A stretch of DNA of 32,000 nt from Candidatus Saganbacteria bacterium (GTDB taxonomy: Bacteria > Margulisbacteria > WOR-1 > JAKLHX01), in the NCBI GenBank assembly GCA_026387835.1, contig JAPLKZ010000007.1:124187-156186 (forward strand). The letters are read 5' to 3'. Position 1 is the first letter of the stretch. Every line of letters starts with the position of its first letter. The translations under genes and the position numbers were made by a program. The notes beneath the pieces are model-generated. The model was not told where the DNA came from. It ran no database searches and worked only from the letters and a program-made list of their open reading frames with translations. Positions 1 through 32,000 of this stretch are shown here, piece by piece.

Positions 1-111
1 TACGGCATACAGGTCGCGAAACTCGCGGGCCTGCCGGACGAAGTTATAAAAAGGGCAAAAGAAGTCTATGAAAAGCTGGAGATGGTAGAGAGCGACTTTG
101 GAAAGATTTGA
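1..111 (+). CDS. mutS: DNA mismatch repair protein MutS, C-terminal end (5'-truncated by the window edge)
   Basis: Frame 1 reads [27 protein letters not shown]...* with a stop at 109-111. This matches the conserved MutS C-terminal (S)YG(I/L)xVAxLAG(L/V)Px(E)VIxRA motif. Confidence 0.75.
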
Positions 112-116
112 AAATC

Positions 117-125
117 TGATATAAT
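117..125 (+). promoter_or_regulatory. Extended -10 promoter TGATATAAT, 6 nt upstream of the ATG at 132 (predicts a leaderless mRNA)
   Basis: TG at 117-118 and TATAAT at 120-125. No Shine-Dalgarno sequence lies between it and the start codon. Confidence 0.5.
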
Positions 126-131
126 TTCATC

Positions 132-1424
132 ATGGAAAAACTACTTGACAAGATAAGATCAAAAAAAGCAAATATAGCGATAATCGGCATGGGCTATGTG
201 GGGCTTCCGCTCGGCATCGAGATTGCCAAGATCGGGTTCAATGTCTTAGGGATAGACACGAGCAAGCCGAAGACAGAGAACCTGAACAAGGGCAACAGCC
301 ATGTTGAGGACGTAAAGAGCGAGGATATCAGGACTCTCCTCGGGCAGGGCAGGATATCTTTTTATGATAACCCCCAGGTGATCGAGAAAGCGGATGTGGT
401 CATAATCTGCGTGCCGACCCCGCTCCGCAAGACCGGGGACCCCGACATCTCTTTCATAACCTCCGCGGTCCAGGAGATAAAGGACCATATCCACGAGAAC
501 ATGCTTGTGATACTGGAGAGCACGACATTTCCAGGCACTACCGATGAAGTGGTCCGGCCGCAGATTGAAAGCTTCGGCTACAAGATCGGGGAGAACTTTT
601 TCCTGGCATTCTCTCCGGAAAGAGTGGACCCCGGGAACCCGGCGTATTACACGAAGAACATCCCTAAAGTGATCGGCGGGGTGGAAATCAAATCCGGGGA
701 AGCCGCGCAGGCCCTCTACGGCCAGGTCTTTGAAAAGACCATGCTGGTAAAGGACGCTAAGACCGCCGAAATGGTCAAGCTGCTCGAGAACACTTTCAGG
801 AACGTAAATATCGCGTTCATAAACGAGTTCTGCCAGATCTGCCACCAGATGAAGGTGGATGTGTGGGAGATAATCGAAACAGCAAAGACAAAACCTTTCG
901 GGTTCATGCCTTTCTATCCCGGGCCCGGCATCGGCGGCCACTGCATCACCACTGACCCGACATATCTTACCTGGAAAGCAAAATTCATAGGAGGGGATGT
1001 CCAGCTCATAAATCTTTCCACGCAGATAAACAGAGAGATGCCGGCTTATGTGGTAACAAGAGTGGAGCAGCTCATCGGCGATCTGAAAGACAAAAAAATA
1101 CTGCTGCTCGGCATGGCATATAAAAAAGATATTTCGGATATCAGGGAATCACCGGCGATCGACGTGTTCAGGCTGTTCAGGCAGTTAGGTTCAATTGCGG
1201 ATTACAGCGATCCGTATGTGCCGGAGCTGCATGACGAGGTGACCAGGGAATCATTCACCTCAAAAGAGCTTTCAAAGGAGATGATATCTTCTTATGACTG
1301 CGTGGTGCTCACGACCGACCATTCAAATTACGACCTCAAGATGATAGAGGACAGCGCGAAGAAGATATTCGATACAAGAAACGCTTTCAGGGGCGTTGTG
1401 TCGGATAAGATATACAGACTGTGA
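132..1424 (+). CDS. Nucleotide-sugar dehydrogenase (UDP-glucose/GDP-mannose dehydrogenase family; WbpA/WecC-like)
   Basis: N-terminal Rossmann motif IAIIGMGYVGLPLG, catalytic-Cys region GPGIGGHCITTDP, and a 430-aa length typical of the family. Confidence 0.85.
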   Translation: MEKLLDKIRSKKANIAIIGMGYVGLPLGIEIAKIGFNVLGIDTSKPKTENLNKGNSHVEDVKSEDIRTLLGQGRISFYDNPQVIEKADVVIICVPTPLRKTGDPDISFITSAVQEIKDHIHENMLVILESTTFPGTTDEVVRPQIESFGYKIGENFFLAFSPERVDPGNPAYYTKNIPKVIGGVEIKSGEAAQALYGQVFEKTMLVKDAKTAEMVKLLENTFRNVNIAFINEFCQICHQMKVDVWEIIETAKTKPFGFMPFYPGPGIGGHCITTDPTYLTWKAKFIGGDVQLINLSTQINREMPAYVVTRVEQLIGDLKDKKILLLGMAYKKDISDIRESPAIDVFRLFRQLGSIADYSDPYVPELHDEVTRESFTSKELSKEMISSYDCVVLTTDHSNYDLKMIEDSAKKIFDTRNAFRGVVSDKIYRL

Positions 1425-1445
1425 TATTTCACCTAAAGATCCGCT

Positions 1446-2048
1446 TCACTTCCTGTTTATGAACCACAAGAGAGTAGGGTAGTAAAGCTCCGTCCTTAGG
1501 CCGCCTTTCACGCCGGAATGGCTTCCGCCGGTCTTCACAGCTTCAACAGCTTCTCCGGTCGTATAGCCTTTTTCTTCTATTAAGTATTTCGCGATCACCA
1601 TCCCGGTCCTGTCAGCGCCCCACTTGCAGTGGATATAGACGGGGCCTTTCATAAGCTCTTTTATCTTTTTCCACTCTGATGGCGTAGGTACCTTCGCGAT
1701 GTGCATGGGCACGTGATACCTTTCGATGCCGGCCTTTTCAAGCAAAGAAGAGTATCTTGCCTGGACGGCCCTGGTATTTTCAAGATCTATAAAATGACGA
1801 ATGCCTTTCGACTTGAGATAATTTAATACCGATAAAACAGTCTCATCGCTTGCTTTAAGGTCTATTTCCGGGTCTAAAGGATGGCCTCCCGTGTGGATAT
1901 GGCCGTCGATGACGTGGTAATTGTAAGGCATCGGGCCGCTGCCGCTGACAAGGTTAGAAGGGTATTTCACGCAGACCGATGTCCCCGCAATGGAAGACAC
2001 CGAAAATATTAAGAGTAAAAAACAAACCGCGGCGGATTTTATTTTCAT
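1446..2048 (-). CDS. Secreted protein-tyrosine/dual-specificity phosphatase-like protein
   Basis: N-terminal signal peptide (MKIKSAAVCFLLLIFSVSSIAG) and a CX5R(T) P-loop, HCKWGADRTG. The minus-strand upstream sequence is TGCTAATAT-N6-ATG, with no SD. Confidence 0.7.
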   Translation of the reverse strand: MKIKSAAVCFLLLIFSVSSIAGTSVCVKYPSNLVSGSGPMPYNYHVIDGHIHTGGHPLDPEIDLKASDETVLSVLNYLKSKGIRHFIDLENTRAVQARYSSLLEKAGIERYHVPMHIAKVPTPSEWKKIKELMKGPVYIHCKWGADRTGMVIAKYLIEEKGYTTGEAVEAVKTGGSHSGVKGGLRTELYYPTLLWFINRK

Positions 2049-2084
2049 GGATTAATATTAGCATATTTAACCCTCACCCCTTAA

Positions 2085-2110
2085 CCCCTCTCCCTTGACA
2101 GGGAGAGGGG
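2085..2110. repeat. Perfect 10-bp stem hairpin (CCCCTCTCCC-TTGACA-GGGAGAGGGG), REP-like palindrome
   Basis: The arms at 2085-2094 and 2101-2110 are exact reverse complements. It lies between the divergent phosphatase gene and tRNA-Ile. Confidence 0.6.
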
Positions 2111-2120
2111 GGTAAAACAT

Positions 2121-3635
2121 CTAATGTGTTATAATTTTCATAGAAACAGATGCTGTAATGGGCTCATAGCTCAGCTGGCTAGAGCATGCGACTGATAATC
2201 GCAAGGTCGGTGGTTCAAGTCCACCTGGGCCCATTTTAGTTTCATTGCGAACTCCCGCACATGCGTTTTCTGAAATATTTTTCGGCGAAGGTTTTCTTCT
2301 GCGGCATTTTTTTGGGTGGGGGCAAAAAAATGCCGCAGGAACAGTTTCAGGGGTCTGATTTTCGGCGCAGTTATCAGGATATTTTAATATTACTTCGACG
2401 TTCTCCTTCGAATAAATTATCTTTTCGATGTGCTGTTTTATAATAATTCGTCTTTCAGTCATATCCCTATTAGCTGTCGATCCGGTTATGGTCTCCAGTA
2501 TCTGCCGGACTTTTTCGGAGGTGAACTGCAACGGAAAGGGCCCCGGTTCAAGTCCGCTTGACATGGGTTTAGGCGAATTATTGAGCGTGAAAATCAAACT
2601 GTCGAGATGTTGATTGTTTTTGGCTATATTATCAAGATAATCTATGACAAGCCTGTCCAGACGATCGACGCTGACCTGTCTGACATCACAAAAAGACAGG
2701 TCTCTTTTATTGATGCTTGTGCAACGATAATAAAAATATCTGACTCTCCTTGTATATCTCTTTTTATTTGTGAAGACTTCGCTCATAGTAGATCCGCAGC
2801 CTTTACAATGAAGTAATCCCGGAAATAACGCACAGTGAACGACTCTGCCGTATATTCTCTGTTTATGATGTTTCTGCGCTTCTTCAAACATTTCGGGAGA
2901 CACGATCGCTTCATGCAGGCCTTGATAGATATTTCCTTTGTGAAGGATCATCCCTTTATAGACGACATTTCTCAGCATGTCACATATTACTGTCTTTGAA
3001 AAAACATTGCCTTTTCTGTTGAACATATTTCCGGATTTCAAAGTATTGTAAACAGAATAAACCGATCCGGTGGAAAGATATGTTTCAAATATCTTCTTTA
3101 CTGTTTCGGAATGAACCGGATCGATCACGAGTTTTTTATCTTCCTTTTTATATCCGAACGGAGGCTTTCCTGAACTCCACATACCTTTTTTTGCCATTTC
3201 GGCCTTTTTGTCCCTGATCCTTTCACTTGTCAGCTCTCTTTCAAACTGGCCGAAAGTAAGCATGATATTCCTAAGAAGCCGACCCGACGGAGTGGAAGTG
3301 TCAAATCTCTCTGTTATAGAAATAAAGCTCGCGTTGTGTTTTTCGAGTATTTCTAAAAGATTGTAGAAATCTTTTGGGGATCTTGTGAGCCTGTCTATCT
3401 TGTATGAAATGACGACATCTATCTTGCCGTCCTGAATATCAGATAACATATCATTCAGTCCGGGACGGTCCGTATTCGCTCCGGAGTATCCTTCGTCCGA
3501 ATAAGCCTTGTAGACTTCAAAATCGTTCTGGCTTGATATGAACGATCTGATCTTTATTTGCTGCGCCTCGCAGGAATTGAACTCGACCTCGGCCTGAGAA
3601 TCTGAAGAAACCCTCGTATAGATAGCTGCTCTCAT
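2121..3635 (-). CDS. Large serine recombinase (resolvase catalytic domain, recombinase domain and zinc-ribbon domain)
   Basis: N-terminal MRAAIYTRVSSDSQ (catalytic Ser motif), a DRLTRS motif, and the zinc ribbon HCKGCGST...YYYRC. The last 60 or so codons run through the stem-loop and the antisense of tRNA-Ile, so the functional C-terminus is uncertain. Confidence 0.85.
   Translation of the reverse strand: MRAAIYTRVSSDSQAEVEFNSCEAQQIKIRSFISSQNDFEVYKAYSDEGYSGANTDRPGLNDMLSDIQDGKIDVVISYKIDRLTRSPKDFYNLLEILEKHNASFISITERFDTSTPSGRLLRNIMLTFGQFERELTSERIRDKKAEMAKKGMWSSGKPPFGYKKEDKKLVIDPVHSETVKKIFETYLSTGSVYSVYNTLKSGNMFNRKGNVFSKTVICDMLRNVVYKGMILHKGNIYQGLHEAIVSPEMFEEAQKHHKQRIYGRVVHCALFPGLLHCKGCGSTMSEVFTNKKRYTRRVRYFYYRCTSINKRDLSFCDVRQVSVDRLDRLVIDYLDNIAKNNQHLDSLIFTLNNSPKPMSSGLEPGPFPLQFTSEKVRQILETITGSTANRDMTERRIIIKQHIEKIIYSKENVEVILKYPDNCAENQTPETVPAAFFCPHPKKCRRRKPSPKNISENACAGVRNETKMGPGGLEPPTLRLSVACSSQLSYEPITASVSMKIITH
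2127..2135 (+). promoter_or_regulatory. Extended -10 promoter (TGTTATAAT) for tRNA-Ile
   Basis: TGn plus TATAAT at 2130-2135, about 25 nt upstream of the mature tRNA 5' end. Confidence 0.5.
2160..2233 (+). tRNA. tRNA-Ile (anticodon GAU)
   Basis: Manual cloverleaf: 7-bp acceptor stem GGGCTCA/TGGGCCC, D arm GCTC/GAGC, anticodon loop CTGATAA, T arm GGTGG-TTCAAGT-CCACC, discriminator A. No CCA is encoded. Confidence 0.9.
2234..2937. repeat. Direct repeat copy A (about 700 bp), homologous to 13859-14563
   Basis: Manual alignment gives roughly nine-tenths identity. Homology starts immediately after the tRNA and ends after GATAGATATTTCCT. Confidence 0.85.
2301..2336. other. Conserved perfect 14-bp stem-loop GCGGCATTTTTTTG-GGTGGGGG-CAAAAAAATGCCGC
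   Basis: The arms are exact complements. An identical copy lies at 13926-13961. It sits between the tRNA and the conserved end of the recombinase. There is no trailing U-tract, so it is not a canonical terminator. Confidence 0.6.
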
Positions 3636-3892
3636 ACACTTGTCCTCCTTTCGAATTTATTTAACCCCCTCTGTATCTCCCCCTTGATCCCTCGGCTCGC
3701 TTGCGCTCGCTCGGGACAAGCAGGGGAGCAAATCAAATTCTTCAATTCTGAAATTAATTCTCGGTGAGCATTGGACAAGTGTAGTGATCTAATGTAGCTT
3801 AGAAAACGCGGGCAACGGGACTTCTTAAAGCTATTACAATGTAAAGGGTTTAAACAATGCTCACAACATTGTGAAACTTTTATTTCAGACAT
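3632..3892 (-). CDS. Hypothetical small Cys-rich protein (86 aa); possible recombination accessory factor or non-coding spacer
   Basis: Strong RBS (GGGAGGTGAT) upstream of the ATG, and an ATGA overlap with the recombinase start. The C-terminal half is encoded by a GC-rich repeat-family copy (ACPERAQASRG), which weakens the coding call. Confidence 0.3.
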   Translation of the reverse strand: MSEIKVSQCCEHCLNPLHCNSFKKSRCPRFLSYIRSLHLSNAHRELISELKNLICSPACPERAQASRGIKGEIQRGLNKFERRTSV

Positions 3893-3894
3893 GA

Positions 3895-4443
3895 TTATAT
3901 CACCTCCCTATGAAAAACGAAACAATGACGAGCCAGATCAGGCGGCAGAACGGCCCCTCGACCCTGCTCGGGGTGAACCCCGCCGCCGCAAAGGAACACA
4001 ATGACAGGGACACCCCGGGAAACAGCATGACGGATGGTATAGAGAGAGCCGCGCGAAGGGCCGTGCAGGAAAGCAACGATGACAGAGGACGCGGAAACCA
4101 AACGCCTGTTGCGGCGGAGAAGCGCGGAGACGGCAACCTGACGGGGAGAACCAATGGAAGAAGAGCCCCAAACCACATTGCCGCCTGACCCGATAAACCG
4201 CTCAACCTGCGGACGGACGGAAAAAGGGAAGCCCGCGGCGGAAGACCAAGCCGAATAAACAACGCTACGGGAAGAAGCACCCTGACGAAGCACCGCAGAC
4301 AAAGCAAACTGATCAGCGCCCATGGCACCGCCGGAAGCCACACTAAAACCGCGAGCCAGAAGCAGGGACACGACATGATCAACGAGCGGAGCGAAACGGA
4401 CGGGAAGAGAACGGGAACCAATGACACCAACTGAATAGGACAT
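3895..4443 (-). CDS. DprA/Smf-like (SLOG/DUF2493-like Rossmann) protein, 182 aa, lysine-free
   Basis: The motif order is IGSR...SGGAMGADQFA...RRNRRLV...SRGSLYT...GVPV, as in the DprA Rossmann domain. AAGGAGG RBS 7 nt upstream of the ATG at 4443. The upstream part of the 3895-4515 ORF is discounted. Confidence 0.6.
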   Translation of the reverse strand: MSYSVGVIGSRSLPVRFAPLVDHVVSLLLARGFSVASGGAMGADQFALSAVLRQGASSRSVVYSAWSSAAGFPFSVRPQVERFIGSGGNVVWGSSSIGSPRQVAVSALLRRNRRLVSASSVIVAFLHGPSRGSLYTIRHAVSRGVPVIVFLCGGGVHPEQGRGAVLPPDLARHCFVFHREVI

Positions 4444-4648
4444 ATAACTGCACCTCCTTGAGATCCATGTAGCATTTTCCCGCCGCGCGGCACCCGGAGC
4501 GTAAGCGGAGGGCAAGGCTGCCTGAGCGAACCGAAGGCAGCCGCAGAGGGAGCGGACACGCGCGACGCCGAGCAGCTACGAAGGCGCGGACGAGGCGGAG
4601 CAAGTGGGAGCGACCTTGAAGCGCAAAGGCGGGAAAATGCTACAATGG
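4444..4648 (-). ncRNA. Structured A-poor 5' leader or ncRNA closed by a helix of about 20 bp
   Basis: The arms at 4465-4484 and 4628-4648 are reverse complements (16 contiguous bp plus 4 bp after a one-nt bulge) and enclose 143 nt with internal hairpins such as GGCTGCCT...AGGCAGCC. The 3' arm ends 6 nt before the SD of the DprA-like ORF. Confidence 0.45.
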
Positions 4649-4842
4649 AAAACCCGGAGAAGCACCCCTCATAGAAAGCAAAAATCGTTTGGTTGGGTTT
4701 GAAAAGGCACAGCGAAAAGTGGCATTTATTTGACAGAGGCAATAGAAGTCATAATTGTATTACGAGAGCGGAGATGACGCCTCCGCCGCCTCGCAAGGCT
4801 CGGCGACATCGGCGGAAAGAAACTTATCTTCTAATAAAGATC

Positions 4843-4879
4843 AGGCGGCTTGTCGCTACTTCGCAGCTCCAAGCCGCCT
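4843..4879 (-). terminator. 10-bp stem hairpin (AGGCGGCTTG...CAAGCCGCCT) followed on the minus strand by GATCTTTATT; possible terminator of a short transcript
   Basis: Perfect 10-bp arms with a 17-nt loop that can extend the stem. The U-tract is interrupted. Confidence 0.35.
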
Positions 4880-4907
4880 AACATCATCAATAGTTCAAAG
4901 TAATCCT

Positions 4908-4974
4908 AAAATGGTGCGAGCGGCCCACACCGCTACCATTACTCTGATTATACATAACGCATTCACGGCTGCAT
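4908..4974 (-). promoter_or_regulatory. Inverted-repeat copy A: promoter (-35 ATGCAG, -10 TATAAT) plus leader hairpin, reading leftward
   Basis: 4908-4952 is a 45-bp perfect reverse complement of 13734-13778. -10 at 4947-4952 and -35 at 4969-4974, with a 16-nt spacer. Confidence 0.6.
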
Positions 4975-4981
4975 CTTTATA

Positions 4982-5028
4982 TGGCGGTCGCATACCTTAG
5001 CCCCCAATATAAAAAATTGCGACCGCCA
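4982..5028. other. Hairpin with an 11-bp stem (TGGCGGTCGCA...TGCGACCGCCA) and a 25-nt loop
   Basis: Exact complementary arms at 4982-4992 and 5018-5028, located at the junction between inverted-repeat copy A and the phoB promoter. Confidence 0.4.
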
Positions 5029-5043
5029 ACCAGAAACAATAAT

Positions 5044-5087
5044 TTTACAAGTTCTTAATATAATATTCACATATGGAATGATATAAT
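5044..5087 (+). promoter_or_regulatory. Pho-box-like array (TTTACA, TTAATA, TTCACA at 11-bp phasing) plus extended -10 TGATATAAT
   Basis: Hexamers at 5044, 5055 and 5066. -10 at 5082-5087, 6 nt before the ATG at 5094, with no SD. The 7-bp inverted repeat ATGGAAT/ATTCCAT (5073-5079 and 5086-5092) overlaps the -10. Confidence 0.5.
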
Positions 5088-5093
5088 TCCATT

Positions 5094-5780
5094 ATGAAAA
5101 CCGTCCTGGTAGTAGACGATGAAAAGGACATTGTGGAAGCGATTGAATACAACCTTTCCAAAGAAGGATACAAGGTACATAAAGCTTTTGACGGGGATAC
5201 AGGGCTTTTGACCGCGCAGAACAAGTTGCCTGATATTGTGATACTAGACCTTATGCTGCCCAAAATGGACGGTACCGAAGTTTGCAAAAGGTTGAAGAAA
5301 GATGCCAAAACAGCAAATATACCGGTTATCATGCTTACCGCAAAAAGTGAAGAAACTGACAAGATTGTTGGACTTGAGATAGGGGCAGACGATTACATGA
5401 CCAAACCTTTCAGCATGAGGGAGCTCCTGGCAAGAATAAAAGCTATATTGAAAAGATACGGGACAGGTGTCGAAAAAACGCAGAGTATTTTGAAATATCC
5501 GGGACTTGAAATAGATGTTGACCAGCATATTGTGACGGTGATTGGAAAGAAATTAGAATTAACGGCGAAGGAATTCCTGTTATTAAAATATTTGGCCGAG
5601 AACAAAGAAAGGGTCTACAGCAGGGACAAGCTTCTTGATAGTGTCTGGGGTATCGATGCGGCAATCGAAACGCGTACTGTTGATGTCCATATGAGACGGC
5701 TCAGGGAAAAATTAAAGTCAGCATCGCATTATTTAAAGACGCTCCACGGCGTAGGATATAAATTCTCGGAAAAGAGCTGA
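5094..5780 (+). CDS. phoB: OmpR-family response regulator, PhoB/PhoP-like
   Basis: Receiver domain (VLVVDDE...DLMLPKMDG...KP) and a winged-helix output domain (LTAKEFLLLKYL...VDVHMRRLREKL). Adjacent to a PhoR-like kinase and pst genes. Confidence 0.85.
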   Translation: MKTVLVVDDEKDIVEAIEYNLSKEGYKVHKAFDGDTGLLTAQNKLPDIVILDLMLPKMDGTEVCKRLKKDAKTANIPVIMLTAKSEETDKIVGLEIGADDYMTKPFSMRELLARIKAILKRYGTGVEKTQSILKYPGLEIDVDQHIVTVIGKKLELTAKEFLLLKYLAENKERVYSRDKLLDSVWGIDAAIETRTVDVHMRRLREKLKSASHYLKTLHGVGYKFSEKS

Positions 5781-5783
5781 TAC

Positions 5784-7559
5784 ATGTTCAAAAGCATCAG
5801 GCCCGTTATTTTTCTTGTCCTTACAGGGATCGTGCTGATCTCTTTCCTGCTCCTTTCTTTGATCGCCCTTCCTTCAATAAAGGACCTTGCTGTTTCCCAG
5901 ATAAAAGATCAGCTTTTGGTTCAAGCAAACATGAGCAGGGAAGATTTTTCAAATCTTCTGCTTTCAAATGCTGTAAAGGCAGTTTCGCAGGAAAAAGCAG
6001 TTGAAATCGCAAAAAATACGGGAAGCCGGGTCACTTTGATAAACAAAGACGGGGCGGTCCTCGCTGACTCGGACGAACCTCTTTCAAAGATCAAGGCGAT
6101 GGAAAATCACCTTACAAGACCGGAAGTAGTAGAAGCCGCGTCAGGAAAATACGGCTCTTCTATAAGGTACAGTGAAACAACAAGAAGGGATCAAATATAT
6201 CTTGCCTTGGCTTTAAGAGAAAAAAACGGCAGGATCCTCGGTTATCTGAGGATGTCCGATCCTTCTGAGTATATTCCCAAGATCACATTAAAATTCTACA
6301 GGTCACTGGCTCTTGCGCTTCTGTTAGCGTTGGCTGTCTGTGTTATAACAAGCTATTTTATCTCGATGATATTCACAAGGCCGTTAAGGCGGCTTGTAGA
6401 AACTTCCGAAAAGATATCCGAAGGCCGTTTTCCGGCTACGATAATGAAGAAATCCTGGTTTGAGATAGGCTCGCTCGAAAGAGCTGTCGAGAAGATGAGC
6501 TTAAAGCTTTCAGATCTTTTCAATAATATTAAAAAACAGCAGGGAAGCTCAGGCGCAGTCTTCTCGGGAATGAAGGAAGGCGTTGTGGTCCTTGATAAAG
6601 ACGGAAAGATACACACGGTCAATCCCGCAGTTGAAAAGATCTTCGGTCTGCACGGTGATGATCTGACAGGAAAAACGGTCCTTGAAGTGCTGCGGAACAA
6701 CGAGATAGCGGCTATAACGGATAGGTCCATTAAATTGGGAAAAGAGATAGAGGAGGAAATCGATATATTGACCCCTGTAGAAGCATCATTCGCGGTTTAT
6801 GCCGGGCCGATCAAAGATAAGGACGGGGATATCTTCGGCGGAATATGCGTTCTTCATGATATAACAAAGCTAAAAAAGCTTGAGAGGTACCGCTCTGAAT
6901 TTGTCGCGAATATCTCTCATGAACTAAAAACACCTTTAACGGCTATAAAGAACTATGCGGAGACGCTGCTCAACAGTGCTCCGGACGATAAGGAAAAGAG
7001 CAGGGAATTTATCCTGAAGATCGAAAAACACTCCGACAATCTTTCTTCATTGATTGACGACATTCTCGAGCTTTCAAGGCTTGAGTCCGGAGTGAAATCT
7101 GGCGAGCCGAAGAGCGTCAATATATCAGAGGTCATATCCAGATCGGTTGAATTGCTTTTGGAAAAGGCAAACAAAAAAGGCATTGTTATAAATGTTGAAT
7201 GTGACGGTCAGCTGTCCATTAGAAGTATCAAAGACCATCTTTTCAGGGCAGTTTCAAATCTTATAGACAATGCGGTGAATTATTCTGAAAAAGACAGCAT
7301 GGTAAGCATAAAATGTGTTAGAAAAGACAATAATATAGAGATCTCTGTTTCAGACAACGGCATCGGTATACCCAAAGAAAACATCGGCCGCATCTTTGAG
7401 AGGTTTTACCGTGTTGATCCGGGCAGATCAAGAGATTCCGGTGGAACAGGTCTTGGCCTTTCTATCGTCAAACATATAATGGAACTTCACGGCGGCAGGG
7501 TCTCTGTTCAAAGCGAGGCCGGAAAAGGCTCGACATTCACGCTTATATTCCCTTTGTAA
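5784..7559 (+). CDS. phoR: Sensor histidine kinase, PhoR-like (two TM segments, HAMP, PAS, HisKA and HATPase)
   Basis: H-box FVANISHELKTPLT, N-box LIDNAVNYS, and G-boxes DNGIGIP and GGTGLGLSIV. Confidence 0.85.
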   Translation: MFKSIRPVIFLVLTGIVLISFLLLSLIALPSIKDLAVSQIKDQLLVQANMSREDFSNLLLSNAVKAVSQEKAVEIAKNTGSRVTLINKDGAVLADSDEPLSKIKAMENHLTRPEVVEAASGKYGSSIRYSETTRRDQIYLALALREKNGRILGYLRMSDPSEYIPKITLKFYRSLALALLLALAVCVITSYFISMIFTRPLRRLVETSEKISEGRFPATIMKKSWFEIGSLERAVEKMSLKLSDLFNNIKKQQGSSGAVFSGMKEGVVVLDKDGKIHTVNPAVEKIFGLHGDDLTGKTVLEVLRNNEIAAITDRSIKLGKEIEEEIDILTPVEASFAVYAGPIKDKDGDIFGGICVLHDITKLKKLERYRSEFVANISHELKTPLTAIKNYAETLLNSAPDDKEKSREFILKIEKHSDNLSSLIDDILELSRLESGVKSGEPKSVNISEVISRSVELLLEKANKKGIVINVECDGQLSIRSIKDHLFRAVSNLIDNAVNYSEKDSMVSIKCVRKDNNIEISVSDNGIGIPKENIGRIFERFYRVDPGRSRDSGGTGLGLSIVKHIMELHGGRVSVQSEAGKGSTFTLIFPL

Positions 7560-7574
7560 ATATTTTACTCCCAG

Positions 7575-7617
7575 TTAACAAATCCTTCATCAAGCCGTAA
7601 CACCCCGATACGATAAT
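7575..7617 (+). promoter_or_regulatory. Pho-box-like array (TTAACA, TTCATC, GTAACA at 11-bp phasing) plus -10 GATAAT
   Basis: Hexamers at 7575, 7586 and 7597. -10 at 7612-7617, 9 nt after the last box. Confidence 0.45.
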
Positions 7618-7792
7618 AGTAGTGTGATACCAAAGAAGAAGACGATCTACTATCACAGGAAAAGGAGGTGCAAAAACCGGTTAGGGCTTGCATTGCTTGC
7701 TGTCTTAGCGGAAAAGAGAAAACAAGGACGCTCTTTTCTTGATCTGGCGGCAGGAAGAATGATGATGATGATCAATAAAAAGGAGGAATCAG

Positions 7793-9016
7793 ATGTTCAA
7801 TAAGATAACGTGTTTTTTGTTGATGACAGTTTTGACTGCAAGCGCTATGGCAGCGCCCGCGGCAAAGAAGCTGCAACCCGCTAAAGCGAAAAAAGCGGTT
7901 GTAAAAGCAGGAAAAAAAGCAGCACCGCAAATGAAAGCCTCGCCTAAGATGAAATCTCAGGAGAACAAGGCAGAGGATACAACGGAAGATATCAGGGACG
8001 ACGTGAACAAGGCTGTGTCTGAGCTAAAAGGCCAGATAGACACAGTGAAAGCCGATAATAGCGACGCGAAGGTCGGTGGGGTGATATTTTTCAGGTGGCA
8101 GAGCAAATCAAGCGGAGCAGCATTTAACAATTTTGATATTGACAGAGCGTATGTTGACATAAAAAAGAAGCTTGGCGGCGGAGCAGCAATGAGGGTGACT
8201 CTTGATGTGGCAAGGCTCAGCACTGCTTTGGATACGGCGAAGACAACCCAGAACCTGTTCGATTATCTGAAATATGCTTATGTGGATATTCCTATAGATT
8301 TAGCTAATATGCAGGTAATCCCGATGTCGTTGACCGCAAAAGTCGGTCTTCAGCACACCGTCTGGATCGACTGGATGGACAAGATCATGGATATAAGGTT
8401 CATCGCGAAGAGCCTAGTGGATAATGAAGGTCTTATGTCGTCGGCAGATTTCGGTATCGGAGCAACAGGAAAATTTACATTGCCGATGGTCCCGGAAATC
8501 GAGTATCATGCTACCCTTTTAAACGGTACGGGATATAAAGCCGTTGAGACCAATAACAGGAAAGACCTGTCTTTGAGATTGAATTCGGATCTCTATTCAG
8601 ATGCGACATACGGTAAAGTAACGGCAGGTACATTTTTGTCTTTATTGGGAGAGGACAGCACTTTGGTCAACAAAGACGGCACAAAAGCCGGAGCAGCTGT
8701 TGCATACAGGCATGATCTGGGGACCGTCTTCGGGGAGTATTACAGAGCGAAAGGCGGAGTTGCCGGAACGAGCATAGGAGGATTATTCAATGTCCAGCCG
8801 CTGGTGGAATGGCTGCCTCTGAGCCTTTTTGCAAGGGCGGATGTTTATAGTCCTAACCTTAATACGACCGCAACGACTGATGTTAAAAGGTCATTCTACG
8901 GGATAGTTTGCCAGATAAACAAAGATATCCGTCTCGCAGTCGACCAGCAGACATCCCAGACAGGGTCCGGTGCACAGTCAAGTGTTCTGTACGTCCAGAT
9001 GGAGACGAAGTATTAA
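7793..9016 (+). CDS. Putative outer-membrane porin, possibly phosphate-selective given its Pho-regulon context
   Basis: Signal peptide ending AMA-AP, a Lys/Ala-rich N-terminal region, alternating beta-strand-like sequence and a C-terminal aromatic residue (..METKY). AAGGAGG RBS. Confidence 0.55.
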   Translation: MFNKITCFLLMTVLTASAMAAPAAKKLQPAKAKKAVVKAGKKAAPQMKASPKMKSQENKAEDTTEDIRDDVNKAVSELKGQIDTVKADNSDAKVGGVIFFRWQSKSSGAAFNNFDIDRAYVDIKKKLGGGAAMRVTLDVARLSTALDTAKTTQNLFDYLKYAYVDIPIDLANMQVIPMSLTAKVGLQHTVWIDWMDKIMDIRFIAKSLVDNEGLMSSADFGIGATGKFTLPMVPEIEYHATLLNGTGYKAVETNNRKDLSLRLNSDLYSDATYGKVTAGTFLSLLGEDSTLVNKDGTKAGAAVAYRHDLGTVFGEYYRAKGGVAGTSIGGLFNVQPLVEWLPLSLFARADVYSPNLNTTATTDVKRSFYGIVCQINKDIRLAVDQQTSQTGSGAQSSVLYVQMETKY

Positions 9017-9048
9017 TTAACAAATATTTAACAAATGCGTAATATTAT
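9017..9048 (+). promoter_or_regulatory. Pho-box-like pair (TTAACA-N5-TTAACA) plus -10 TATTAT upstream of pstS
   Basis: Hexamers at 9017 and 9028 (11-bp phasing). -10 at 9043-9048, 9 nt after the second box. Confidence 0.5.
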
Positions 9049-9085
9049 GTTAATGGATAAAGATGATAATAAAAAAGGAGGCCAA

Positions 9086-10093
9086 ATGATGATAAAGAAA
9101 GTTTTTGCGGCGCTGTCAATAATGGCAGTAATTTTTACGGGCATGTCCGCTGCCGCTGACCTGAACGGGGCAGGCGCGACATTCCCGTACCCGATCTATT
9201 CGAAGTGGATGTCCGAGTATAACAAGATAAAGGGAATACAGGTCAATTATGCGTCGATCGGCTCCGGCGGAGGCATCAGACAGTTCACTGCCGGTGTTGT
9301 GGATTTCGGCGCGACCGATGCTTATATGACAAACGATGAGATATCTAAGGTGAGTGGCGGGGTCGTACACGTGCCGACAGTGATGGGAGCGGTCGCAGTG
9401 GTTTTCAATAACGGTCTCAAGACTCTAAATCTTGACGGAAAAACCCTTGCAGCGATATTCATGGGAGACATCAAGAAATGGAACGATGAAAGGATAGCGG
9501 AACTCAATCCCGGAATATCGCTTCCAGATTCAAGCATACTTATAGCCCACAGATCTGATGCCAGCGGGACCACGAGCATCTTCACAGGATATCTTGCAAA
9601 AGTGAGCACCGACTGGGCTGCAAAAGTCGGAGCCGGGAAAGCGGTCGCGTGGCCGGTAGGTGTCGGTGCAAAGGGAAATGAAGGAGTGACTGGAGCGGTA
9701 GTGAACAACAGTAACTCCATCGGGTACGTCGAGCTGGCTTACGCGAAACAGAATAACCTGCCTATGGCGGCAATAAAGAACCGTTCGGGAAATTATGTGT
9801 TACCGTCCGTAAGCGGTGTCACGGCAGCGGCGGATAAAGGCATGTCAAAGATACCCGCAGATTTCAGGGGCGAAATACTGAACATGCCGGGAAGCGCAAG
9901 CTATCCGATATCCGGACTGACATGGATAGTTGTAAGAAAAGAAAATTCGAACGCTGAAAAAACAAAACTACTTAAGGATTTTCTCGGCTGGTCGCTGACA
10001 AAAGGTCAGGATTATGCAGGAGATCTGTATTATGCTCCTCTGCCGCAGTCATTAAGGAATAAAGTCGTTGCAGCTTTGGAGACGATAAAATAG
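9086..10093 (+). CDS. pstS: Phosphate ABC transporter substrate-binding protein PstS
   Basis: GAGATFPYPIYSKW motif and a signal peptide. The start at 9086 is chosen for its AAGGAGG RBS, and because the ATG at 9035 lies inside the predicted promoter. Confidence 0.9.
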   Translation: MMIKKVFAALSIMAVIFTGMSAAADLNGAGATFPYPIYSKWMSEYNKIKGIQVNYASIGSGGGIRQFTAGVVDFGATDAYMTNDEISKVSGGVVHVPTVMGAVAVVFNNGLKTLNLDGKTLAAIFMGDIKKWNDERIAELNPGISLPDSSILIAHRSDASGTTSIFTGYLAKVSTDWAAKVGAGKAVAWPVGVGAKGNEGVTGAVVNNSNSIGYVELAYAKQNNLPMAAIKNRSGNYVLPSVSGVTAAADKGMSKIPADFRGEILNMPGSASYPISGLTWIVVRKENSNAEKTKLLKDFLGWSLTKGQDYAGDLYYAPLPQSLRNKVVAALETIK

Positions 10094-10095
10094 TT

Positions 10096-11019
10096 TTGAA
10101 AAATGATCCGAACAAGGCCGACAGGATCTATAGAACAATAGCAGTAATATTTGCCGCGGTCATCCCTGTGATGTCCGCGGCGGTATTTTTGATGCTGGCG
10201 CAAAAATCCATCCCGTCAATAATTGCTTTCGGCCCGGGTTTTCTTGTCAGATCGGTCTGGGACCCGGTAGCTGAAATATACGGAGCTTTGCCGTTCATTT
10301 ACGGGACGCTTCTTTCTTCATTTATCGCACTGGTGATAGCCGTGCCGCTCGGGCTCGGATGCGCTGTCTATCTTTCAGAAGTTTCAAAGTCAAAGTTCAA
10401 AGAATATATTGCAACGATGGTGGACATGCTGGCTGCGATACCTTCTGTAGTGTACGGTCTTTGGGGTATATTTGTTCTCGGTCCTTTCCTTGTGCAGTAT
10501 ATCCAGCCTTTCCTGGCAAAATATTTCGGTTTCATCCCTCTTTTTCAGGGGCCGCCTATGGGGCTCAGCATGATGACAGGAGGAGTGATACTCGCGATAA
10601 TGATACTTCCGACCATTACTTCCGTATCAAGAGAGATACTTCAAGTTGTCCCTAACAGTCTGCGTGAATCCGCAATGGCGCTCGGTGCGACAAAATGGGA
10701 AACGGTTAGGACCGCGGTGCTTCCTCCGGCCGTGTCAGGTATAGTCGGGGCTGTGATACTCGCTCTTGGAAGGGCAGTTGGTGAGACGATGGCAATAACG
10801 ATGGTGATAGGTAACAGGCCGGAGGTGTCGGCTTCGTTATTTGCTCCCGGATACACGCTGGCATCGGTAATAGCAAATGAATTTGCGGAAGCCTCGAGCC
10901 CGATGAACCTTTCAGCAATGTTCGAAATAGGATTGATTCTCTTACTCTTGACGGTCGTGATCAACGGACTTGCAAGGATACTGATATGGAAAATAGCGGG
11001 CAAAGGTCTTATTCAATAA
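10096..11019 (+). CDS. pstC: Phosphate ABC transporter permease PstC
   Basis: Polytopic membrane protein with an EAA-like loop (RESAMALGATKWETV). TTG start. Standard operon position. Confidence 0.85.
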   Translation: MKNDPNKADRIYRTIAVIFAAVIPVMSAAVFLMLAQKSIPSIIAFGPGFLVRSVWDPVAEIYGALPFIYGTLLSSFIALVIAVPLGLGCAVYLSEVSKSKFKEYIATMVDMLAAIPSVVYGLWGIFVLGPFLVQYIQPFLAKYFGFIPLFQGPPMGLSMMTGGVILAIMILPTITSVSREILQVVPNSLRESAMALGATKWETVRTAVLPPAVSGIVGAVILALGRAVGETMAITMVIGNRPEVSASLFAPGYTLASVIANEFAEASSPMNLSAMFEIGLILLLLTVVINGLARILIWKIAGKGLIQ

Positions 11020-11840
11020 GAAAGTTGAAGGACAGGCTTTTTATATACGCAGCAGTCTTCTGCGCTGGGGCCGCAGTCCTTCCTTTGATACTTCTTCTGG
11101 GATACGTCATTTTTAAAGGCGCATCTTCTTTGACTCTGAGCTTTTTCACTCATGTGCCTGTTCCGGTCGGTGAGAATGGCGGCGGCATCGGCAACGGAAT
11201 AATAGGTACTTTAATGATAGTAGGTCTTGGATGCGTTTTCAGCCTGCCAATCGGAATATTTTCAGGCATCTGGCTTTCAGAGTGGGGAAAAGGAAAGACA
11301 GGATTCATTGTTAGGTACTGCGTTGACGTGATGAGTGGTGTTCCCACAATTGTCCTTGCTTTGTTCTCTTATACCGTTTTTGTCCTTACAATGCACCGGT
11401 TTTCGGCGATCGCGGGCGGTTTTGCGGTGGCAATGATAATGCTTCCATATATAACAAAGACGACCGAAGAAATGCTGAAAATGGTCCCAAGGACGCTCAG
11501 GGAATCAGCGCTTGCTCTGGGTATTCCGGAATGGAGGGTCTCTTTAAGCGTTGTTGTAAGATCGGCATGGAGCGGAATATTTACCGGGGTGATGCTCGCG
11601 GTCGCAAGAGCGGCCGGAGAAACGGCCCCGCTATTATTCACGGCCTTCAACAGCATGTACTGGAACTTTATGCCGGATCAGCCGACAGCCTCCATGACCG
11701 TGCAAATATACACTTATGCGATATCTCCTTATGAGCAATGGCATAATATGGCCTGGGCCGGATCACTTGTGCTAATCGGTATAGTTCTTTTTGTTACAAT
11801 ATTTGTAAGGAAATTCTCAAAGAGGGTGAACTTTGGATAA
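10986..11840 (+). CDS. pstA: Phosphate ABC transporter permease PstA
   Basis: Membrane permease with [14 protein letters not shown]. Overlaps the end of pstC. Confidence 0.85.
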
Positions 11841-12594
11841 AGAAAAGATAAAAGTAAAAGAACTTAACGCCTGGTTCGGGGCTAAGCAGGCGCTTAAAAA
11901 TATTAATGTTTCTATTGCGGAGAACATGGTTACTGCAGTCATCGGCCCTTCAGGTTGCGGCAAGTCCACTTTTATCCGGTGCGTGAACAGGATGCACGAG
12001 ACTGTCATTGACGCAAGGATGAGCGGAGAAATATCGCTTGAAGGAATCATCATCAGCGATCCATCGGTTGATCCGGTCGGGATCCGGCGAAAAATAGGCA
12101 TGGTCTTTCAAAAGGCGACCCCTTTCCCGACAATGTCCATCTATGACAATGTTGCGGCAGGTCTCAAGTTGAACGGACTTAACAACAGAAAAAAACTTGA
12201 TGAAGCGGTCGAGCACAGCCTGAAACAGGCGGCCTTGTGGGAAGAAGTTAAAGACATCCTGTTCTGCCCCGGGAACTCTCTTTCCGGCGGTCAGCAGCAA
12301 AGGCTTTGCATAGCAAGGGCATTGGCGGTAAAACCTGAAGTTCTTCTGCTTGATGAGCCCTGCTCAGCGCTTGACCCGATCTCCACGGGGAAAATTGAAG
12401 ACCTGATCGCGGAGCTTAAAAAATCGATCACAATACTGATAGTTACCCATAATATGCAGCAGGCAGCGCGTGTTGCGGACTTTACCGGATTCTTTCTTCT
12501 GGGCGAGCTGATAGAGTTTGATATCACGAAAAAAATATTCACCGCTCCTTCGGATAAAAGGACAGAGGATTATATTACAGGAAGATTCGGATAA
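11833..12594 (+). CDS. pstB: Phosphate ABC transporter ATP-binding protein PstB
   Basis: Walker [13 protein letters not shown] signature [14 protein letters not shown] and Walker B LLLDEP. TTG start. Confidence 0.9.
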
Positions 12595-12605
12595 GGAGGA
12601 CAATC

Positions 12606-13277
12606 ATGAGCGAACGGACAATGGATACGGAACTTTCAGAATTGAACGGATTAATAATGATGATGGCAAATATGGTCGAGACTTCCGTTGCCATGAGCAT
12701 CGAAGCTGTCAAGAGAAGGGATGAAAAGATGTCGGATAAAGTCATAGAGGATGATAAGGAAGTCGACCAACTTGAGCTTGAGATAGACGATAAATGCATC
12801 ACTATTCTTGCGACAAGACAGCCGATGGCAGCTGATTTAAGATTTATCGCGACCGCAATGAAGATCGTAACAGACCTTGAAAGGATAGGGGATCTTTCAG
12901 TTGATATCTCTCAAAGGAACAAAGAACTTTTAAACTGGCCGCTCCTTAAACCTCTTATAGATACTCCAAAACTTGCGGAGATAGCAAGGCAGATGATAAG
13001 AGAGAGTATCGATTCTTTTGTAAAAAGAGACGGTTCAAGGAGCCTTAAGATACACGACCTTGAAAAAGAATCTGACAGATTAAAGGACCTGATAACCGAC
13101 GAGCTGATAGACATAATGACAAAGGATTGTTCCGCCGTACCAAAAGCTATCCCGCTTGTACTTATTGCAAGGCATCTCGAGCGCATCTGCGACCACGCGA
13201 TGAATATTGCCGAAGATGTTGTTTACATGGTTGAGGCGAAGGTCGTCAAGCATCTGCATGAACAAGGAGGTGGGTAA
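12606..13277 (+). CDS. phoU: Phosphate signalling complex protein PhoU
   Basis: Two PhoU repeats, with DLERIGD and HLERICDHAMNIAE motifs. Follows pstB. Confidence 0.9.
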   Translation: MSERTMDTELSELNGLIMMMANMVETSVAMSIEAVKRRDEKMSDKVIEDDKEVDQLELEIDDKCITILATRQPMAADLRFIATAMKIVTDLERIGDLSVDISQRNKELLNWPLLKPLIDTPKLAEIARQMIRESIDSFVKRDGSRSLKIHDLEKESDRLKDLITDELIDIMTKDCSAVPKAIPLVLIARHLERICDHAMNIAEDVVYMVEAKVVKHLHEQGGG

Positions 13278-13278
13278 G

Positions 13279-13581
13279 ATGGTAAATGAAGGCCCATGGT
13301 ATTTAAAACAGTCTCCCCTGGGAGCTGGGTATCAGCACTTTTCAAATACTGCAAAACAGGCTTCCATACTGGATTCGAAGACAAAAGAACTAATACGCGT
13401 CGCGATAGCCTCCGTTTTCCGGTGCCGGCATTGCACGGAGCATCATATTAAGGACGCGCTAGCGGCGGGAGCGACAAAGCAGGAAATATCTGAAACGATC
13501 CTTCTCTCAGCTTTACAGGCTGCGGGGACACAGCTAAACTGGCACAAAGAGTTTTTTGAAGAAAAACTAACAGATAAATAA
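13279..13581 (+). CDS. Carboxymuconolactone decarboxylase / AhpD-like family protein
   Basis: CRHCTEHH motif (the CxxC of the CMD family). The start at 13279 is preferred because a GGAGGTG RBS lies just upstream, rather than the ORF start at 13207, which overlaps phoU. Confidence 0.65.
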   Translation: MVNEGPWYLKQSPLGAGYQHFSNTAKQASILDSKTKELIRVAIASVFRCRHCTEHHIKDALAAGATKQEISETILLSALQAAGTQLNWHKEFFEEKLTDK

Positions 13582-13710
13582 GCAGGCGATTTTTGCGGAA
13601 GGCCCTCCAGAGGCGGGTAAAGGTTTGGGGAGGGAGTCCTTCGCTTTGCTCAGGATAAACTCCAACCGCCCCCAAGATAGGAAGGCTACAGCCTACCCAG
13701 ATCTTTCTTC

Positions 13711-13778
13711 TTGCAGCCGTGAATAGTGTTAGGTATAATCAGAGTAATGGTAGCGGTGTGGGCCGCTCGCACCATTTT
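13711..13778 (+). promoter_or_regulatory. Inverted-repeat copy B: tRNA-Ala promoter (TTGCAG-N17-TATAAT) plus leader hairpin
   Basis: -35 at 13711-13716 and -10 at 13734-13739. Hairpin AATGGTaGCGG...CCGCtcgcACCATT. 13734-13778 is a perfect inverted match of 4908-4952. Confidence 0.65.
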
Positions 13779-13785
13779 CATTAGT

Positions 13786-13858
13786 GGGGGCATAGTTCAG
13801 CTGGTAGAACGTCTGCTTTGCAAGCAGAAGGTCCGCGGTTCGAGTCCGCGTGCCTCCA
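13786..13858 (+). tRNA. tRNA-Ala (anticodon UGC)
   Basis: Manual cloverleaf: acceptor stem GGGGGCA/TGCCTCC with the G3:U70 Ala identity pair, anticodon loop TTTGCAA, T arm CGCGG-TTCGAGT-CCGCG. No CCA is encoded. Confidence 0.9.
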
Positions 13859-14563
13859 TTTTAGTTTCTTTGCGAACTCCCGCACAAGCGTTTTCTGAAA
13901 TATTTTTCGGCGAAGGTTTTCTTCTGCGGCATTTTTTTGGGTGGGGGCAAAAAAATGCCGCAGGAACAGTTTCAGGGGTTTGATTTTCGGCGCTGTTATC
14001 ATGATATTTCAATATTACTTCGATGTTCTCCTTCGAATAAATTATCTTTTCGATGTGCCGTTTCATAATAATTCGTCTTTCAGTCATGTCCATATTATCT
14101 GCCGGCCCAGTTAAGGTCTCAAGTATCTGCCGGACCTTTTCGGAGGTGAACTGCAATGGAAAGGGCCCCGGTTCAAGTCCGCTTGCCATAGGTTTAGGCG
14201 AATTATTGAGCGTGAAGATCAAACTGTCGAGATGTTGATTGTTTTTGGCTATATTATCAAGATAATCTATGACAAGCCTGTCCAGACGATCAACGCTGAC
14301 CTGCCTGATATCACAAAAAGACAGGTCCCTTTTATTAACGCTTGTGCAACGATAATAAAAATATCTGACTCTCCTTGTATCTCTCTTTTTATTTGTGAAG
14401 ACTTCGCTCATAGTAGATCCGCAGCCTTTACAATGAAGTAATCCCGGAAATAAAGCACAGTGAACGACTCTGCCGTATATTCTCTGTTTGTGATGTTTCT
14501 GCGCCTCTTCAAACATTTCGGGAGACACAACTGGTTCGTGCTGTCCTTGATAGATATTTCCTC
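13859..14563 (-). pseudogene. Truncated large serine recombinase (C-terminal half only); direct repeat copy B
   Basis: The translation aligns residue by residue with the 2121-3635 protein, from GNIYQG..SPEMFEEAQKHHKQRIYGRVVHCALFPGLLHCKGCGSTM onward. The catalytic N-terminal half is absent. The 355-aa ORF in the track is a chimera that extends into the antisense of the TA genes. Confidence 0.85.
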
Positions 14564-14619
14564 TATTGCTCAGGGCGAGCTTCAAAAAAGGCGCTGTTTT
14601 ATGATATAATTCAACCACT

Positions 14620-14850
14620 ATGAAAACAAAACAGGCAAAACAAAAAACGAAACCCGTATATGTGAATGGATTGTCCTTGAAAAGGCCCGCGGTACTGATC
14701 GACGCCAGGGAGTACGAAGGGATGAAGGAAACCCTTGACATATTGATGGAAGACCCCGGTATCTCCAAGGAGATCAGAATAGCCGAAAAAGAACTTAAAA
14801 CGGGTAAAACCGTTTCCTGGGAAAAACTGAAGAATGAACTCAAAGTATGA
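14620..14850 (+). CDS. Type II antitoxin, Phd/YefM-like
   Basis: 76-aa protein with ...VLIDAREYEGMKETLDIL... typical of the Phd/YefM N-domain. It overlaps the downstream toxin gene. TGATATAAT lies 9 nt upstream of the ATG. Confidence 0.65.
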   Translation: MKTKQAKQKTKPVYVNGLSLKRPAVLIDAREYEGMKETLDILMEDPGISKEIRIAEKELKTGKTVSWEKLKNELKV

Positions 14851-15094
14851 ACTTGAGTTTTCAAGCCAGGCCGCTAAATTCCTCAAGAAACTAAAGAACA
14901 AAGAGCTTTTACAGAACATATTGTCAGCGCTGGATATTATACGAAAAGATCCTCTTTCAGGTAAGTTTTTGCAGGGAGATCTAAGAGACTATCATTCTTA
15001 CAGGGTAGGAACGTACAGGGTCATTTACAGGCCGGTTCACGATAAAATGCTTATTTTCATCCTGCGCATCTCTCACAGAAAAGAAAGCTATTGA
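14834..15094 (+). CDS. Type II toxin, RelE/ParE family
   Basis: 86 aa with the C-terminal signature YRVGTYRVIYRPVHDKMLIFILRISHRKESY. Overlaps the antitoxin by 17 nt. Confidence 0.75.
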   Translation: MNSKYELEFSSQAAKFLKKLKNKELLQNILSALDIIRKDPLSGKFLQGDLRDYHSYRVGTYRVIYRPVHDKMLIFILRISHRKESY

Positions 15095-15115
15095 TCATAA
15101 ATTATTGGGCTTTCT

Positions 15116-15160
15116 ATGAAAAATAAATCGGCATTAGTTCTTTCCGGCGGCTTCGTCAAA
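15116..15160 (+). pseudogene. N-terminal fragment of a patatin-like phospholipase gene
   Basis: ATGAAAAATAAATCGGCATTAGTTCTTTCCGGCGGCTTCGTCAAAG (MKNKSALVLSGGFVK) is homologous to the start of the intact gene at 16309 (MNKLALVLSGGFVK). It then runs into repeat sequence. Confidence 0.7.
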
Positions 15161-15203
15161 GCTTGTCCCGAGCGAAGTCGAGGGAGCCGAGGGAGCGCCG
15201 CGC
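15149..15203 (+). repeat. Left copy of the island-flanking direct repeat (GGCTTCGTCAAAGCTTGTCCCGAGCGAAGTCGAGGG..GCGCCGCGC)
   Basis: Matches 21780-21825 apart from one substitution and a 9-bp internal duplication (AGCCGAGGG). Confidence 0.75.
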
Positions 15204-15210
15204 GCGGGGC

Positions 15211-15238
15211 ACGCAGTCAGCAGTTAGCAGTCCGCAGA
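15211..15238 (+). repeat. Tandem heptads, four units (ACGCAGT CAGCAGT TAGCAGT CCGCAGA)
   Basis: Read directly from the sequence. Related arrays occur at 16252-16286, 17292-17325 and 20712-20760. Confidence 0.8.
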
Positions 15239-15246
15239 TCGGGCCG

Positions 15247-15284
15247 TTGACAAAAGAATTGTTTATAGTATTATATGACTATAA
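15247..15284 (+). promoter_or_regulatory. Promoter TTGACA-N16-TATTAT with an overlapping operator-like inverted repeat TTATAGT-N8-ACTATAA
   Basis: -35 at 15247-15252 and -10 at 15269-15274. Inverted repeat at 15263-15269 and 15278-15284. Upstream of the wHTH-nucleotidyltransferase gene. Confidence 0.6.
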
Positions 15285-15302
15285 CCATAGTAAGGAGTGA
15301 CA

Positions 15303-15851
15303 ATGTTAAACTTAAGGTCCGGCATCAAGAGCAAAGCGCTGAATTATTTCTTTCTGAACGAAGACAAAAGCATATACATAAATGAGCTTGCGCGCCTGAT
15401 CGGCGCTGACCCAATGAACCTTTACAGGTCACTGATAAAGCTTGAGGAGGAAGGACTTTTAAAAAGCGAATTCAGGGGCAAGGAGCGGTATTTTTCGTCT
15501 AACAAAAAGAATCCGTTATACAAAAACTACAAGGAGATATTCCTCAAGACCCATGGGTTTGAAGCGATGCTCAAGGAAGCATTAGAGAAAGTCAAAGGAC
15601 TGGAAGAAGCCATTATCTACGGATCATACGTGGCAGGCGGTTTTGACAGTTACAGCGATATTGATATTATGGCCGTGGGAAGTCATTCCGCAATAGAACT
15701 CAACAGGGCACTTTCTGTTCTTCAGAAAGAGACAGGAAGAGAGCTCAATGCGGTAAGTTATGGCAGGGCTGACTATGAAAAGCGCAAAAAAAAGAAAGAC
15801 CCCTTCATTTGCGGAGTCCTTAAGAATAAAAAGATAAAGATAATATGTTGA
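15303..15851 (+). CDS. Winged-HTH plus minimal nucleotidyltransferase (MNT-type antitoxin-like) protein
   Basis: NTase motif GSYVAGGFDSYSDIDIMAVG and an N-terminal wHTH-like region (INELARLIGADPMNLYRSLIKLEEEGLL). The ATG at 15303 is preferred over the GTG at 15297 because of the spacing to the AAGGAG RBS. Confidence 0.7.
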   Translation: MLNLRSGIKSKALNYFFLNEDKSIYINELARLIGADPMNLYRSLIKLEEEGLLKSEFRGKERYFSSNKKNPLYKNYKEIFLKTHGFEAMLKEALEKVKGLEEAIIYGSYVAGGFDSYSDIDIMAVGSHSAIELNRALSVLQKETGRELNAVSYGRADYEKRKKKKDPFICGVLKNKKIKIIC

Positions 15852-16249
15852 AATTCGAGGCAAAACACTTTAAGATATTCAACTTTACGCCTGAACAGGT
15901 AGAGGCGAACATGAAGAATGCCGAAAAGACGCTTGAAATAGCAGGGAAAGACAGGATAAGTGAGGTCATCTTCGACTATTCTTACAAGGCAATAATCAAA
16001 GCGGGGATAGCTCTTCTGAGCAAAAATAATTGCAAAGTCAAAAGCGGTTCCGGACATCACATCAAGGTCATAGAAGCACTGGCAAAAATACTGGATGATA
16101 AAACGATAGGGCAGGACGCGGATGTTATGAGGGGAAAAAGGAACCTGGACTTCTACTGCGGCGGTATCGAGGTCTCGGAAAAGGAAGCTGCCGAATACCT
16201 GGCCTTTGCGAAAAAGATAGTACTTGCGGCCAGAAAGATCATTGGTTAA
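15845..16249 (+). CDS. HEPN-domain protein (putative toxin partner of the MNT protein)
   Basis: 134-aa all-helical protein with the R(x)KRNxxxY-type motif (MRGKRNLDFY). 7-nt overlap with the NTase gene, as in HEPN/MNT operons. Confidence 0.55.
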   Translation: MLKFEAKHFKIFNFTPEQVEANMKNAEKTLEIAGKDRISEVIFDYSYKAIIKAGIALLSKNNCKVKSGSGHHIKVIEALAKILDDKTIGQDADVMRGKRNLDFYCGGIEVSEKEAAEYLAFAKKIVLAARKIIG

Positions 16250-16251
16250 AA

Positions 16252-16286
16252 CCGCAGTACGCAGTACGCAGTTGGCAGTACGCAGT
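16252..16286 (+). repeat. Tandem heptads, five units (CCGCAGT ACGCAGT ACGCAGT TGGCAGT ACGCAGT)
   Basis: Read directly from the sequence. Begins 3 nt after the HEPN stop codon and lies upstream of the patatin gene. Confidence 0.85.
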
Positions 16287-16308
16287 CCGTTCAAGCAGAA
16301 TACAAAAA

Positions 16309-17292
16309 ATGAATAAACTCGCATTAGTCTTATCCGGCGGCTTTGTGAAAGGTGCCGCTCATATAAGTATTGCCGAAGAAATGTATAAAAGGGGCTATAA
16401 GCCCGATATCTTCGTTGGCACTTCAATCGGCGCAATATTTTCCGTGCTTCTCGGCCTTTATGACGATCCTAAGACAGTCAAAGAAATATCTCTGAAGTTC
16501 GTTAAAAAGCATATATGGCCGCAGCTTTTATCCTTTGACCTGTTTTCTAAGGCAGGGCTGATCGATTCCAAAGAAACCGTAAAGCTGATCGCAAAAGAGG
16601 CCGGGTTAACTGGCAAGACGTTTAATGACCTCAAAAAACCGGTTTATATCACGGCAACGGACCTCAATTCCGGAAAGCAGATAGTGTTCAGTCCCTCGAC
16701 TCCTCGCTATTGCTCGTCGCTCGGGACAAGCAAAGAAAGCAATATGCTGATATCAGAAGCGCTTGAAGCGTCAATATCATTTCCTGTTATATTCAAACCA
16801 AAGAAAGTAAAGGTTGGCAATAAAGTTATGGCGCTTGCCGACGGCGGGATCAGGGAAAACTGTCCAATATCGGTCGCGGCGAGGATAGCGGGGGTTAAAA
16901 GGATAATCGCCTGTGATCTTGGTTATTGTGGGCAGGTAAAGGGCGATTTTAACAAAAAGAACATTATGGACGTTTTTATGCAATGCCTGGACCTGACGAC
17001 TTCTTTTTCGCAGATTAATAGATATATCAATGACGATATCTTCTTGAAGAAAAAAATAGCAGTCAGGATCATCAATCCAGGGATATTTGATGTTCATCCT
17101 TTTGATTTTAAGGAGATCCCTGCGATAATGGACAGAGCCGCGAAAACGGCGGGGTTTATATTCTCAAGATTTAAGAGGCCCGATGATTTCTTTAGATACT
17201 GGCAGAGGGATCCATTCGATAGGGAATACATGACGATGGAGCATATAGGGAAAAAGGCGGTAAACGCTTTTCAAATAGTAGATTTCTCTTAA
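16309..17292 (+). CDS. Patatin-like phospholipase
   Basis: Oxyanion-hole region LVLSGGFVKGAAH, nucleophile elbow GTSIGA (GxSxG) and catalytic Asp motif ADGGIREN. Contains an in-frame GC-rich repeat-family insertion at 16693-16731. Confidence 0.8.
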   Translation: MNKLALVLSGGFVKGAAHISIAEEMYKRGYKPDIFVGTSIGAIFSVLLGLYDDPKTVKEISLKFVKKHIWPQLLSFDLFSKAGLIDSKETVKLIAKEAGLTGKTFNDLKKPVYITATDLNSGKQIVFSPSTPRYCSSLGTSKESNMLISEALEASISFPVIFKPKKVKVGNKVMALADGGIRENCPISVAARIAGVKRIIACDLGYCGQVKGDFNKKNIMDVFMQCLDLTTSFSQINRYINDDIFLKKKIAVRIINPGIFDVHPFDFKEIPAIMDRAAKTAGFIFSRFKRPDDFFRYWQRDPFDREYMTMEHIGKKAVNAFQIVDFS

Positions 17293-17326
17293 CGCAGTCA
17301 GCACGCCTGCCAACGCCTGAACGCTG

Positions 17327-17905
17327 TTAAATGAACCCGAACCTGCCTTTTGGCTTTTCTTTTTCATGCAGCATCTCTCTCAACGCGTCAAAAACGATCT
17401 TGAATTGGCCGTCGTATTTCTTTTCCATTTCTTCTATCTTGTTCCTAAGTTCTTTATATCCAGATAACATTGTCCTTAATTTTGTAAATGTCCTCATGAC
17501 CTGGATATTTACTAATACAGCCCTTTTGCTGTTAAGGACACTTGACAGCATGGCTATGCCTTGTTCGGTAAAAGCGTACATCAAGTATTTTGAGTGTTTG
17601 CCTCTTTCTAAGGCGCCAAAATGGCACCTTAGAGCTTTTTGTTCGTCAATTGAAAGCCTGATCATGAAATCATCCGGAAAACGGAAGATATTTCTTTTAA
17701 CGGCTCTTTTTAAGTATTTTGTTTCAACACCATAAAGGTCCGCAAGGTCCTTATCGAGCATCACTTTTTGCCCCCTTATCAACAGGATCATGTTCTCAAT
17801 GATCTCCGCAGGAACCAAAGACTTACTGCCGGATTTTTCGACACTTCGACTCGCCGGCGCTCGCTCAGTGCAAGCACCCCTGATGGATTTGTCATCCTTT
17901 TTCAT
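17327..17905 (-). CDS. ORF6N-domain DNA-binding protein (KilA-N/Rha-like superfamily)
   Basis: IRGQKVMLDKDLADLYGVETKYLKRAVKRNIFRFPDDFMIRL...YAFTEQGIAMLSSVLNSKRAVLVNIQVMRTF matches the ORF6N signature. AAAGGAG RBS. The N-terminal region includes a repeat-derived segment (ACTERAPASRSVE). Confidence 0.75.
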   Translation of the reverse strand: MKKDDKSIRGACTERAPASRSVEKSGSKSLVPAEIIENMILLIRGQKVMLDKDLADLYGVETKYLKRAVKRNIFRFPDDFMIRLSIDEQKALRCHFGALERGKHSKYLMYAFTEQGIAMLSSVLNSKRAVLVNIQVMRTFTKLRTMLSGYKELRNKIEEMEKKYDGQFKIVFDALREMLHEKEKPKGRFGFI

Positions 17906-18134
17906 GATAAAGTCTCCTTTGGAGGGTCATTGGGAACCTCCCCCAAGGATGCTTACAGCAATTTATCCGCCACAACGGAAACGCAATCAGCCTGCCGACC
18001 TGTCCGCCGAAGCTGAAGCGAAGGTGGAAGTCCCGATCTAATCGGGACGAACGCGCTTGCCCTGAGCGTAGCCGAAGGGTTTCAGGTGGTGGATTTTGGG
18101 TAAATTGAGAATACTTCTTTTGCGAGTGCTATAA

Positions 18135-19751
18135 TTGGAGTCAAATACGACAAAAACCACGGAAGAACAGTTCAAATTATTATTAAAAGAGCCGGAAGGG
18201 GCGCATTTGGAATGTAAACCTTCGAGCATTAGTTCCCAGTCACTTTCTGATTATTGTGCCGCAATTGCTAATGAGGGAGGCGGCAAGCTGATATTAGGTG
18301 TTACCGATAAAGAAAGAGAGATAATAGGAACGAAATCATTTGCAGGAACATTACATGAATTACCAATTAAGCTTCTACAAGCTCTTTCTATAAGAGTAGA
18401 TGCCGAAGAGCTCAAAATAGACACAAAAAGAGTTGTTATATTTCATATTCCAAGTCATCCGGTCGGTATTTTAATAAAATCAAATGGCAGATATCTAATG
18501 CGGGCCGGCAGTTCGCTGGTTGAAATGACATCAGATAAGATAAGAGAAATCGTGATGGAAACCATAAAAGACTTTTCCGCTCAGATTGTGCCGGGATTAG
18601 CTCTTTCTGATATAGATGAAGAATCCGTCAATAGATTTAGAGCGCTTTGGGCGAAAAAACAAGGCAAACTGGAATATTTGAGCCATGACACGGAGAAAAT
18701 ATTGAGATCAATAGAGATTTTCACAGATAAAGAAATTAATTATGCCGGGTTGATTCTGTTCGGGAAAAAAGAAAAAATAGCTGAATTGTTGCCGGGTGCG
18801 GAAATAATATACGAATGGCGTCAGGAGAAGAAAATCAGCCATGATTTTCGTTCAAGTTGGAGAGATCCGTTCTTTAAGATATACGATGATATTTGGGCTA
18901 TCATCAACGCGAGGAATTCAAGGACACCATTCCAGGAAGGATTTGTCCAAAGAGAGATATCCGCGTTCACGGAAGCTCCAATACGTGAAGCAGTATTAAA
19001 TGCCGTAGCTCACAGGGATTATAAGACAGAAACCGCGTCAATTATTATCAAAGCTTCACCTGACGAGTTCACGATAGAAAGTCCCGGAGGTTTTTTGCCG
19101 GGGATAACCCCGGAAAATATCATCGAAAAATCTGAATGGAGGAACAGGCGTATTGCCGAGATACTGGAAAAAGCGGGTTTGATTGAAAGATCAGGGCAGG
19201 GAATGGAGGTTATATTTGGAACTACCATACGAGAGGGGAAAGGGCTGCCCAGCTTTAAAGGGAGCGATCAATATTCCGTAAAACTTAGTATCCCTGCTAA
19301 AGTTAAAGATGAACAGTTTATCAAGTTTCTTGAAAAAGTTGCGAACGAGAAACAAATATCATTAACTTTCGAAGAAATATATGAATTGGAAAATATTAGG
19401 GAAAACAAAAAAGTAAAATCCCTAAAGTTCAAGGATAAATTTCTTGAAATGGGGATAATCGAGAAAATTGGAAGAACAAGCTCAACCCAATATATCCTTT
19501 CTCATAAATGGTATGAGTACCAGGGCAAAGCAGGCATTTACACGCGCATTGCCGGTCTTTCTCGTGATAGAAATAAGCAGTTGATAGTTGAACATTTGAA
19601 AAAGAATAAAAAGGGTGCCAGGAATACTGATTTCAGAGACGCGCTTGGATTTGATCAGAAAACGATCAATAATTTTCTTCAAGAGCTGAAAGATGATGGA
19701 AAAGTCCGTTTTGAGGGCAAGAAAAGAACAGGGAAATGGCTAATTAAATAG
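18135..19751 (+). CDS. AlbA_2 (Schlafen-like) plus HATPase_c_4 'RecG-like' putative DNA-binding/ATP-binding protein
   Basis: N-terminal E..LECK...ANEGGGKLILGV (AlbA_2), central NAVAHRDY...ESPGG...RN..I (HATPase_c_4) and a C-terminal wHTH-like region. The start is uncertain: the TTG at 18135 overlaps a TATAAT at 18130-18135. Confidence 0.65.
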   Translation: MESNTTKTTEEQFKLLLKEPEGAHLECKPSSISSQSLSDYCAAIANEGGGKLILGVTDKEREIIGTKSFAGTLHELPIKLLQALSIRVDAEELKIDTKRVVIFHIPSHPVGILIKSNGRYLMRAGSSLVEMTSDKIREIVMETIKDFSAQIVPGLALSDIDEESVNRFRALWAKKQGKLEYLSHDTEKILRSIEIFTDKEINYAGLILFGKKEKIAELLPGAEIIYEWRQEKKISHDFRSSWRDPFFKIYDDIWAIINARNSRTPFQEGFVQREISAFTEAPIREAVLNAVAHRDYKTETASIIIKASPDEFTIESPGGFLPGITPENIIEKSEWRNRRIAEILEKAGLIERSGQGMEVIFGTTIREGKGLPSFKGSDQYSVKLSIPAKVKDEQFIKFLEKVANEKQISLTFEEIYELENIRENKKVKSLKFKDKFLEMGIIEKIGRTSSTQYILSHKWYEYQGKAGIYTRIAGLSRDRNKQLIVEHLKKNKKGARNTDFRDALGFDQKTINNFLQELKDDGKVRFEGKKRTGKWLIK

Positions 19752-19760
19752 CCGATGAAT

Positions 19761-19844
19761 TAGTTAATACTAGTTAATGTTGAAGAACAGGGTCAAATAA
19801 ATGCCTCGCAATTGAGTCAAAAAATGGATGGAGAACTAGTTAAT
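19761..19844 (+). repeat. Three copies of TAGTTAAT in an AT-rich intergenic region
   Basis: Copies at 19761-19768, 19771-19778 and 19837-19844. The third is embedded in the palindrome AACTAGTT. Confidence 0.6.
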
Positions 19845-19997
19845 AAATGTTAAACGTTAGAACAAAAAAATGAATTCAAGGCATTCTCAATAAATAAGAG
19901 AGAATCCATTTAATAATTAACTGTTTCGGAAGTAATTAAATCAAATGAAGCCCGCATTATTCACAAAAGCTTTATGATGTGAATAAAAGGAGGAAAT

Positions 19998-20372
19998 ATG
20001 AATGAAATGTATGAATTTGATGTATTTTGTGAAGAAGATGGAACACGTAAGACAATTAAGGCTAAGGGGAACGACAGCCTTTATAAGTTTGCTGAAAAGA
20101 TCGTCAAGGAATTTGACTTTGAACTGGACCACTGCTTCGGATTTTACAGCGATTTCGAGAAATTGAGCAATTCATCCAAGGCCTATGAGCTTTTCGTTGA
20201 CGCGGAAGCGGAAACATCTTGCACGGGTTCCAAAAGCGTAAAAAAGACAAAGATCAGTCAGGCGTTTCAGCAAGTCGGAGAAATGATGTTGTTCCTGTTT
20301 GATTACGGGGATAATAACAGGTTTGCGGTAAAACTGATGCGGATTCCGACGAAGTGGGTGAAGACGGGATGA
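19998..20372 (+). CDS. pRiA4b ORF-3-like (PRiA4_ORF3 family) domain protein
   Basis: SLYKFAEKIVKEFDFELDHCFGFY and LFLFDYGDNNRFAVKL resemble the family pattern (..dLH..iq.afgW.d.Hl..F ... Y.YDFGD.W.H.i). AAAGGAGG RBS. Confidence 0.4.
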   Translation: MNEMYEFDVFCEEDGTRKTIKAKGNDSLYKFAEKIVKEFDFELDHCFGFYSDFEKLSNSSKAYELFVDAEAETSCTGSKSVKKTKISQAFQQVGEMMLFLFDYGDNNRFAVKLMRIPTKWVKTG

Positions 20373-20417
20373 CGGCGTTTGATGTGGTGGATTTTTCATG
20401 AAAGGAAGGGCTGAATA

Positions 20418-20600
20418 ATGGAAACAAAAAGGGATCTGTCAACGGTGAAGAGTGTCACGGTCTGCCTTAAGGAAATAGATGAAGACGGACAGAAAACAGG
20501 AAAGCGTATGTGTATGGAAATGACAGGGGCCCAATATGAAATATTCGAAAAGCATGTAAAAACAGTGCCTTCGAATGAAAAGAAAGAAGTGGTCGAATAG
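20418..20600 (+). CDS. Hypothetical small protein (60 aa)
   Basis: ORF with a weak purine-rich RBS (GAAAGGAAGGG), following the PRiA4-like gene. No recognisable motif. Confidence 0.3.
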   Translation: METKRDLSTVKSVTVCLKEIDEDGQKTGKRMCMEMTGAQYEIFEKHVKTVPSNEKKEVVE

Positions 20601-20637
20601 TATCACATCAAATGATCAAAACCTGCACGTCGGCAGC

Positions 20638-20706
20638 GAATACATGACGATGGAGCATATAGGGAAGAAGAGGACTAACGCTTTTCAAATAGTGGATTTC
20701 TCTTAA
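20638..20706 (+). pseudogene. C-terminal fragment of a patatin-like phospholipase gene
   Basis: GAATACATGACGATGGAGCATATAGGGAAGAAG..GCTTTTCAAATAGTGGATTTCTCTTAA is homologous to the 3' end of the intact gene (17224-17292), including the stop codon. Confidence 0.75.
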
Positions 20707-20711
20707 GGCAG

Positions 20712-20760
20712 CACGCAGTTAGCAGTACGTACTGCGAGCTGCGAACGACGAACTGCGGTC
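20712..20760. repeat. GCAGT-type heptads merging into a perfect 14-bp palindrome GCAGTACGTACTGC
   Basis: Palindrome at 20722-20735, flanked by CGCAGTTA and GAGCTGCG, with further ACTGCG-type units. Immediately follows the patatin C-terminal fragment. Confidence 0.7.
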
Positions 20761-20873
20761 TTTGATGGCGGGCTGATTGCTGTAATATGGAGATAGAACG
20801 CTTCGGTCAGCTCTTACGAGGCGGATCGCTGTGAGAGGTGTTGAAAAATCCTACAGTTGAGGAGGAAATAATA

Positions 20874-21713
20874 ATGAAAGAAGATAAAATCGCGGTATTT
20901 GAAGGAAAGGGAATTCGCAGGATCTGGGATAGTAAAGCGGAAAAATGGTATTTTTCTGTTGTGGACATCGTCGCGGTTTTAACTGACAGCCAAAATCCGG
21001 CCGTATATTGGAGAGTTCTAAAAAAGCGTTTACTGGATGAAGGCGCAAATGAAACCGTTACAAAATGTAACGGTTTGAAAATGCCTGCCGCTGACGGGAA
21101 AATGAGAATAACGGATATGGCTGACACCGAAACGATGCTTCGGCTTATTCAGTCTGTTCCCAGCCCCAAGGCGGAACCGATAAAGCTGTGGCTGGCAAAA
21201 GTGGGGTATGAACGGTTGCAGGATATGAGCGATCCCGCGCGCTCACTTGACCGCGCCCGCGAATACTGGCAGCAACTCGGTAGAAGTGAAAAGTGGATCC
21301 AACAGCGGATGATGGGGCAGGAAACCAGGAATAAACTCACTGACTACTGGAAAGACCATGAAATAACCAAAGAAGAGGAATATGCTGTTCTCACAAACAT
21401 CATTCACCGGGAATGGAGCGGTGTTTCAGTGAAAAAACATAAGGGTATCAAAGGTCTTAAAACGCAGAATCTCCGTGATCATATGAGCGAAGCAGAACTG
21501 ATTTTTACCGCACTTGCTGAACTCTCCACGAGACAGATTGCCGAAAGCGTCAATGCCACAGGAATGCCCGAGAACGCGAAAGCAGGGGAAAAAGGCGGAA
21601 AAATTGCAAGAAAAGCCCGGTTGGAATTGGAATCAAAAACGGGCAAAAGCGTCATCACATCCGAGAACTATCTTCCGCCGGCGAAGAAACAAAGGCAAAT
21701 AAAACAAAAATAG
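20874..21713 (+). CDS. Bro-N domain protein (antirepressor / DinD-like)
   Basis: N-terminal IAVFEGKGIRRIWDSKAEKWYFSVVDIVAVLT (Bro-N) and a C-terminal region (...LWLAKVGYERLQ...NLRDHMSEAELIF...) typical of the Bro-N/DinD-like family. The ATG at 20874 has a GAGGAGG RBS. Confidence 0.7.
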   Translation: MKEDKIAVFEGKGIRRIWDSKAEKWYFSVVDIVAVLTDSQNPAVYWRVLKKRLLDEGANETVTKCNGLKMPAADGKMRITDMADTETMLRLIQSVPSPKAEPIKLWLAKVGYERLQDMSDPARSLDRAREYWQQLGRSEKWIQQRMMGQETRNKLTDYWKDHEITKEEEYAVLTNIIHREWSGVSVKKHKGIKGLKTQNLRDHMSEAELIFTALAELSTRQIAESVNATGMPENAKAGEKGGKIARKARLELESKTGKSVITSENYLPPAKKQRQIKQK

Positions 21714-21779
21714 GAAGCTAGGTGTACGAGAAAATCGTACAACTGCTTGCGTCTCACCACTCGCGTAGCAATGCGGGCA

Positions 21780-21825
21780 GGCTTCGTCAAAGCTTGTCCC
21801 GAGCGAAGCCGAGGGGGCGCCGCGC
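21780..21825 (+). repeat. Right copy of the island-flanking direct repeat
   Basis: GGCTTCGTCAAAGCTTGTCCCGAGCGAAGCCGAGGGGGCGCCGCGC matches 15149-15203. Confidence 0.75.
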
Positions 21826-21852
21826 ATATAATTATAGTAAAATGGGTTAAGT

Positions 21853-23007
21853 ATGAAAACAAAGATCCCGAAAAACGTTGTCTGGCTCGGTCTTGTCAGT
21901 TTCTTTAACGATGTCGCCTCGGAGATGATCTATCCTCTTGTCCCTATATTCCTCACAAGCGTCCTGGGCGCGCCGGTGGCAATAGTCGGTCTGATAGAGG
22001 GGATAGCCGAATCAACCGCGAGCTTATTAAAAGTCGTCTCAGGATGGCTTTCCGACAAATTCCGTTCAAGAAAACCCTTTACAGTTGCAGGATATTTATT
22101 CTCGGCATTTTCAAAAATACTTTTAAGCTTTGCTTTCAGCTGGCCTCTGGTCCTGTTTGCCAGATTTGTCGACCGTTTCGGAAAAGGGGTGCGGACTTCA
22201 GCGCGGGATGCTTTGATCGCCGAAAGCTCGGATGCCACGGTCAGAGGAAGATCGTTCGGTTTTCACCGCGGCCTGGATACTCTGGGAGCGGTGATAGGCC
22301 CGCTCCTCGCTCTGATCGCAATCCGATTTTTGAATGATAATCTGCGTCTCATATTCTTTCTTGCATTCATCCCGGCTTTTATCGGGATCCTCCTGCTTGT
22401 CATCTTTGTAAAAGAAAAAAGAAAAGAAACCGGTCCTTTCGAAGCGTTCCATTTTAAATGGCAGGATCTCGACCCTTCTTTTAAAATATATTTGCTGATC
22501 AGTTTTATTTTTGCTTTAGGCAACAGTTCGGATGCCTTTCTGATCTTGCGGGCGCAAAATTTAGGCCTGTCACTCACTTTGATAGTGCTTACATACGTAC
22601 TTTTCAATTTCACATATGCAATGTTTTCAATGCCGGCAGGAATAGTGTCTGATAAGATTGGACCAAGAAAAGTTCTTCTAAGCGGTTTTTTGCTTTTTGC
22701 CTTTGTTTATCTTTTATTTGGCGCAATACATTCAAGTGTATTTCTTTGGGTTCTTTTCCCTCTTTACGGGATATACATGGCACTTACCGAAGGGGTAGGG
22801 AAAGCCTACATTTCAAATCTGGTCCCGAACGAGAAGACGGGCACGGCCTTTGGCATCTATCAGACAACGGTCGGCCTCTGCACGTTCTTTGCTTCTCTTA
22901 TTGCCGGACTTCTCTGGACATATGTCGGTGTCAGTGTGCCTTTCATCTTTGGTAGTGTAGCGGCGGCAATATCTGCGATCCTGTTTGTTATTCTGGAGAA
23001 GAAATAA
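21853..23007 (+). CDS. MFS transporter
   Basis: 384 aa with about 12 predicted TM helices and an MFS loop motif (DRFGKG-type, VDRFGKGVRTSARDA). Confidence 0.75.
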   Translation: MKTKIPKNVVWLGLVSFFNDVASEMIYPLVPIFLTSVLGAPVAIVGLIEGIAESTASLLKVVSGWLSDKFRSRKPFTVAGYLFSAFSKILLSFAFSWPLVLFARFVDRFGKGVRTSARDALIAESSDATVRGRSFGFHRGLDTLGAVIGPLLALIAIRFLNDNLRLIFFLAFIPAFIGILLLVIFVKEKRKETGPFEAFHFKWQDLDPSFKIYLLISFIFALGNSSDAFLILRAQNLGLSLTLIVLTYVLFNFTYAMFSMPAGIVSDKIGPRKVLLSGFLLFAFVYLLFGAIHSSVFLWVLFPLYGIYMALTEGVGKAYISNLVPNEKTGTAFGIYQTTVGLCTFFASLIAGLLWTYVGVSVPFIFGSVAAAISAILFVILEKK

Positions 23008-23036
23008 AAAGACCCCGGCTAAATACCGGGATCTTT
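23008..23036. terminator. Hairpin between the convergent MFS and PFK genes (possible bidirectional terminator)
   Basis: AAAGAcCCCGG-ctaaata-CCGGGaTCTTT, flanked by A/T runs on both sides. Confidence 0.45.
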
Positions 23037-23060
23037 AAAACTATCTATCCAGCATTTCTA

Positions 23061-24506
23061 TTATGGTAGTTGTTTCGGACCGCAATCCCTGTGCGCTTTG
23101 AACATCTGCATGTCCGCGGCCTGAGTGTACATAGTACTGCCCAGGTCCAAAAGTCTTTTGAGTAAATGGTCGGCTCCGTCTACCAAAAGGTCTTCGTATC
23201 TTACATATCCCAGGTTCCCGAATCCTTTTGATATCACCATGACGCCGGACATGCCCGCGTCAAGAAGTTCTATCGCTTTACCACCCTCCTCAAGCCCAAG
23301 ACCTATATCAAAACTGTTAGGGCGTCTGCATCTGAATTCATATCCCAGTTGTTTCGGGACTACCTTTAGGTCGATACCAAGGTCCTTTGCCGCTTTTTTA
23401 ACAAGCGGGGTAAGGGCTTGCGCAATACCCACATCAGCAAGCCTCGGATTACTATGATTATCGATCCCGATTATGACCTGAGCGCCTAATCCCAGGACTT
23501 CAAATTTAATTGGTTTCCCCTTTGCGTCTGTTTTGCAGACTTTTGTCGGCAGCCTGTCAGCAATTCCTTCCGCGACAGCGAACAGTCCGTATTTCGGCCC
23601 GTTCCTGTTAGTCCCTGCGCGGTCACTTATCGTCTGGGCGATCTCTCTTGCAAGCAATGTCGCGTTGAGCTTAAGGCTTCCGTCCGTTATACCGTTTCCT
23701 TCTACGGCCCTGATAAAATCCACGGTGCTCAGTATCTGCCCGTTGACCTCAAGCATCCTTGCTGTCCTGGCGAGGATCTGGTCCTTGGAGGCAAAGCTTG
23801 CCTTTAGTATCTGCCTTATCCCGTTAAGAGAGAACTCTTCCGGTATGAATATCCCTGTCGCGCCTGCGGCTTTTGCAGACCGCAGGGCCAAAGCTCCCGA
23901 ACTTCTTCCCATAAGTTCCGCAATGAATATTGAAGCGATATCCTGCGCGGCGGCATCATCCTTCAAGGCCATCATAGCTTCTGCCATGCCGTCCACGACC
24001 GTAAAATGCCCGTGCGTGATCCCGGTCATCGGCACGTCATCGTCGATCGTTTTCGGCACGCCTACAACAGGAAATCCAAGGCTTGCGAGCCTTCTGTTAG
24101 TAGTGTTTGTGTCGTCCCCGCCGATCCCGAGAAGACCGTCAAAACCCCAGCCTTTCAAATTCTTCACGATCTCGGCTCTGTCCGCTTCCTTAGGGTTAAA
24201 TCTTGACGTCCCGCAACATATCGCTCCGATCGCCTCAAGTCGTGATATAAGCTGTCTGGTAAGGACTACAGCGTTCCCCGCCTTAAGTCCCGCGAATCCG
24301 TCCTCAAAAGCTACGATCCCGTCCCCGCGGATGATCGCCGCAATGGCAGCTCCCTTGACAGCGGCGCTGCTACCCGGAGCAGGTCCGCCGCCATGGACAA
24401 CCGCCCATATCTTTCTGCAGCCCTGCAATGCAGACAAAGAACGAATATTCGGCCGCGCAGTAAAAAGATTTACTTTATGGGGAAGCCAGCTCGCTTGAAG
24501 TCCCAT
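23061..24506 (-). CDS. 6-phosphofructokinase family protein, probably pyrophosphate-dependent
   Basis: PFK motifs GGGPAPG, GIGGDDT, PKTIDDD and ELMGRSSG. PKTID instead of PGTID, together with the long 481-aa form, suggests the PPi type. GGAGG RBS. Confidence 0.75.
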   Translation of the reverse strand: MGLQASWLPHKVNLFTARPNIRSLSALQGCRKIWAVVHGGGPAPGSSAAVKGAAIAAIIRGDGIVAFEDGFAGLKAGNAVVLTRQLISRLEAIGAICCGTSRFNPKEADRAEIVKNLKGWGFDGLLGIGGDDTNTTNRRLASLGFPVVGVPKTIDDDVPMTGITHGHFTVVDGMAEAMMALKDDAAAQDIASIFIAELMGRSSGALALRSAKAAGATGIFIPEEFSLNGIRQILKASFASKDQILARTARMLEVNGQILSTVDFIRAVEGNGITDGSLKLNATLLAREIAQTISDRAGTNRNGPKYGLFAVAEGIADRLPTKVCKTDAKGKPIKFEVLGLGAQVIIGIDNHSNPRLADVGIAQALTPLVKKAAKDLGIDLKVVPKQLGYEFRCRRPNSFDIGLGLEEGGKAIELLDAGMSGVMVISKGFGNLGYVRYEDLLVDGADHLLKRLLDLGSTMYTQAADMQMFKAHRDCGPKQLP

Positions 24507-24621
24507 TTTATTTTCCTCCTCTGACAGATAACTTCGTCTATAAATACATCGAACGGTTTTTTTGGAAATTTCACTTAATTTCTAAATATCCGTTATTATT
24601 GGCCGGCTCGGCCCGGAAGAT

Positions 24622-25818
24622 TTACCTGTGAAGCACTTCCTCCATTGCAACTATGACATCAACAGGTCCGGGCCCGATGACTTTATTGCCGTCAATTCTT
24701 GCAACTAGAGACTTATCCTGCCCGGTCGTCCTGACCCAGACTAATTTTTGGAGCCAATCGTGCGCGATCGTGACCTTCGGAGTGCCAACGGTAGAGGCAA
24801 GGTGCGATGGCCCTGTATCGATGGACAAGAAGCTCCTGCACATCCTGATCACTTCCGCTTCTTCAAGCACATCCCCGAAGAACAGCCCGAATGGCTTGTT
24901 GCCTTTGATAGCCCTGTGCCTGTCTGACAGCTCCGCAAGGAATTTCTCGTGTATCTCTTTGTTACTGAGCGCGGCAAGATGCGAATATCTTTGGTTGTCG
25001 TCCATCATGTTTTCCGGAATATGGCCGAAAAGAGAACCGCATATAAAAAGGATATTGTAGTTCTTTTTAAGGAAATGATCGGCGACCTCATGGAAGGAGC
25101 TTGCCGGCCATACCTGATCGAATACTTTGTAAGATCCCGCGGTCAGGTGGAGCCCGATGGTCCTTTCAGGAAGGAATTTTGTCAGTGCGAAAATACCGGC
25201 GGCGGCATCTTTTTCTTTTTGCGTGGTCCATATCATGGGACGAATATCCGAAGTGTCATATCCGGTTTTGCCGTCAAGTCTCTCGGCCAGCTTGACGACC
25301 TCCATATTCTTCAAAATAAAAGGGAGTCCTGCAGCCTCTATTGTTTCGTCAAATAAAGCGCCACCCCTGTCCGTGGTAAAGCTGCTTTCCTCATCATTAG
25401 AATGGTGTTCCAGGCATCTCGCATGATTGCCGAAGTTTATCCTGAAACTATCCAGCGGTGAGGAGCTGTCAAGAGCTTGGTAGGAAACAACAAGAGCTTC
25501 GGTATCGTCCCCGAACGGGATCCCGAGGACATTTTTTCCGCCATTTTCAGTCTTTTTCCTCAAAGCATCGAGTTTTTCAAGGTTGTCGGCTATAGTGATC
25601 CCATCGCGTCTTGCCCGATCAAACCTGTACCTCATCAGGCTGGAACACTCCGCGCTCGGGATTATCGCAAGCCTTCTTCCAAAGACTTTCATAAGCCTGT
25701 CAATGGACGGCGAAAGGTCGACATTAGAGCCGAGCCTCTCAACGCCGCTAAGGCTGGCAACAGCCCATTTAAATCTGCCCGTAGATGTGATGCTGGCTGG
25801 CAATATAATACCTCTCAA
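24622..25818 (-). CDS. Glycosyltransferase family 9-like (heptosyltransferase-like) protein
   Basis: C-terminal SIDTGPSHLASTVGTPKVTI resembles the GT9 NDSGPMHLAAALGTP motif, while the N-terminal half is divergent. TTG start with a GAGGT RBS. Confidence 0.5.
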   Translation of the reverse strand: MRGIILPASITSTGRFKWAVASLSGVERLGSNVDLSPSIDRLMKVFGRRLAIIPSAECSSLMRYRFDRARRDGITIADNLEKLDALRKKTENGGKNVLGIPFGDDTEALVVSYQALDSSSPLDSFRINFGNHARCLEHHSNDEESSFTTDRGGALFDETIEAAGLPFILKNMEVVKLAERLDGKTGYDTSDIRPMIWTTQKEKDAAAGIFALTKFLPERTIGLHLTAGSYKVFDQVWPASSFHEVADHFLKKNYNILFICGSLFGHIPENMMDDNQRYSHLAALSNKEIHEKFLAELSDRHRAIKGNKPFGLFFGDVLEEAEVIRMCRSFLSIDTGPSHLASTVGTPKVTIAHDWLQKLVWVRTTGQDKSLVARIDGNKVIGPGPVDVIVAMEEVLHR

Positions 25819-25861
25819 TATATACCTCGATAAAATTGAGGCGGAATTTCAGGGTAAATAG

Positions 25862-25891
25862 TTGACAAAGTGCGATGCGGCCTGATAAGAT
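25862..25891 (+). promoter_or_regulatory. Promoter TTGACA-N17/18-(TGa)TAAGAT upstream of the DUF134 gene
   Basis: Consensus -35 at 25862-25867. -10-like ATAAGAT at 25885-25891, preceded by TG. Confidence 0.5.
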
Positions 25892-25918
25892 GAGTAATGA
25901 ACAGGTGTTCATAACAAA

Positions 25919-26212
25919 ATGAGGCCAAAAAAGACAAGGCATATTAAATGCGATAAAGACTTCCGCTTCTTTAAGCCGCAGTGCAAAACAAGGAAAGAAG
26001 TCAGAGAGATAATTATAACGCTGGATGAGTTCGAGGCAATAAGGCTTTATGACTTTGAAGGCCTTGAACAGGAGAGGGCGGCCAAAAGGATGAAAATATC
26101 AAGGCCGACGTTCTCAAGGATATTATCATCGGCAAGGAAAAAGATCGCTCGCGGGCTGGTAAAACTGGAAGCGTTAAAGATAGAGGGAGGATGCTGCAGC
26201 TTCGGAAAATGA
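25919..26212 (+). CDS. DUF134 / UPF0251 family DNA-binding protein (sigma-70 region-4-like HTH)
   Basis: MRPKKTRHI...FKP...LDEFEAIRLYDFEGLEQERAAKRMKISRPTFSRILSSARKKIA matches the UPF0251 pattern. Confidence 0.8.
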   Translation: MRPKKTRHIKCDKDFRFFKPQCKTRKEVREIIITLDEFEAIRLYDFEGLEQERAAKRMKISRPTFSRILSSARKKIARGLVKLEALKIEGGCCSFGK

Positions 26213-26231
26213 CTAATAACTAATGACTAAT
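26211..26231 (+). repeat. Three tandem heptads (GACTAAT AACTAAT GACTAAT)
   Basis: Read directly from the sequence. Overlaps the DUF134 stop codon and lies upstream of the ACR3 gene. Confidence 0.7.
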
Positions 26232-26269
26232 GGCCAATTAAAAAGGAGAGACAATAATGAGAGGCAATA

Positions 26270-27301
26270 ATGACAGTTAAAAAGTTGTCGTTCATAGACA
26301 GGTATCTGACTTTGTGGATATTTGCTGTAATGGCTGCCGGGGTCGGGATAGGTTTCTTATTCCCGCAGATAGTCGGGTTCTGGAACAGGTTCCAGTCCGG
26401 GACAACAAATATTCCTATAGCGATAGGCCTTATTCTTATGATGTATCCTCCGCTCGCCAAAGTTAAATATGAGGAACTGAAAGACGTCTTTACGGATGTC
26501 AAAGTGCTTATTTTGTCTTTGGTGCAAAACTGGCTGATAGGACCGGTGCTCATGTTCGCGCTTGCTCTGCTATTCCTCCGCGACAGGCCGGAATACATGG
26601 TAGGCCTTATTTTGATCGGGCTTGCCCGCTGTATCGCGATGGTCATTGTCTGGAACGAGCTTGCGGATGGCGACAGCGAATATGCCGCCGGGCTTATTGC
26701 TTTCAACAGCATCTTTCAGGTGTTGTTTTACAGCGTCTACGCCTGGATCTTTATTACATACTTGCCGGGATTGTTCGGATTAAAAGGCGCGATCGTGAAT
26801 ATTTCTATTATTAATGTGGCAAAAAGTGTTTTTATTTATCTTGGCATTCCGTTCCTCGCAGGTATCATTACCAGATTTTCACTTATCAAGTCTAAAGGAA
26901 AGGCCTGGTACGAGGACAGATTCATCCCTATGATCAGCCCGATAACGCTGATCGCTCTGCTGTTTACAATATTTGTCATGTTCAGCTTAAAAGGAGAGCT
27001 CATTGTACAAATACCTTATGATGTCTTTAGGATAGCAATACCGCTTCTCATATACTTTATTGCGATGTTTTTTATCAGCTGGTCCTTGAGCAAAGGATTC
27101 GGCGCAAATTATAAAAAATCTACAACGCTTTCATTCACGGCCGCAAGCAACAATTTTGAGCTTGCAATTGCCGTGGCAGTCGCAGTATTCGGGATCAATT
27201 CCGGTCCTGCCTTTACTGCTGTTATCGGTCCGCTTGTGGAAGTCCCGGTAATGATAGCGCTGGTAGGTGTGGCTTTGCGGCTGAGGGGAGGGTTCAAATG
27301 A
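26270..27301 (+). CDS. acr3: ACR3-family arsenite efflux transporter
   Basis: 343 aa with about 10 TM helices. The N-terminus [22 protein letters not shown] and overall pattern are typical of Acr3. Confidence 0.8.
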
Positions 27302-28080
27302 AAAGAAAAGATAAAACTATAAAGAAAGCCGTGAAAGAAAAATATGGCAGCATAGCGGTTGGAAAACAAAAAGGATGTTGTTCAGGCTCATCCTGTTGCG
27401 GAAGCGGTCCGGCGGCTGTTATCAGTAAAAATATCGGTTACAGCGGGCAGGAGATGGGAGCAGTTCCTGAAGGATCAAATCTGGGTCTGGGCTGCGGTAA
27501 TCCTGTGGCAATAGCATCATTAAAAGAAGGGGAGACCGTCCTTGACCTGGGCAGCGGCGCGGGATTTGACGCATTTCTTGCGTCATCTAAAGTAGGCAAA
27601 AGCGGAAAAGTGATAGGAGTGGACATGACTCCCGAAATGGTTAAAAAAGCGAAACAGAACGCCCTCAATGGCGGCTATAAGAATGTTGAGTTCAGGCTCG
27701 GAGAGATAGAGAAGCTTCCAGTAGATAACGCGTCTGTCGATGTGATCATTTCTAATTGTGTTATAAACCTTTCTCAGGAAAAGGAAAAAGTATTTAAAGA
27801 AGCTTTCAGGGTCCTGAAACCGGGCGGCAGGCTGATGATATCGGATCTAGTTCTATTAAAAGATTTGCCTAAGATTGTTATGAAATCGATTGAAGCTTAT
27901 ACCGGTTGTATCGCTGGAGCTGTGCTAAAAGAAGAATATTTGGGCCATATTAAAAAAGCGGGATTTCATGACATTAAGGTAATAAGTGAAGATATCTATC
28001 CGATAGAGGAAAAAGGTATTTTGCCGGATTCTGTTGCAAGTATCAAAGTCGGAGCTCAGAAGCCGCTAGCGGCGAAATAA
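27298..28080 (+). CDS. arsM: Arsenite S-adenosylmethionine methyltransferase ArsM
   Basis: SAM motif [11 protein letters not shown], the conserved cysteines in GLGCGNP, SNCVINL and GCIAGA, and an N-terminal Cys cluster. ATGA overlap with acr3. Confidence 0.85.
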
Positions 28081-28098
28081 TGAAAGGGGTGAATTGAT

Positions 28099-29049
28099 AT
28101 GTTCAAATGGTTTGCCGATCTTATTACATATGATGTATTGAGGCTGACAAAAGAGACGCATCTCGCGGACAGTATGAATTTCTTTTTCTACGATGTTCCG
28201 AAAATATATTTCATGCTCATCTGCGTGATATTCTTTGTCGCGTTCCTGAGGACATATCTACCTCCCGAGAGGATAAGAAAAATCGTTGCTGGTAAATCTG
28301 AAGTTATCGGGAATATTCTCGTTTCATTTTTTGGGATATTTATGCCGTTCTGCACTTGTTCTGCAATTCCTTTGTTCATGGGAATGCTCCAGTCAGGCAT
28401 TCCTCTCGGTGTCACGATGTCGTTTTTGATAGCTTCGCCGATGATAAACGAGATAGCCGTTGTGATGCTATGGGGGCTTTTCGGCTGGCAGGTGTCGCTG
28501 ATCTATATCCTGAGCGGGATGACGATCGCAACTCTGGCCGGATATCTGATCGGAAGGATGAAAATGGAGCGATTTGTATCTGAGAACATCTCCAGTTCAA
28601 AATTCAACAATGCCGATATGCCGGGCAGCAGTCCTATAAAGGAAAGAATAATATATTCTTTCAATTACTCGATCGACGTGTTCAAGTATGTATGGATATA
28701 TGTAATGGTTGGAATAGGGATAGGCGCTTTGATCCACGGATATGTGCCCGGAGACCTTCTTACACAATATGCTGGGCGCAGTAATCCTTTTGCCGTGATC
28801 ATAGCGACGATCATAGGGGTTCCTATTTATGCGAACTGCGCGGGAGCTATACCTGTAGCTCAGGCCCTGATGTTAAAAGGCCTTCCGCTGGGGACTTCGC
28901 TTGCTTTTCTTATGGCGGTCACCGGATTATCACTTCCGGAGTTCCTGATACTGAGATCAGTTATAAAGCCAAGGCTCCTTTATACGTTTTTTGGGATAGT
29001 CGCTCTGGGAATAATCCTGACAGGATACTTATTCAATTTCATATTTTAG
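28099..29049 (+). CDS. ArsP-like / DUF318 permease
   Basis: Polytopic membrane protein with the vicinal-Cys motif FCTCSAIPLF characteristic of the PF03773 permease family. Confidence 0.65.
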   Translation: MFKWFADLITYDVLRLTKETHLADSMNFFFYDVPKIYFMLICVIFFVAFLRTYLPPERIRKIVAGKSEVIGNILVSFFGIFMPFCTCSAIPLFMGMLQSGIPLGVTMSFLIASPMINEIAVVMLWGLFGWQVSLIYILSGMTIATLAGYLIGRMKMERFVSENISSSKFNNADMPGSSPIKERIIYSFNYSIDVFKYVWIYVMVGIGIGALIHGYVPGDLLTQYAGRSNPFAVIIATIIGVPIYANCAGAIPVAQALMLKGLPLGTSLAFLMAVTGLSLPEFLILRSVIKPRLLYTFFGIVALGIILTGYLFNFIF

Positions 29050-29103
29050 AATAGAGCAGAAGAAGAGATCCGGTTTAGCAATGAAGGGAAAAGGTGTAAA
29101 TTA

Positions 29104-29511
29104 ATGCGAAACAAGACCCGTTTTATATTGGTGTCCGGAGTATTTATTTTATTATTAATTATGAGTTCTATCCCTGCTGAGAGCGCTAAAAAAGCGGTCA
29201 AACCCAAAAACAATATAAAGATCACCTTCCTCGAGATCGGATCTGTAAATTGCATACCATGCAAAATGATGCAGCCGGTCATGAAAGAGATCGAGGAAAA
29301 ATATAAAGGTGAAGTGATCGTTATCTTTTACGATATTAAGAAACCCATGGGTTCTTATGCCGCAGAAAAGTACGGGGTAAATATGATCCCGACCCAGGTA
29401 TTCATGGATAATAAGGGCAAAGAGTTCTTCCGTCACACAGGATTTTATCCGGCGAGTGAAATCGCGAAAATAATAGACAAGAAATTAGGTCAAAATGCTG
29501 GAAATATTTAA
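29104..29511 (+). CDS. Exported thioredoxin-family protein
   Basis: Signal/anchor segment, CxxC active site (NCIPCK) and thioredoxin-fold spacing. Confidence 0.7.
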   Translation: MRNKTRFILVSGVFILLLIMSSIPAESAKKAVKPKNNIKITFLEIGSVNCIPCKMMQPVMKEIEEKYKGEVIVIFYDIKKPMGSYAAEKYGVNMIPTQVFMDNKGKEFFRHTGFYPASEIAKIIDKKLGQNAGNI

Positions 29512-30190
29512 TTTTCTGTCCTCAGCTCTTTATTCAACTCCATATATCGCGGTAGCCTCCGCATTCGTCTGGGGGATAATGAGTATAATCTTAAGCCCGT
29601 GCCATCTTTCAAGCATCCCTTTGATAATCGGTTTTATCAGCGATCAGGAGAAAATGACGACAAGAAAGGCATTCACTTTAGCGCTGGTTTTCTCGCTAGG
29701 GATACTGATAACGATTGCGCTAATAGGACTGATCACCGGTCTAATGGGAAGGATGCTTGGAAATATCGGAAACATTGGGAGTTATTTTGTTGCTGCTGTC
29801 TTGATCATAATAGGCCTGCATTTGACAGGAATAATCTCTTTGCCATTCTTTAGCAGGTTCGACCGGTCACGGGCCGGAAATAAAAAGGGATTGTTTGCTG
29901 CTTTCATGCTCGGCCTGATATTTGGAATAGCCATGGGGCCGTGTACTTTTGCCTATCTTGCACCGATGCTGGCAATAGTATTCAACCTTTCCTCAAAAGA
30001 GCTGTGGTACGGGATGCTGCTTCTTTTAGCTTACGGGATCGGACATTGCAGCGTTATTGTTTTTGCCGGGACATCTACAGAGAGTGTCCAAAAATACCTG
30101 AACTGGAACGAGCGCTCCAACGGAACTGTGTGGATAAAAAAGATATGCGGGATATTGCTGATGATCGGAGGGATATATTTGATCTTTTAG
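29495..30190 (+). CDS. ccdA: CcdA/DsbD-family thiol:disulfide transmembrane electron-transfer protein
   Basis: Six TM helices with the two conserved Cys in SPCHL and GPCTFAYL. Overlaps the thioredoxin gene. Confidence 0.75.
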   Translation: MLEIFNFLSSALYSTPYIAVASAFVWGIMSIILSPCHLSSIPLIIGFISDQEKMTTRKAFTLALVFSLGILITIALIGLITGLMGRMLGNIGNIGSYFVAAVLIIIGLHLTGIISLPFFSRFDRSRAGNKKGLFAAFMLGLIFGIAMGPCTFAYLAPMLAIVFNLSSKELWYGMLLLLAYGIGHCSVIVFAGTSTESVQKYLNWNERSNGTVWIKKICGILLMIGGIYLIF

Positions 30191-30210
30191 TCCGCATTTT
30201 GTCTTCTTCA

Positions 30211-30239
30211 TTGACATTTTACTGCCTCTGTGCAAAAAT
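30211..30239 (+). promoter_or_regulatory. Promoter TTGACA-N17-AAAAAT (with TGc), 6 nt upstream of the secG ATG
   Basis: -35 at 30211-30216 and -10 at 30234-30239. No SD precedes the ATG at 30246. Confidence 0.4.
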
Positions 30240-30245
30240 ATTCGT

Positions 30246-30461
30246 ATGAAATCACTGCTTCTTGCAGTTCAGATAATCTCCGCTCTCGGACTCATCATCA
30301 CAGTCCTTCTTCACAGTGCGAAAGGGGAAGGGCTCGGGGGCATTGGCGGAACTGCCCACGTGTTCGGCTCTCAAAAAGGGCTTGAGGAAGGGCTTGACCG
30401 CCTTACCGCGGGGCTTGCCGTCACATTCATACTTGTATCATTGATAATAAATTTCATTTGA
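30246..30461 (+). CDS. secG: Preprotein translocase subunit SecG
   Basis: 71 aa with two TM helices and a central Gly-rich loop (LLHSAKGEGLGGIGG...FGSQKG...LDRLT), as in SecG. Confidence 0.8.
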   Translation: MKSLLLAVQIISALGLIITVLLHSAKGEGLGGIGGTAHVFGSQKGLEEGLDRLTAGLAVTFILVSLIINFI

Positions 30462-30486
30462 ATAAAATAAAAGGAGGTTTCCTGTC

Positions 30487-31149
30487 ATGATCACGATATC
30501 CGATGTCCTGAGGTTGTTTGCCACTCCGCTCGGTGTCCATATTCAGAAGCTCCTGCTCGGGATCGTACTTTTGATAATAGCGGTCCTGATAGCAAAGCTC
30601 GTGCAATCCGTCTGCTGCTATATTTTTAATTTGGTAAAGATCGATGCTCTTTCCGGCACGATCGGTCTGAAGGGCCTTCTTAAAAAGACCGGCATCAATA
30701 ATTCATTCACCTCGCTGTTGGGCGATATGATCTTCTGGCTGGTAGTGCTCGCAAGCGGGATCGCCATAATCTACGCCCTGAATTATATTACAGCCCTGAA
30801 AATATTAAGGGTCATATTGAACTATCTGAGCGGTAATGTGATCAATGCCTTATTTGTGCTTATACTTACAGTGGTCCTCGGCTCTCTGCTTTCGGGCGTG
30901 ATCCTGTTCCTCGGAGGCCTGATATTCCTGCCGGGATACAGGCTGATAGCAAAATTAGCTCAATATGTGACCGTGATCTACGGTATAGTCATGGGACTCG
31001 ATATGCTCGGCATTTCGGCCCAGGTCATTGCGAGGCCGGATATAATCCTCGGTTTCTTCGCTCTGGCGGGCGCGATAGCTTTCGGGCTCGGCTGCAAAGA
31101 CCTTGCGGCGAGCTGGCTTGCTAATTTTATCAGGGATACAAGGGAATAA
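30487..31149 (+). CDS. Hypothetical integral membrane protein
   Basis: 220 aa with several hydrophobic helices. AAGGAGG RBS. No diagnostic motif recognised. Confidence 0.5.
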   Translation: MITISDVLRLFATPLGVHIQKLLLGIVLLIIAVLIAKLVQSVCCYIFNLVKIDALSGTIGLKGLLKKTGINNSFTSLLGDMIFWLVVLASGIAIIYALNYITALKILRVILNYLSGNVINALFVLILTVVLGSLLSGVILFLGGLIFLPGYRLIAKLAQYVTVIYGIVMGLDMLGISAQVIARPDIILGFFALAGAIAFGLGCKDLAASWLANFIRDTRE

Positions 31150-31175
31150 AATAGTATAGAAGGGGGGTGAAAGAA

Positions 31176-31646
31176 TTGAAAAAATTAATAGGATTGTCAG
31201 TTGTATTAATACTAATGTTATCAGCCATTTCGTTCGCTGATGGAACGACCCCGGCAAAGACAGGTGATTCGGGAAAATTAGGTGTTGGGTTTTACGGTGG
31301 TACACCGACATTGAGGTATAATTTCTCAAATGACGCCCGCGGTCAGTTGGGAGTTGGATTTGCTTCTGCAGCCGGAACCAGTGTTTTTACGTTGTTGCTT
31401 GCCGGAGACGTTGATGTCACGAAAATATCCGGTAACGAGGTAAATATTGGCGGAATATTTAACCTTACCTCGGCAACAGGCGGATCAACATGGACGGCAG
31501 CTTTCACCTGCGGAGTGGACACAAAAATAAACCAATCTTTAGTACTTGAACTTAAGGTCTGGCCTGTAAGTGTCACATCATTAGCTAATACTACGACTTT
31601 CAGCATTTTTAACACTGCTACTATTGGAGCGCATCTGTATCTGTAA
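31176..31646 (+). CDS. Small secreted, probably outer-membrane-associated protein
   Basis: Signal peptide (MKKLIGLSVVLILMLSAISFA), Gly/Thr-rich beta-strand-like repeats and a C-terminal aromatic-hydrophobic end. The TTG at 31176 is preferred over the GTG at 31167 because of the spacing from AGGGGGG. Confidence 0.5.
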   Translation: MKKLIGLSVVLILMLSAISFADGTTPAKTGDSGKLGVGFYGGTPTLRYNFSNDARGQLGVGFASAAGTSVFTLLLAGDVDVTKISGNEVNIGGIFNLTSATGGSTWTAAFTCGVDTKINQSLVLELKVWPVSVTSLANTTTFSIFNTATIGAHLYL

Positions 31647-31672
31647 TCCAATTTCTTGTTTTATAGCATAAT

Positions 31673-31710
31673 GGTCTTTCGTGTTTTAGGAATACGAAAG
31701 GCCTTATGTT
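31673..31710 (+). terminator. Rho-independent-type terminator hairpin
   Basis: GGTCTTTCGT-gttttaggaat-ACGAAAGGCC (9 of 10 bp) followed by TTATGTT. Confidence 0.5.
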
Positions 31711-31740
31711 AAATATTCTTTGCTGCAATGTAAAATATTC

Positions 31741-31768
31741 TTGACAAAGGTGTAACATCTGTTATAAT
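31741..31768 (+). promoter_or_regulatory. Consensus sigma-70-type promoter TTGACA-N16-TATAAT
   Basis: Exact consensus hexamers at 31741-31746 and 31763-31768. Confidence 0.7.
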
Positions 31769-31797
31769 TTCAAATCAAAGAGAGGGGAGGTGAGAAA

Positions 31798-32000
31798 ATG
31801 AAGAAATTATTATTAGCATTGACTATTATGATTGTCATCGCATCCGTTGCAGGCGCCCAAGTGCTTCTAACGGCAAACCCTATGGGCCAAGGCAAAATGG
31901 GTTGGTTGGGAGCTGCCGAATATGACATGAACTCGCTTGCAAACGATAATCTGTATGGAGTTGGTGGATTTCTCGGATACGGTATAACTAACACCCTTGA
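31798..32000 (+). CDS. Small secreted protein, 3'-truncated by the window edge
   Basis: ATG at 31798 preceded by GGGGAGGTGA. MKKLLLALTIMIVIASVAGAQ signal peptide, then a Gly-rich sequence. Open to the end of the window, so absent from the ORF track. Confidence 0.6.
   Translation, partial: MKKLLLALTIMIVIASVAGAQVLLTANPMGQGKMGWLGAAEYDMNSLANDNLYGVGGFLGYGITNTL

Follow-up and report, generated by a model that had tools for sequence, protein, structure and literature searches.

What has been inserted behind the tRNA-Ile gene of this locus, and where does the insertion end? The window that we analysed, i.e. the whole stretch of 32,000 nt, comes from Candidatus Saganbacteria (GCA_026387835.1, contig JAPLKZ010000007.1, positions 124,187–156,186 of the forward strand). 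A preliminary description had proposed a complete serine-recombinase element of about 2.7 kb, bordered by a recurrent 9-mer. Taking together the anatomy of the locus, its conservation across the family, and the empty sites and both module orientations found in relatives, we consider it probable, with moderate confidence, that the insertion is an island of ~11.5 kb (2234–13774), that it belongs to a widespread family of large serine recombinase (LSR) elements inserting at tRNA positions 71–73 or at tmRNA ends, and that its LSR module is invertible. The literature that we searched yielded no description of such an LSR tRNA-end island family.

A repeated 9-mer lies at homology breakpoints

The 9-mer, CCATTTTAG, has three exact copies in the window, compared with 0.34 expected by chance; none of 100 shuffles reached three. 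Each copy sits exactly at a breakpoint, as judged by copy-to-copy homology and by an inverted repeat, and comparison of the junctions of relatives agrees that the 9-mers are recombination junctions; on both counts the earlier claims hold. At attL (2231–2239, plus strand) the CCA comes from the tRNA and is common to the hairpin cassette H described below, and the element begins with the six bases TTTTAG. At the internal attP-like site, site-2 (4906–4914, minus strand), the hairpin of the inward-facing cassette H′, ending in ...CACCA, meets TTTTAG of the right terminal arm. The third copy (13856–13864, plus strand) is the junction of tRNA-Ala with a second copy of the element. Inverted identical 9-mers had been taken for an attL/attR pair; a canonical pair with a non-palindromic core would not give these, but one element arm present twice, in opposite orientations, would.

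Independent Logan unitigs from several samples are 100% identical to the window across the tRNA-Ile/element junction, the hairpin/element junction and the stretch running from inward H through the cargo to outward H, and the arrangement is thus not an assembly artefact. All samples carry a single arrangement throughout.

The element family targets the 3′ ends of many tRNAs

The target, tRNA-Ile(GAT) (2160–2233, plus strand; ARAGORN and Rfam, 70.5 bits), is intact, as is tRNA-Ala(TGC) (13786–13858, plus strand; ARAGORN and Rfam, 72.3 bits), which follows the first island and has itself received a second insertion. The T-arm and acceptor 3′ strand of tRNA-Ile are the host (B) arm of attL. Reading the CCA at 2231–2233 as an encoded CCA end was rejected: by sequence these are acceptor C71 and C72 and discriminator A73. 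Of the target originally proposed, ...CCA-TTTT, the CCA at positions 71–73 is indeed common to the targets, but TTTTAG derives from the element and not from the target.

We compared 80 related loci from many uncultivated phyla, all fetched via their LSR. A tRNA converges on the 3′ end of the LSR gene in 44 of the 80 genome loci, the targets being tRNAs for Met, Ile, Glu, Lys, Val, Leu, Tyr, Asn, Gln, Arg, Ser, His and Asp, and at one locus a tmRNA takes the place of the tRNA. Activity of the recombinase family at various tRNA 3′ ends, and at a hairpin ending in CCA, had been suggested and is borne out. In relatives, comparing attB with attL, attR and the internal attP-like site confines the crossover to the CCA at positions 71–73 or to adjoining bases. 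The motif GTTYG, present in both H and the tRNA, mirrors CGAAC in the element arm; its distance from the junction is 4 nt greater in H than in the tRNA, so H resembles an arm of the attP type and not a mimic of the tRNA. In the model of the LI integrase, attP and attB differ in the spacing of motifs from the centre; by analogy, the shift seen here would be the kind of attP versus attB difference described for LSRs.

The LSR module has long terminal arms and can be inverted

The LSR gene (2121–3635, minus strand) encodes 504 aa with matches to Pfam Resolvase, Recombinase and Zn_ribbon_recom and to a PHROG integrase family (2.8e-110), which confirms the serine recombinase proposed earlier and identifies it as a large one. 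The catalytic domain (PF00239, 1.4e-39) spans residues 3–153 and is followed by the Recombinase domain (PF07508, 2.7e-14) and a zinc ribbon (PF13408, 1.5e-9); R8, S10, D81, R82 and R85 are invariant in 31 homologues. At 504 aa the enzyme is not of the small-invertase type (~190 aa with a C-terminal HTH), and its PHROG invertase matches are secondary to those with integrases. The element encodes the protein up to position 2234, and the last 37 codons and the stop codon lie in antisense tRNA-Ile and host DNA; the reading frame is open across the junction at 40 of 45 loci.

Three further module features lie upstream, all on the minus strand. The stop codon of a Cys-rich ORF of 86 aa (3632–3892) overlaps the LSR start; the ORF has no family match in Pfam or PHROG and is kept at four related loci (L017, L018, L045 and L020). 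The first gene of the module (3895–4443) encodes a DprA-like protein of 182 aa with the DNA_processg_A fold (PF02481, 8e-12), and a DprA-like gene lies upstream of the LSR at 14 Margulisiibacteriota/Saganbacteria-type loci. The module leader (4447–4700) is structured (fold z-score −2.66), with a 17-bp stem (4468–4484 with 4630–4646) around ~145 nt; it has no Rfam family match, and blastn finds its segment ~4607–4664 kept in L017, L018, L026, L031 and others.

Family-wide, the terminal inverted repeats measure 130–275 bp and are mostly 90–100% identical (at least 20 elements); one terminal-repeat arm ends 3–9 nt inside the tRNA. In the window, the left arm IRL (2234–2450, subtype A) is the element-side (P′) arm and encodes the C-terminal tail of the LSR on the minus strand. 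It contains CGAACT at 2248–2253, 14 nt past A73, and a hairpin at 2299–2338. The right arm IRR (4700–4911, plus strand, subtype B) is an inverted pseudo-copy of an LSR tail; its translation, LYYESGDDASAASQGSATSAERNLSSNKDQAACRYFAAPSRLTSSIVQSNPKM, matches LSR tails of the family in tblastn (E from 1e-11 to 1e-4), and IRR matches both arms of the elements at L020, L022, L023, L026 and L031. That GAACT has the same offset at both element ends, as noted in the preliminary description, agrees with the placement of C[GA]AAC[TC] in the family: the motif begins 11–15 nt past the called tRNA end at 33 of 45 loci (1.3 expected from shuffles). IRL and IRR are of different subtypes and have only the first 9 nt and GAACT in common, and the window copy is therefore a recombinant, which may have lost the ability to flip or excise.

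The suggestion that the 2.7-kb unit is invertible is supported by relatives that carry both orientations at a syntenic locus: L031 has the same tRNA-Tyr flank as L029 and L071, but its module is inverted relative to theirs. The census stands at 44 unflipped and 4 flipped modules, and both orientations are seen between relatives and not within one population. A peptide read from antisense H ('..LIIPN..') terminates 6 of 30 aligned database homologues. The module would be bounded by attL and by the second, inverted attP-like copy in which H′ abuts the right arm and which probably supplies the module promoter. Either the LSR or homologous recombination between the long arms might flip the module, and flipping would change both the promoter that drives the LSR and its terminal peptide.

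H cassettes place the distal end of the island at tRNA-Ala

The H′ cassette (4912–4975, minus strand) carries TATAAT, a −10 box, at 4947–4952 followed by a hairpin (~4912–4941) that ends in CCA, and reads into the module. All 15 elements that we examined, which come from several phyla, have it conserved beyond the far arm, and the hairpin folds. H′ would be the element-side (P) arm and, judging from its sequence, a putative promoter and 5′ stem-loop of the module operon; a consensus promoter scan of H′ called none because its −35 matches at only 3/6 positions. Next to it is a conserved hairpin, hp (4982–5028; TGGCGGTCGCA ... TGCGACCGCCA, with a conserved loop in an alignment of 9 elements), which is the last conserved sequence on the module side: homology between the window and L020 stops at 5029.

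A solo, outward-facing H (13711–13774, plus strand) consists of TTGCAG, 17 nt, TATAAT (13734–13739) and a hairpin ending in CCA at 13772–13774. It is 95.5% identical to H′, has a fold z-score of −3.1, and is the element side of attR, now directly upstream of tRNA-Ala. The same arrangement recurs at L019, L020, L022, L023 and L026, where the solo H is 95–100% identical to H′, inverted, and 2.6–6.5 kb away; within 8-kb flanks we found none at L025, L029, L042 and L063. The inverted repeat reported earlier does stop at the 9-mer as described, but 45 bp is too short: it extends over 67 bp at 95.5% identity (4908–4973 against 13778–13712). Past the breakpoint the tRNA-Ala-side copy runs on as TTTTCATTAGT.

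H and the conserved hairpin occur beyond the far arm in elements that occupy different tRNAs and come from various genomes and phyla. The DNA beyond 4906–4914 is thus not the host DNA that had been assumed: H′ and the hairpin are conserved with the element across phyla and H′ is duplicated at the distal end, which makes this junction an internal attP-like copy and not attR. An intact resident attP copy beside an expressed LSR would be unusual.

By analogy with relatives, we place the distal junction at 13774/13775, where the outward H would meet the original 11-nt Ile–Ala spacer, TTTTCATTAGT (13775–13785, plus strand), i.e. the B′ side of attB as suggested by the empty sites of L022 and L026. 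With this junction the insertion comprises ~11.5 kb and includes cargo, and the 2.7-kb unit is its LSR module rather than the whole mobile element. An intact tRNA pair, Ile-12 nt-Ala, is present in L041. At the Met site, L026 has an intact Met-145 nt-Pro arrangement, and in L022 tRNA-Met is followed by the element, solo H, the homologous trailer and tRNA-Pro. The Val(tac) site is unoccupied at the 3′ end in L022 and element-bearing in L026, with a distal junction that is less clean than at Met (~1 kb of extra DNA). In these two relatives the insertion unit is tRNA end, LSR module, inward H, variable cargo, outward H and native trailer. Empty sites and an inverted isomer had been named as things to search for; relatives provide both. 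For the window organism we found neither of the two, nor a circle junction, and scanning metagenomes for the pattern of the predicted Ile-spacer-Ala site returned 0 matches. Precise insertion at the window locus is therefore argued by analogy with L022 and L026, the unit being most plausibly 2234–13774 and splitting a tRNA-Ile–tRNA-Ala pair.

From left to right, the locus would then read tRNA-Ile, attL, left arm with LSR tail, LSR, 86-aa ORF, DprA-like gene, right arm, internal junction, inward H′, hairpin, phoBR-pstSCAB-phoU, outward solo H, attR, spacer and tRNA-Ala. A circular form would carry attP as H joined to an arm, and the LSR would exchange strands, at a presumed dinucleotide, in or beside the CCA common to H and the tRNA end. 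This would leave the tRNA intact up to the discriminator, and the outward H could provide a putative promoter and 5′ stem-loop to the downstream gene, here tRNA-Ala.

The second element copy (13859–14562, minus strand) comprises a subtype A arm and the C-terminal ~235 codons of the LSR. It is ~92% identical to 2234–2937 of the first copy, homology starting exactly at the CCA, and is truncated within the recombinase gene at 14562. This remnant at the tRNA-Ala 3′ end is a second element of the same lineage.

We regard as unlikely the model of the preliminary description, in which the module alone (2234–4911) is the complete element. Its circle would carry a palindromic two-arm attP (...CTAAA AT TTTAG...) and it would insert where a tRNA 3′ end adjoins an inverted H, the palindromic AT/TA core allowing either orientation. 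The conserved unit bounded by inverted repeats is the module in all relatives, attL (GGGCCC-AT-TTTAG) and attR (CTAAA-AT-GGTGCG) formally have a palindromic AT in common, and the module is found in both orientations. However, H′ and the conserved hairpin accompany the element in different phyla, and the model therefore needs both at every target beforehand. An inverted H directly follows the tRNA in 0 of 77 tRNAs, a sample limited by every locus having been fetched through its LSR, and the L022 and L026 empty sites join the tRNA to native trailer and not to H. Also against the model are the 4-nt outward shift of GTTYG in H and the 44:4 orientation bias, which opposes an orientation-free core; to our knowledge, natural LSR cores are non-palindromic.

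Cargo varies among relatives

In the ~11.5-kb island that we favour, the variable cargo (5029–13663, plus strand; Pfam) encodes a PhoB-like regulator, a PAS/HAMP histidine kinase, a 407-aa ORF, PstS, PstC, PstA, PstB, PhoU and a CMD-family protein. Genes for phosphate uptake such as pho/pst typically belong to the core genome. At the equivalent position relatives carry an AlwI-type restriction-modification system with AAA_13, a caspase/protease, ACR3-type arsenic genes, or CrcB with enolase; the integration module is conserved and the cargo variable, the pattern of an island. The pho/pst genes would have arrived as cargo.

Even less plausible to us is a domesticated inversion switch, an immobile module that flips between the tRNA and H′ promoters or stays fixed, with old rearrangements having placed host pho/pst DNA between two H copies. 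The host-like GC content and skew of the cargo region would suit it, as would the housekeeping type of pho/pst, the single arrangement in all samples and the mismatched arms of the window copy. But the flanks (Ile ... spacer-Ala; Met ... trailer-Pro) are ordered and oriented as a simple insertion, and not inversions, would leave them, unrelated accessory genes occupy the same position in relatives, and similar modules lie at many tRNAs in many phyla, with multiple copies in several genomes, which requires the family to be mobile.

Finally, that the 9-mer is a chance match or a common tRNA trailer or terminator unrelated to element borders is effectively refuted: it is T-rich like many trailers, and H hairpin plus TTTT scored as terminator-like in a scan, but the copy number and the breakpoint position of all three copies speak against it, the trailers of unoccupied tRNAs in relatives are different (CCA followed by ATACCCC or by TTAGTTTT), and TTTTA- follows the discriminator only beside elements of this subgroup.

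Comparison with known systems

Tycheposons, too, are small islands integrated at tRNA genes, in which a conserved integration module is combined with variable cargo of ecological relevance (bioRxiv 10.1101/2020.12.28.424599). Tyrosine recombinases occur in 910 of 937 tycheposons and cryptic elements, the rest having LSRs; many tycheposons carry replication genes, and they were described in Prochlorococcus and not in the phyla of the present family (Hackl et al., bioRxiv 10.1101/2020.12.28.424599). That text describes no inverted-repeat architecture, its single match to 'inverted repeat' being in the references. Our gene and Pfam survey of 2234–13774 found no tyrosine recombinase, primase or helicase, so we compare the island with tycheposons on these points and do not class it as one.

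As in the Hin/Gin/Cin/Pin switches and invertons, a serine-recombinase gene lies in or beside a segment that has inverted repeats at its borders and occurs in both orientations, and whose inversion would change promoter–gene connections. Unlike in those switches, the enzyme is a large integrase-type protein rather than a ~190-aa invertase, with no enhancer/Fis logic known; one site is a host tRNA end, and the unit belongs to a mobile island.

In myxophage Mx8 (intP/attP), the integrase gene contains the att site in its 3′ end, and integration changes the C-terminus of the enzyme, a tyrosine recombinase. The LSR ORF similarly runs across its junction (40/45 loci), but from the sequence its stop codon would be supplied by antisense tRNA or antisense H. 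Tn4451 and Tn5397 (TnpX/TndX) likewise are small elements with an LSR as sole mobility enzyme, an inferred circle and more than one target, and the TnpX N-terminal domain is among the PDB matches of the window LSR. Their ends carry a GA dinucleotide, and we know of no long inverted repeats, tRNA-end targeting or internal attP copy in them.

The enzyme has the same Resolvase, Recombinase and zinc ribbon domains as LSR elements and prophages such as TP901-1, phiC31, Bxb1, A118 and SPbeta; the TP901-1 integrase N-terminal domain is its nearest solved structure, and in a phage collection it is at most 37% identical to any phage LSR. The family resembles LSR elements in that its att sites are short and have quasi-dyad arms, that insertion is precise and reciprocal empty sites exist, and that an arm motif is placed nearer to the centre on the host side than on the element side. 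The usual targets of LSRs are protein-coding genes, tRNA targets being a habit of tyrosine integrases. Unlike the usual LSR elements, the present family targets the 3′ ends of many tRNAs and a tmRNA, has terminal inverted repeats of 130–275 bp, keeps a second intact attP-like copy, and has the stop codon of its recombinase outside the element.

The inserted unit and its junctions

The 9-mer CCATTTTAG occurs three times in the window, as the preliminary description had stated: at 2231–2239 and 13856–13864 on the plus strand and at 4906–4914 on the minus strand, with 0.34 copies expected by chance and none of 100 shuffles yielding three. Two of the copies lie at the ends of intact tRNA genes, tRNA-Ile(GAT) (2160–2233) and tRNA-Ala(TGC) (13786–13858). 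The CCA read there earlier is present, but it is not an encoded CCA end: it consists of C71, C72 and the discriminator A73. That the 9-mer marks a homology breakpoint held up, as the ~92% identical copies that follow the two tRNAs, 2234–2937 and 13859–14562, start matching exactly at the CCA; the second copy ends at 14562 inside the recombinase gene. The inverted repeat likewise stops at the 9-mer, but is 67 bp long rather than 45 (4908–4973 versus 13778–13712, 95.5% identity). The constant offset of GAACT, noted earlier within the element, recurs in relatives: in 33 of 45 loci C[GA]AAC[TC] begins 11–15 nt past the called end of the tRNA (1.3 in shuffles), and the DNA of this motif encodes the conserved ‘VR’ of the tail of the large serine recombinase (LSR). 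A third CCA-N14-CGAACT match, at 16496–16518, was dismissed as chance, lying within a patatin ORF with no tRNA-like flank. Three window junctions are matched at 100% by independent Logan unitigs from several samples, the matched parts being the tRNA-Ile/element join, the hairpin/element join and the stretch 4924–13735; since independent unitigs show the same junctions, the arrangement is real.

The preliminary description placed host DNA just outside 4906–4914 and proposed a mini-element of about 2.7 kb, which predicts a join of 2233 to 4912 (GGGCCCA/TGGTGCG). This flank, however, is not host DNA: a cassette that we call H, a -10 box plus a hairpin ending in CCA, lies outside the far arm in 15 of 15 elements, at different tRNAs and in different phyla. 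A second, inverted H, 95–100% identical to the first, stands 2.6–6.5 kb off in five relatives (L019, L020, L022, L023 and L026); in the window the outward, solo H is at 13711–13774, 8.7 kb from the inward copy (4912–4975).

Empty sites, which had been named as a check, were found reciprocally in two related genomes, L022 and L026. In L026, tRNA-Met and tRNA-Pro are separated by an intact 145 nt (...GGGCCCA/ATACCCCGCCGGAGGCGGGGAATGACAAATG), whereas in L022 tRNA-Met is followed by an arm of the element (...GGGCCCA/TTTTATCG) and, 6.6 kb off, a solo H is followed by the homologous trailer (...GAGCCA/CCATCCCGACCGGGGGTCGGAATGGAATGACAAATG) and then tRNA-Pro. Conversely, the 3′ end of tRNA-Val(tac) is free in L022 and carries the element in L026, where the distal junction is less clean than the Met one. 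These reciprocal sites indicate that the inserted unit runs from the tRNA end to the outward H. Its order is tRNA end/arm, LSR module, arm/inward H, hairpin, variable DNA and outward H/original trailer, with the crossover probably confined to, or next to, the CCA at positions 71–73.

By analogy, the island in the window would span 2234–13774, having gone in after tRNA-Ile and ahead of the 11-nt spacer TTTTCATTAGT upstream of tRNA-Ala. L041 has the Ile–Ala tRNA pair intact, with 12 nt between the two genes. CCA and a terminator hairpin come after the solo H of L020 and would be the original trailer of the L020 tRNA-Ile. Excision from the window would leave an empty attB at 2233/13775 (...GGGCCCA TTTTCATTAGTGGGGG), and the circle would carry an attP joining 13774 to 2234 (...CGCACCA TTTTAGTTTCATTGCG), a join that would look like the internal site but for the difference between the two arms of the window copy. 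For this organism, Logan unitigs retrieved as exact-protein contigs of the LSR, the DprA-like protein, the phosphatase and the response regulator showed no alternative junction, all being 100% identical to the window and broken at repeats only, and a metagenome pattern search for the predicted Ile–spacer–Ala empty site gave no matches. One unitig (ERR15302166, equal to window 1169–2233) ends in ...GGGCCCACCA, that is, in tRNA-Ile with post-transcriptionally added CCA. Because it ends in a mature tRNA, some public runs must include RNA-derived reads; the tRNA-Ile is expressed and matured despite the insertion.

Attachment-site geometry and the H cassette

In 11 pooled elements, the best dyad centre relative to A73 falls at -2.5 for the H/arm join and at -0.5 for the tRNA/arm join. 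The GTTYG of H is 4 nt farther from the junction than the T-arm GTTCG, and both mirror the CGAAC of the arm. The LI integrase model of LSR att sites places the zinc-ribbon motif of attP ~5 bp farther from the centre than that of attB; H thus behaves like an element-side (P-type) arm and H/arm like attP. Only positions -2 to 0 (CC or GC, then A) are identical between H and tRNA in all pairs.

The order of elements in H is a -10 box (TATAAT, TAGAAT or GATAAT), 8–10 nt, (A/G)GTTYGA(G), ~15 nt and the junction. RNA from H would open with a hairpin, the 3′ strand of which finishes on the CCA; the stem sequence varies by genome while its pairing is kept. We rejected the idea that this hairpin is a tRNA remnant, as it has no 5′ acceptor partner and ARAGORN calls no tRNA there. 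What suggests a putative promoter in H is solely the conserved position of TATAAT: a consensus scan did not call one, the -35-side TTGCAG matching at 3 of 6 positions only, and it rated the H hairpin plus TTTT as terminator-like. In metagenomes, the H-box pattern matched the source contig of L020, a single other solo H and nothing else. In a JGI metagenome locus (L109, 1002–1100), a solo H stands directly before a ribosome-binding site and a protein-coding ORF, an arrangement that would fit an outward H driving any gene placed downstream of an insertion.

In the Margulisiibacteriota/Saganbacteria group an extra hairpin with a conserved loop (~TTATTAGAGTGGGGGNCTAAGGTA; window 4982–5028) follows on the outer side of the inward H; it is also present in L019, L020, L022, L023, L025, L026, L027 and L031. 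It is not a canonical terminator and could be a protein-binding site, an origin or a transfer site; together with the DprA-like gene it hints at a single-stranded DNA stage.

A recombinase reading frame that closes in the target

The LSR ORF (2121–3635, minus strand) encodes Resolvase, Recombinase and zinc-ribbon domains and matches a PHROG integrase at 2.8e-110. Upstream, also on the minus strand, are two further ORFs, one for an 86-aa Cys-rich product that matches no family and one for a 182-aa DprA-like protein (PF02481); both products are candidate directionality factors. The LSR ORF has no stop within the element: it reads through a hairpin (2299–2338) and antisense tRNA-Ile to a stop at 2121, so that its C-terminus is set by DNA beyond the junction. 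The frame stays open across the junction, through the ~200-bp terminal arm, in 40 of 45 loci (chance expectation ~2% of loci), and closes within antisense tRNA or, in flipped copies, antisense H. Most of 31 aligned homologues finish in ‘G[LFIV]EP...’, the tRNA T-arm translated antisense, with a near-invariant V, mostly as ‘VR’, ~10 residues before it. For annotation, ‘Recombinase’ ORFs with ends of this type are a read-out of antisense tRNA.

A T-arm-like stretch, GGCCCCGGTTCAAGTCCGCTTG, also occurs within the LSR gene (2530–2560 and 14155–14185), where it codes for ‘SGLEPGP’; G-x-E-P is nearly invariant at this position across the family alignment. An earlier read-through into a tRNA may have left it as a fossil, or it may be a coincidence. 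The module leader (4447–4700), which separates the DprA-like gene from the right arm, folds as a long hairpin (z-score -2.66) with a 17-bp stem pairing 4468–4484 with 4630–4646; the segment ~4607–4664 is conserved in many relatives. An Rfam search of 2100–5150 at relaxed threshold returned tRNA as the sole match, leaving the leader without a family.

Inverted arms and flipping of the module

Plus-strand 4755–4913 encodes a peptide homologous to the C-terminal tails of family LSRs (tblastn E 1e-11 to 1e-4), and is an inverted pseudo-copy of an LSR tail. Relatives carry terminal inverted repeats of 130–275 bp, mostly 90–100% identical, within which the last 3–9 nt of the tRNA fall; one arm, beside the tRNA, is the LSR tail, and the second is found on the upstream side of the DprA-like gene or the LSR. 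The two arms in the window share only TTTTAG and GAACT, and because they are of different subtypes the window copy is a recombinant.

The suggestion that the module is invertible was borne out: the tRNA lies at its upstream side in L031, L053, L068 and L074. In L031, whose tRNA-Tyr flank is syntenic with that of L029 and L071, the module is inverted and H adjoins the LSR tail. Six of 30 aligned database homologues carry a ‘..LIIPN..’ C-terminus, the antisense of the H TATAAT region. The inverted L031 module and these tails show that both isomers exist, with a strong bias (44 unflipped versus 4 flipped). A flipped window module would join tRNA-Ile to TTTTAGGATTAC (2233 to 4911, reversed) and the inward H to TTTTAGTTTC. 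As far as sequence can tell, the flipping might be done by the LSR itself or, across the long arms, by homologous recombination. An inversion scenario in which the internal site recombined with a second tRNA was rejected: the module would then have a tRNA on either side and the conserved hairpin would precede the solo H, neither of which is seen.

Family, targets and relation to known elements

A bona fide LSR, the enzyme shares no more than 37% identity with phage integrases, and its nearest solved structural relative is the TP901-1 integrase N-terminal domain. The nearest database proteins are 72% and ~60% identical, many coming from Candidatus Margulisiibacteriota. We compared 80 genome loci of the family, from Margulisiibacteriota, Saganbacteria, Patescibacteria, Omnitrophota, Planctomycetia, Ignavibacteria, Aminicenantes, Nitrospirota, Elusimicrobiota and others. 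A convergent tRNA lies at the LSR 3′ end in 44 of them (Met, Ile, Glu, Lys, Val, Leu, Tyr, Asn, Gln, Arg, Ser, His or Asp). One member (L028, 1931–2350) adjoins the 3′ end of tmRNA, with the same 14-nt spacing from discriminator to CGAACT as at tRNAs, and so the tRNA-like domain of tmRNA is also a target. Some LSR clades are restricted to a single tRNA (Asn, Tyr, Gln or Glu), others are mixed (Lys versus Val at 88% LSR identity; Ile versus Ala within the window). The viral collection contains two relatives only, 48–51% identical and both at contig ends; nothing evidently marks the family as viral.

The general view is that serine integrases insert into protein-coding genes and that tRNA ends belong to tyrosine integrases; a large LSR family at the final bases of many tRNAs and of tmRNA goes against this pattern. 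We class the window element as an integrative LSR island that is unusual in its class of target and in its architecture; the literature searched in full text contained no description of tRNA-end-targeting LSR islands so built. The nearest concept is the tycheposon; the elements of the study that describes it are overwhelmingly of the tyrosine-recombinase type (bioRxiv 10.1101/2020.12.28.424599).

A tentative and, as a whole, rather doubtful reading would join four parts into an undescribed class of island. The LSR would recognise the generic T-arm/acceptor end of essentially any tRNA or tmRNA, and the family could therefore colonise many sites and phyla. The island would carry two inverted attP copies, one left intact after integration to act as self-binding promoter/operator of the LSR and as flip site. 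Having no stop codon of its own, the LSR would report the state of the element through its C-terminus, antisense tRNA when integrated and antisense H when circular or flipped, and this tail would set directionality without a separate directionality factor. The outward H, finally, would restore transcription of the genes cut off by insertion. The resident attP copy, the long inverted arms and the ORF closing in target DNA offer testable ideas on the control of LSR expression and directionality, and an LSR aimed at a near-universal tRNA feature could serve as a portable integration tool in organisms that lack engineered landing pads.

Cargo

The variable DNA differs between elements: relatives carry an AlwI-type restriction-modification system with AAA_13, trypsin-like and HATPase proteins, a caspase, an ACR3-type arsenic set, or CrcB with enolase. 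The cargo position in the window holds PhoB/PhoR-like genes, PstSCAB, PhoU and a CMD protein and, by analogy with the relatives, this pho/pst block may have arrived as cargo. Such islands give a handle on accessory-gene exchange in small-genome uncultivated bacteria, covering restriction-modification, arsenic and fluoride resistance and phosphate uptake.

Past the truncated second copy, 14611–19751 encodes Phd/ParE toxin-antitoxin proteins, a nucleotidyltransferase, a patatin-like phospholipase and a Schlafen/AlbA_2-HATPase_c_4 protein, and looks like defence-type cargo of a decayed second island. An 82-nt direct repeat (17216–17297 and 20630–20711, 87% identity) covers the ends of two unrelated-looking genes. 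Short GC-rich, REP-like repeats of the type GGCTTCGTCAAAGCTTGTCCCGAGCGAAGTCGAGGGAGC occur in both orientations at 3688–3721, 15149–15194, 16312–16351 and 21780–21818, one of them located between the LSR and the 86-aa ORF region.

Follow-up and report, generated by a model that had tools for sequence, protein, structure and literature searches.

DprA/Smf, ShosA and PsyrA are proteins of the Rossmann/SLOG fold that carry ssDNA-binding motifs, and to our knowledge no family among them has been reported to avoid adenine. The protein encoded by the A-poor gene described here has the same fold and motifs. Unlike DprA/Smf, the A-poor proteins comprise the core domain only (172-190 aa), without the SAM or C-terminal winged-helix domain, and unlike the ShosTA and PsyrTA systems, no PRTase-type toxin is located beside the gene, whose neighbors are a Cys-rich ORF and a serine recombinase. 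In terms of its surroundings, the locus resembles the integrative or invertible large-serine-recombinase elements of tRNA genes, with which it shares the Resolvase, Recombinase and Zn-ribbon domains and insertion at a tRNA 3' end. It differs from them in its very small size (∼2.8 kb) and in that the repeats of its relatives are inverted rather than direct; we know of no element of this class of which a DprA-like first gene is a part.

Escape of a message from a nuclease through the loss of its target is a known principle. Most characterized mRNA-interferase motifs contain A (ACA for MazF, A-rich codons for HigB and YafQ, AAAU for ToxN, after A for Csx1), and ghoT, which is without GCU sites, escapes MqsR. 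Engineered ACA-less mRNAs are still translated while MazF degrades other messages (PMC9102682). The survival of a message free of its recognition element is also what we propose for the A-poor gene. In the ACA-less genes, however, a 3-nt motif is removed, mostly synonymously, whereas here a whole nucleotide is removed from both coding and non-coding sequence; the A-poor unit pays with a protein rebuilt from ∼10-12 amino acids, and its cognate nuclease is only proposed. A literature search for adenine-free, adenine-poor or lysine-free bacterial genes yielded nothing relevant beyond the engineered ACA-less genes, in agreement with the preliminary description of this DNA, which knew of no system with this combination of features.

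The window, i.e., the entire stretch of 32,000 nt of Candidatus Saganbacteria DNA that was analyzed, contains a module of ∼2.8 kb beside a tRNA gene. The DprA-like gene is the first of its three genes, followed by the Cys-rich ORF and the large serine recombinase. The features are listed below, with the evidence for each in parentheses.

2121-3635, minus strand: large serine recombinase with 33% A, which is normal (Pfam: Resolvase, E=1.4e-39; Recombinase, 2.7e-14; Zn_ribbon_recom, 1.5e-9)
2159-2234, plus strand: tRNA-Ile(GAU), whose 3' end abuts the element and forms its right boundary (tRNA call; equivalent in relatives)
3632-3892, minus strand: Cys-rich ORF of 86 aa with normal A content, translationally coupled to the DprA-like gene (ORF list, locus comparison)
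3895-4443, minus strand: coding sequence of a DprA-type Rossmann/SLOG protein (182 aa and stop), a standalone domain (counts, Pfam, AF2, Foldseek, homologues, dN/dS)
4451-4459, minus strand: Shine-Dalgarno sequence AAGGAGGTG, 7 nt 5' of the ATG (read from the sequence; GGAGGTG kept in 24 homologous loci)
4465-4484, minus strand: leader-closing helix, 3' arm, perfectly paired over 4468-4484 (inverted repeat, covariation)
4485-4627, minus strand: leader interior, A-poor and C-rich, with 7 A in 143 nt and 42% C (count; length and sequence differ between loci)
4628-4648, minus strand: leader-closing helix, 5' arm, perfectly paired over 4628-4644 (inverted repeat, RNAfold, covariation)
4700-4896, no strand assigned: homologue of the long inverted repeats found on either side of the module in relatives, including a terminator-like hairpin at 4843-4879 (BLASTN, repeat search, alignment)
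4724-4752, minus strand: putative sigma-70-type promoter within the inner portion of the left inverted-repeat homologue, ATGACT-17-ATAAAT (relatives: TTGACT-17-ATAAAT)
4915-5029, minus strand: conserved left-end segment with a TATAAT, whose terminal GCACCA is in register with the 3' end of the tRNA (BLASTN, alignment)

The three genes are tightly packed. The final codons of the DprA-like gene (AGG GAG GTG ATA TAA) are also the Shine-Dalgarno sequence of the next gene, the stop of the Cys-rich ORF and the start of the recombinase overlap, and the recombinase ORF runs antisense through the tRNA gene. The Cys-rich ORF had no match in Pfam, PADLOC, PHROGs or NCBIfam, and neither the leader nor the left-end segment matched a family in Rfam. 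In 14 relatives, equivalent elements likewise abut tRNA genes, with several tRNA identities represented. In the Margulisbacteria relatives, the module lies between near-perfect inverted repeats of 162-212 nt, which include the 3' end of the recombinase; the partner arm in the window is degenerate (2231-2253 versus 4892-4914, 74%). The orientation of the module relative to the tRNA varies between genomes, and the opposite arrangements in loci L002 and L014 suggest inversion. The RelE and HEPN toxins previously described as nearby are indeed encoded in the window, as RelE-like and MNT/HEPN pairs at 14.6-16.2 kb, but at a distance of ∼10 kb from the element. These pairs adjoin a second, truncated copy of the recombinase.

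The composition of the DprA-like gene was determined by exact count. Its 549-nt ORF has 44 A (8.0%), 162 C, 158 G and 185 T on the coding strand, and A occupies the third position in 5 of 183 codons, including the TAA stop, i.e., in 4 sense codons; earlier hand counts had given ∼42 A (∼8%) and the same 4 codons. The 182-aa product contains no Lys, as had been stated, 1 Thr and 2 Asn, together with 27 Ser, 27 Val, 21 Gly and 18 Arg. The interval 3895-4660 overall has 8.6% A, and the GC content of the A-poor block is 0.60, versus 0.44 around it. In all other 549-nt stretches of the window, every base accounts for at least 16%; on the plus strand outside the A-poor region, the minima are 16.2% for T and 17.7% for A, versus means of 26% and 29%, respectively (sd 4-5%). 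The abrupt change in composition noted at first reading is real and had been understated. Across the window and ∼363 kb of related loci, 240-nt stretches with less than 10% A or T were found only in the A-poor gene and its homologues. The coding sequence shows no extra RNA structure in comparison with mononucleotide shuffles (MFE per nt -0.343, versus -0.342±0.013). The four long minus-strand ORFs noted at first reading are present. The overlapping or frameshifted products that they had suggested are not supported, since the alternative frames hold 0-8 stops in the homologues and third positions vary most; the long open frames are a by-product of the missing A.

The leader is closed by an inverted repeat of 17 nt (4468-4484 with 4628-4644) that is 100% complementary, and RNAfold adds a few further pairs beyond a bulge. 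The helix ends 5-8 nt before the Shine-Dalgarno sequence, in accordance with the helix of ∼20 bp and the distance of 6 nt given previously, and the 7 A between its arms were confirmed by exact count. The covariation check proposed at that time was positive: five pairs show compensatory double changes in six loci, and none of 500 shuffles reached the observed score. On this comparative evidence, the leader-closing helix is real and covarying. The promoter at 4724-4752 is designated putative because a strict consensus scan did not call it. A promoter-like motif occupies the equivalent place in loci L001, L009 and L019, and inverted copies are located at the recombinase end.

The profile search and structure prediction suggested in the preliminary description upheld its DprA/SLOG assignment. 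Pfam family PF02481 (DNA_processg_A) matched residues 4-149 with 45.2 bits (gathering cut-off 29.6; E=8.3e-12). The AF2 model of the 182-aa protein (pLDDT 91, pTM 0.86) retrieved 8zva, 3maj, 4ljk and 3uqz in Foldseek with probability 1.00 and TM-scores of 0.63-0.74, those for ShosA and DprA being 0.70-0.74; PDB profile searches matched the same two proteins (E ∼1e-4). The PADLOC matches to ShosA (E=1.7e-9) and PsyrA (E=1.3e-6) reflect the shared Rossmann core only, and the DprA equivalog TIGR00732 scored 37.2 bits, far under its cut-off of 191, with the core domain alone aligned. The motifs GSR, SGGAxGAD, RNR and SRGS are conserved, from which we infer that the protein binds ssDNA and loads RecA. 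Judged from its sequence, the protein is a DprA core in which the predicted ssDNA-binding motifs have been kept, while the rest has been rebuilt from amino acids with A-free codons.

The same composition was observed in more than 200 homologue clusters from several phyla; DprA-like family members with normal composition exist as well. The family comprises 947 HMM hits at E≤1e-3. The comparison of A and Lys contents in homologues, advocated earlier, came out in favor of a conserved trait: all 120 of the 120 homologues listed have 0-4 Lys, and the homologous coding sequences contain 4.7-13% A, versus 26-34% in their flanks. In 23 Margulisbacteria loci, strong depletion begins at the start codon and stops at the C-terminal Shine-Dalgarno sequence; the effect is strongest in the coding sequence, and the leaders are mildly depleted (17-20% A). 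Codons ending in A are nearly gone from these 23 genes (GAA 1/42, CAA 2/149, CGA 1/315, GGA 10/466), while CAG (Gln) is common, with 147 occurrences, and ACA is still present in 33 copies. The residues lost from the proteins of the family are Lys, Asn, Thr, Glu and Asp. Among 576 aligned nucleotide columns, 355 never contain A and 11 nearly always do, the latter corresponding to the ATG, Asp44, Asn112, Thr136, His139, Asp169 and the Shine-Dalgarno sequence of the next gene. A search for motif avoidance near the residual A's revealed only an enrichment of CAG (Gln codons) and a depletion of GA, both of which are confounded by amino-acid usage.

The four-fold sites provide a control within the operon. 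In the DprA-like gene they are 4.1% A, 53% T, 26% C and 17% G; in the recombinase, the next-but-one gene of the same operon, they are 23.8% A, 26.8% T, 28.5% C and 21% G. GC3 is essentially the same in both genes, and T stands in for A. Because synonymous four-fold sites contain 4% A versus 24% in the same operon, the depletion acts at the nucleotide level, as had been supposed from the window alone. The dN/dS values of 0.09-0.36, with dS up to 1.2, indicate purifying selection on the annotated frame and saturating synonymous turnover. As far as can be judged from these alignments, long-standing purifying selection that purges A is acting on the nucleic acid and not on the protein. The observations point to a strong selection against adenine, confined to a single transcript, that has not been described so far.

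The A-poverty extends to hundreds of relatives that reside on plasmids and comparable elements. The extreme units, with 1-4% A (and less than 1% in some relatives), were found on plasmids of Nitrosococcus and methanotrophs and on metagenomic contigs with plasmid-type genes. The clearest case is locus L040, in which depletion extends from just past a -10-like box to the end of the intrinsic terminator; the terminator itself is free of A, and a single A lies between a TATAAT and the GTG start. Locus L042 has 16 A in 1157 nt, and locus L033 has 13 A in 897 nt. In L040, L042 and locus L054, a G-rich stretch opens the transcription unit directly after the -10-like box. The extreme units have GGGGG or GGTG as Shine-Dalgarno sequence and GTG or TTG as start codon, and their proteins use an alphabet of ∼10 amino acids. 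The same A-free units encode a second, conserved but unrelated family (124 aa, 142 clusters, 95% residues with A-free codons), which had no match in Pfam, PHROGs or NCBIfam. On the Nitrosococcus plasmids, the edge of the depletion is sharp at the 3' side and more graded at the 5' side.

The context of the A-poor genes is always mobile DNA, containing either the serine recombinase at tRNA genes or genes of plasmid type (ParA, Rep3, KorA, KfrA, DUF932 and Gp157). A phage origin was rejected, as IMG/VR contained only distant relatives (24-42% identity) and INPHARED no match. The DUF932, Gp157, KorA and KfrA neighbors resemble establishment or leading regions. Like the Frpo genes of leading regions, the A-poor units lie on mobile elements, have a predicted ssDNA-binding function and are co-oriented with DUF932, Gp157 and KorA. 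In contrast to Frpo leading regions, the promoters of L040 and L042 lack an Frpo-like ssDNA hairpin (folding z=-0.46 and -0.38 versus shuffles), and neither a relaxase nor an oriT was identified. For leading regions, a study of their composition described effects on GC, motifs and codon adaptation, but not nucleotide exclusion (bioRxiv 10.1101/2025.04.03.647016).

A mutational origin, by adenine-directed hypermutation (a DGR-like RT or a deaminase), by ssDNA damage on one strand or by import of high-GC DNA, is extremely improbable. The sharp 3' and more graded 5' edges on the Nitrosococcus plasmids and the elevated GC of the block would be in keeping with it. However, A is replaced by T at the four-fold sites, with C and G slightly lower, which is neither an A-to-G change, nor a change of A to any base, nor a GC shift. 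Moreover, C is not depleted, and C deaminates faster than A. The edges track gene or transcript boundaries, and the trait has been kept throughout the clusters at dS ∼1 under the low dN/dS given above. DGRs likewise single out adenine and affect one strand; the A-poor gene differs from them in its A-to-T replacement at synonymous sites and in being conserved rather than diversified, the region 1900-5200 contains no direct repeat able to be a TR/VR pair, and none of the three genes of the element is an RT according to Pfam. The preliminary description had listed adenine-directed hypermutation, which the A-to-T spectrum, the dS of ∼1 under purifying selection and the missing TR/VR-like repeat contradict, as well as, among the outcomes that would speak against it, a recent high-GC transfer, which was rejected in view of the 53% T and essentially unchanged GC3. 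Its further proposal, evasion of Lys-directed protein modification, is not supported as the driver, because synonymous sites, UTRs, terminators and the second protein family are also A-free.

The reading that we prefer, at a probability of about 0.35, is that the DprA-like gene heads a tRNA-inserted mobile module and that the transcript of this gene may have been purged of A, so that the message would be immune to adenine-directed RNA attack. The element would have to make the DprA-like protein in cells in which such an attack takes place, and each A would be a liability. Candidate attackers would include endoribonuclease toxins of toxin-antitoxin or abortive-infection systems, CRISPR-associated RNases and adenine-modifying enzymes. 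The A-free message would stay intact and translatable while ordinary messages, including those of the element's own downstream cistrons, are destroyed. This proposal is consistent with the sharp-edged depletion, its conservation throughout the family, the four-fold control and the purifying selection, as well as with the depletion of untranslated sequence in L040, L042 and L033, the second A-free family and the invariably mobile context. On plasmid A of Nitrosococcus oceani, hicAB begins 24 nt past the unit. Against it, the 2.8-kb element has no linked A-specific RNase, the RelE-like and HEPN genes being ∼10 kb away; the downstream cistrons are unprotected, including the recombinase that the element needs; and a DprA-like ssDNA-binding protein is not an obvious choice for the one product needed under RNA attack. 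The persistence of ACA means that the target would have to be A as such and not a motif. The mild depletion of the Margulisbacteria leaders relative to the coding sequences would fit a cause at the level of translation as well, and the data fit an A-free RNA and a T-free template strand alike.

The latter is the basis of an unlikely alternative, in which the DprA-like gene would be the first transcribed upon entry or mobilization, from ssDNA. A T-free template would resist thymine-directed damage (ADP-ribosylation by DarT, pyrimidine dimers), would be less prone to fold and would be poorly bound by SSB and RecA, and the ssDNA-binding product would then protect or process the incoming strand. 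The type of the product, probably an ssDNA-binding DprA domain, the DUF932, Gp157, KorA and KfrA neighbors of the plasmid versions and the depletion of untranslated parts agree with such a role, and the Margulisbacteria inverted repeats, which carry TTGACT-17-ATAAAT, would as ssDNA fold into a promoter stem that is double-stranded and points toward the DprA-like gene. However, the L040 and L042 promoters have no unusual hairpin, the plasmids of Nitrosococcus and methanotrophs were classed as non-mobilizable by typing, the right repeat arm of the window is degenerate, the same strand is not T-free in the downstream genes, and the biophysical advantage is conjectural. Escape at the level of translation is likewise unlikely: A-free codons would need no U-anticodon tRNA and would offer no A-rich A-site codons, so that the protein could be made despite anticodon nucleases (of the PrrC, PARIS or Cas13a type) or ribosome-dependent RelE, HigB or YafQ. 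The limits of the depletion in the Margulisbacteria, the near-loss of NNA codons, the set of residues lost and the RelE-like gene in the window would all follow this pattern, but no tRNA or ribosome mechanism accounts for the A-free 5' UTR, Shine-Dalgarno sequence and terminator of the extreme units, CAG is used freely even though its tRNA has U35, and the remaining genes of the element show no such adaptation. Quite improbable is a role in ATP-independent transcription, whereby an A-free transcript would elongate in an energy collapse or when ATP is destroyed or converted by RADAR, Cad1, Detocs or ATP-nucleosidase-type defenses. The cost that each A appears to carry throughout the unit, also in the UTR and terminator, and the G-rich beginnings of the transcription units would be expected on this basis; yet aminoacylation needs ATP, as do the RecA-type partners of DprA, promoter melting elements and a few essential codons retain A, and the downstream cistrons on the same mRNA are A-rich in the window. 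Self-immunity, in which the DprA/SLOG-fold product or a partner would act on adenines in ssDNA or RNA and its own message or non-template strand would lack the substrate, is very improbable. Adenine-nucleotide N-glycosidases (LOG, PpnN) belong to the SLOG superfamily, both are among the weaker Foldseek fold matches, and the trait follows the protein family across very different hosts. Nevertheless, the conserved motifs are those of ssDNA-binding DprA and not the LOG catalytic motif, the A-rich adjacent cistrons and remainder of the element would be hit, and family members of normal composition exist.

Tentatively, and with some doubt, mobile elements in general may exclude one nucleotide from a whole transcript as a previously unrecognized strategy, yielding a message that is “stealth” or “armoured”, or else a template without T, which would stay expressible under adenine- or thymine-directed nucleic-acid attack. 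The proteins would then be built from ∼10 amino acids (F, L, S, P, V, A, G, R, C and W, plus one essential Asp), and the DprA-like protein and the 124-aa family might together constitute a dedicated establishment or rescue module. The unit is carried on plasmid A of the cultured strain Nitrosococcus oceani ATCC 19707 (NC_007483.1, minus strand, ∼2800-4300), and also on plasmids of other Nitrosococcus/methanotroph strains or species, which makes the question amenable to direct experiment. Further such units can be found simply by their composition signature, and A-free coding could guide the design of messages meant to survive RNase-based shut-off. The locus would show that one gene can be held nearly free of one base over long evolutionary times in several bacterial lineages, and that a folded, conserved DNA-binding domain can be made in nature from ∼10 amino acids, which bears on questions of reduced alphabets and the early code. 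It implies a strong selective agent that counts individual adenines in RNA, or thymines in the template, and this agent is likely to belong to the conflict between mobile elements and host defense.

Exact counting bore out the adenine depletion that the preliminary description had estimated by hand for the DprA-like ORF and its leader. The 549-nt ORF (3895-4443, minus strand) contains 44 A (8.0%), 162 C, 158 G and 185 T, with A at 16 of the 183 first, 23 of the 183 second and 5 of the 183 third codon positions (TAA stop included), and the interior of the leader (4485-4627) contains 7 A in 143 nt. The 182-residue product carries no Lys, one Thr and two Asn, and is composed mostly of Ser, Val, Gly, Arg, Ala and Leu. 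In the remainder of the window, every 549-nt stretch contains at least 16% of each base on both strands (means 26-29%, standard deviation 4-5%). Within the ∼363 kb scanned, a content of less than 10% A or T over 240 nt was confined to the DprA-like gene and its homologues.

The suspected DprA/SLOG-like identity of the protein was confirmed by a match to Pfam DNA_processg_A (DprA/Smf) above the gathering score and by its modelled structure. The AlphaFold model (22 homologues used; pLDDT 91) best matched the solved structures of ShosA and the DprA proteins of three species, while the SLOG relatives MoCo carrier, YpsA and LOG ranked lower. The protein consists of the Rossmann core alone and scores far under the TIGR00732 equivalog cut-off, and the ShosA and PsyrA antitoxin models match it across this core only. 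The invariant residues of the homologues (GSR, G..G.D, RN/SR and GS) are the same as the DprA motifs. Within the DprA family, the protein represents a new and truncated branch.

The comparison of homologues establishes that a defined mobile-element expression unit is under strong and persistent selection against A in its sense strand, at its extremes including UTRs and terminators. All 120 of the homologues listed (63-80% identity, chiefly from Margulisbacteria, Saganbacteria and WOR-1 MAGs) have 0-4 Lys each, and Thr, Asn, Glu and Asp are scarce in them. Their coding strands are 4.7-13% A, versus 26-34% in their genomes, and in the homologous loci the drop extends from the start codon to the SD of the next gene. 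The control that settles the matter comes from within the 13 operons themselves, namely the four-fold sites of their recombinase.

Base composition at four-fold sites in 13 operons
DprA-like gene: A 4.1%, T 53%, C 26%, G 17%
Recombinase: A 23.8%, T 26.8%, C 28.5%, G 21%

This contrast upholds the earlier proposal of pressure at the nucleotide level. At the four-fold sites T took the place of A, and GC3 is essentially unchanged; import from a high-GC donor, A-to-G deamination and DGR-like A-to-N mutagenesis are therefore excluded as the cause. The dN/dS values of the DprA-like gene (0.09-0.36, with dS up to ∼1.2) and the location of most variability at third positions indicate that the annotated frame is functional, and that A has not come back at synonymous sites despite many rounds of turnover. 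Long minus-strand ORFs in the alternative frames do exist in the window, as had been described, but they are rejected as conserved coding sequences, since the homologues carry 0-8 stops in these frames. Among 23 aligned sequences, A is absent from 355 of 576 nucleotide columns; the few that are almost always A belong to the ATG, Asp44 (GAD motif), Asn112, Thr136, His139, Asp169 and the embedded SD.

Two DprA-like copies in other loci (L023, 6001-6533; L032, 6001-6527) are frameshifted, occupying two frames by tblastn, and are still ∼10% A. They look like recent pseudogenes, and could serve as a gauge of the rate at which A returns after loss of selection. Distant relatives, comprising five Marinamargulisbacteria loci (L027-L031) and the proteins P0123, P0126 and P0141, have near-normal A (18-26%) and Lys (7-12%), so the depletion arose or became stronger inside the element family. 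In L027-L031 a serine recombinase still follows the DprA-like gene.

A profile search of 1.84 billion representatives recovered 947 relatives at E≤1e-3. Some are of normal composition (5-12% Lys); at the other end of the range, F, L, S, P, V, A, G, R, C and W, the ten amino acids for which A-free codons exist, make up 94-99% of the residues of a protein. In P0200, a relative of 204 residues, the exceptions are one Met and one Asp. Among the extreme units, A accounts for 13 of 897 nt in L033, 16 of 1157 nt in L042 and 21 of 927 nt in L040. The A-free zone of L040 opens right after a TATAAT and spans the 5' UTR (one A, in GGAG), a GTG start, two ORFs and an intrinsic terminator hairpin devoid of A. 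The zones of L042 and L054 likewise open just 3' of a −10-like box, these promoters being by-eye readings that a strict scan did not call. In the extreme units, GGGGG and GGTG are frequent as ribosome-binding sites, as are GTG and TTG as start codons.

These units are located on plasmids or on contigs with plasmid-type genes, with ParA, Rep3, KorA, KfrA, DUF932, Gp157 and YdjM as neighbours; cultured or isolated hosts of the plasmids are Nitrosococcus oceani, N. halophilus, N. watsonii, Methylobacter, Methylocaldum and Methylomagnum. On N. oceani plasmid A, the A-free zone of ∼1.5 kb is the sole one in 40 kb and ends sharply at the stop. A co-oriented hicA-hicB pair of normal composition (L037 7643-8249, equal to NC_007483.1 2201-2807) lies 24 nt past the stop of the unit; at the equivalent place in N. 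halophilus, hicB alone is annotated. The phage genomes searched contained no relatives of the DprA-like protein, and IMG/VR contigs yielded distant relatives only.

In the plasmid units, carried by Nitrosococcus and methanotrophs, a second conserved protein of ∼124 residues, to which no known family could be assigned, is encoded directly upstream of the DprA-like gene, likewise with hardly any A:
L037, 6635-7001
L055, 3877-4260
L057, 7286-7699
This family, with the pattern 'MAGFVSV..RGAGVVARP...SPVFAACGLPVP..VKVALP', comprises 142 clusters, in which a mean of 95% of the residues have A-free codons. The constraint therefore belongs to the unit and not to one protein.

In the window, the module and further genes are arranged as follows:
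3895-4443, minus strand: DprA-like gene, first in the module
next on the same strand: Cys-rich ORF of 86 residues
2159-2234: tRNA-Ile gene, entered in antisense by the recombinase ORF
13797-14864, minus strand: truncated second recombinase copy
13785-13859, plus strand: tRNA-Ala gene, abutted by this copy
14620-15094, plus strand: putative Phd/YefM-like and RelE/ParE-like pair, beside this copy
15297-16249, plus strand: putative MNT-like and HEPN-like pair, likewise beside it, both pairs being judged by sequence

The SD of the Cys-rich ORF is provided by the C-terminal codons of the DprA-like gene (..K/R-E-V-I-stop, AAGGAGGTGATATAA), and the large serine recombinase, third in order, starts in overlap with the stop of the preceding ORF. 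Host-like genes start again at ∼5094, and the element therefore measures ∼2.8 kb. The order of DprA-like gene, optional Cys-rich ORF and recombinase is retained in ∼20 of 36 recovered genome loci, some module loci contain cargo of 2.5-4.5 kb, and several genomes carry two or three copies. In all checkable relatives, the 3' end of a tRNA gene (Ile, Met, Ala, Lys, Leu, Tyr or Val) is abutted by either the recombinase end or the DprA end. As a whole, the element belongs with the large-serine-recombinase elements found at tRNA genes, of which it is a variant.

The second recombinase copy in the window retains only the C-terminal ∼230 residues, near-identical to the first copy, and lacks a DprA-like gene. 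Within the first recombinase ORF, AAGGGCCCCGGTTCAAGTCCGCTTG (2536-2560, plus strand) shares 76% identity with the T-arm of the neighbouring tRNA-Ile, perhaps as the remains of a former attachment site. The 3' part of this ORF also contains, directly beyond the tRNA, a perfect 16-bp hairpin flanked on either side by T-runs (2299-2338), the shape of a bidirectional terminator, so that the last ∼100 codons are possibly not truly coding.

In relatives, the module lies between inverted repeats; these measure 162-212 nt, and at any one locus their arms are 98-100% identical.

Inverted-repeat arms
L001: 5494-5655 and 7998-8159
L009: 5426-5587 and 7967-8128
L020: 5456-5667 and 7950-8161
Window: 4700-4896 (left arm only; the right arm is degenerate)

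The outer part of the repeats contains a terminator-like hairpin, and the inner part a promoter-like TTGACT-17-ATAAAT and, on the opposite strand, the C-terminal codons of the recombinase. The recombinase end faces the tRNA in most loci, and the DprA end in L002 and L014. This placement of the tRNA at opposite ends in different genomes, together with a conserved ∼110-nt segment that always lies on the side away from it, suggests that the whole ∼2.3 kb between the repeats inverts. The conserved segment (window 4915-5029, minus strand) is common to L001, L009 and L020, contains TATAAT and ends in ...GCACCA, aligned with the tRNA 3' CCA opposite. It matched no family in an Rfam search; candidate identities are a tRNA-like remnant, an att half-site and a promoter.

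The inverted repeat described for the leader is present. Its helix (4468-4484 with 4628-4644) is kept in the five nearest loci among those possessing it, and five base pairs have changed on both sides; the observed covariation score was reached by none of 500 shuffles and by no slid control, in support of a conserved closing helix.

Arms of the leader helix
Window: TTTTCCCGCC and GGCGGGAAAA
L001: TTTCCCCGC and GCGGGGAAA
L009: CACTTTTCTGCC and GGCAGAAAAGTG

The helix stops just ahead of the SD and encloses a C-rich, A-poor insert of variable length; the leader matched no Rfam family. Across all 23 Margulisbacteria loci, the leader is only mildly depleted (17-20% A).

The reason for the selection we can only infer from the cost on each single A in the transcript, which points to RNA cutting or modification at adenines, to ATP limits on RNA synthesis or to action on T of the template strand. 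Evasion of an adenine-directed attack on RNA is the preferred reading, at a probability of about 0.35, because it explains coding and non-coding depletion alike, because the carrier genomes and plasmids are crowded with RNase toxins (hicAB directly 3' of the unit in one case, RelE-like and HEPN-like pairs in the window), and because the principle has been proven for engineered ACA-less messages under MazF (PMC9102682). An A-free message would escape such attack, and within the operon the first cistron would survive differentially. The weaknesses of this reading are that no cognate nuclease came to light and that there is no obvious reason to protect the DprA-like product.

Expression from ssDNA on a T-free template is unlikely. 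It is attractive in that the DprA-like product is predicted from its sequence to bind ssDNA and the flanking repeats carry the promoter-like motif, but a hairpin promoter was not found in the two plasmid units examined. Escape at the level of translation, from tRNA nucleases or RelE/HigB, agrees with the CDS-centred depletion in Margulisbacteria but is at odds with the A-free UTRs, and we consider it doubtful, somewhat below the ssDNA explanation. Small probabilities go to transcription made independent of ATP and, lower again, to self-immunity against the DprA-like product; a mutational origin or import, given the four-fold spectrum, is the least probable of all. The remaining probability falls to causes not thought of.

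A full-text literature search, in which journal coverage was partial so that a prior description is possible, returned nothing comparable to this exclusion of A, and we know of no match for a natural expression unit that nearly excludes one nucleotide and whose natural proteins are reduced to ∼10 amino acids, a trait conserved in several bacterial lineages. Because cultured strains carry the units, decisive experiments are within easy reach.

Follow-up and report, generated by a model that had tools for sequence, protein, structure and literature searches.

The variable arm at 14.6-21.8 kb of the window, by which we mean the whole 32,000-nt stretch of Candidatus Saganbacteria DNA that was analyzed, spans about 7 kb, is associated with a patatin-like phospholipase gene and carries toxin-antitoxin (TA) and candidate anti-phage genes. 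We consider it probable that this island is a patatin-anchored defense/TA hotspot that arose through nested insertions, probably driven by homology, with displaced patatin termini left behind as scars. On our best reading the hotspot is lineage-wide and the conserved patatin gene is its anchor, and the leftover copies of the patatin ends hint at how islands may grow when they lack their own integrase.

The intact gene (16309-17292; all features are on the forward strand unless stated otherwise) encodes a 327 aa protein (Pfam PF01734, 1.5e-29) with the motifs GTSIG at 37-41 and DGG at 178 and an 'S-type' end, FQIVDFS-stop. It belongs to a subfamily of 45 members and is one of two full paralogs in the genome, the other lying on contig C5 (83% amino acid identity). 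A sequence-only reading of this DNA had described one N-terminal and one C-terminal patatin fragment nearby; both proved genuine, but two more 3'-end pieces are present, so that, with the intact gene included, the island has four patatin C-termini and two N-termini. The N-terminal fragment N' (15116-15160), recovered by blastn against the genome and by tblastn, has its own ATG and 14 codons (MKNKSALVLSGGFVK) and ends at a REP junction. Over the 40 nt of 15122-15161 it shares 80% identity with the beginning of the intact gene (16312-16351), and 36 of its 45 bases agree with the start of the C5 copy, a C5/L030-type start. The mini-fragment C'1 (18080-18103; 'G-type', FQVVDFG-stop), found by motif scan and alignment to the C5 paralog, matches the end of that paralog exactly at 17 of 17 positions and at 24 of 25 overall. 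C'2 (20372-20401; TAFDVVDFS-stop) retains 15 of 17 positions of the motif core with a preceding GCG, then S-stop, and alone gives tblastn e-values of 0.06-0.075. C'3 (20638-20706) comprises the last 22-23 codons and the stop; from GAATAC onward it agrees with the intact gene's own end in 62 of 69 bases (90%), six of the seven mismatches falling within one 12-nt patch, as against at most 77% identity to 12 other patatin alleles. C'3 is thus closest to the intact gene's own end, which fits duplication in place, while N' and C'1 are closer to the C5/L030-type allele than to the intact gene, and the fragments derive from at least two allele types. The C-terminal motif has four matches in the 32-kb window, all of them in the island, on the forward strand and with a stop no more than two codons on. 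It should be noted that the short C' pieces are conserved beyond what is expected of neutral scars, which counts against the scar reading.

The direct repeats of about 46-55 bp that had been proposed as the limits of the island were recovered (DR-A, 15149-15203 and 21780-21825), and they do bound it; however, they form the outer layer of a nested series, in which 6.6 kb lies within one pair, 3.4 kb within a second pair inside it and single modules within smaller ones. The left copy of DR-A consists of the last 12-13 nt of N' (the GFVK codons) plus a REP-like element, and alignment placed the right copy beside the right half of a second REP family (..GTAGCAATGCGGGCAGGCTT; 21760-21825 together). 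The two copies share 27 exact bases, followed by a 9-nt indel and then 18 of 19 positions. Their core, GCTTGYCCCGAGCGAAGTCGAGGG, is a REP-like element dispersed through the genome in about 6-10 copies, whereas across the 65 genomes of the class the composite 26-mer GGCTTCGTCAAAGCTTGYCCYGAGCG is confined to these two sites. The left copy of the inner pair, DR-B (17216-17297), spans the 25 final codons of the intact gene plus 5 nt; the right copy (20630-20711; 87-88% identity to the left one, blastn E 2e-21) contains C'3.

Every junction in the island carries either GC-rich REP-like palindromes or arrays of GCAGT heptads. An array at 15213-15233 followed by a promoter-like site (TTGACA-16-TATTAT, 15247-15274, promoter scan) forms a left end that also borders a mobile TA cassette on contig C12 (82.5% by blastn to C12:237807-237846), and heptads with an inverted copy, an imperfect hairpin at 20708-20766, correspond to the right end of that cassette (86.5% over 52 nt to C12:238450-238501). 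Four family members lack the C12 cassette with these heptad ends at their syntenic atp site. The fold of 20708-20766 is no better than those of shuffles (z -0.9), as against z -3.4 for the C12 copy. Five further heptads occupy the gap between the HEPN and patatin genes (16254-16288), where the relative L046 has a variant array, and a GC-rich cluster of REP-like palindromes (17985-18079, ending ...GCCGAAGGG) abuts C'1 and has GTCCCGATC..CGGGACGAA in common with the REP that follows patatin in L048. Repeats at every junction of a 13-contig, metagenome-assembled-looking draft could also arise if the metagenome assembly had fused strain variants of the island at patatin ends that they share. We regard such a chimera as highly improbable, given that the repeat copies have diverged, that their longest exact runs (about 29 nt in DR-B, 27 nt in DR-A) are shorter than usual assembly k-mers, and that comparable structures appear in independent assemblies from other studies.

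To the left, the C-terminal half of a truncated large serine recombinase (13860-14562, reverse strand) starts at the last base of a tRNA-Ala gene and is 92% identical over 782 nt to the region of an intact gene at 2156-2937, the homology stopping at 14562. Both the tRNA and the truncated gene belong to a neighboring serine-recombinase element, and the pst-phoU...patatin order of the window is kept in the relatives L033 and L034 with no tRNA in between; the proposed link of the island to tRNA-Ala is therefore incidental. On the right flank lies an MFS transporter gene (21853-23007) with 81% amino acid identity to its G007 copy.

The domains previously assigned to the cargo were all upheld by Pfam, and PADLOC profiles matched the candidate families PDC-M05 A/B, PDC-S05 and PDC-S13. 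Leftmost, behind a promoter-like site (14581-14610, promoter scan), are a Phd/YefM-like antitoxin (14620-14850; PF02604 at 4e-4, below its cut-off) and a ParE toxin whose ORF overlaps it (14834-15094; PF05016, 4.8e-11). A wHTH-nucleotidyltransferase (MNT, 15297-15851; PF01909, 5e-7; PDC-M05A, 1.8e-39) and a HEPN protein (15845-16249; PF05168, 3.5e-3; PDC-M05B, 3.3e-12) are predicted to form a second toxin-antitoxin-type pair, matching PDC-M05 A/B. Convergent with patatin, on the reverse strand, is an ORF6N (KilA-N-like, anti-repressor-type) DNA-binding protein (17327-17905; PF10543, 6e-32; PDC-S05, 5e-55; phrog_4792 anti-repressor, 2e-27). It is followed by a 538 aa AlbA_2/Schlafen-like protein with HATPase_c_4 (18135-19751; PF04326, 8.7e-13; PF13749, 1.2e-12; phrog_12156, 3.5e-45), the C-terminal tail of which is wHTH-like with weak CasR/CARF-type wHTH matches. 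Next is a 124 aa PRiA4_ORF3-like protein (19998-20372; PF07929, 1.5e-6), whose last codons extend into a REP remnant (about 20340-20371); it is 76% identical to the product of a G008 gene directly 3' of patatin-REP-C', the C-termini differing. A 60 aa ORF (20418-20600) with a ribosome-binding site 17 nt after C'2 had no family match in Pfam, PADLOC or PHROGs, and the series closes with a Bro-N/DinD-like protein (20838-21713, likely start ATG 20874; PF02498, 7e-8; PDC-S13, 6.9e-124; phrog_15286, 5.5e-93).

These look like independent modules: two TA pairs, a putative phospholipase effector and the ORF6N, AlbA_2 and Bro-N candidates. The earlier suggestion of a new multi-gene combination would make them a single defense system, in which MNT/HEPN senses or regulates, patatin is the membrane-attacking effector and ORF6N and the downstream genes cooperate. 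The order MNT-HEPN-heptads-patatin does recur in L046/L047, the commonest neighbor of patatin is ORF6N, and PADLOC phospholipase-effector models match patatin at 1e-13. However, the L046 MNT/HEPN pair, at 49-51% identity, is no closer to that of the window than an Omnitrophica copy is (52%), while the two patatins share 78% identity, and MNT/HEPN homologs occur in four other phyla with no patatin within 4 kb. Moreover, G008 and L032 carry other TA-type pairs in the same slot, the side and orientation of ORF6N vary between loci, and the modules are set apart by repeats and have promoter-like sites of their own, so that we hold a single system to be very unlikely.

Comparison with relatives (Candidatus Margulisiibacteriota in NCBI records) showed that the cargo bordering this patatin subfamily differs in every relative examined, an ORF6N gene often being present. 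It includes type I R-M with Fic (L032, L034, L046 and the genome's own C5 copy), DarT/Macro (L042), RE_AlwI, methyltransferases and HamA (L030), Vsr-MutH and an OLD-type ATPase (L033), AAA_15 (L045) and Abi_C (L034). For each of the ORF6N, PRiA4 and Bro-N genes there is a relative in which it comes first after patatin, and in L048 a Bro-N-like ORF follows patatin-REP-C'. Patatin is not confined to a single genomic site. Its end-fragments also mark junctions in relatives, with N' fragments in G003, G007 and G008 and the patatin-REP-C' order in G008, L032, L046 and L048. In relatives, GC-rich palindromic elements also lie inside the patatin gene itself, and the L032 patatin differs from the near-identical L033 and L034 patatins (about 95% by eye) by a repeat-bounded 79-nt unit. 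The variable cargo, the recurring end-fragments and the presence or absence of this unit support the proposal of repeated insertion or replacement at a patatin hotspot. The two full paralogs and the different allele types of the fragments would also accord with patatin paralogs once standing in a row, all but one of which were later deleted down to their ends. Such decay strikes us as distinctly unlikely: it requires three or four independent deletions, each sparing just a terminus, and leaves unexplained the bracketing of unrelated cargo by fragments, the same pattern in G003, G007, G008, L032 and L046, and the 79-nt difference between near-identical genes.

For the preferred hotspot reading, we infer an order of events in which nested insertions at both ends of the patatin reading frame would have built the island. 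The backbone was probably heptads-MNT/HEPN-heptads-patatin-heptad hairpin-Bro-N. A 3.4-kb block (ORF6N, REPs, AlbA_2, PRiA4 and the small ORF), already bearing C'1 and C'2 as older scars, would then have recombined into the last ~25 patatin codons, duplicating them as DR-B. The third step would be the 6.6-kb unit between two junctions of patatin GFVK codons plus REP (DR-A), adjoining the first 15 codons of an earlier and distinct patatin allele. Most likely, resident patatin termini recombined with DNA arriving from related patatin islands, either as a circle integrating by single crossover or as a linear piece with a homology anchor on one side and a REP/microhomology join on the other. A dedicated integrase would be unnecessary, the patatin ORF staying intact and the displaced terminus remaining as a scar. 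Repeats of 24-45 nt lie at, or close to, the minimum length on which RecA-type recombination acts, which counts against homology-driven insertion.

The junction that precedes the short C' pieces, ...GAAGG(A)GGG followed by TTT(C/G)AG, hardly varies among five loci (C'1 of the window, G008, L032, L046 and L048), and would fit a site-specific cut, or a single ancient event, as well. Under the former, the island would be an integron-like or tRNA-targeting-island-like cassette platform, with the patatin terminus and REP palindrome as attachment site, a recombinase acting in trans, and each cassette bringing the last patatin codons so that insertion restores the gene. Tyrosine-integrase islands at tRNA genes do leave direct repeats of the gene's 3' end, each C' piece resembles the gene end of its own genome, suggesting ongoing exchange, and one of three large serine recombinases in the genome lies 11 kb from the island. 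We nevertheless think such a platform unlikely. No integrase was found inside or adjoining about 15 patatin loci examined, and the only tyrosine recombinases of the genome are two of Xer size, with no IntI-like or Y1 enzyme besides. Breakpoints vary at both patatin ends (codon 11, 15 or 32 for 5' pieces; 7, 9 or 23 codons for 3' pieces), the junctions fold as single strands no better than shuffled sequences do (z -0.9 to +1), and large serine recombinases are not known to leave long direct repeats.

Several known systems share features with the island. Integron cassette arrays and CALINs stack small, often TA-type, integrase-less cassettes promoter-proximally, in one orientation and at a recurring site. 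The island shows stacking of this kind, but no intI was found in its genome, its breakpoints vary, and the recurring site, whose folds are not significant, is a coding piece plus REP where integrons have an attC hairpin. In tandem islands at tRNA or tmRNA genes, each arrival restores the 3' end of the target and shifts the old end downstream, giving direct repeats; here too there is a series of repeats of a target-gene 3' end, but the target is protein-coding, both ends are hit, no integrase travels along and the repeats are of irregular length. Homology-facilitated illegitimate recombination, which de Vries and Wackernagel are said to have described in 2002 in transformable bacteria, would be similar in that a homologous anchor (here patatin), combined with an illegitimate join at short GC-rich microhomology, brings foreign DNA in beside the anchor. 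Rickettsia palindromic elements, GC-rich and reportedly found in-frame inside protein-coding genes (Ogata et al., 2000), resemble the relatives' elements in that these sit inside patatin; they differ in sequence family and lineage, and those of the island also mark rearrangement junctions.

Payne et al. (bioRxiv 10.1101/2024.01.29.577857) reported defense genes embedded in type I R-M, BREX and DISARM operons ('guilt by embedding'); the mode of cargo insertion is not described there and anchor-gene fragments at junctions are not reported. Three island modules match candidate families of that study (PDC-M05, PDC-S05 and PDC-S13) and patatin adjoins type I R-M with Fic in relatives, but the window has no R-M, BREX or DISARM frame. 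In core defense hotspots and defense-island integration hotspots (Pseudomonas aeruginosa cDHS, PMC10250203; Escherichia coli pan-genome hotspots, PMC10121019), a conserved marker gene is similarly reported to border a slot with genome-variable defense cargo, and many slots reportedly have no mobility genes. Unlike those markers, the anchor here is itself a putative effector found at more than one genomic site, and the ends of its reading frame are repeated at the junctions, where they would record the order and manner of insertion.

The genome that holds the window (G000:C10:124187-156186; 1.5 Mb in 13 contigs, 95% complete) has nearest relatives that carry the name Candidatus Margulisiibacteriota in NCBI records. 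The subfamily of the island's intact patatin has 45 members in the protein collection, with the closest being 84% identical, and a look for same-species genomes turned up none. We compared the contexts of these genes at about a dozen distinct loci and noted that the cargo downstream of the patatin differs in nearly every one: it includes type I restriction-modification (R-M) genes with Fic; DarT/Macro; RE_AlwI with methyltransferases and HamA; AAA_15; Abi_C; and Vsr-MutH with a methylase and an OLD-type ATPase. The second patatin copy of the same genome, on contig C5, is followed by Fic-HsdM-HsdS. Given this diversity, the patatin gene is best seen as the constant border of a defence slot whose content varies, and the comparison across relatives, with one anchor and different defence cargo in different genomes, upholds the sequence-only reading of the island as a variable hotspot. 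The commonest neighbour of the patatin is an ORF6N gene, which occurs on either side of it. The patatin lies downstream of pstSCAB-phoU in the loci L033 and L034 and in the window, and other copies adjoin MutS, a methyltransferase or TauE-PPDK-DnaG. In one relative or another, the gene immediately following the patatin is ORF6N, PRiA4 or Bro-N, which fits a scheme in which new blocks were stacked between the patatin and older cargo. A search of the class with a pattern for the core of the patatin 3' end, together with metagenome contigs containing the patatin, drew in few new loci and no new fragments.

In the window the ordered region extends from a tRNA-Ala (13785-13859) on the left to an MFS transporter gene (21853-23007) on the right. 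The tRNA is followed by a truncated copy of a large serine recombinase gene (13860-14562), which is 92% identical to the region of the intact gene at 2156-2937, then by a Phd/ParE pair and N', a 15-codon patatin start (15116-15160). Next come a REP-like element, an array of GCAGT heptads with a promoter-like site, the wHTH-MNT and HEPN genes, a second heptad array and the intact patatin gene (16309-17292). Beyond it lie an ORF6N gene on the minus strand, a REP cluster, and the 7-codon patatin end C'1 (18080-18103); the AlbA_2/HATPase_c_4 gene, then a PRiA4-like gene that continues into what is left of a REP, and the 9-codon end C'2 (20372-20401); and a 60-aa ORF, the 23-codon end C'3 (20638-20706), a heptad hairpin, the Bro-N gene and REP elements. 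The 92% direct repeat (2156-2937 and 13782-14562) begins at the last bases of tRNA-Ile at its intact recombinase copy and of tRNA-Ala at its truncated one. The promoter region of tRNA-Ala also has an inverted copy in the window (4908-4973 and 13712-13778), and a REP-like piece (TTGCTCAGGGCGAGCTTC) is present where the truncated recombinase breaks off before the Phd/ParE promoter (14563-14600).

The patatin fragments at the junctions had been proposed from the sequence alone, and both the alignments of N', C'1 and C'3 and a motif scan exclude chance similarity. N' is 80% identical to the start of the intact gene over 40 nt and matches that of the C5 paralogue at 36 of 45 positions, and C'1 agrees with the final codons of that paralogue at 24 of 25, including an exact 17-mer. 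C'3 with its flank aligns to 17216-17297 at 87-88% (E 2e-21); from GAATAC on, it shares 62 of 69 positions with the intact gene's own end, with six of the seven differences falling in one patch, and all 12 other alleles compared with it stand at 77% or less. A six-frame scan for the patatin C-terminal motif recovered four matches in 32 kb, all within the island, on one strand and with a stop codon after each, against a background of three matches in about 200 kb of other loci. N' and C'1 instead resemble patatins of the type seen in the C5 paralogue and in locus L030, and could be the two ends of one older resident gene.

The repeats that bound these blocks are direct and nested. The outer repeat, DR-A (15149-15203 and 21780-21825), encloses 6.6 kb, and its proposal was borne out by an alignment of 27 exact bases, a 9-nt indel and then 18 of 19 positions. 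Its REP core is dispersed through the genome; we ruled out that the two copies are chance occurrences of this element, given that, across all 65 genomes of the class, the composite of the core with the patatin GFVK codons occurs nowhere but at these two sites. The segment GGCTTCGTCAAAG more likely derives from the patatin than from the REP family, since the 7-nt linker CGTCAAA is found only here. In favour of a REP origin, the right-hand copy of DR-A folds into a hairpin together with the end of another, second REP family (CCCGCCTGCAACGCTTTGCGTAGCAATGCGGGCAGGC), members of which lie at C9:117795, C10:9185, C12:245995, C10:248868 and C12:224234 of the genome, and at 21763-21782 of the window, beside this copy, where only the right half is present. 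Within DR-A, the inner repeat DR-B (17216-17297 and 20630-20711) encloses 3.4 kb, and the much closer match of C'3 to the end of the intact gene than to any other allele makes DR-B look like an in-place duplication. On the left, N' and the start of the intact patatin enclose the 1.2-kb MNT/HEPN module; on the right, the end of the intact gene, C'1, C'2 and C'3 enclose in turn ORF6N, AlbA_2-PRiA4 and the small ORF.

The heptads provide a second kind of boundary. Arrays of at least three GCAGTNN units occur at five places in the genome and none were obtained with a control pattern; two of the five lie in the island, which has a shorter, imperfect array after C'3 as well, and two bound a Phd/RelE-type cassette of 0.7 kb that separates an atpZ-like gene from atpB (G000:C12:237809-238501; about 5810-6500 of locus L024). 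This cassette is a discrete insertion, because the same site is empty in four genomes of the family (G001, G005, G006 and G007). Its left end, heptads with a TTGACA promoter, and its right end, a heptad hairpin, match 15218-15255 and 20715-20766 at 82-87%, so that the 15.2-20.8-kb stretch has the type of ends found on a cassette shown to have moved. A heptad array is also found at G000:C10:118665-118685, 5.5 kb upstream of the window and directly before a gene start, and strict GCAGT arrays are present in only three of the 64 other genomes of the class.

Similar scars were detected in related genomes. In G008 the order is a 32-codon N', a two-gene minus-strand module, an intact patatin, a REP, a 7-codon C' piece and a PRiA4 gene; the module (4393-5354 of L019, on G008:C7) encodes proteins of 179 aa (phrog_13263; no Pfam match) and 142 aa (phrog_18520, wHTH-like) and is probably a toxin-antitoxin (TA)-type pair. 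G003 has an 11-codon N' and a REP with an intact patatin 110 nt further, and G007 a REP followed by patatin codons 3-15 within a different variable region. In the latter locus (735-960 of L028, G007:C16) there is a copy of the window's tRNA-Ala promoter and leader (13700-13778), devoid of the tRNA, and after it come the REP, the patatin codons, a GCAG-type array and unrelated genes, namely a SWIM zinc finger, a sigma-70 region 4-like gene and a remnant of an AlbA_2/HATPase_c_4-type gene. The succession of patatin, stop codon, REP and C' recurs in L032, L046 and L048; L046 additionally has MNT, HEPN, heptads and patatin in this order, and in L048 a Bro-N-like ORF lies directly 3' of the C' piece. 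Although about 95% identical by eye in the rest of their length, the patatin genes of L032 on the one hand and of L033 and L034 on the other differ by a unit of 79 nt that comprises seven codons, a stop and a REP and is bounded by repeated TTTC..GATTTC, a direct example of a repeat-bounded unit gained or lost. L045 (8937-8975) has a hybrid patatin end, in which G-type codons (CAGGTGGTGGATTTC) are joined to a stop context of the S type and the REP is cut to its first 13 nt; it looks like the outcome of gene conversion or of a deletion between the two end copies. Furthermore, GC-rich REP-like palindromes resembling the Rickettsia palindromic elements occur in frame inside patatin ORFs of the relatives, mid-gene and after codons 3-5 (L032 about 2230-2300 and about 1841-1864; L033 and L034 about 7430-7560; L046 638-666; residues KKMPLRQAQGKVKMM of the L019 patatin), and the patatins with them measure 336-356 aa as against 315-327.

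By profile and motifs the intact gene qualifies as a predicted patatin-like phospholipase: its product matches Pfam PF01734 above the gathering score (104.1 bits, cut-off 27.7; E 1.5e-29; residues 6-190) and has the motifs of the predicted Ser-Asp dyad, GTSIG at 37-41 (GxSxG) and DGG at 178 (DG[GA]), with a Gly-rich oxyanion loop, SGGFVKG, at 9-15. Its PADLOC matches are to effector models only (1e-13). CBASS systems with a CapV-type patatin effector have an adjacent CD-NTase cyclase, whereas none of the 10 island proteins matched this enzyme in PADLOC or Pfam. The MNT and HEPN ORFs overlap by 7 nt and match both components of PDC-M05 (PDC-M05A 1.8e-39, PDC-M05B 3.3e-12), although the Pfam match of HEPN is sub-threshold (17.9 versus 22 bits), and they constitute a candidate PDC-M05 toxin-antitoxin pair. 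Phd and ParE, with ORFs overlapping at 14834-14850, form a predicted type II toxin-antitoxin pair, with ParE scoring 43.5 bits (cut-off 23) and Phd 20.5 bits, below the cut-off of 29.8. Three modules of the window match candidate families from an embedding study (10.1101/2024.01.29.577857), the main text of which (Payne et al.) does not name these PDC families. The island supplies candidate modules in AlbA_2/HATPase_c_4, PRiA4, Bro-N/PDC-S13 and the patatin itself.

The suggestion that these genes might form a single new multi-gene system is unlikely to hold. A three-gene MNT/HEPN-patatin system was rejected on the contexts of MNT homologues, as no patatin was found within 4 kb of the MNT/HEPN homologues in Omnitrophica, Paceibacterota, Acidobacteria and Elusimicrobiota. 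The window's MNT/HEPN pair shares 49-51% with that of L046 and is as distant from it as from an Omnitrophica pair (52%), while the patatins of the two loci are 78% identical. Other TA-type pairs occupy the same slot in G008 and L032, and the island modules are separated by repeats, with promoter-like sites of their own. The modules are best read as independent units collected at one hotspot.

Many defence hotspots have neither an integrase nor a transposase that would account for the entry of their cargo. We found no integrase in or beside the patatin loci examined. The recombinases of the genome comprise two Xer-sized tyrosine and three large serine enzymes; a PF00589 search returned two ORFs only, which encode 295-298 aa and lie remote from the island on C5 and C6, and no IntI-type tyrosine recombinase in this 95% complete genome. 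RAYT-driven REP mobility was ruled out by the absence of a Y1 transposase from the genome. The island also departs from tRNA-type integrative islands, which have their integrase inside the element: it has direct repeats of its target gene's end, yet there is no integrase between them, and the recombinase copy close by, a truncated one, is outside the repeats. When a circle recombines with the chromosome by a single crossover, the insert is left bracketed by direct repeats; anchoring by homology on one side and joining illegitimately on the other can have the same result. Given these bracketing repeats, the lack of an integrase at the patatin loci, the varying breakpoints (codon 11, 15 or 32 at the 5' end; 7, 9 or 23 codons at the 3' end) and single-stranded folds of the junction sequences that were no better than shuffled controls, we favour a homology-driven capture at the patatin termini, in which the REP palindromes present at the junctions would be frequent breakpoints. 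Three observations count against such capture: the junction of REP and TTT(C/G)AG is nearly the same in five loci, the short C' pieces are unusually well conserved, and each resembles its own genome's gene end. All three could reflect a site-specific process or else gene conversion that is still going on. We consider a site-specific process unlikely. An integron-like attC structure, which would be a structured imperfect palindrome ending every cassette, found no support, given the insignificant folds and the missing IntI. It is similarly improbable that the patatin termini and adjoining REPs, perhaps with the GCAGT heptads, serve as attachment sites for an as yet undescribed system of cassette capture; were this true, the system would be integron-like, with each cassette bringing the anchor's last codons and so keeping the anchor intact, and the recombinase would be an unknown or a host enzyme. 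Homology-driven capture, as single-crossover or one-sided events at the ends of the anchor ORF, would turn the vague idea of recombination in flanking genes into a concrete model. The junctions would serve as its readable record, with nested short copies of the anchor gene's ends bracketing each block and the same scars in related genomes.

Defence cargo embedded in R-M, BREX or DISARM operons has been described (10.1101/2024.01.29.577857). The island belongs to an already known kind, the defence hotspots bordered by conserved genes, and the patatin/ORF6N pair could act as a marker for defence islands in the small-genome uncultured lineages that NCBI records name Candidatus Margulisiibacteriota. 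What is new relative to this kind is the anchor, a patatin gene accompanied by ORF6N, in a lineage that has received little study; that the anchor ORF is hit at both ends; and that nested scars of its termini appear to record the growth of the hotspot, in an order of events that we infer.
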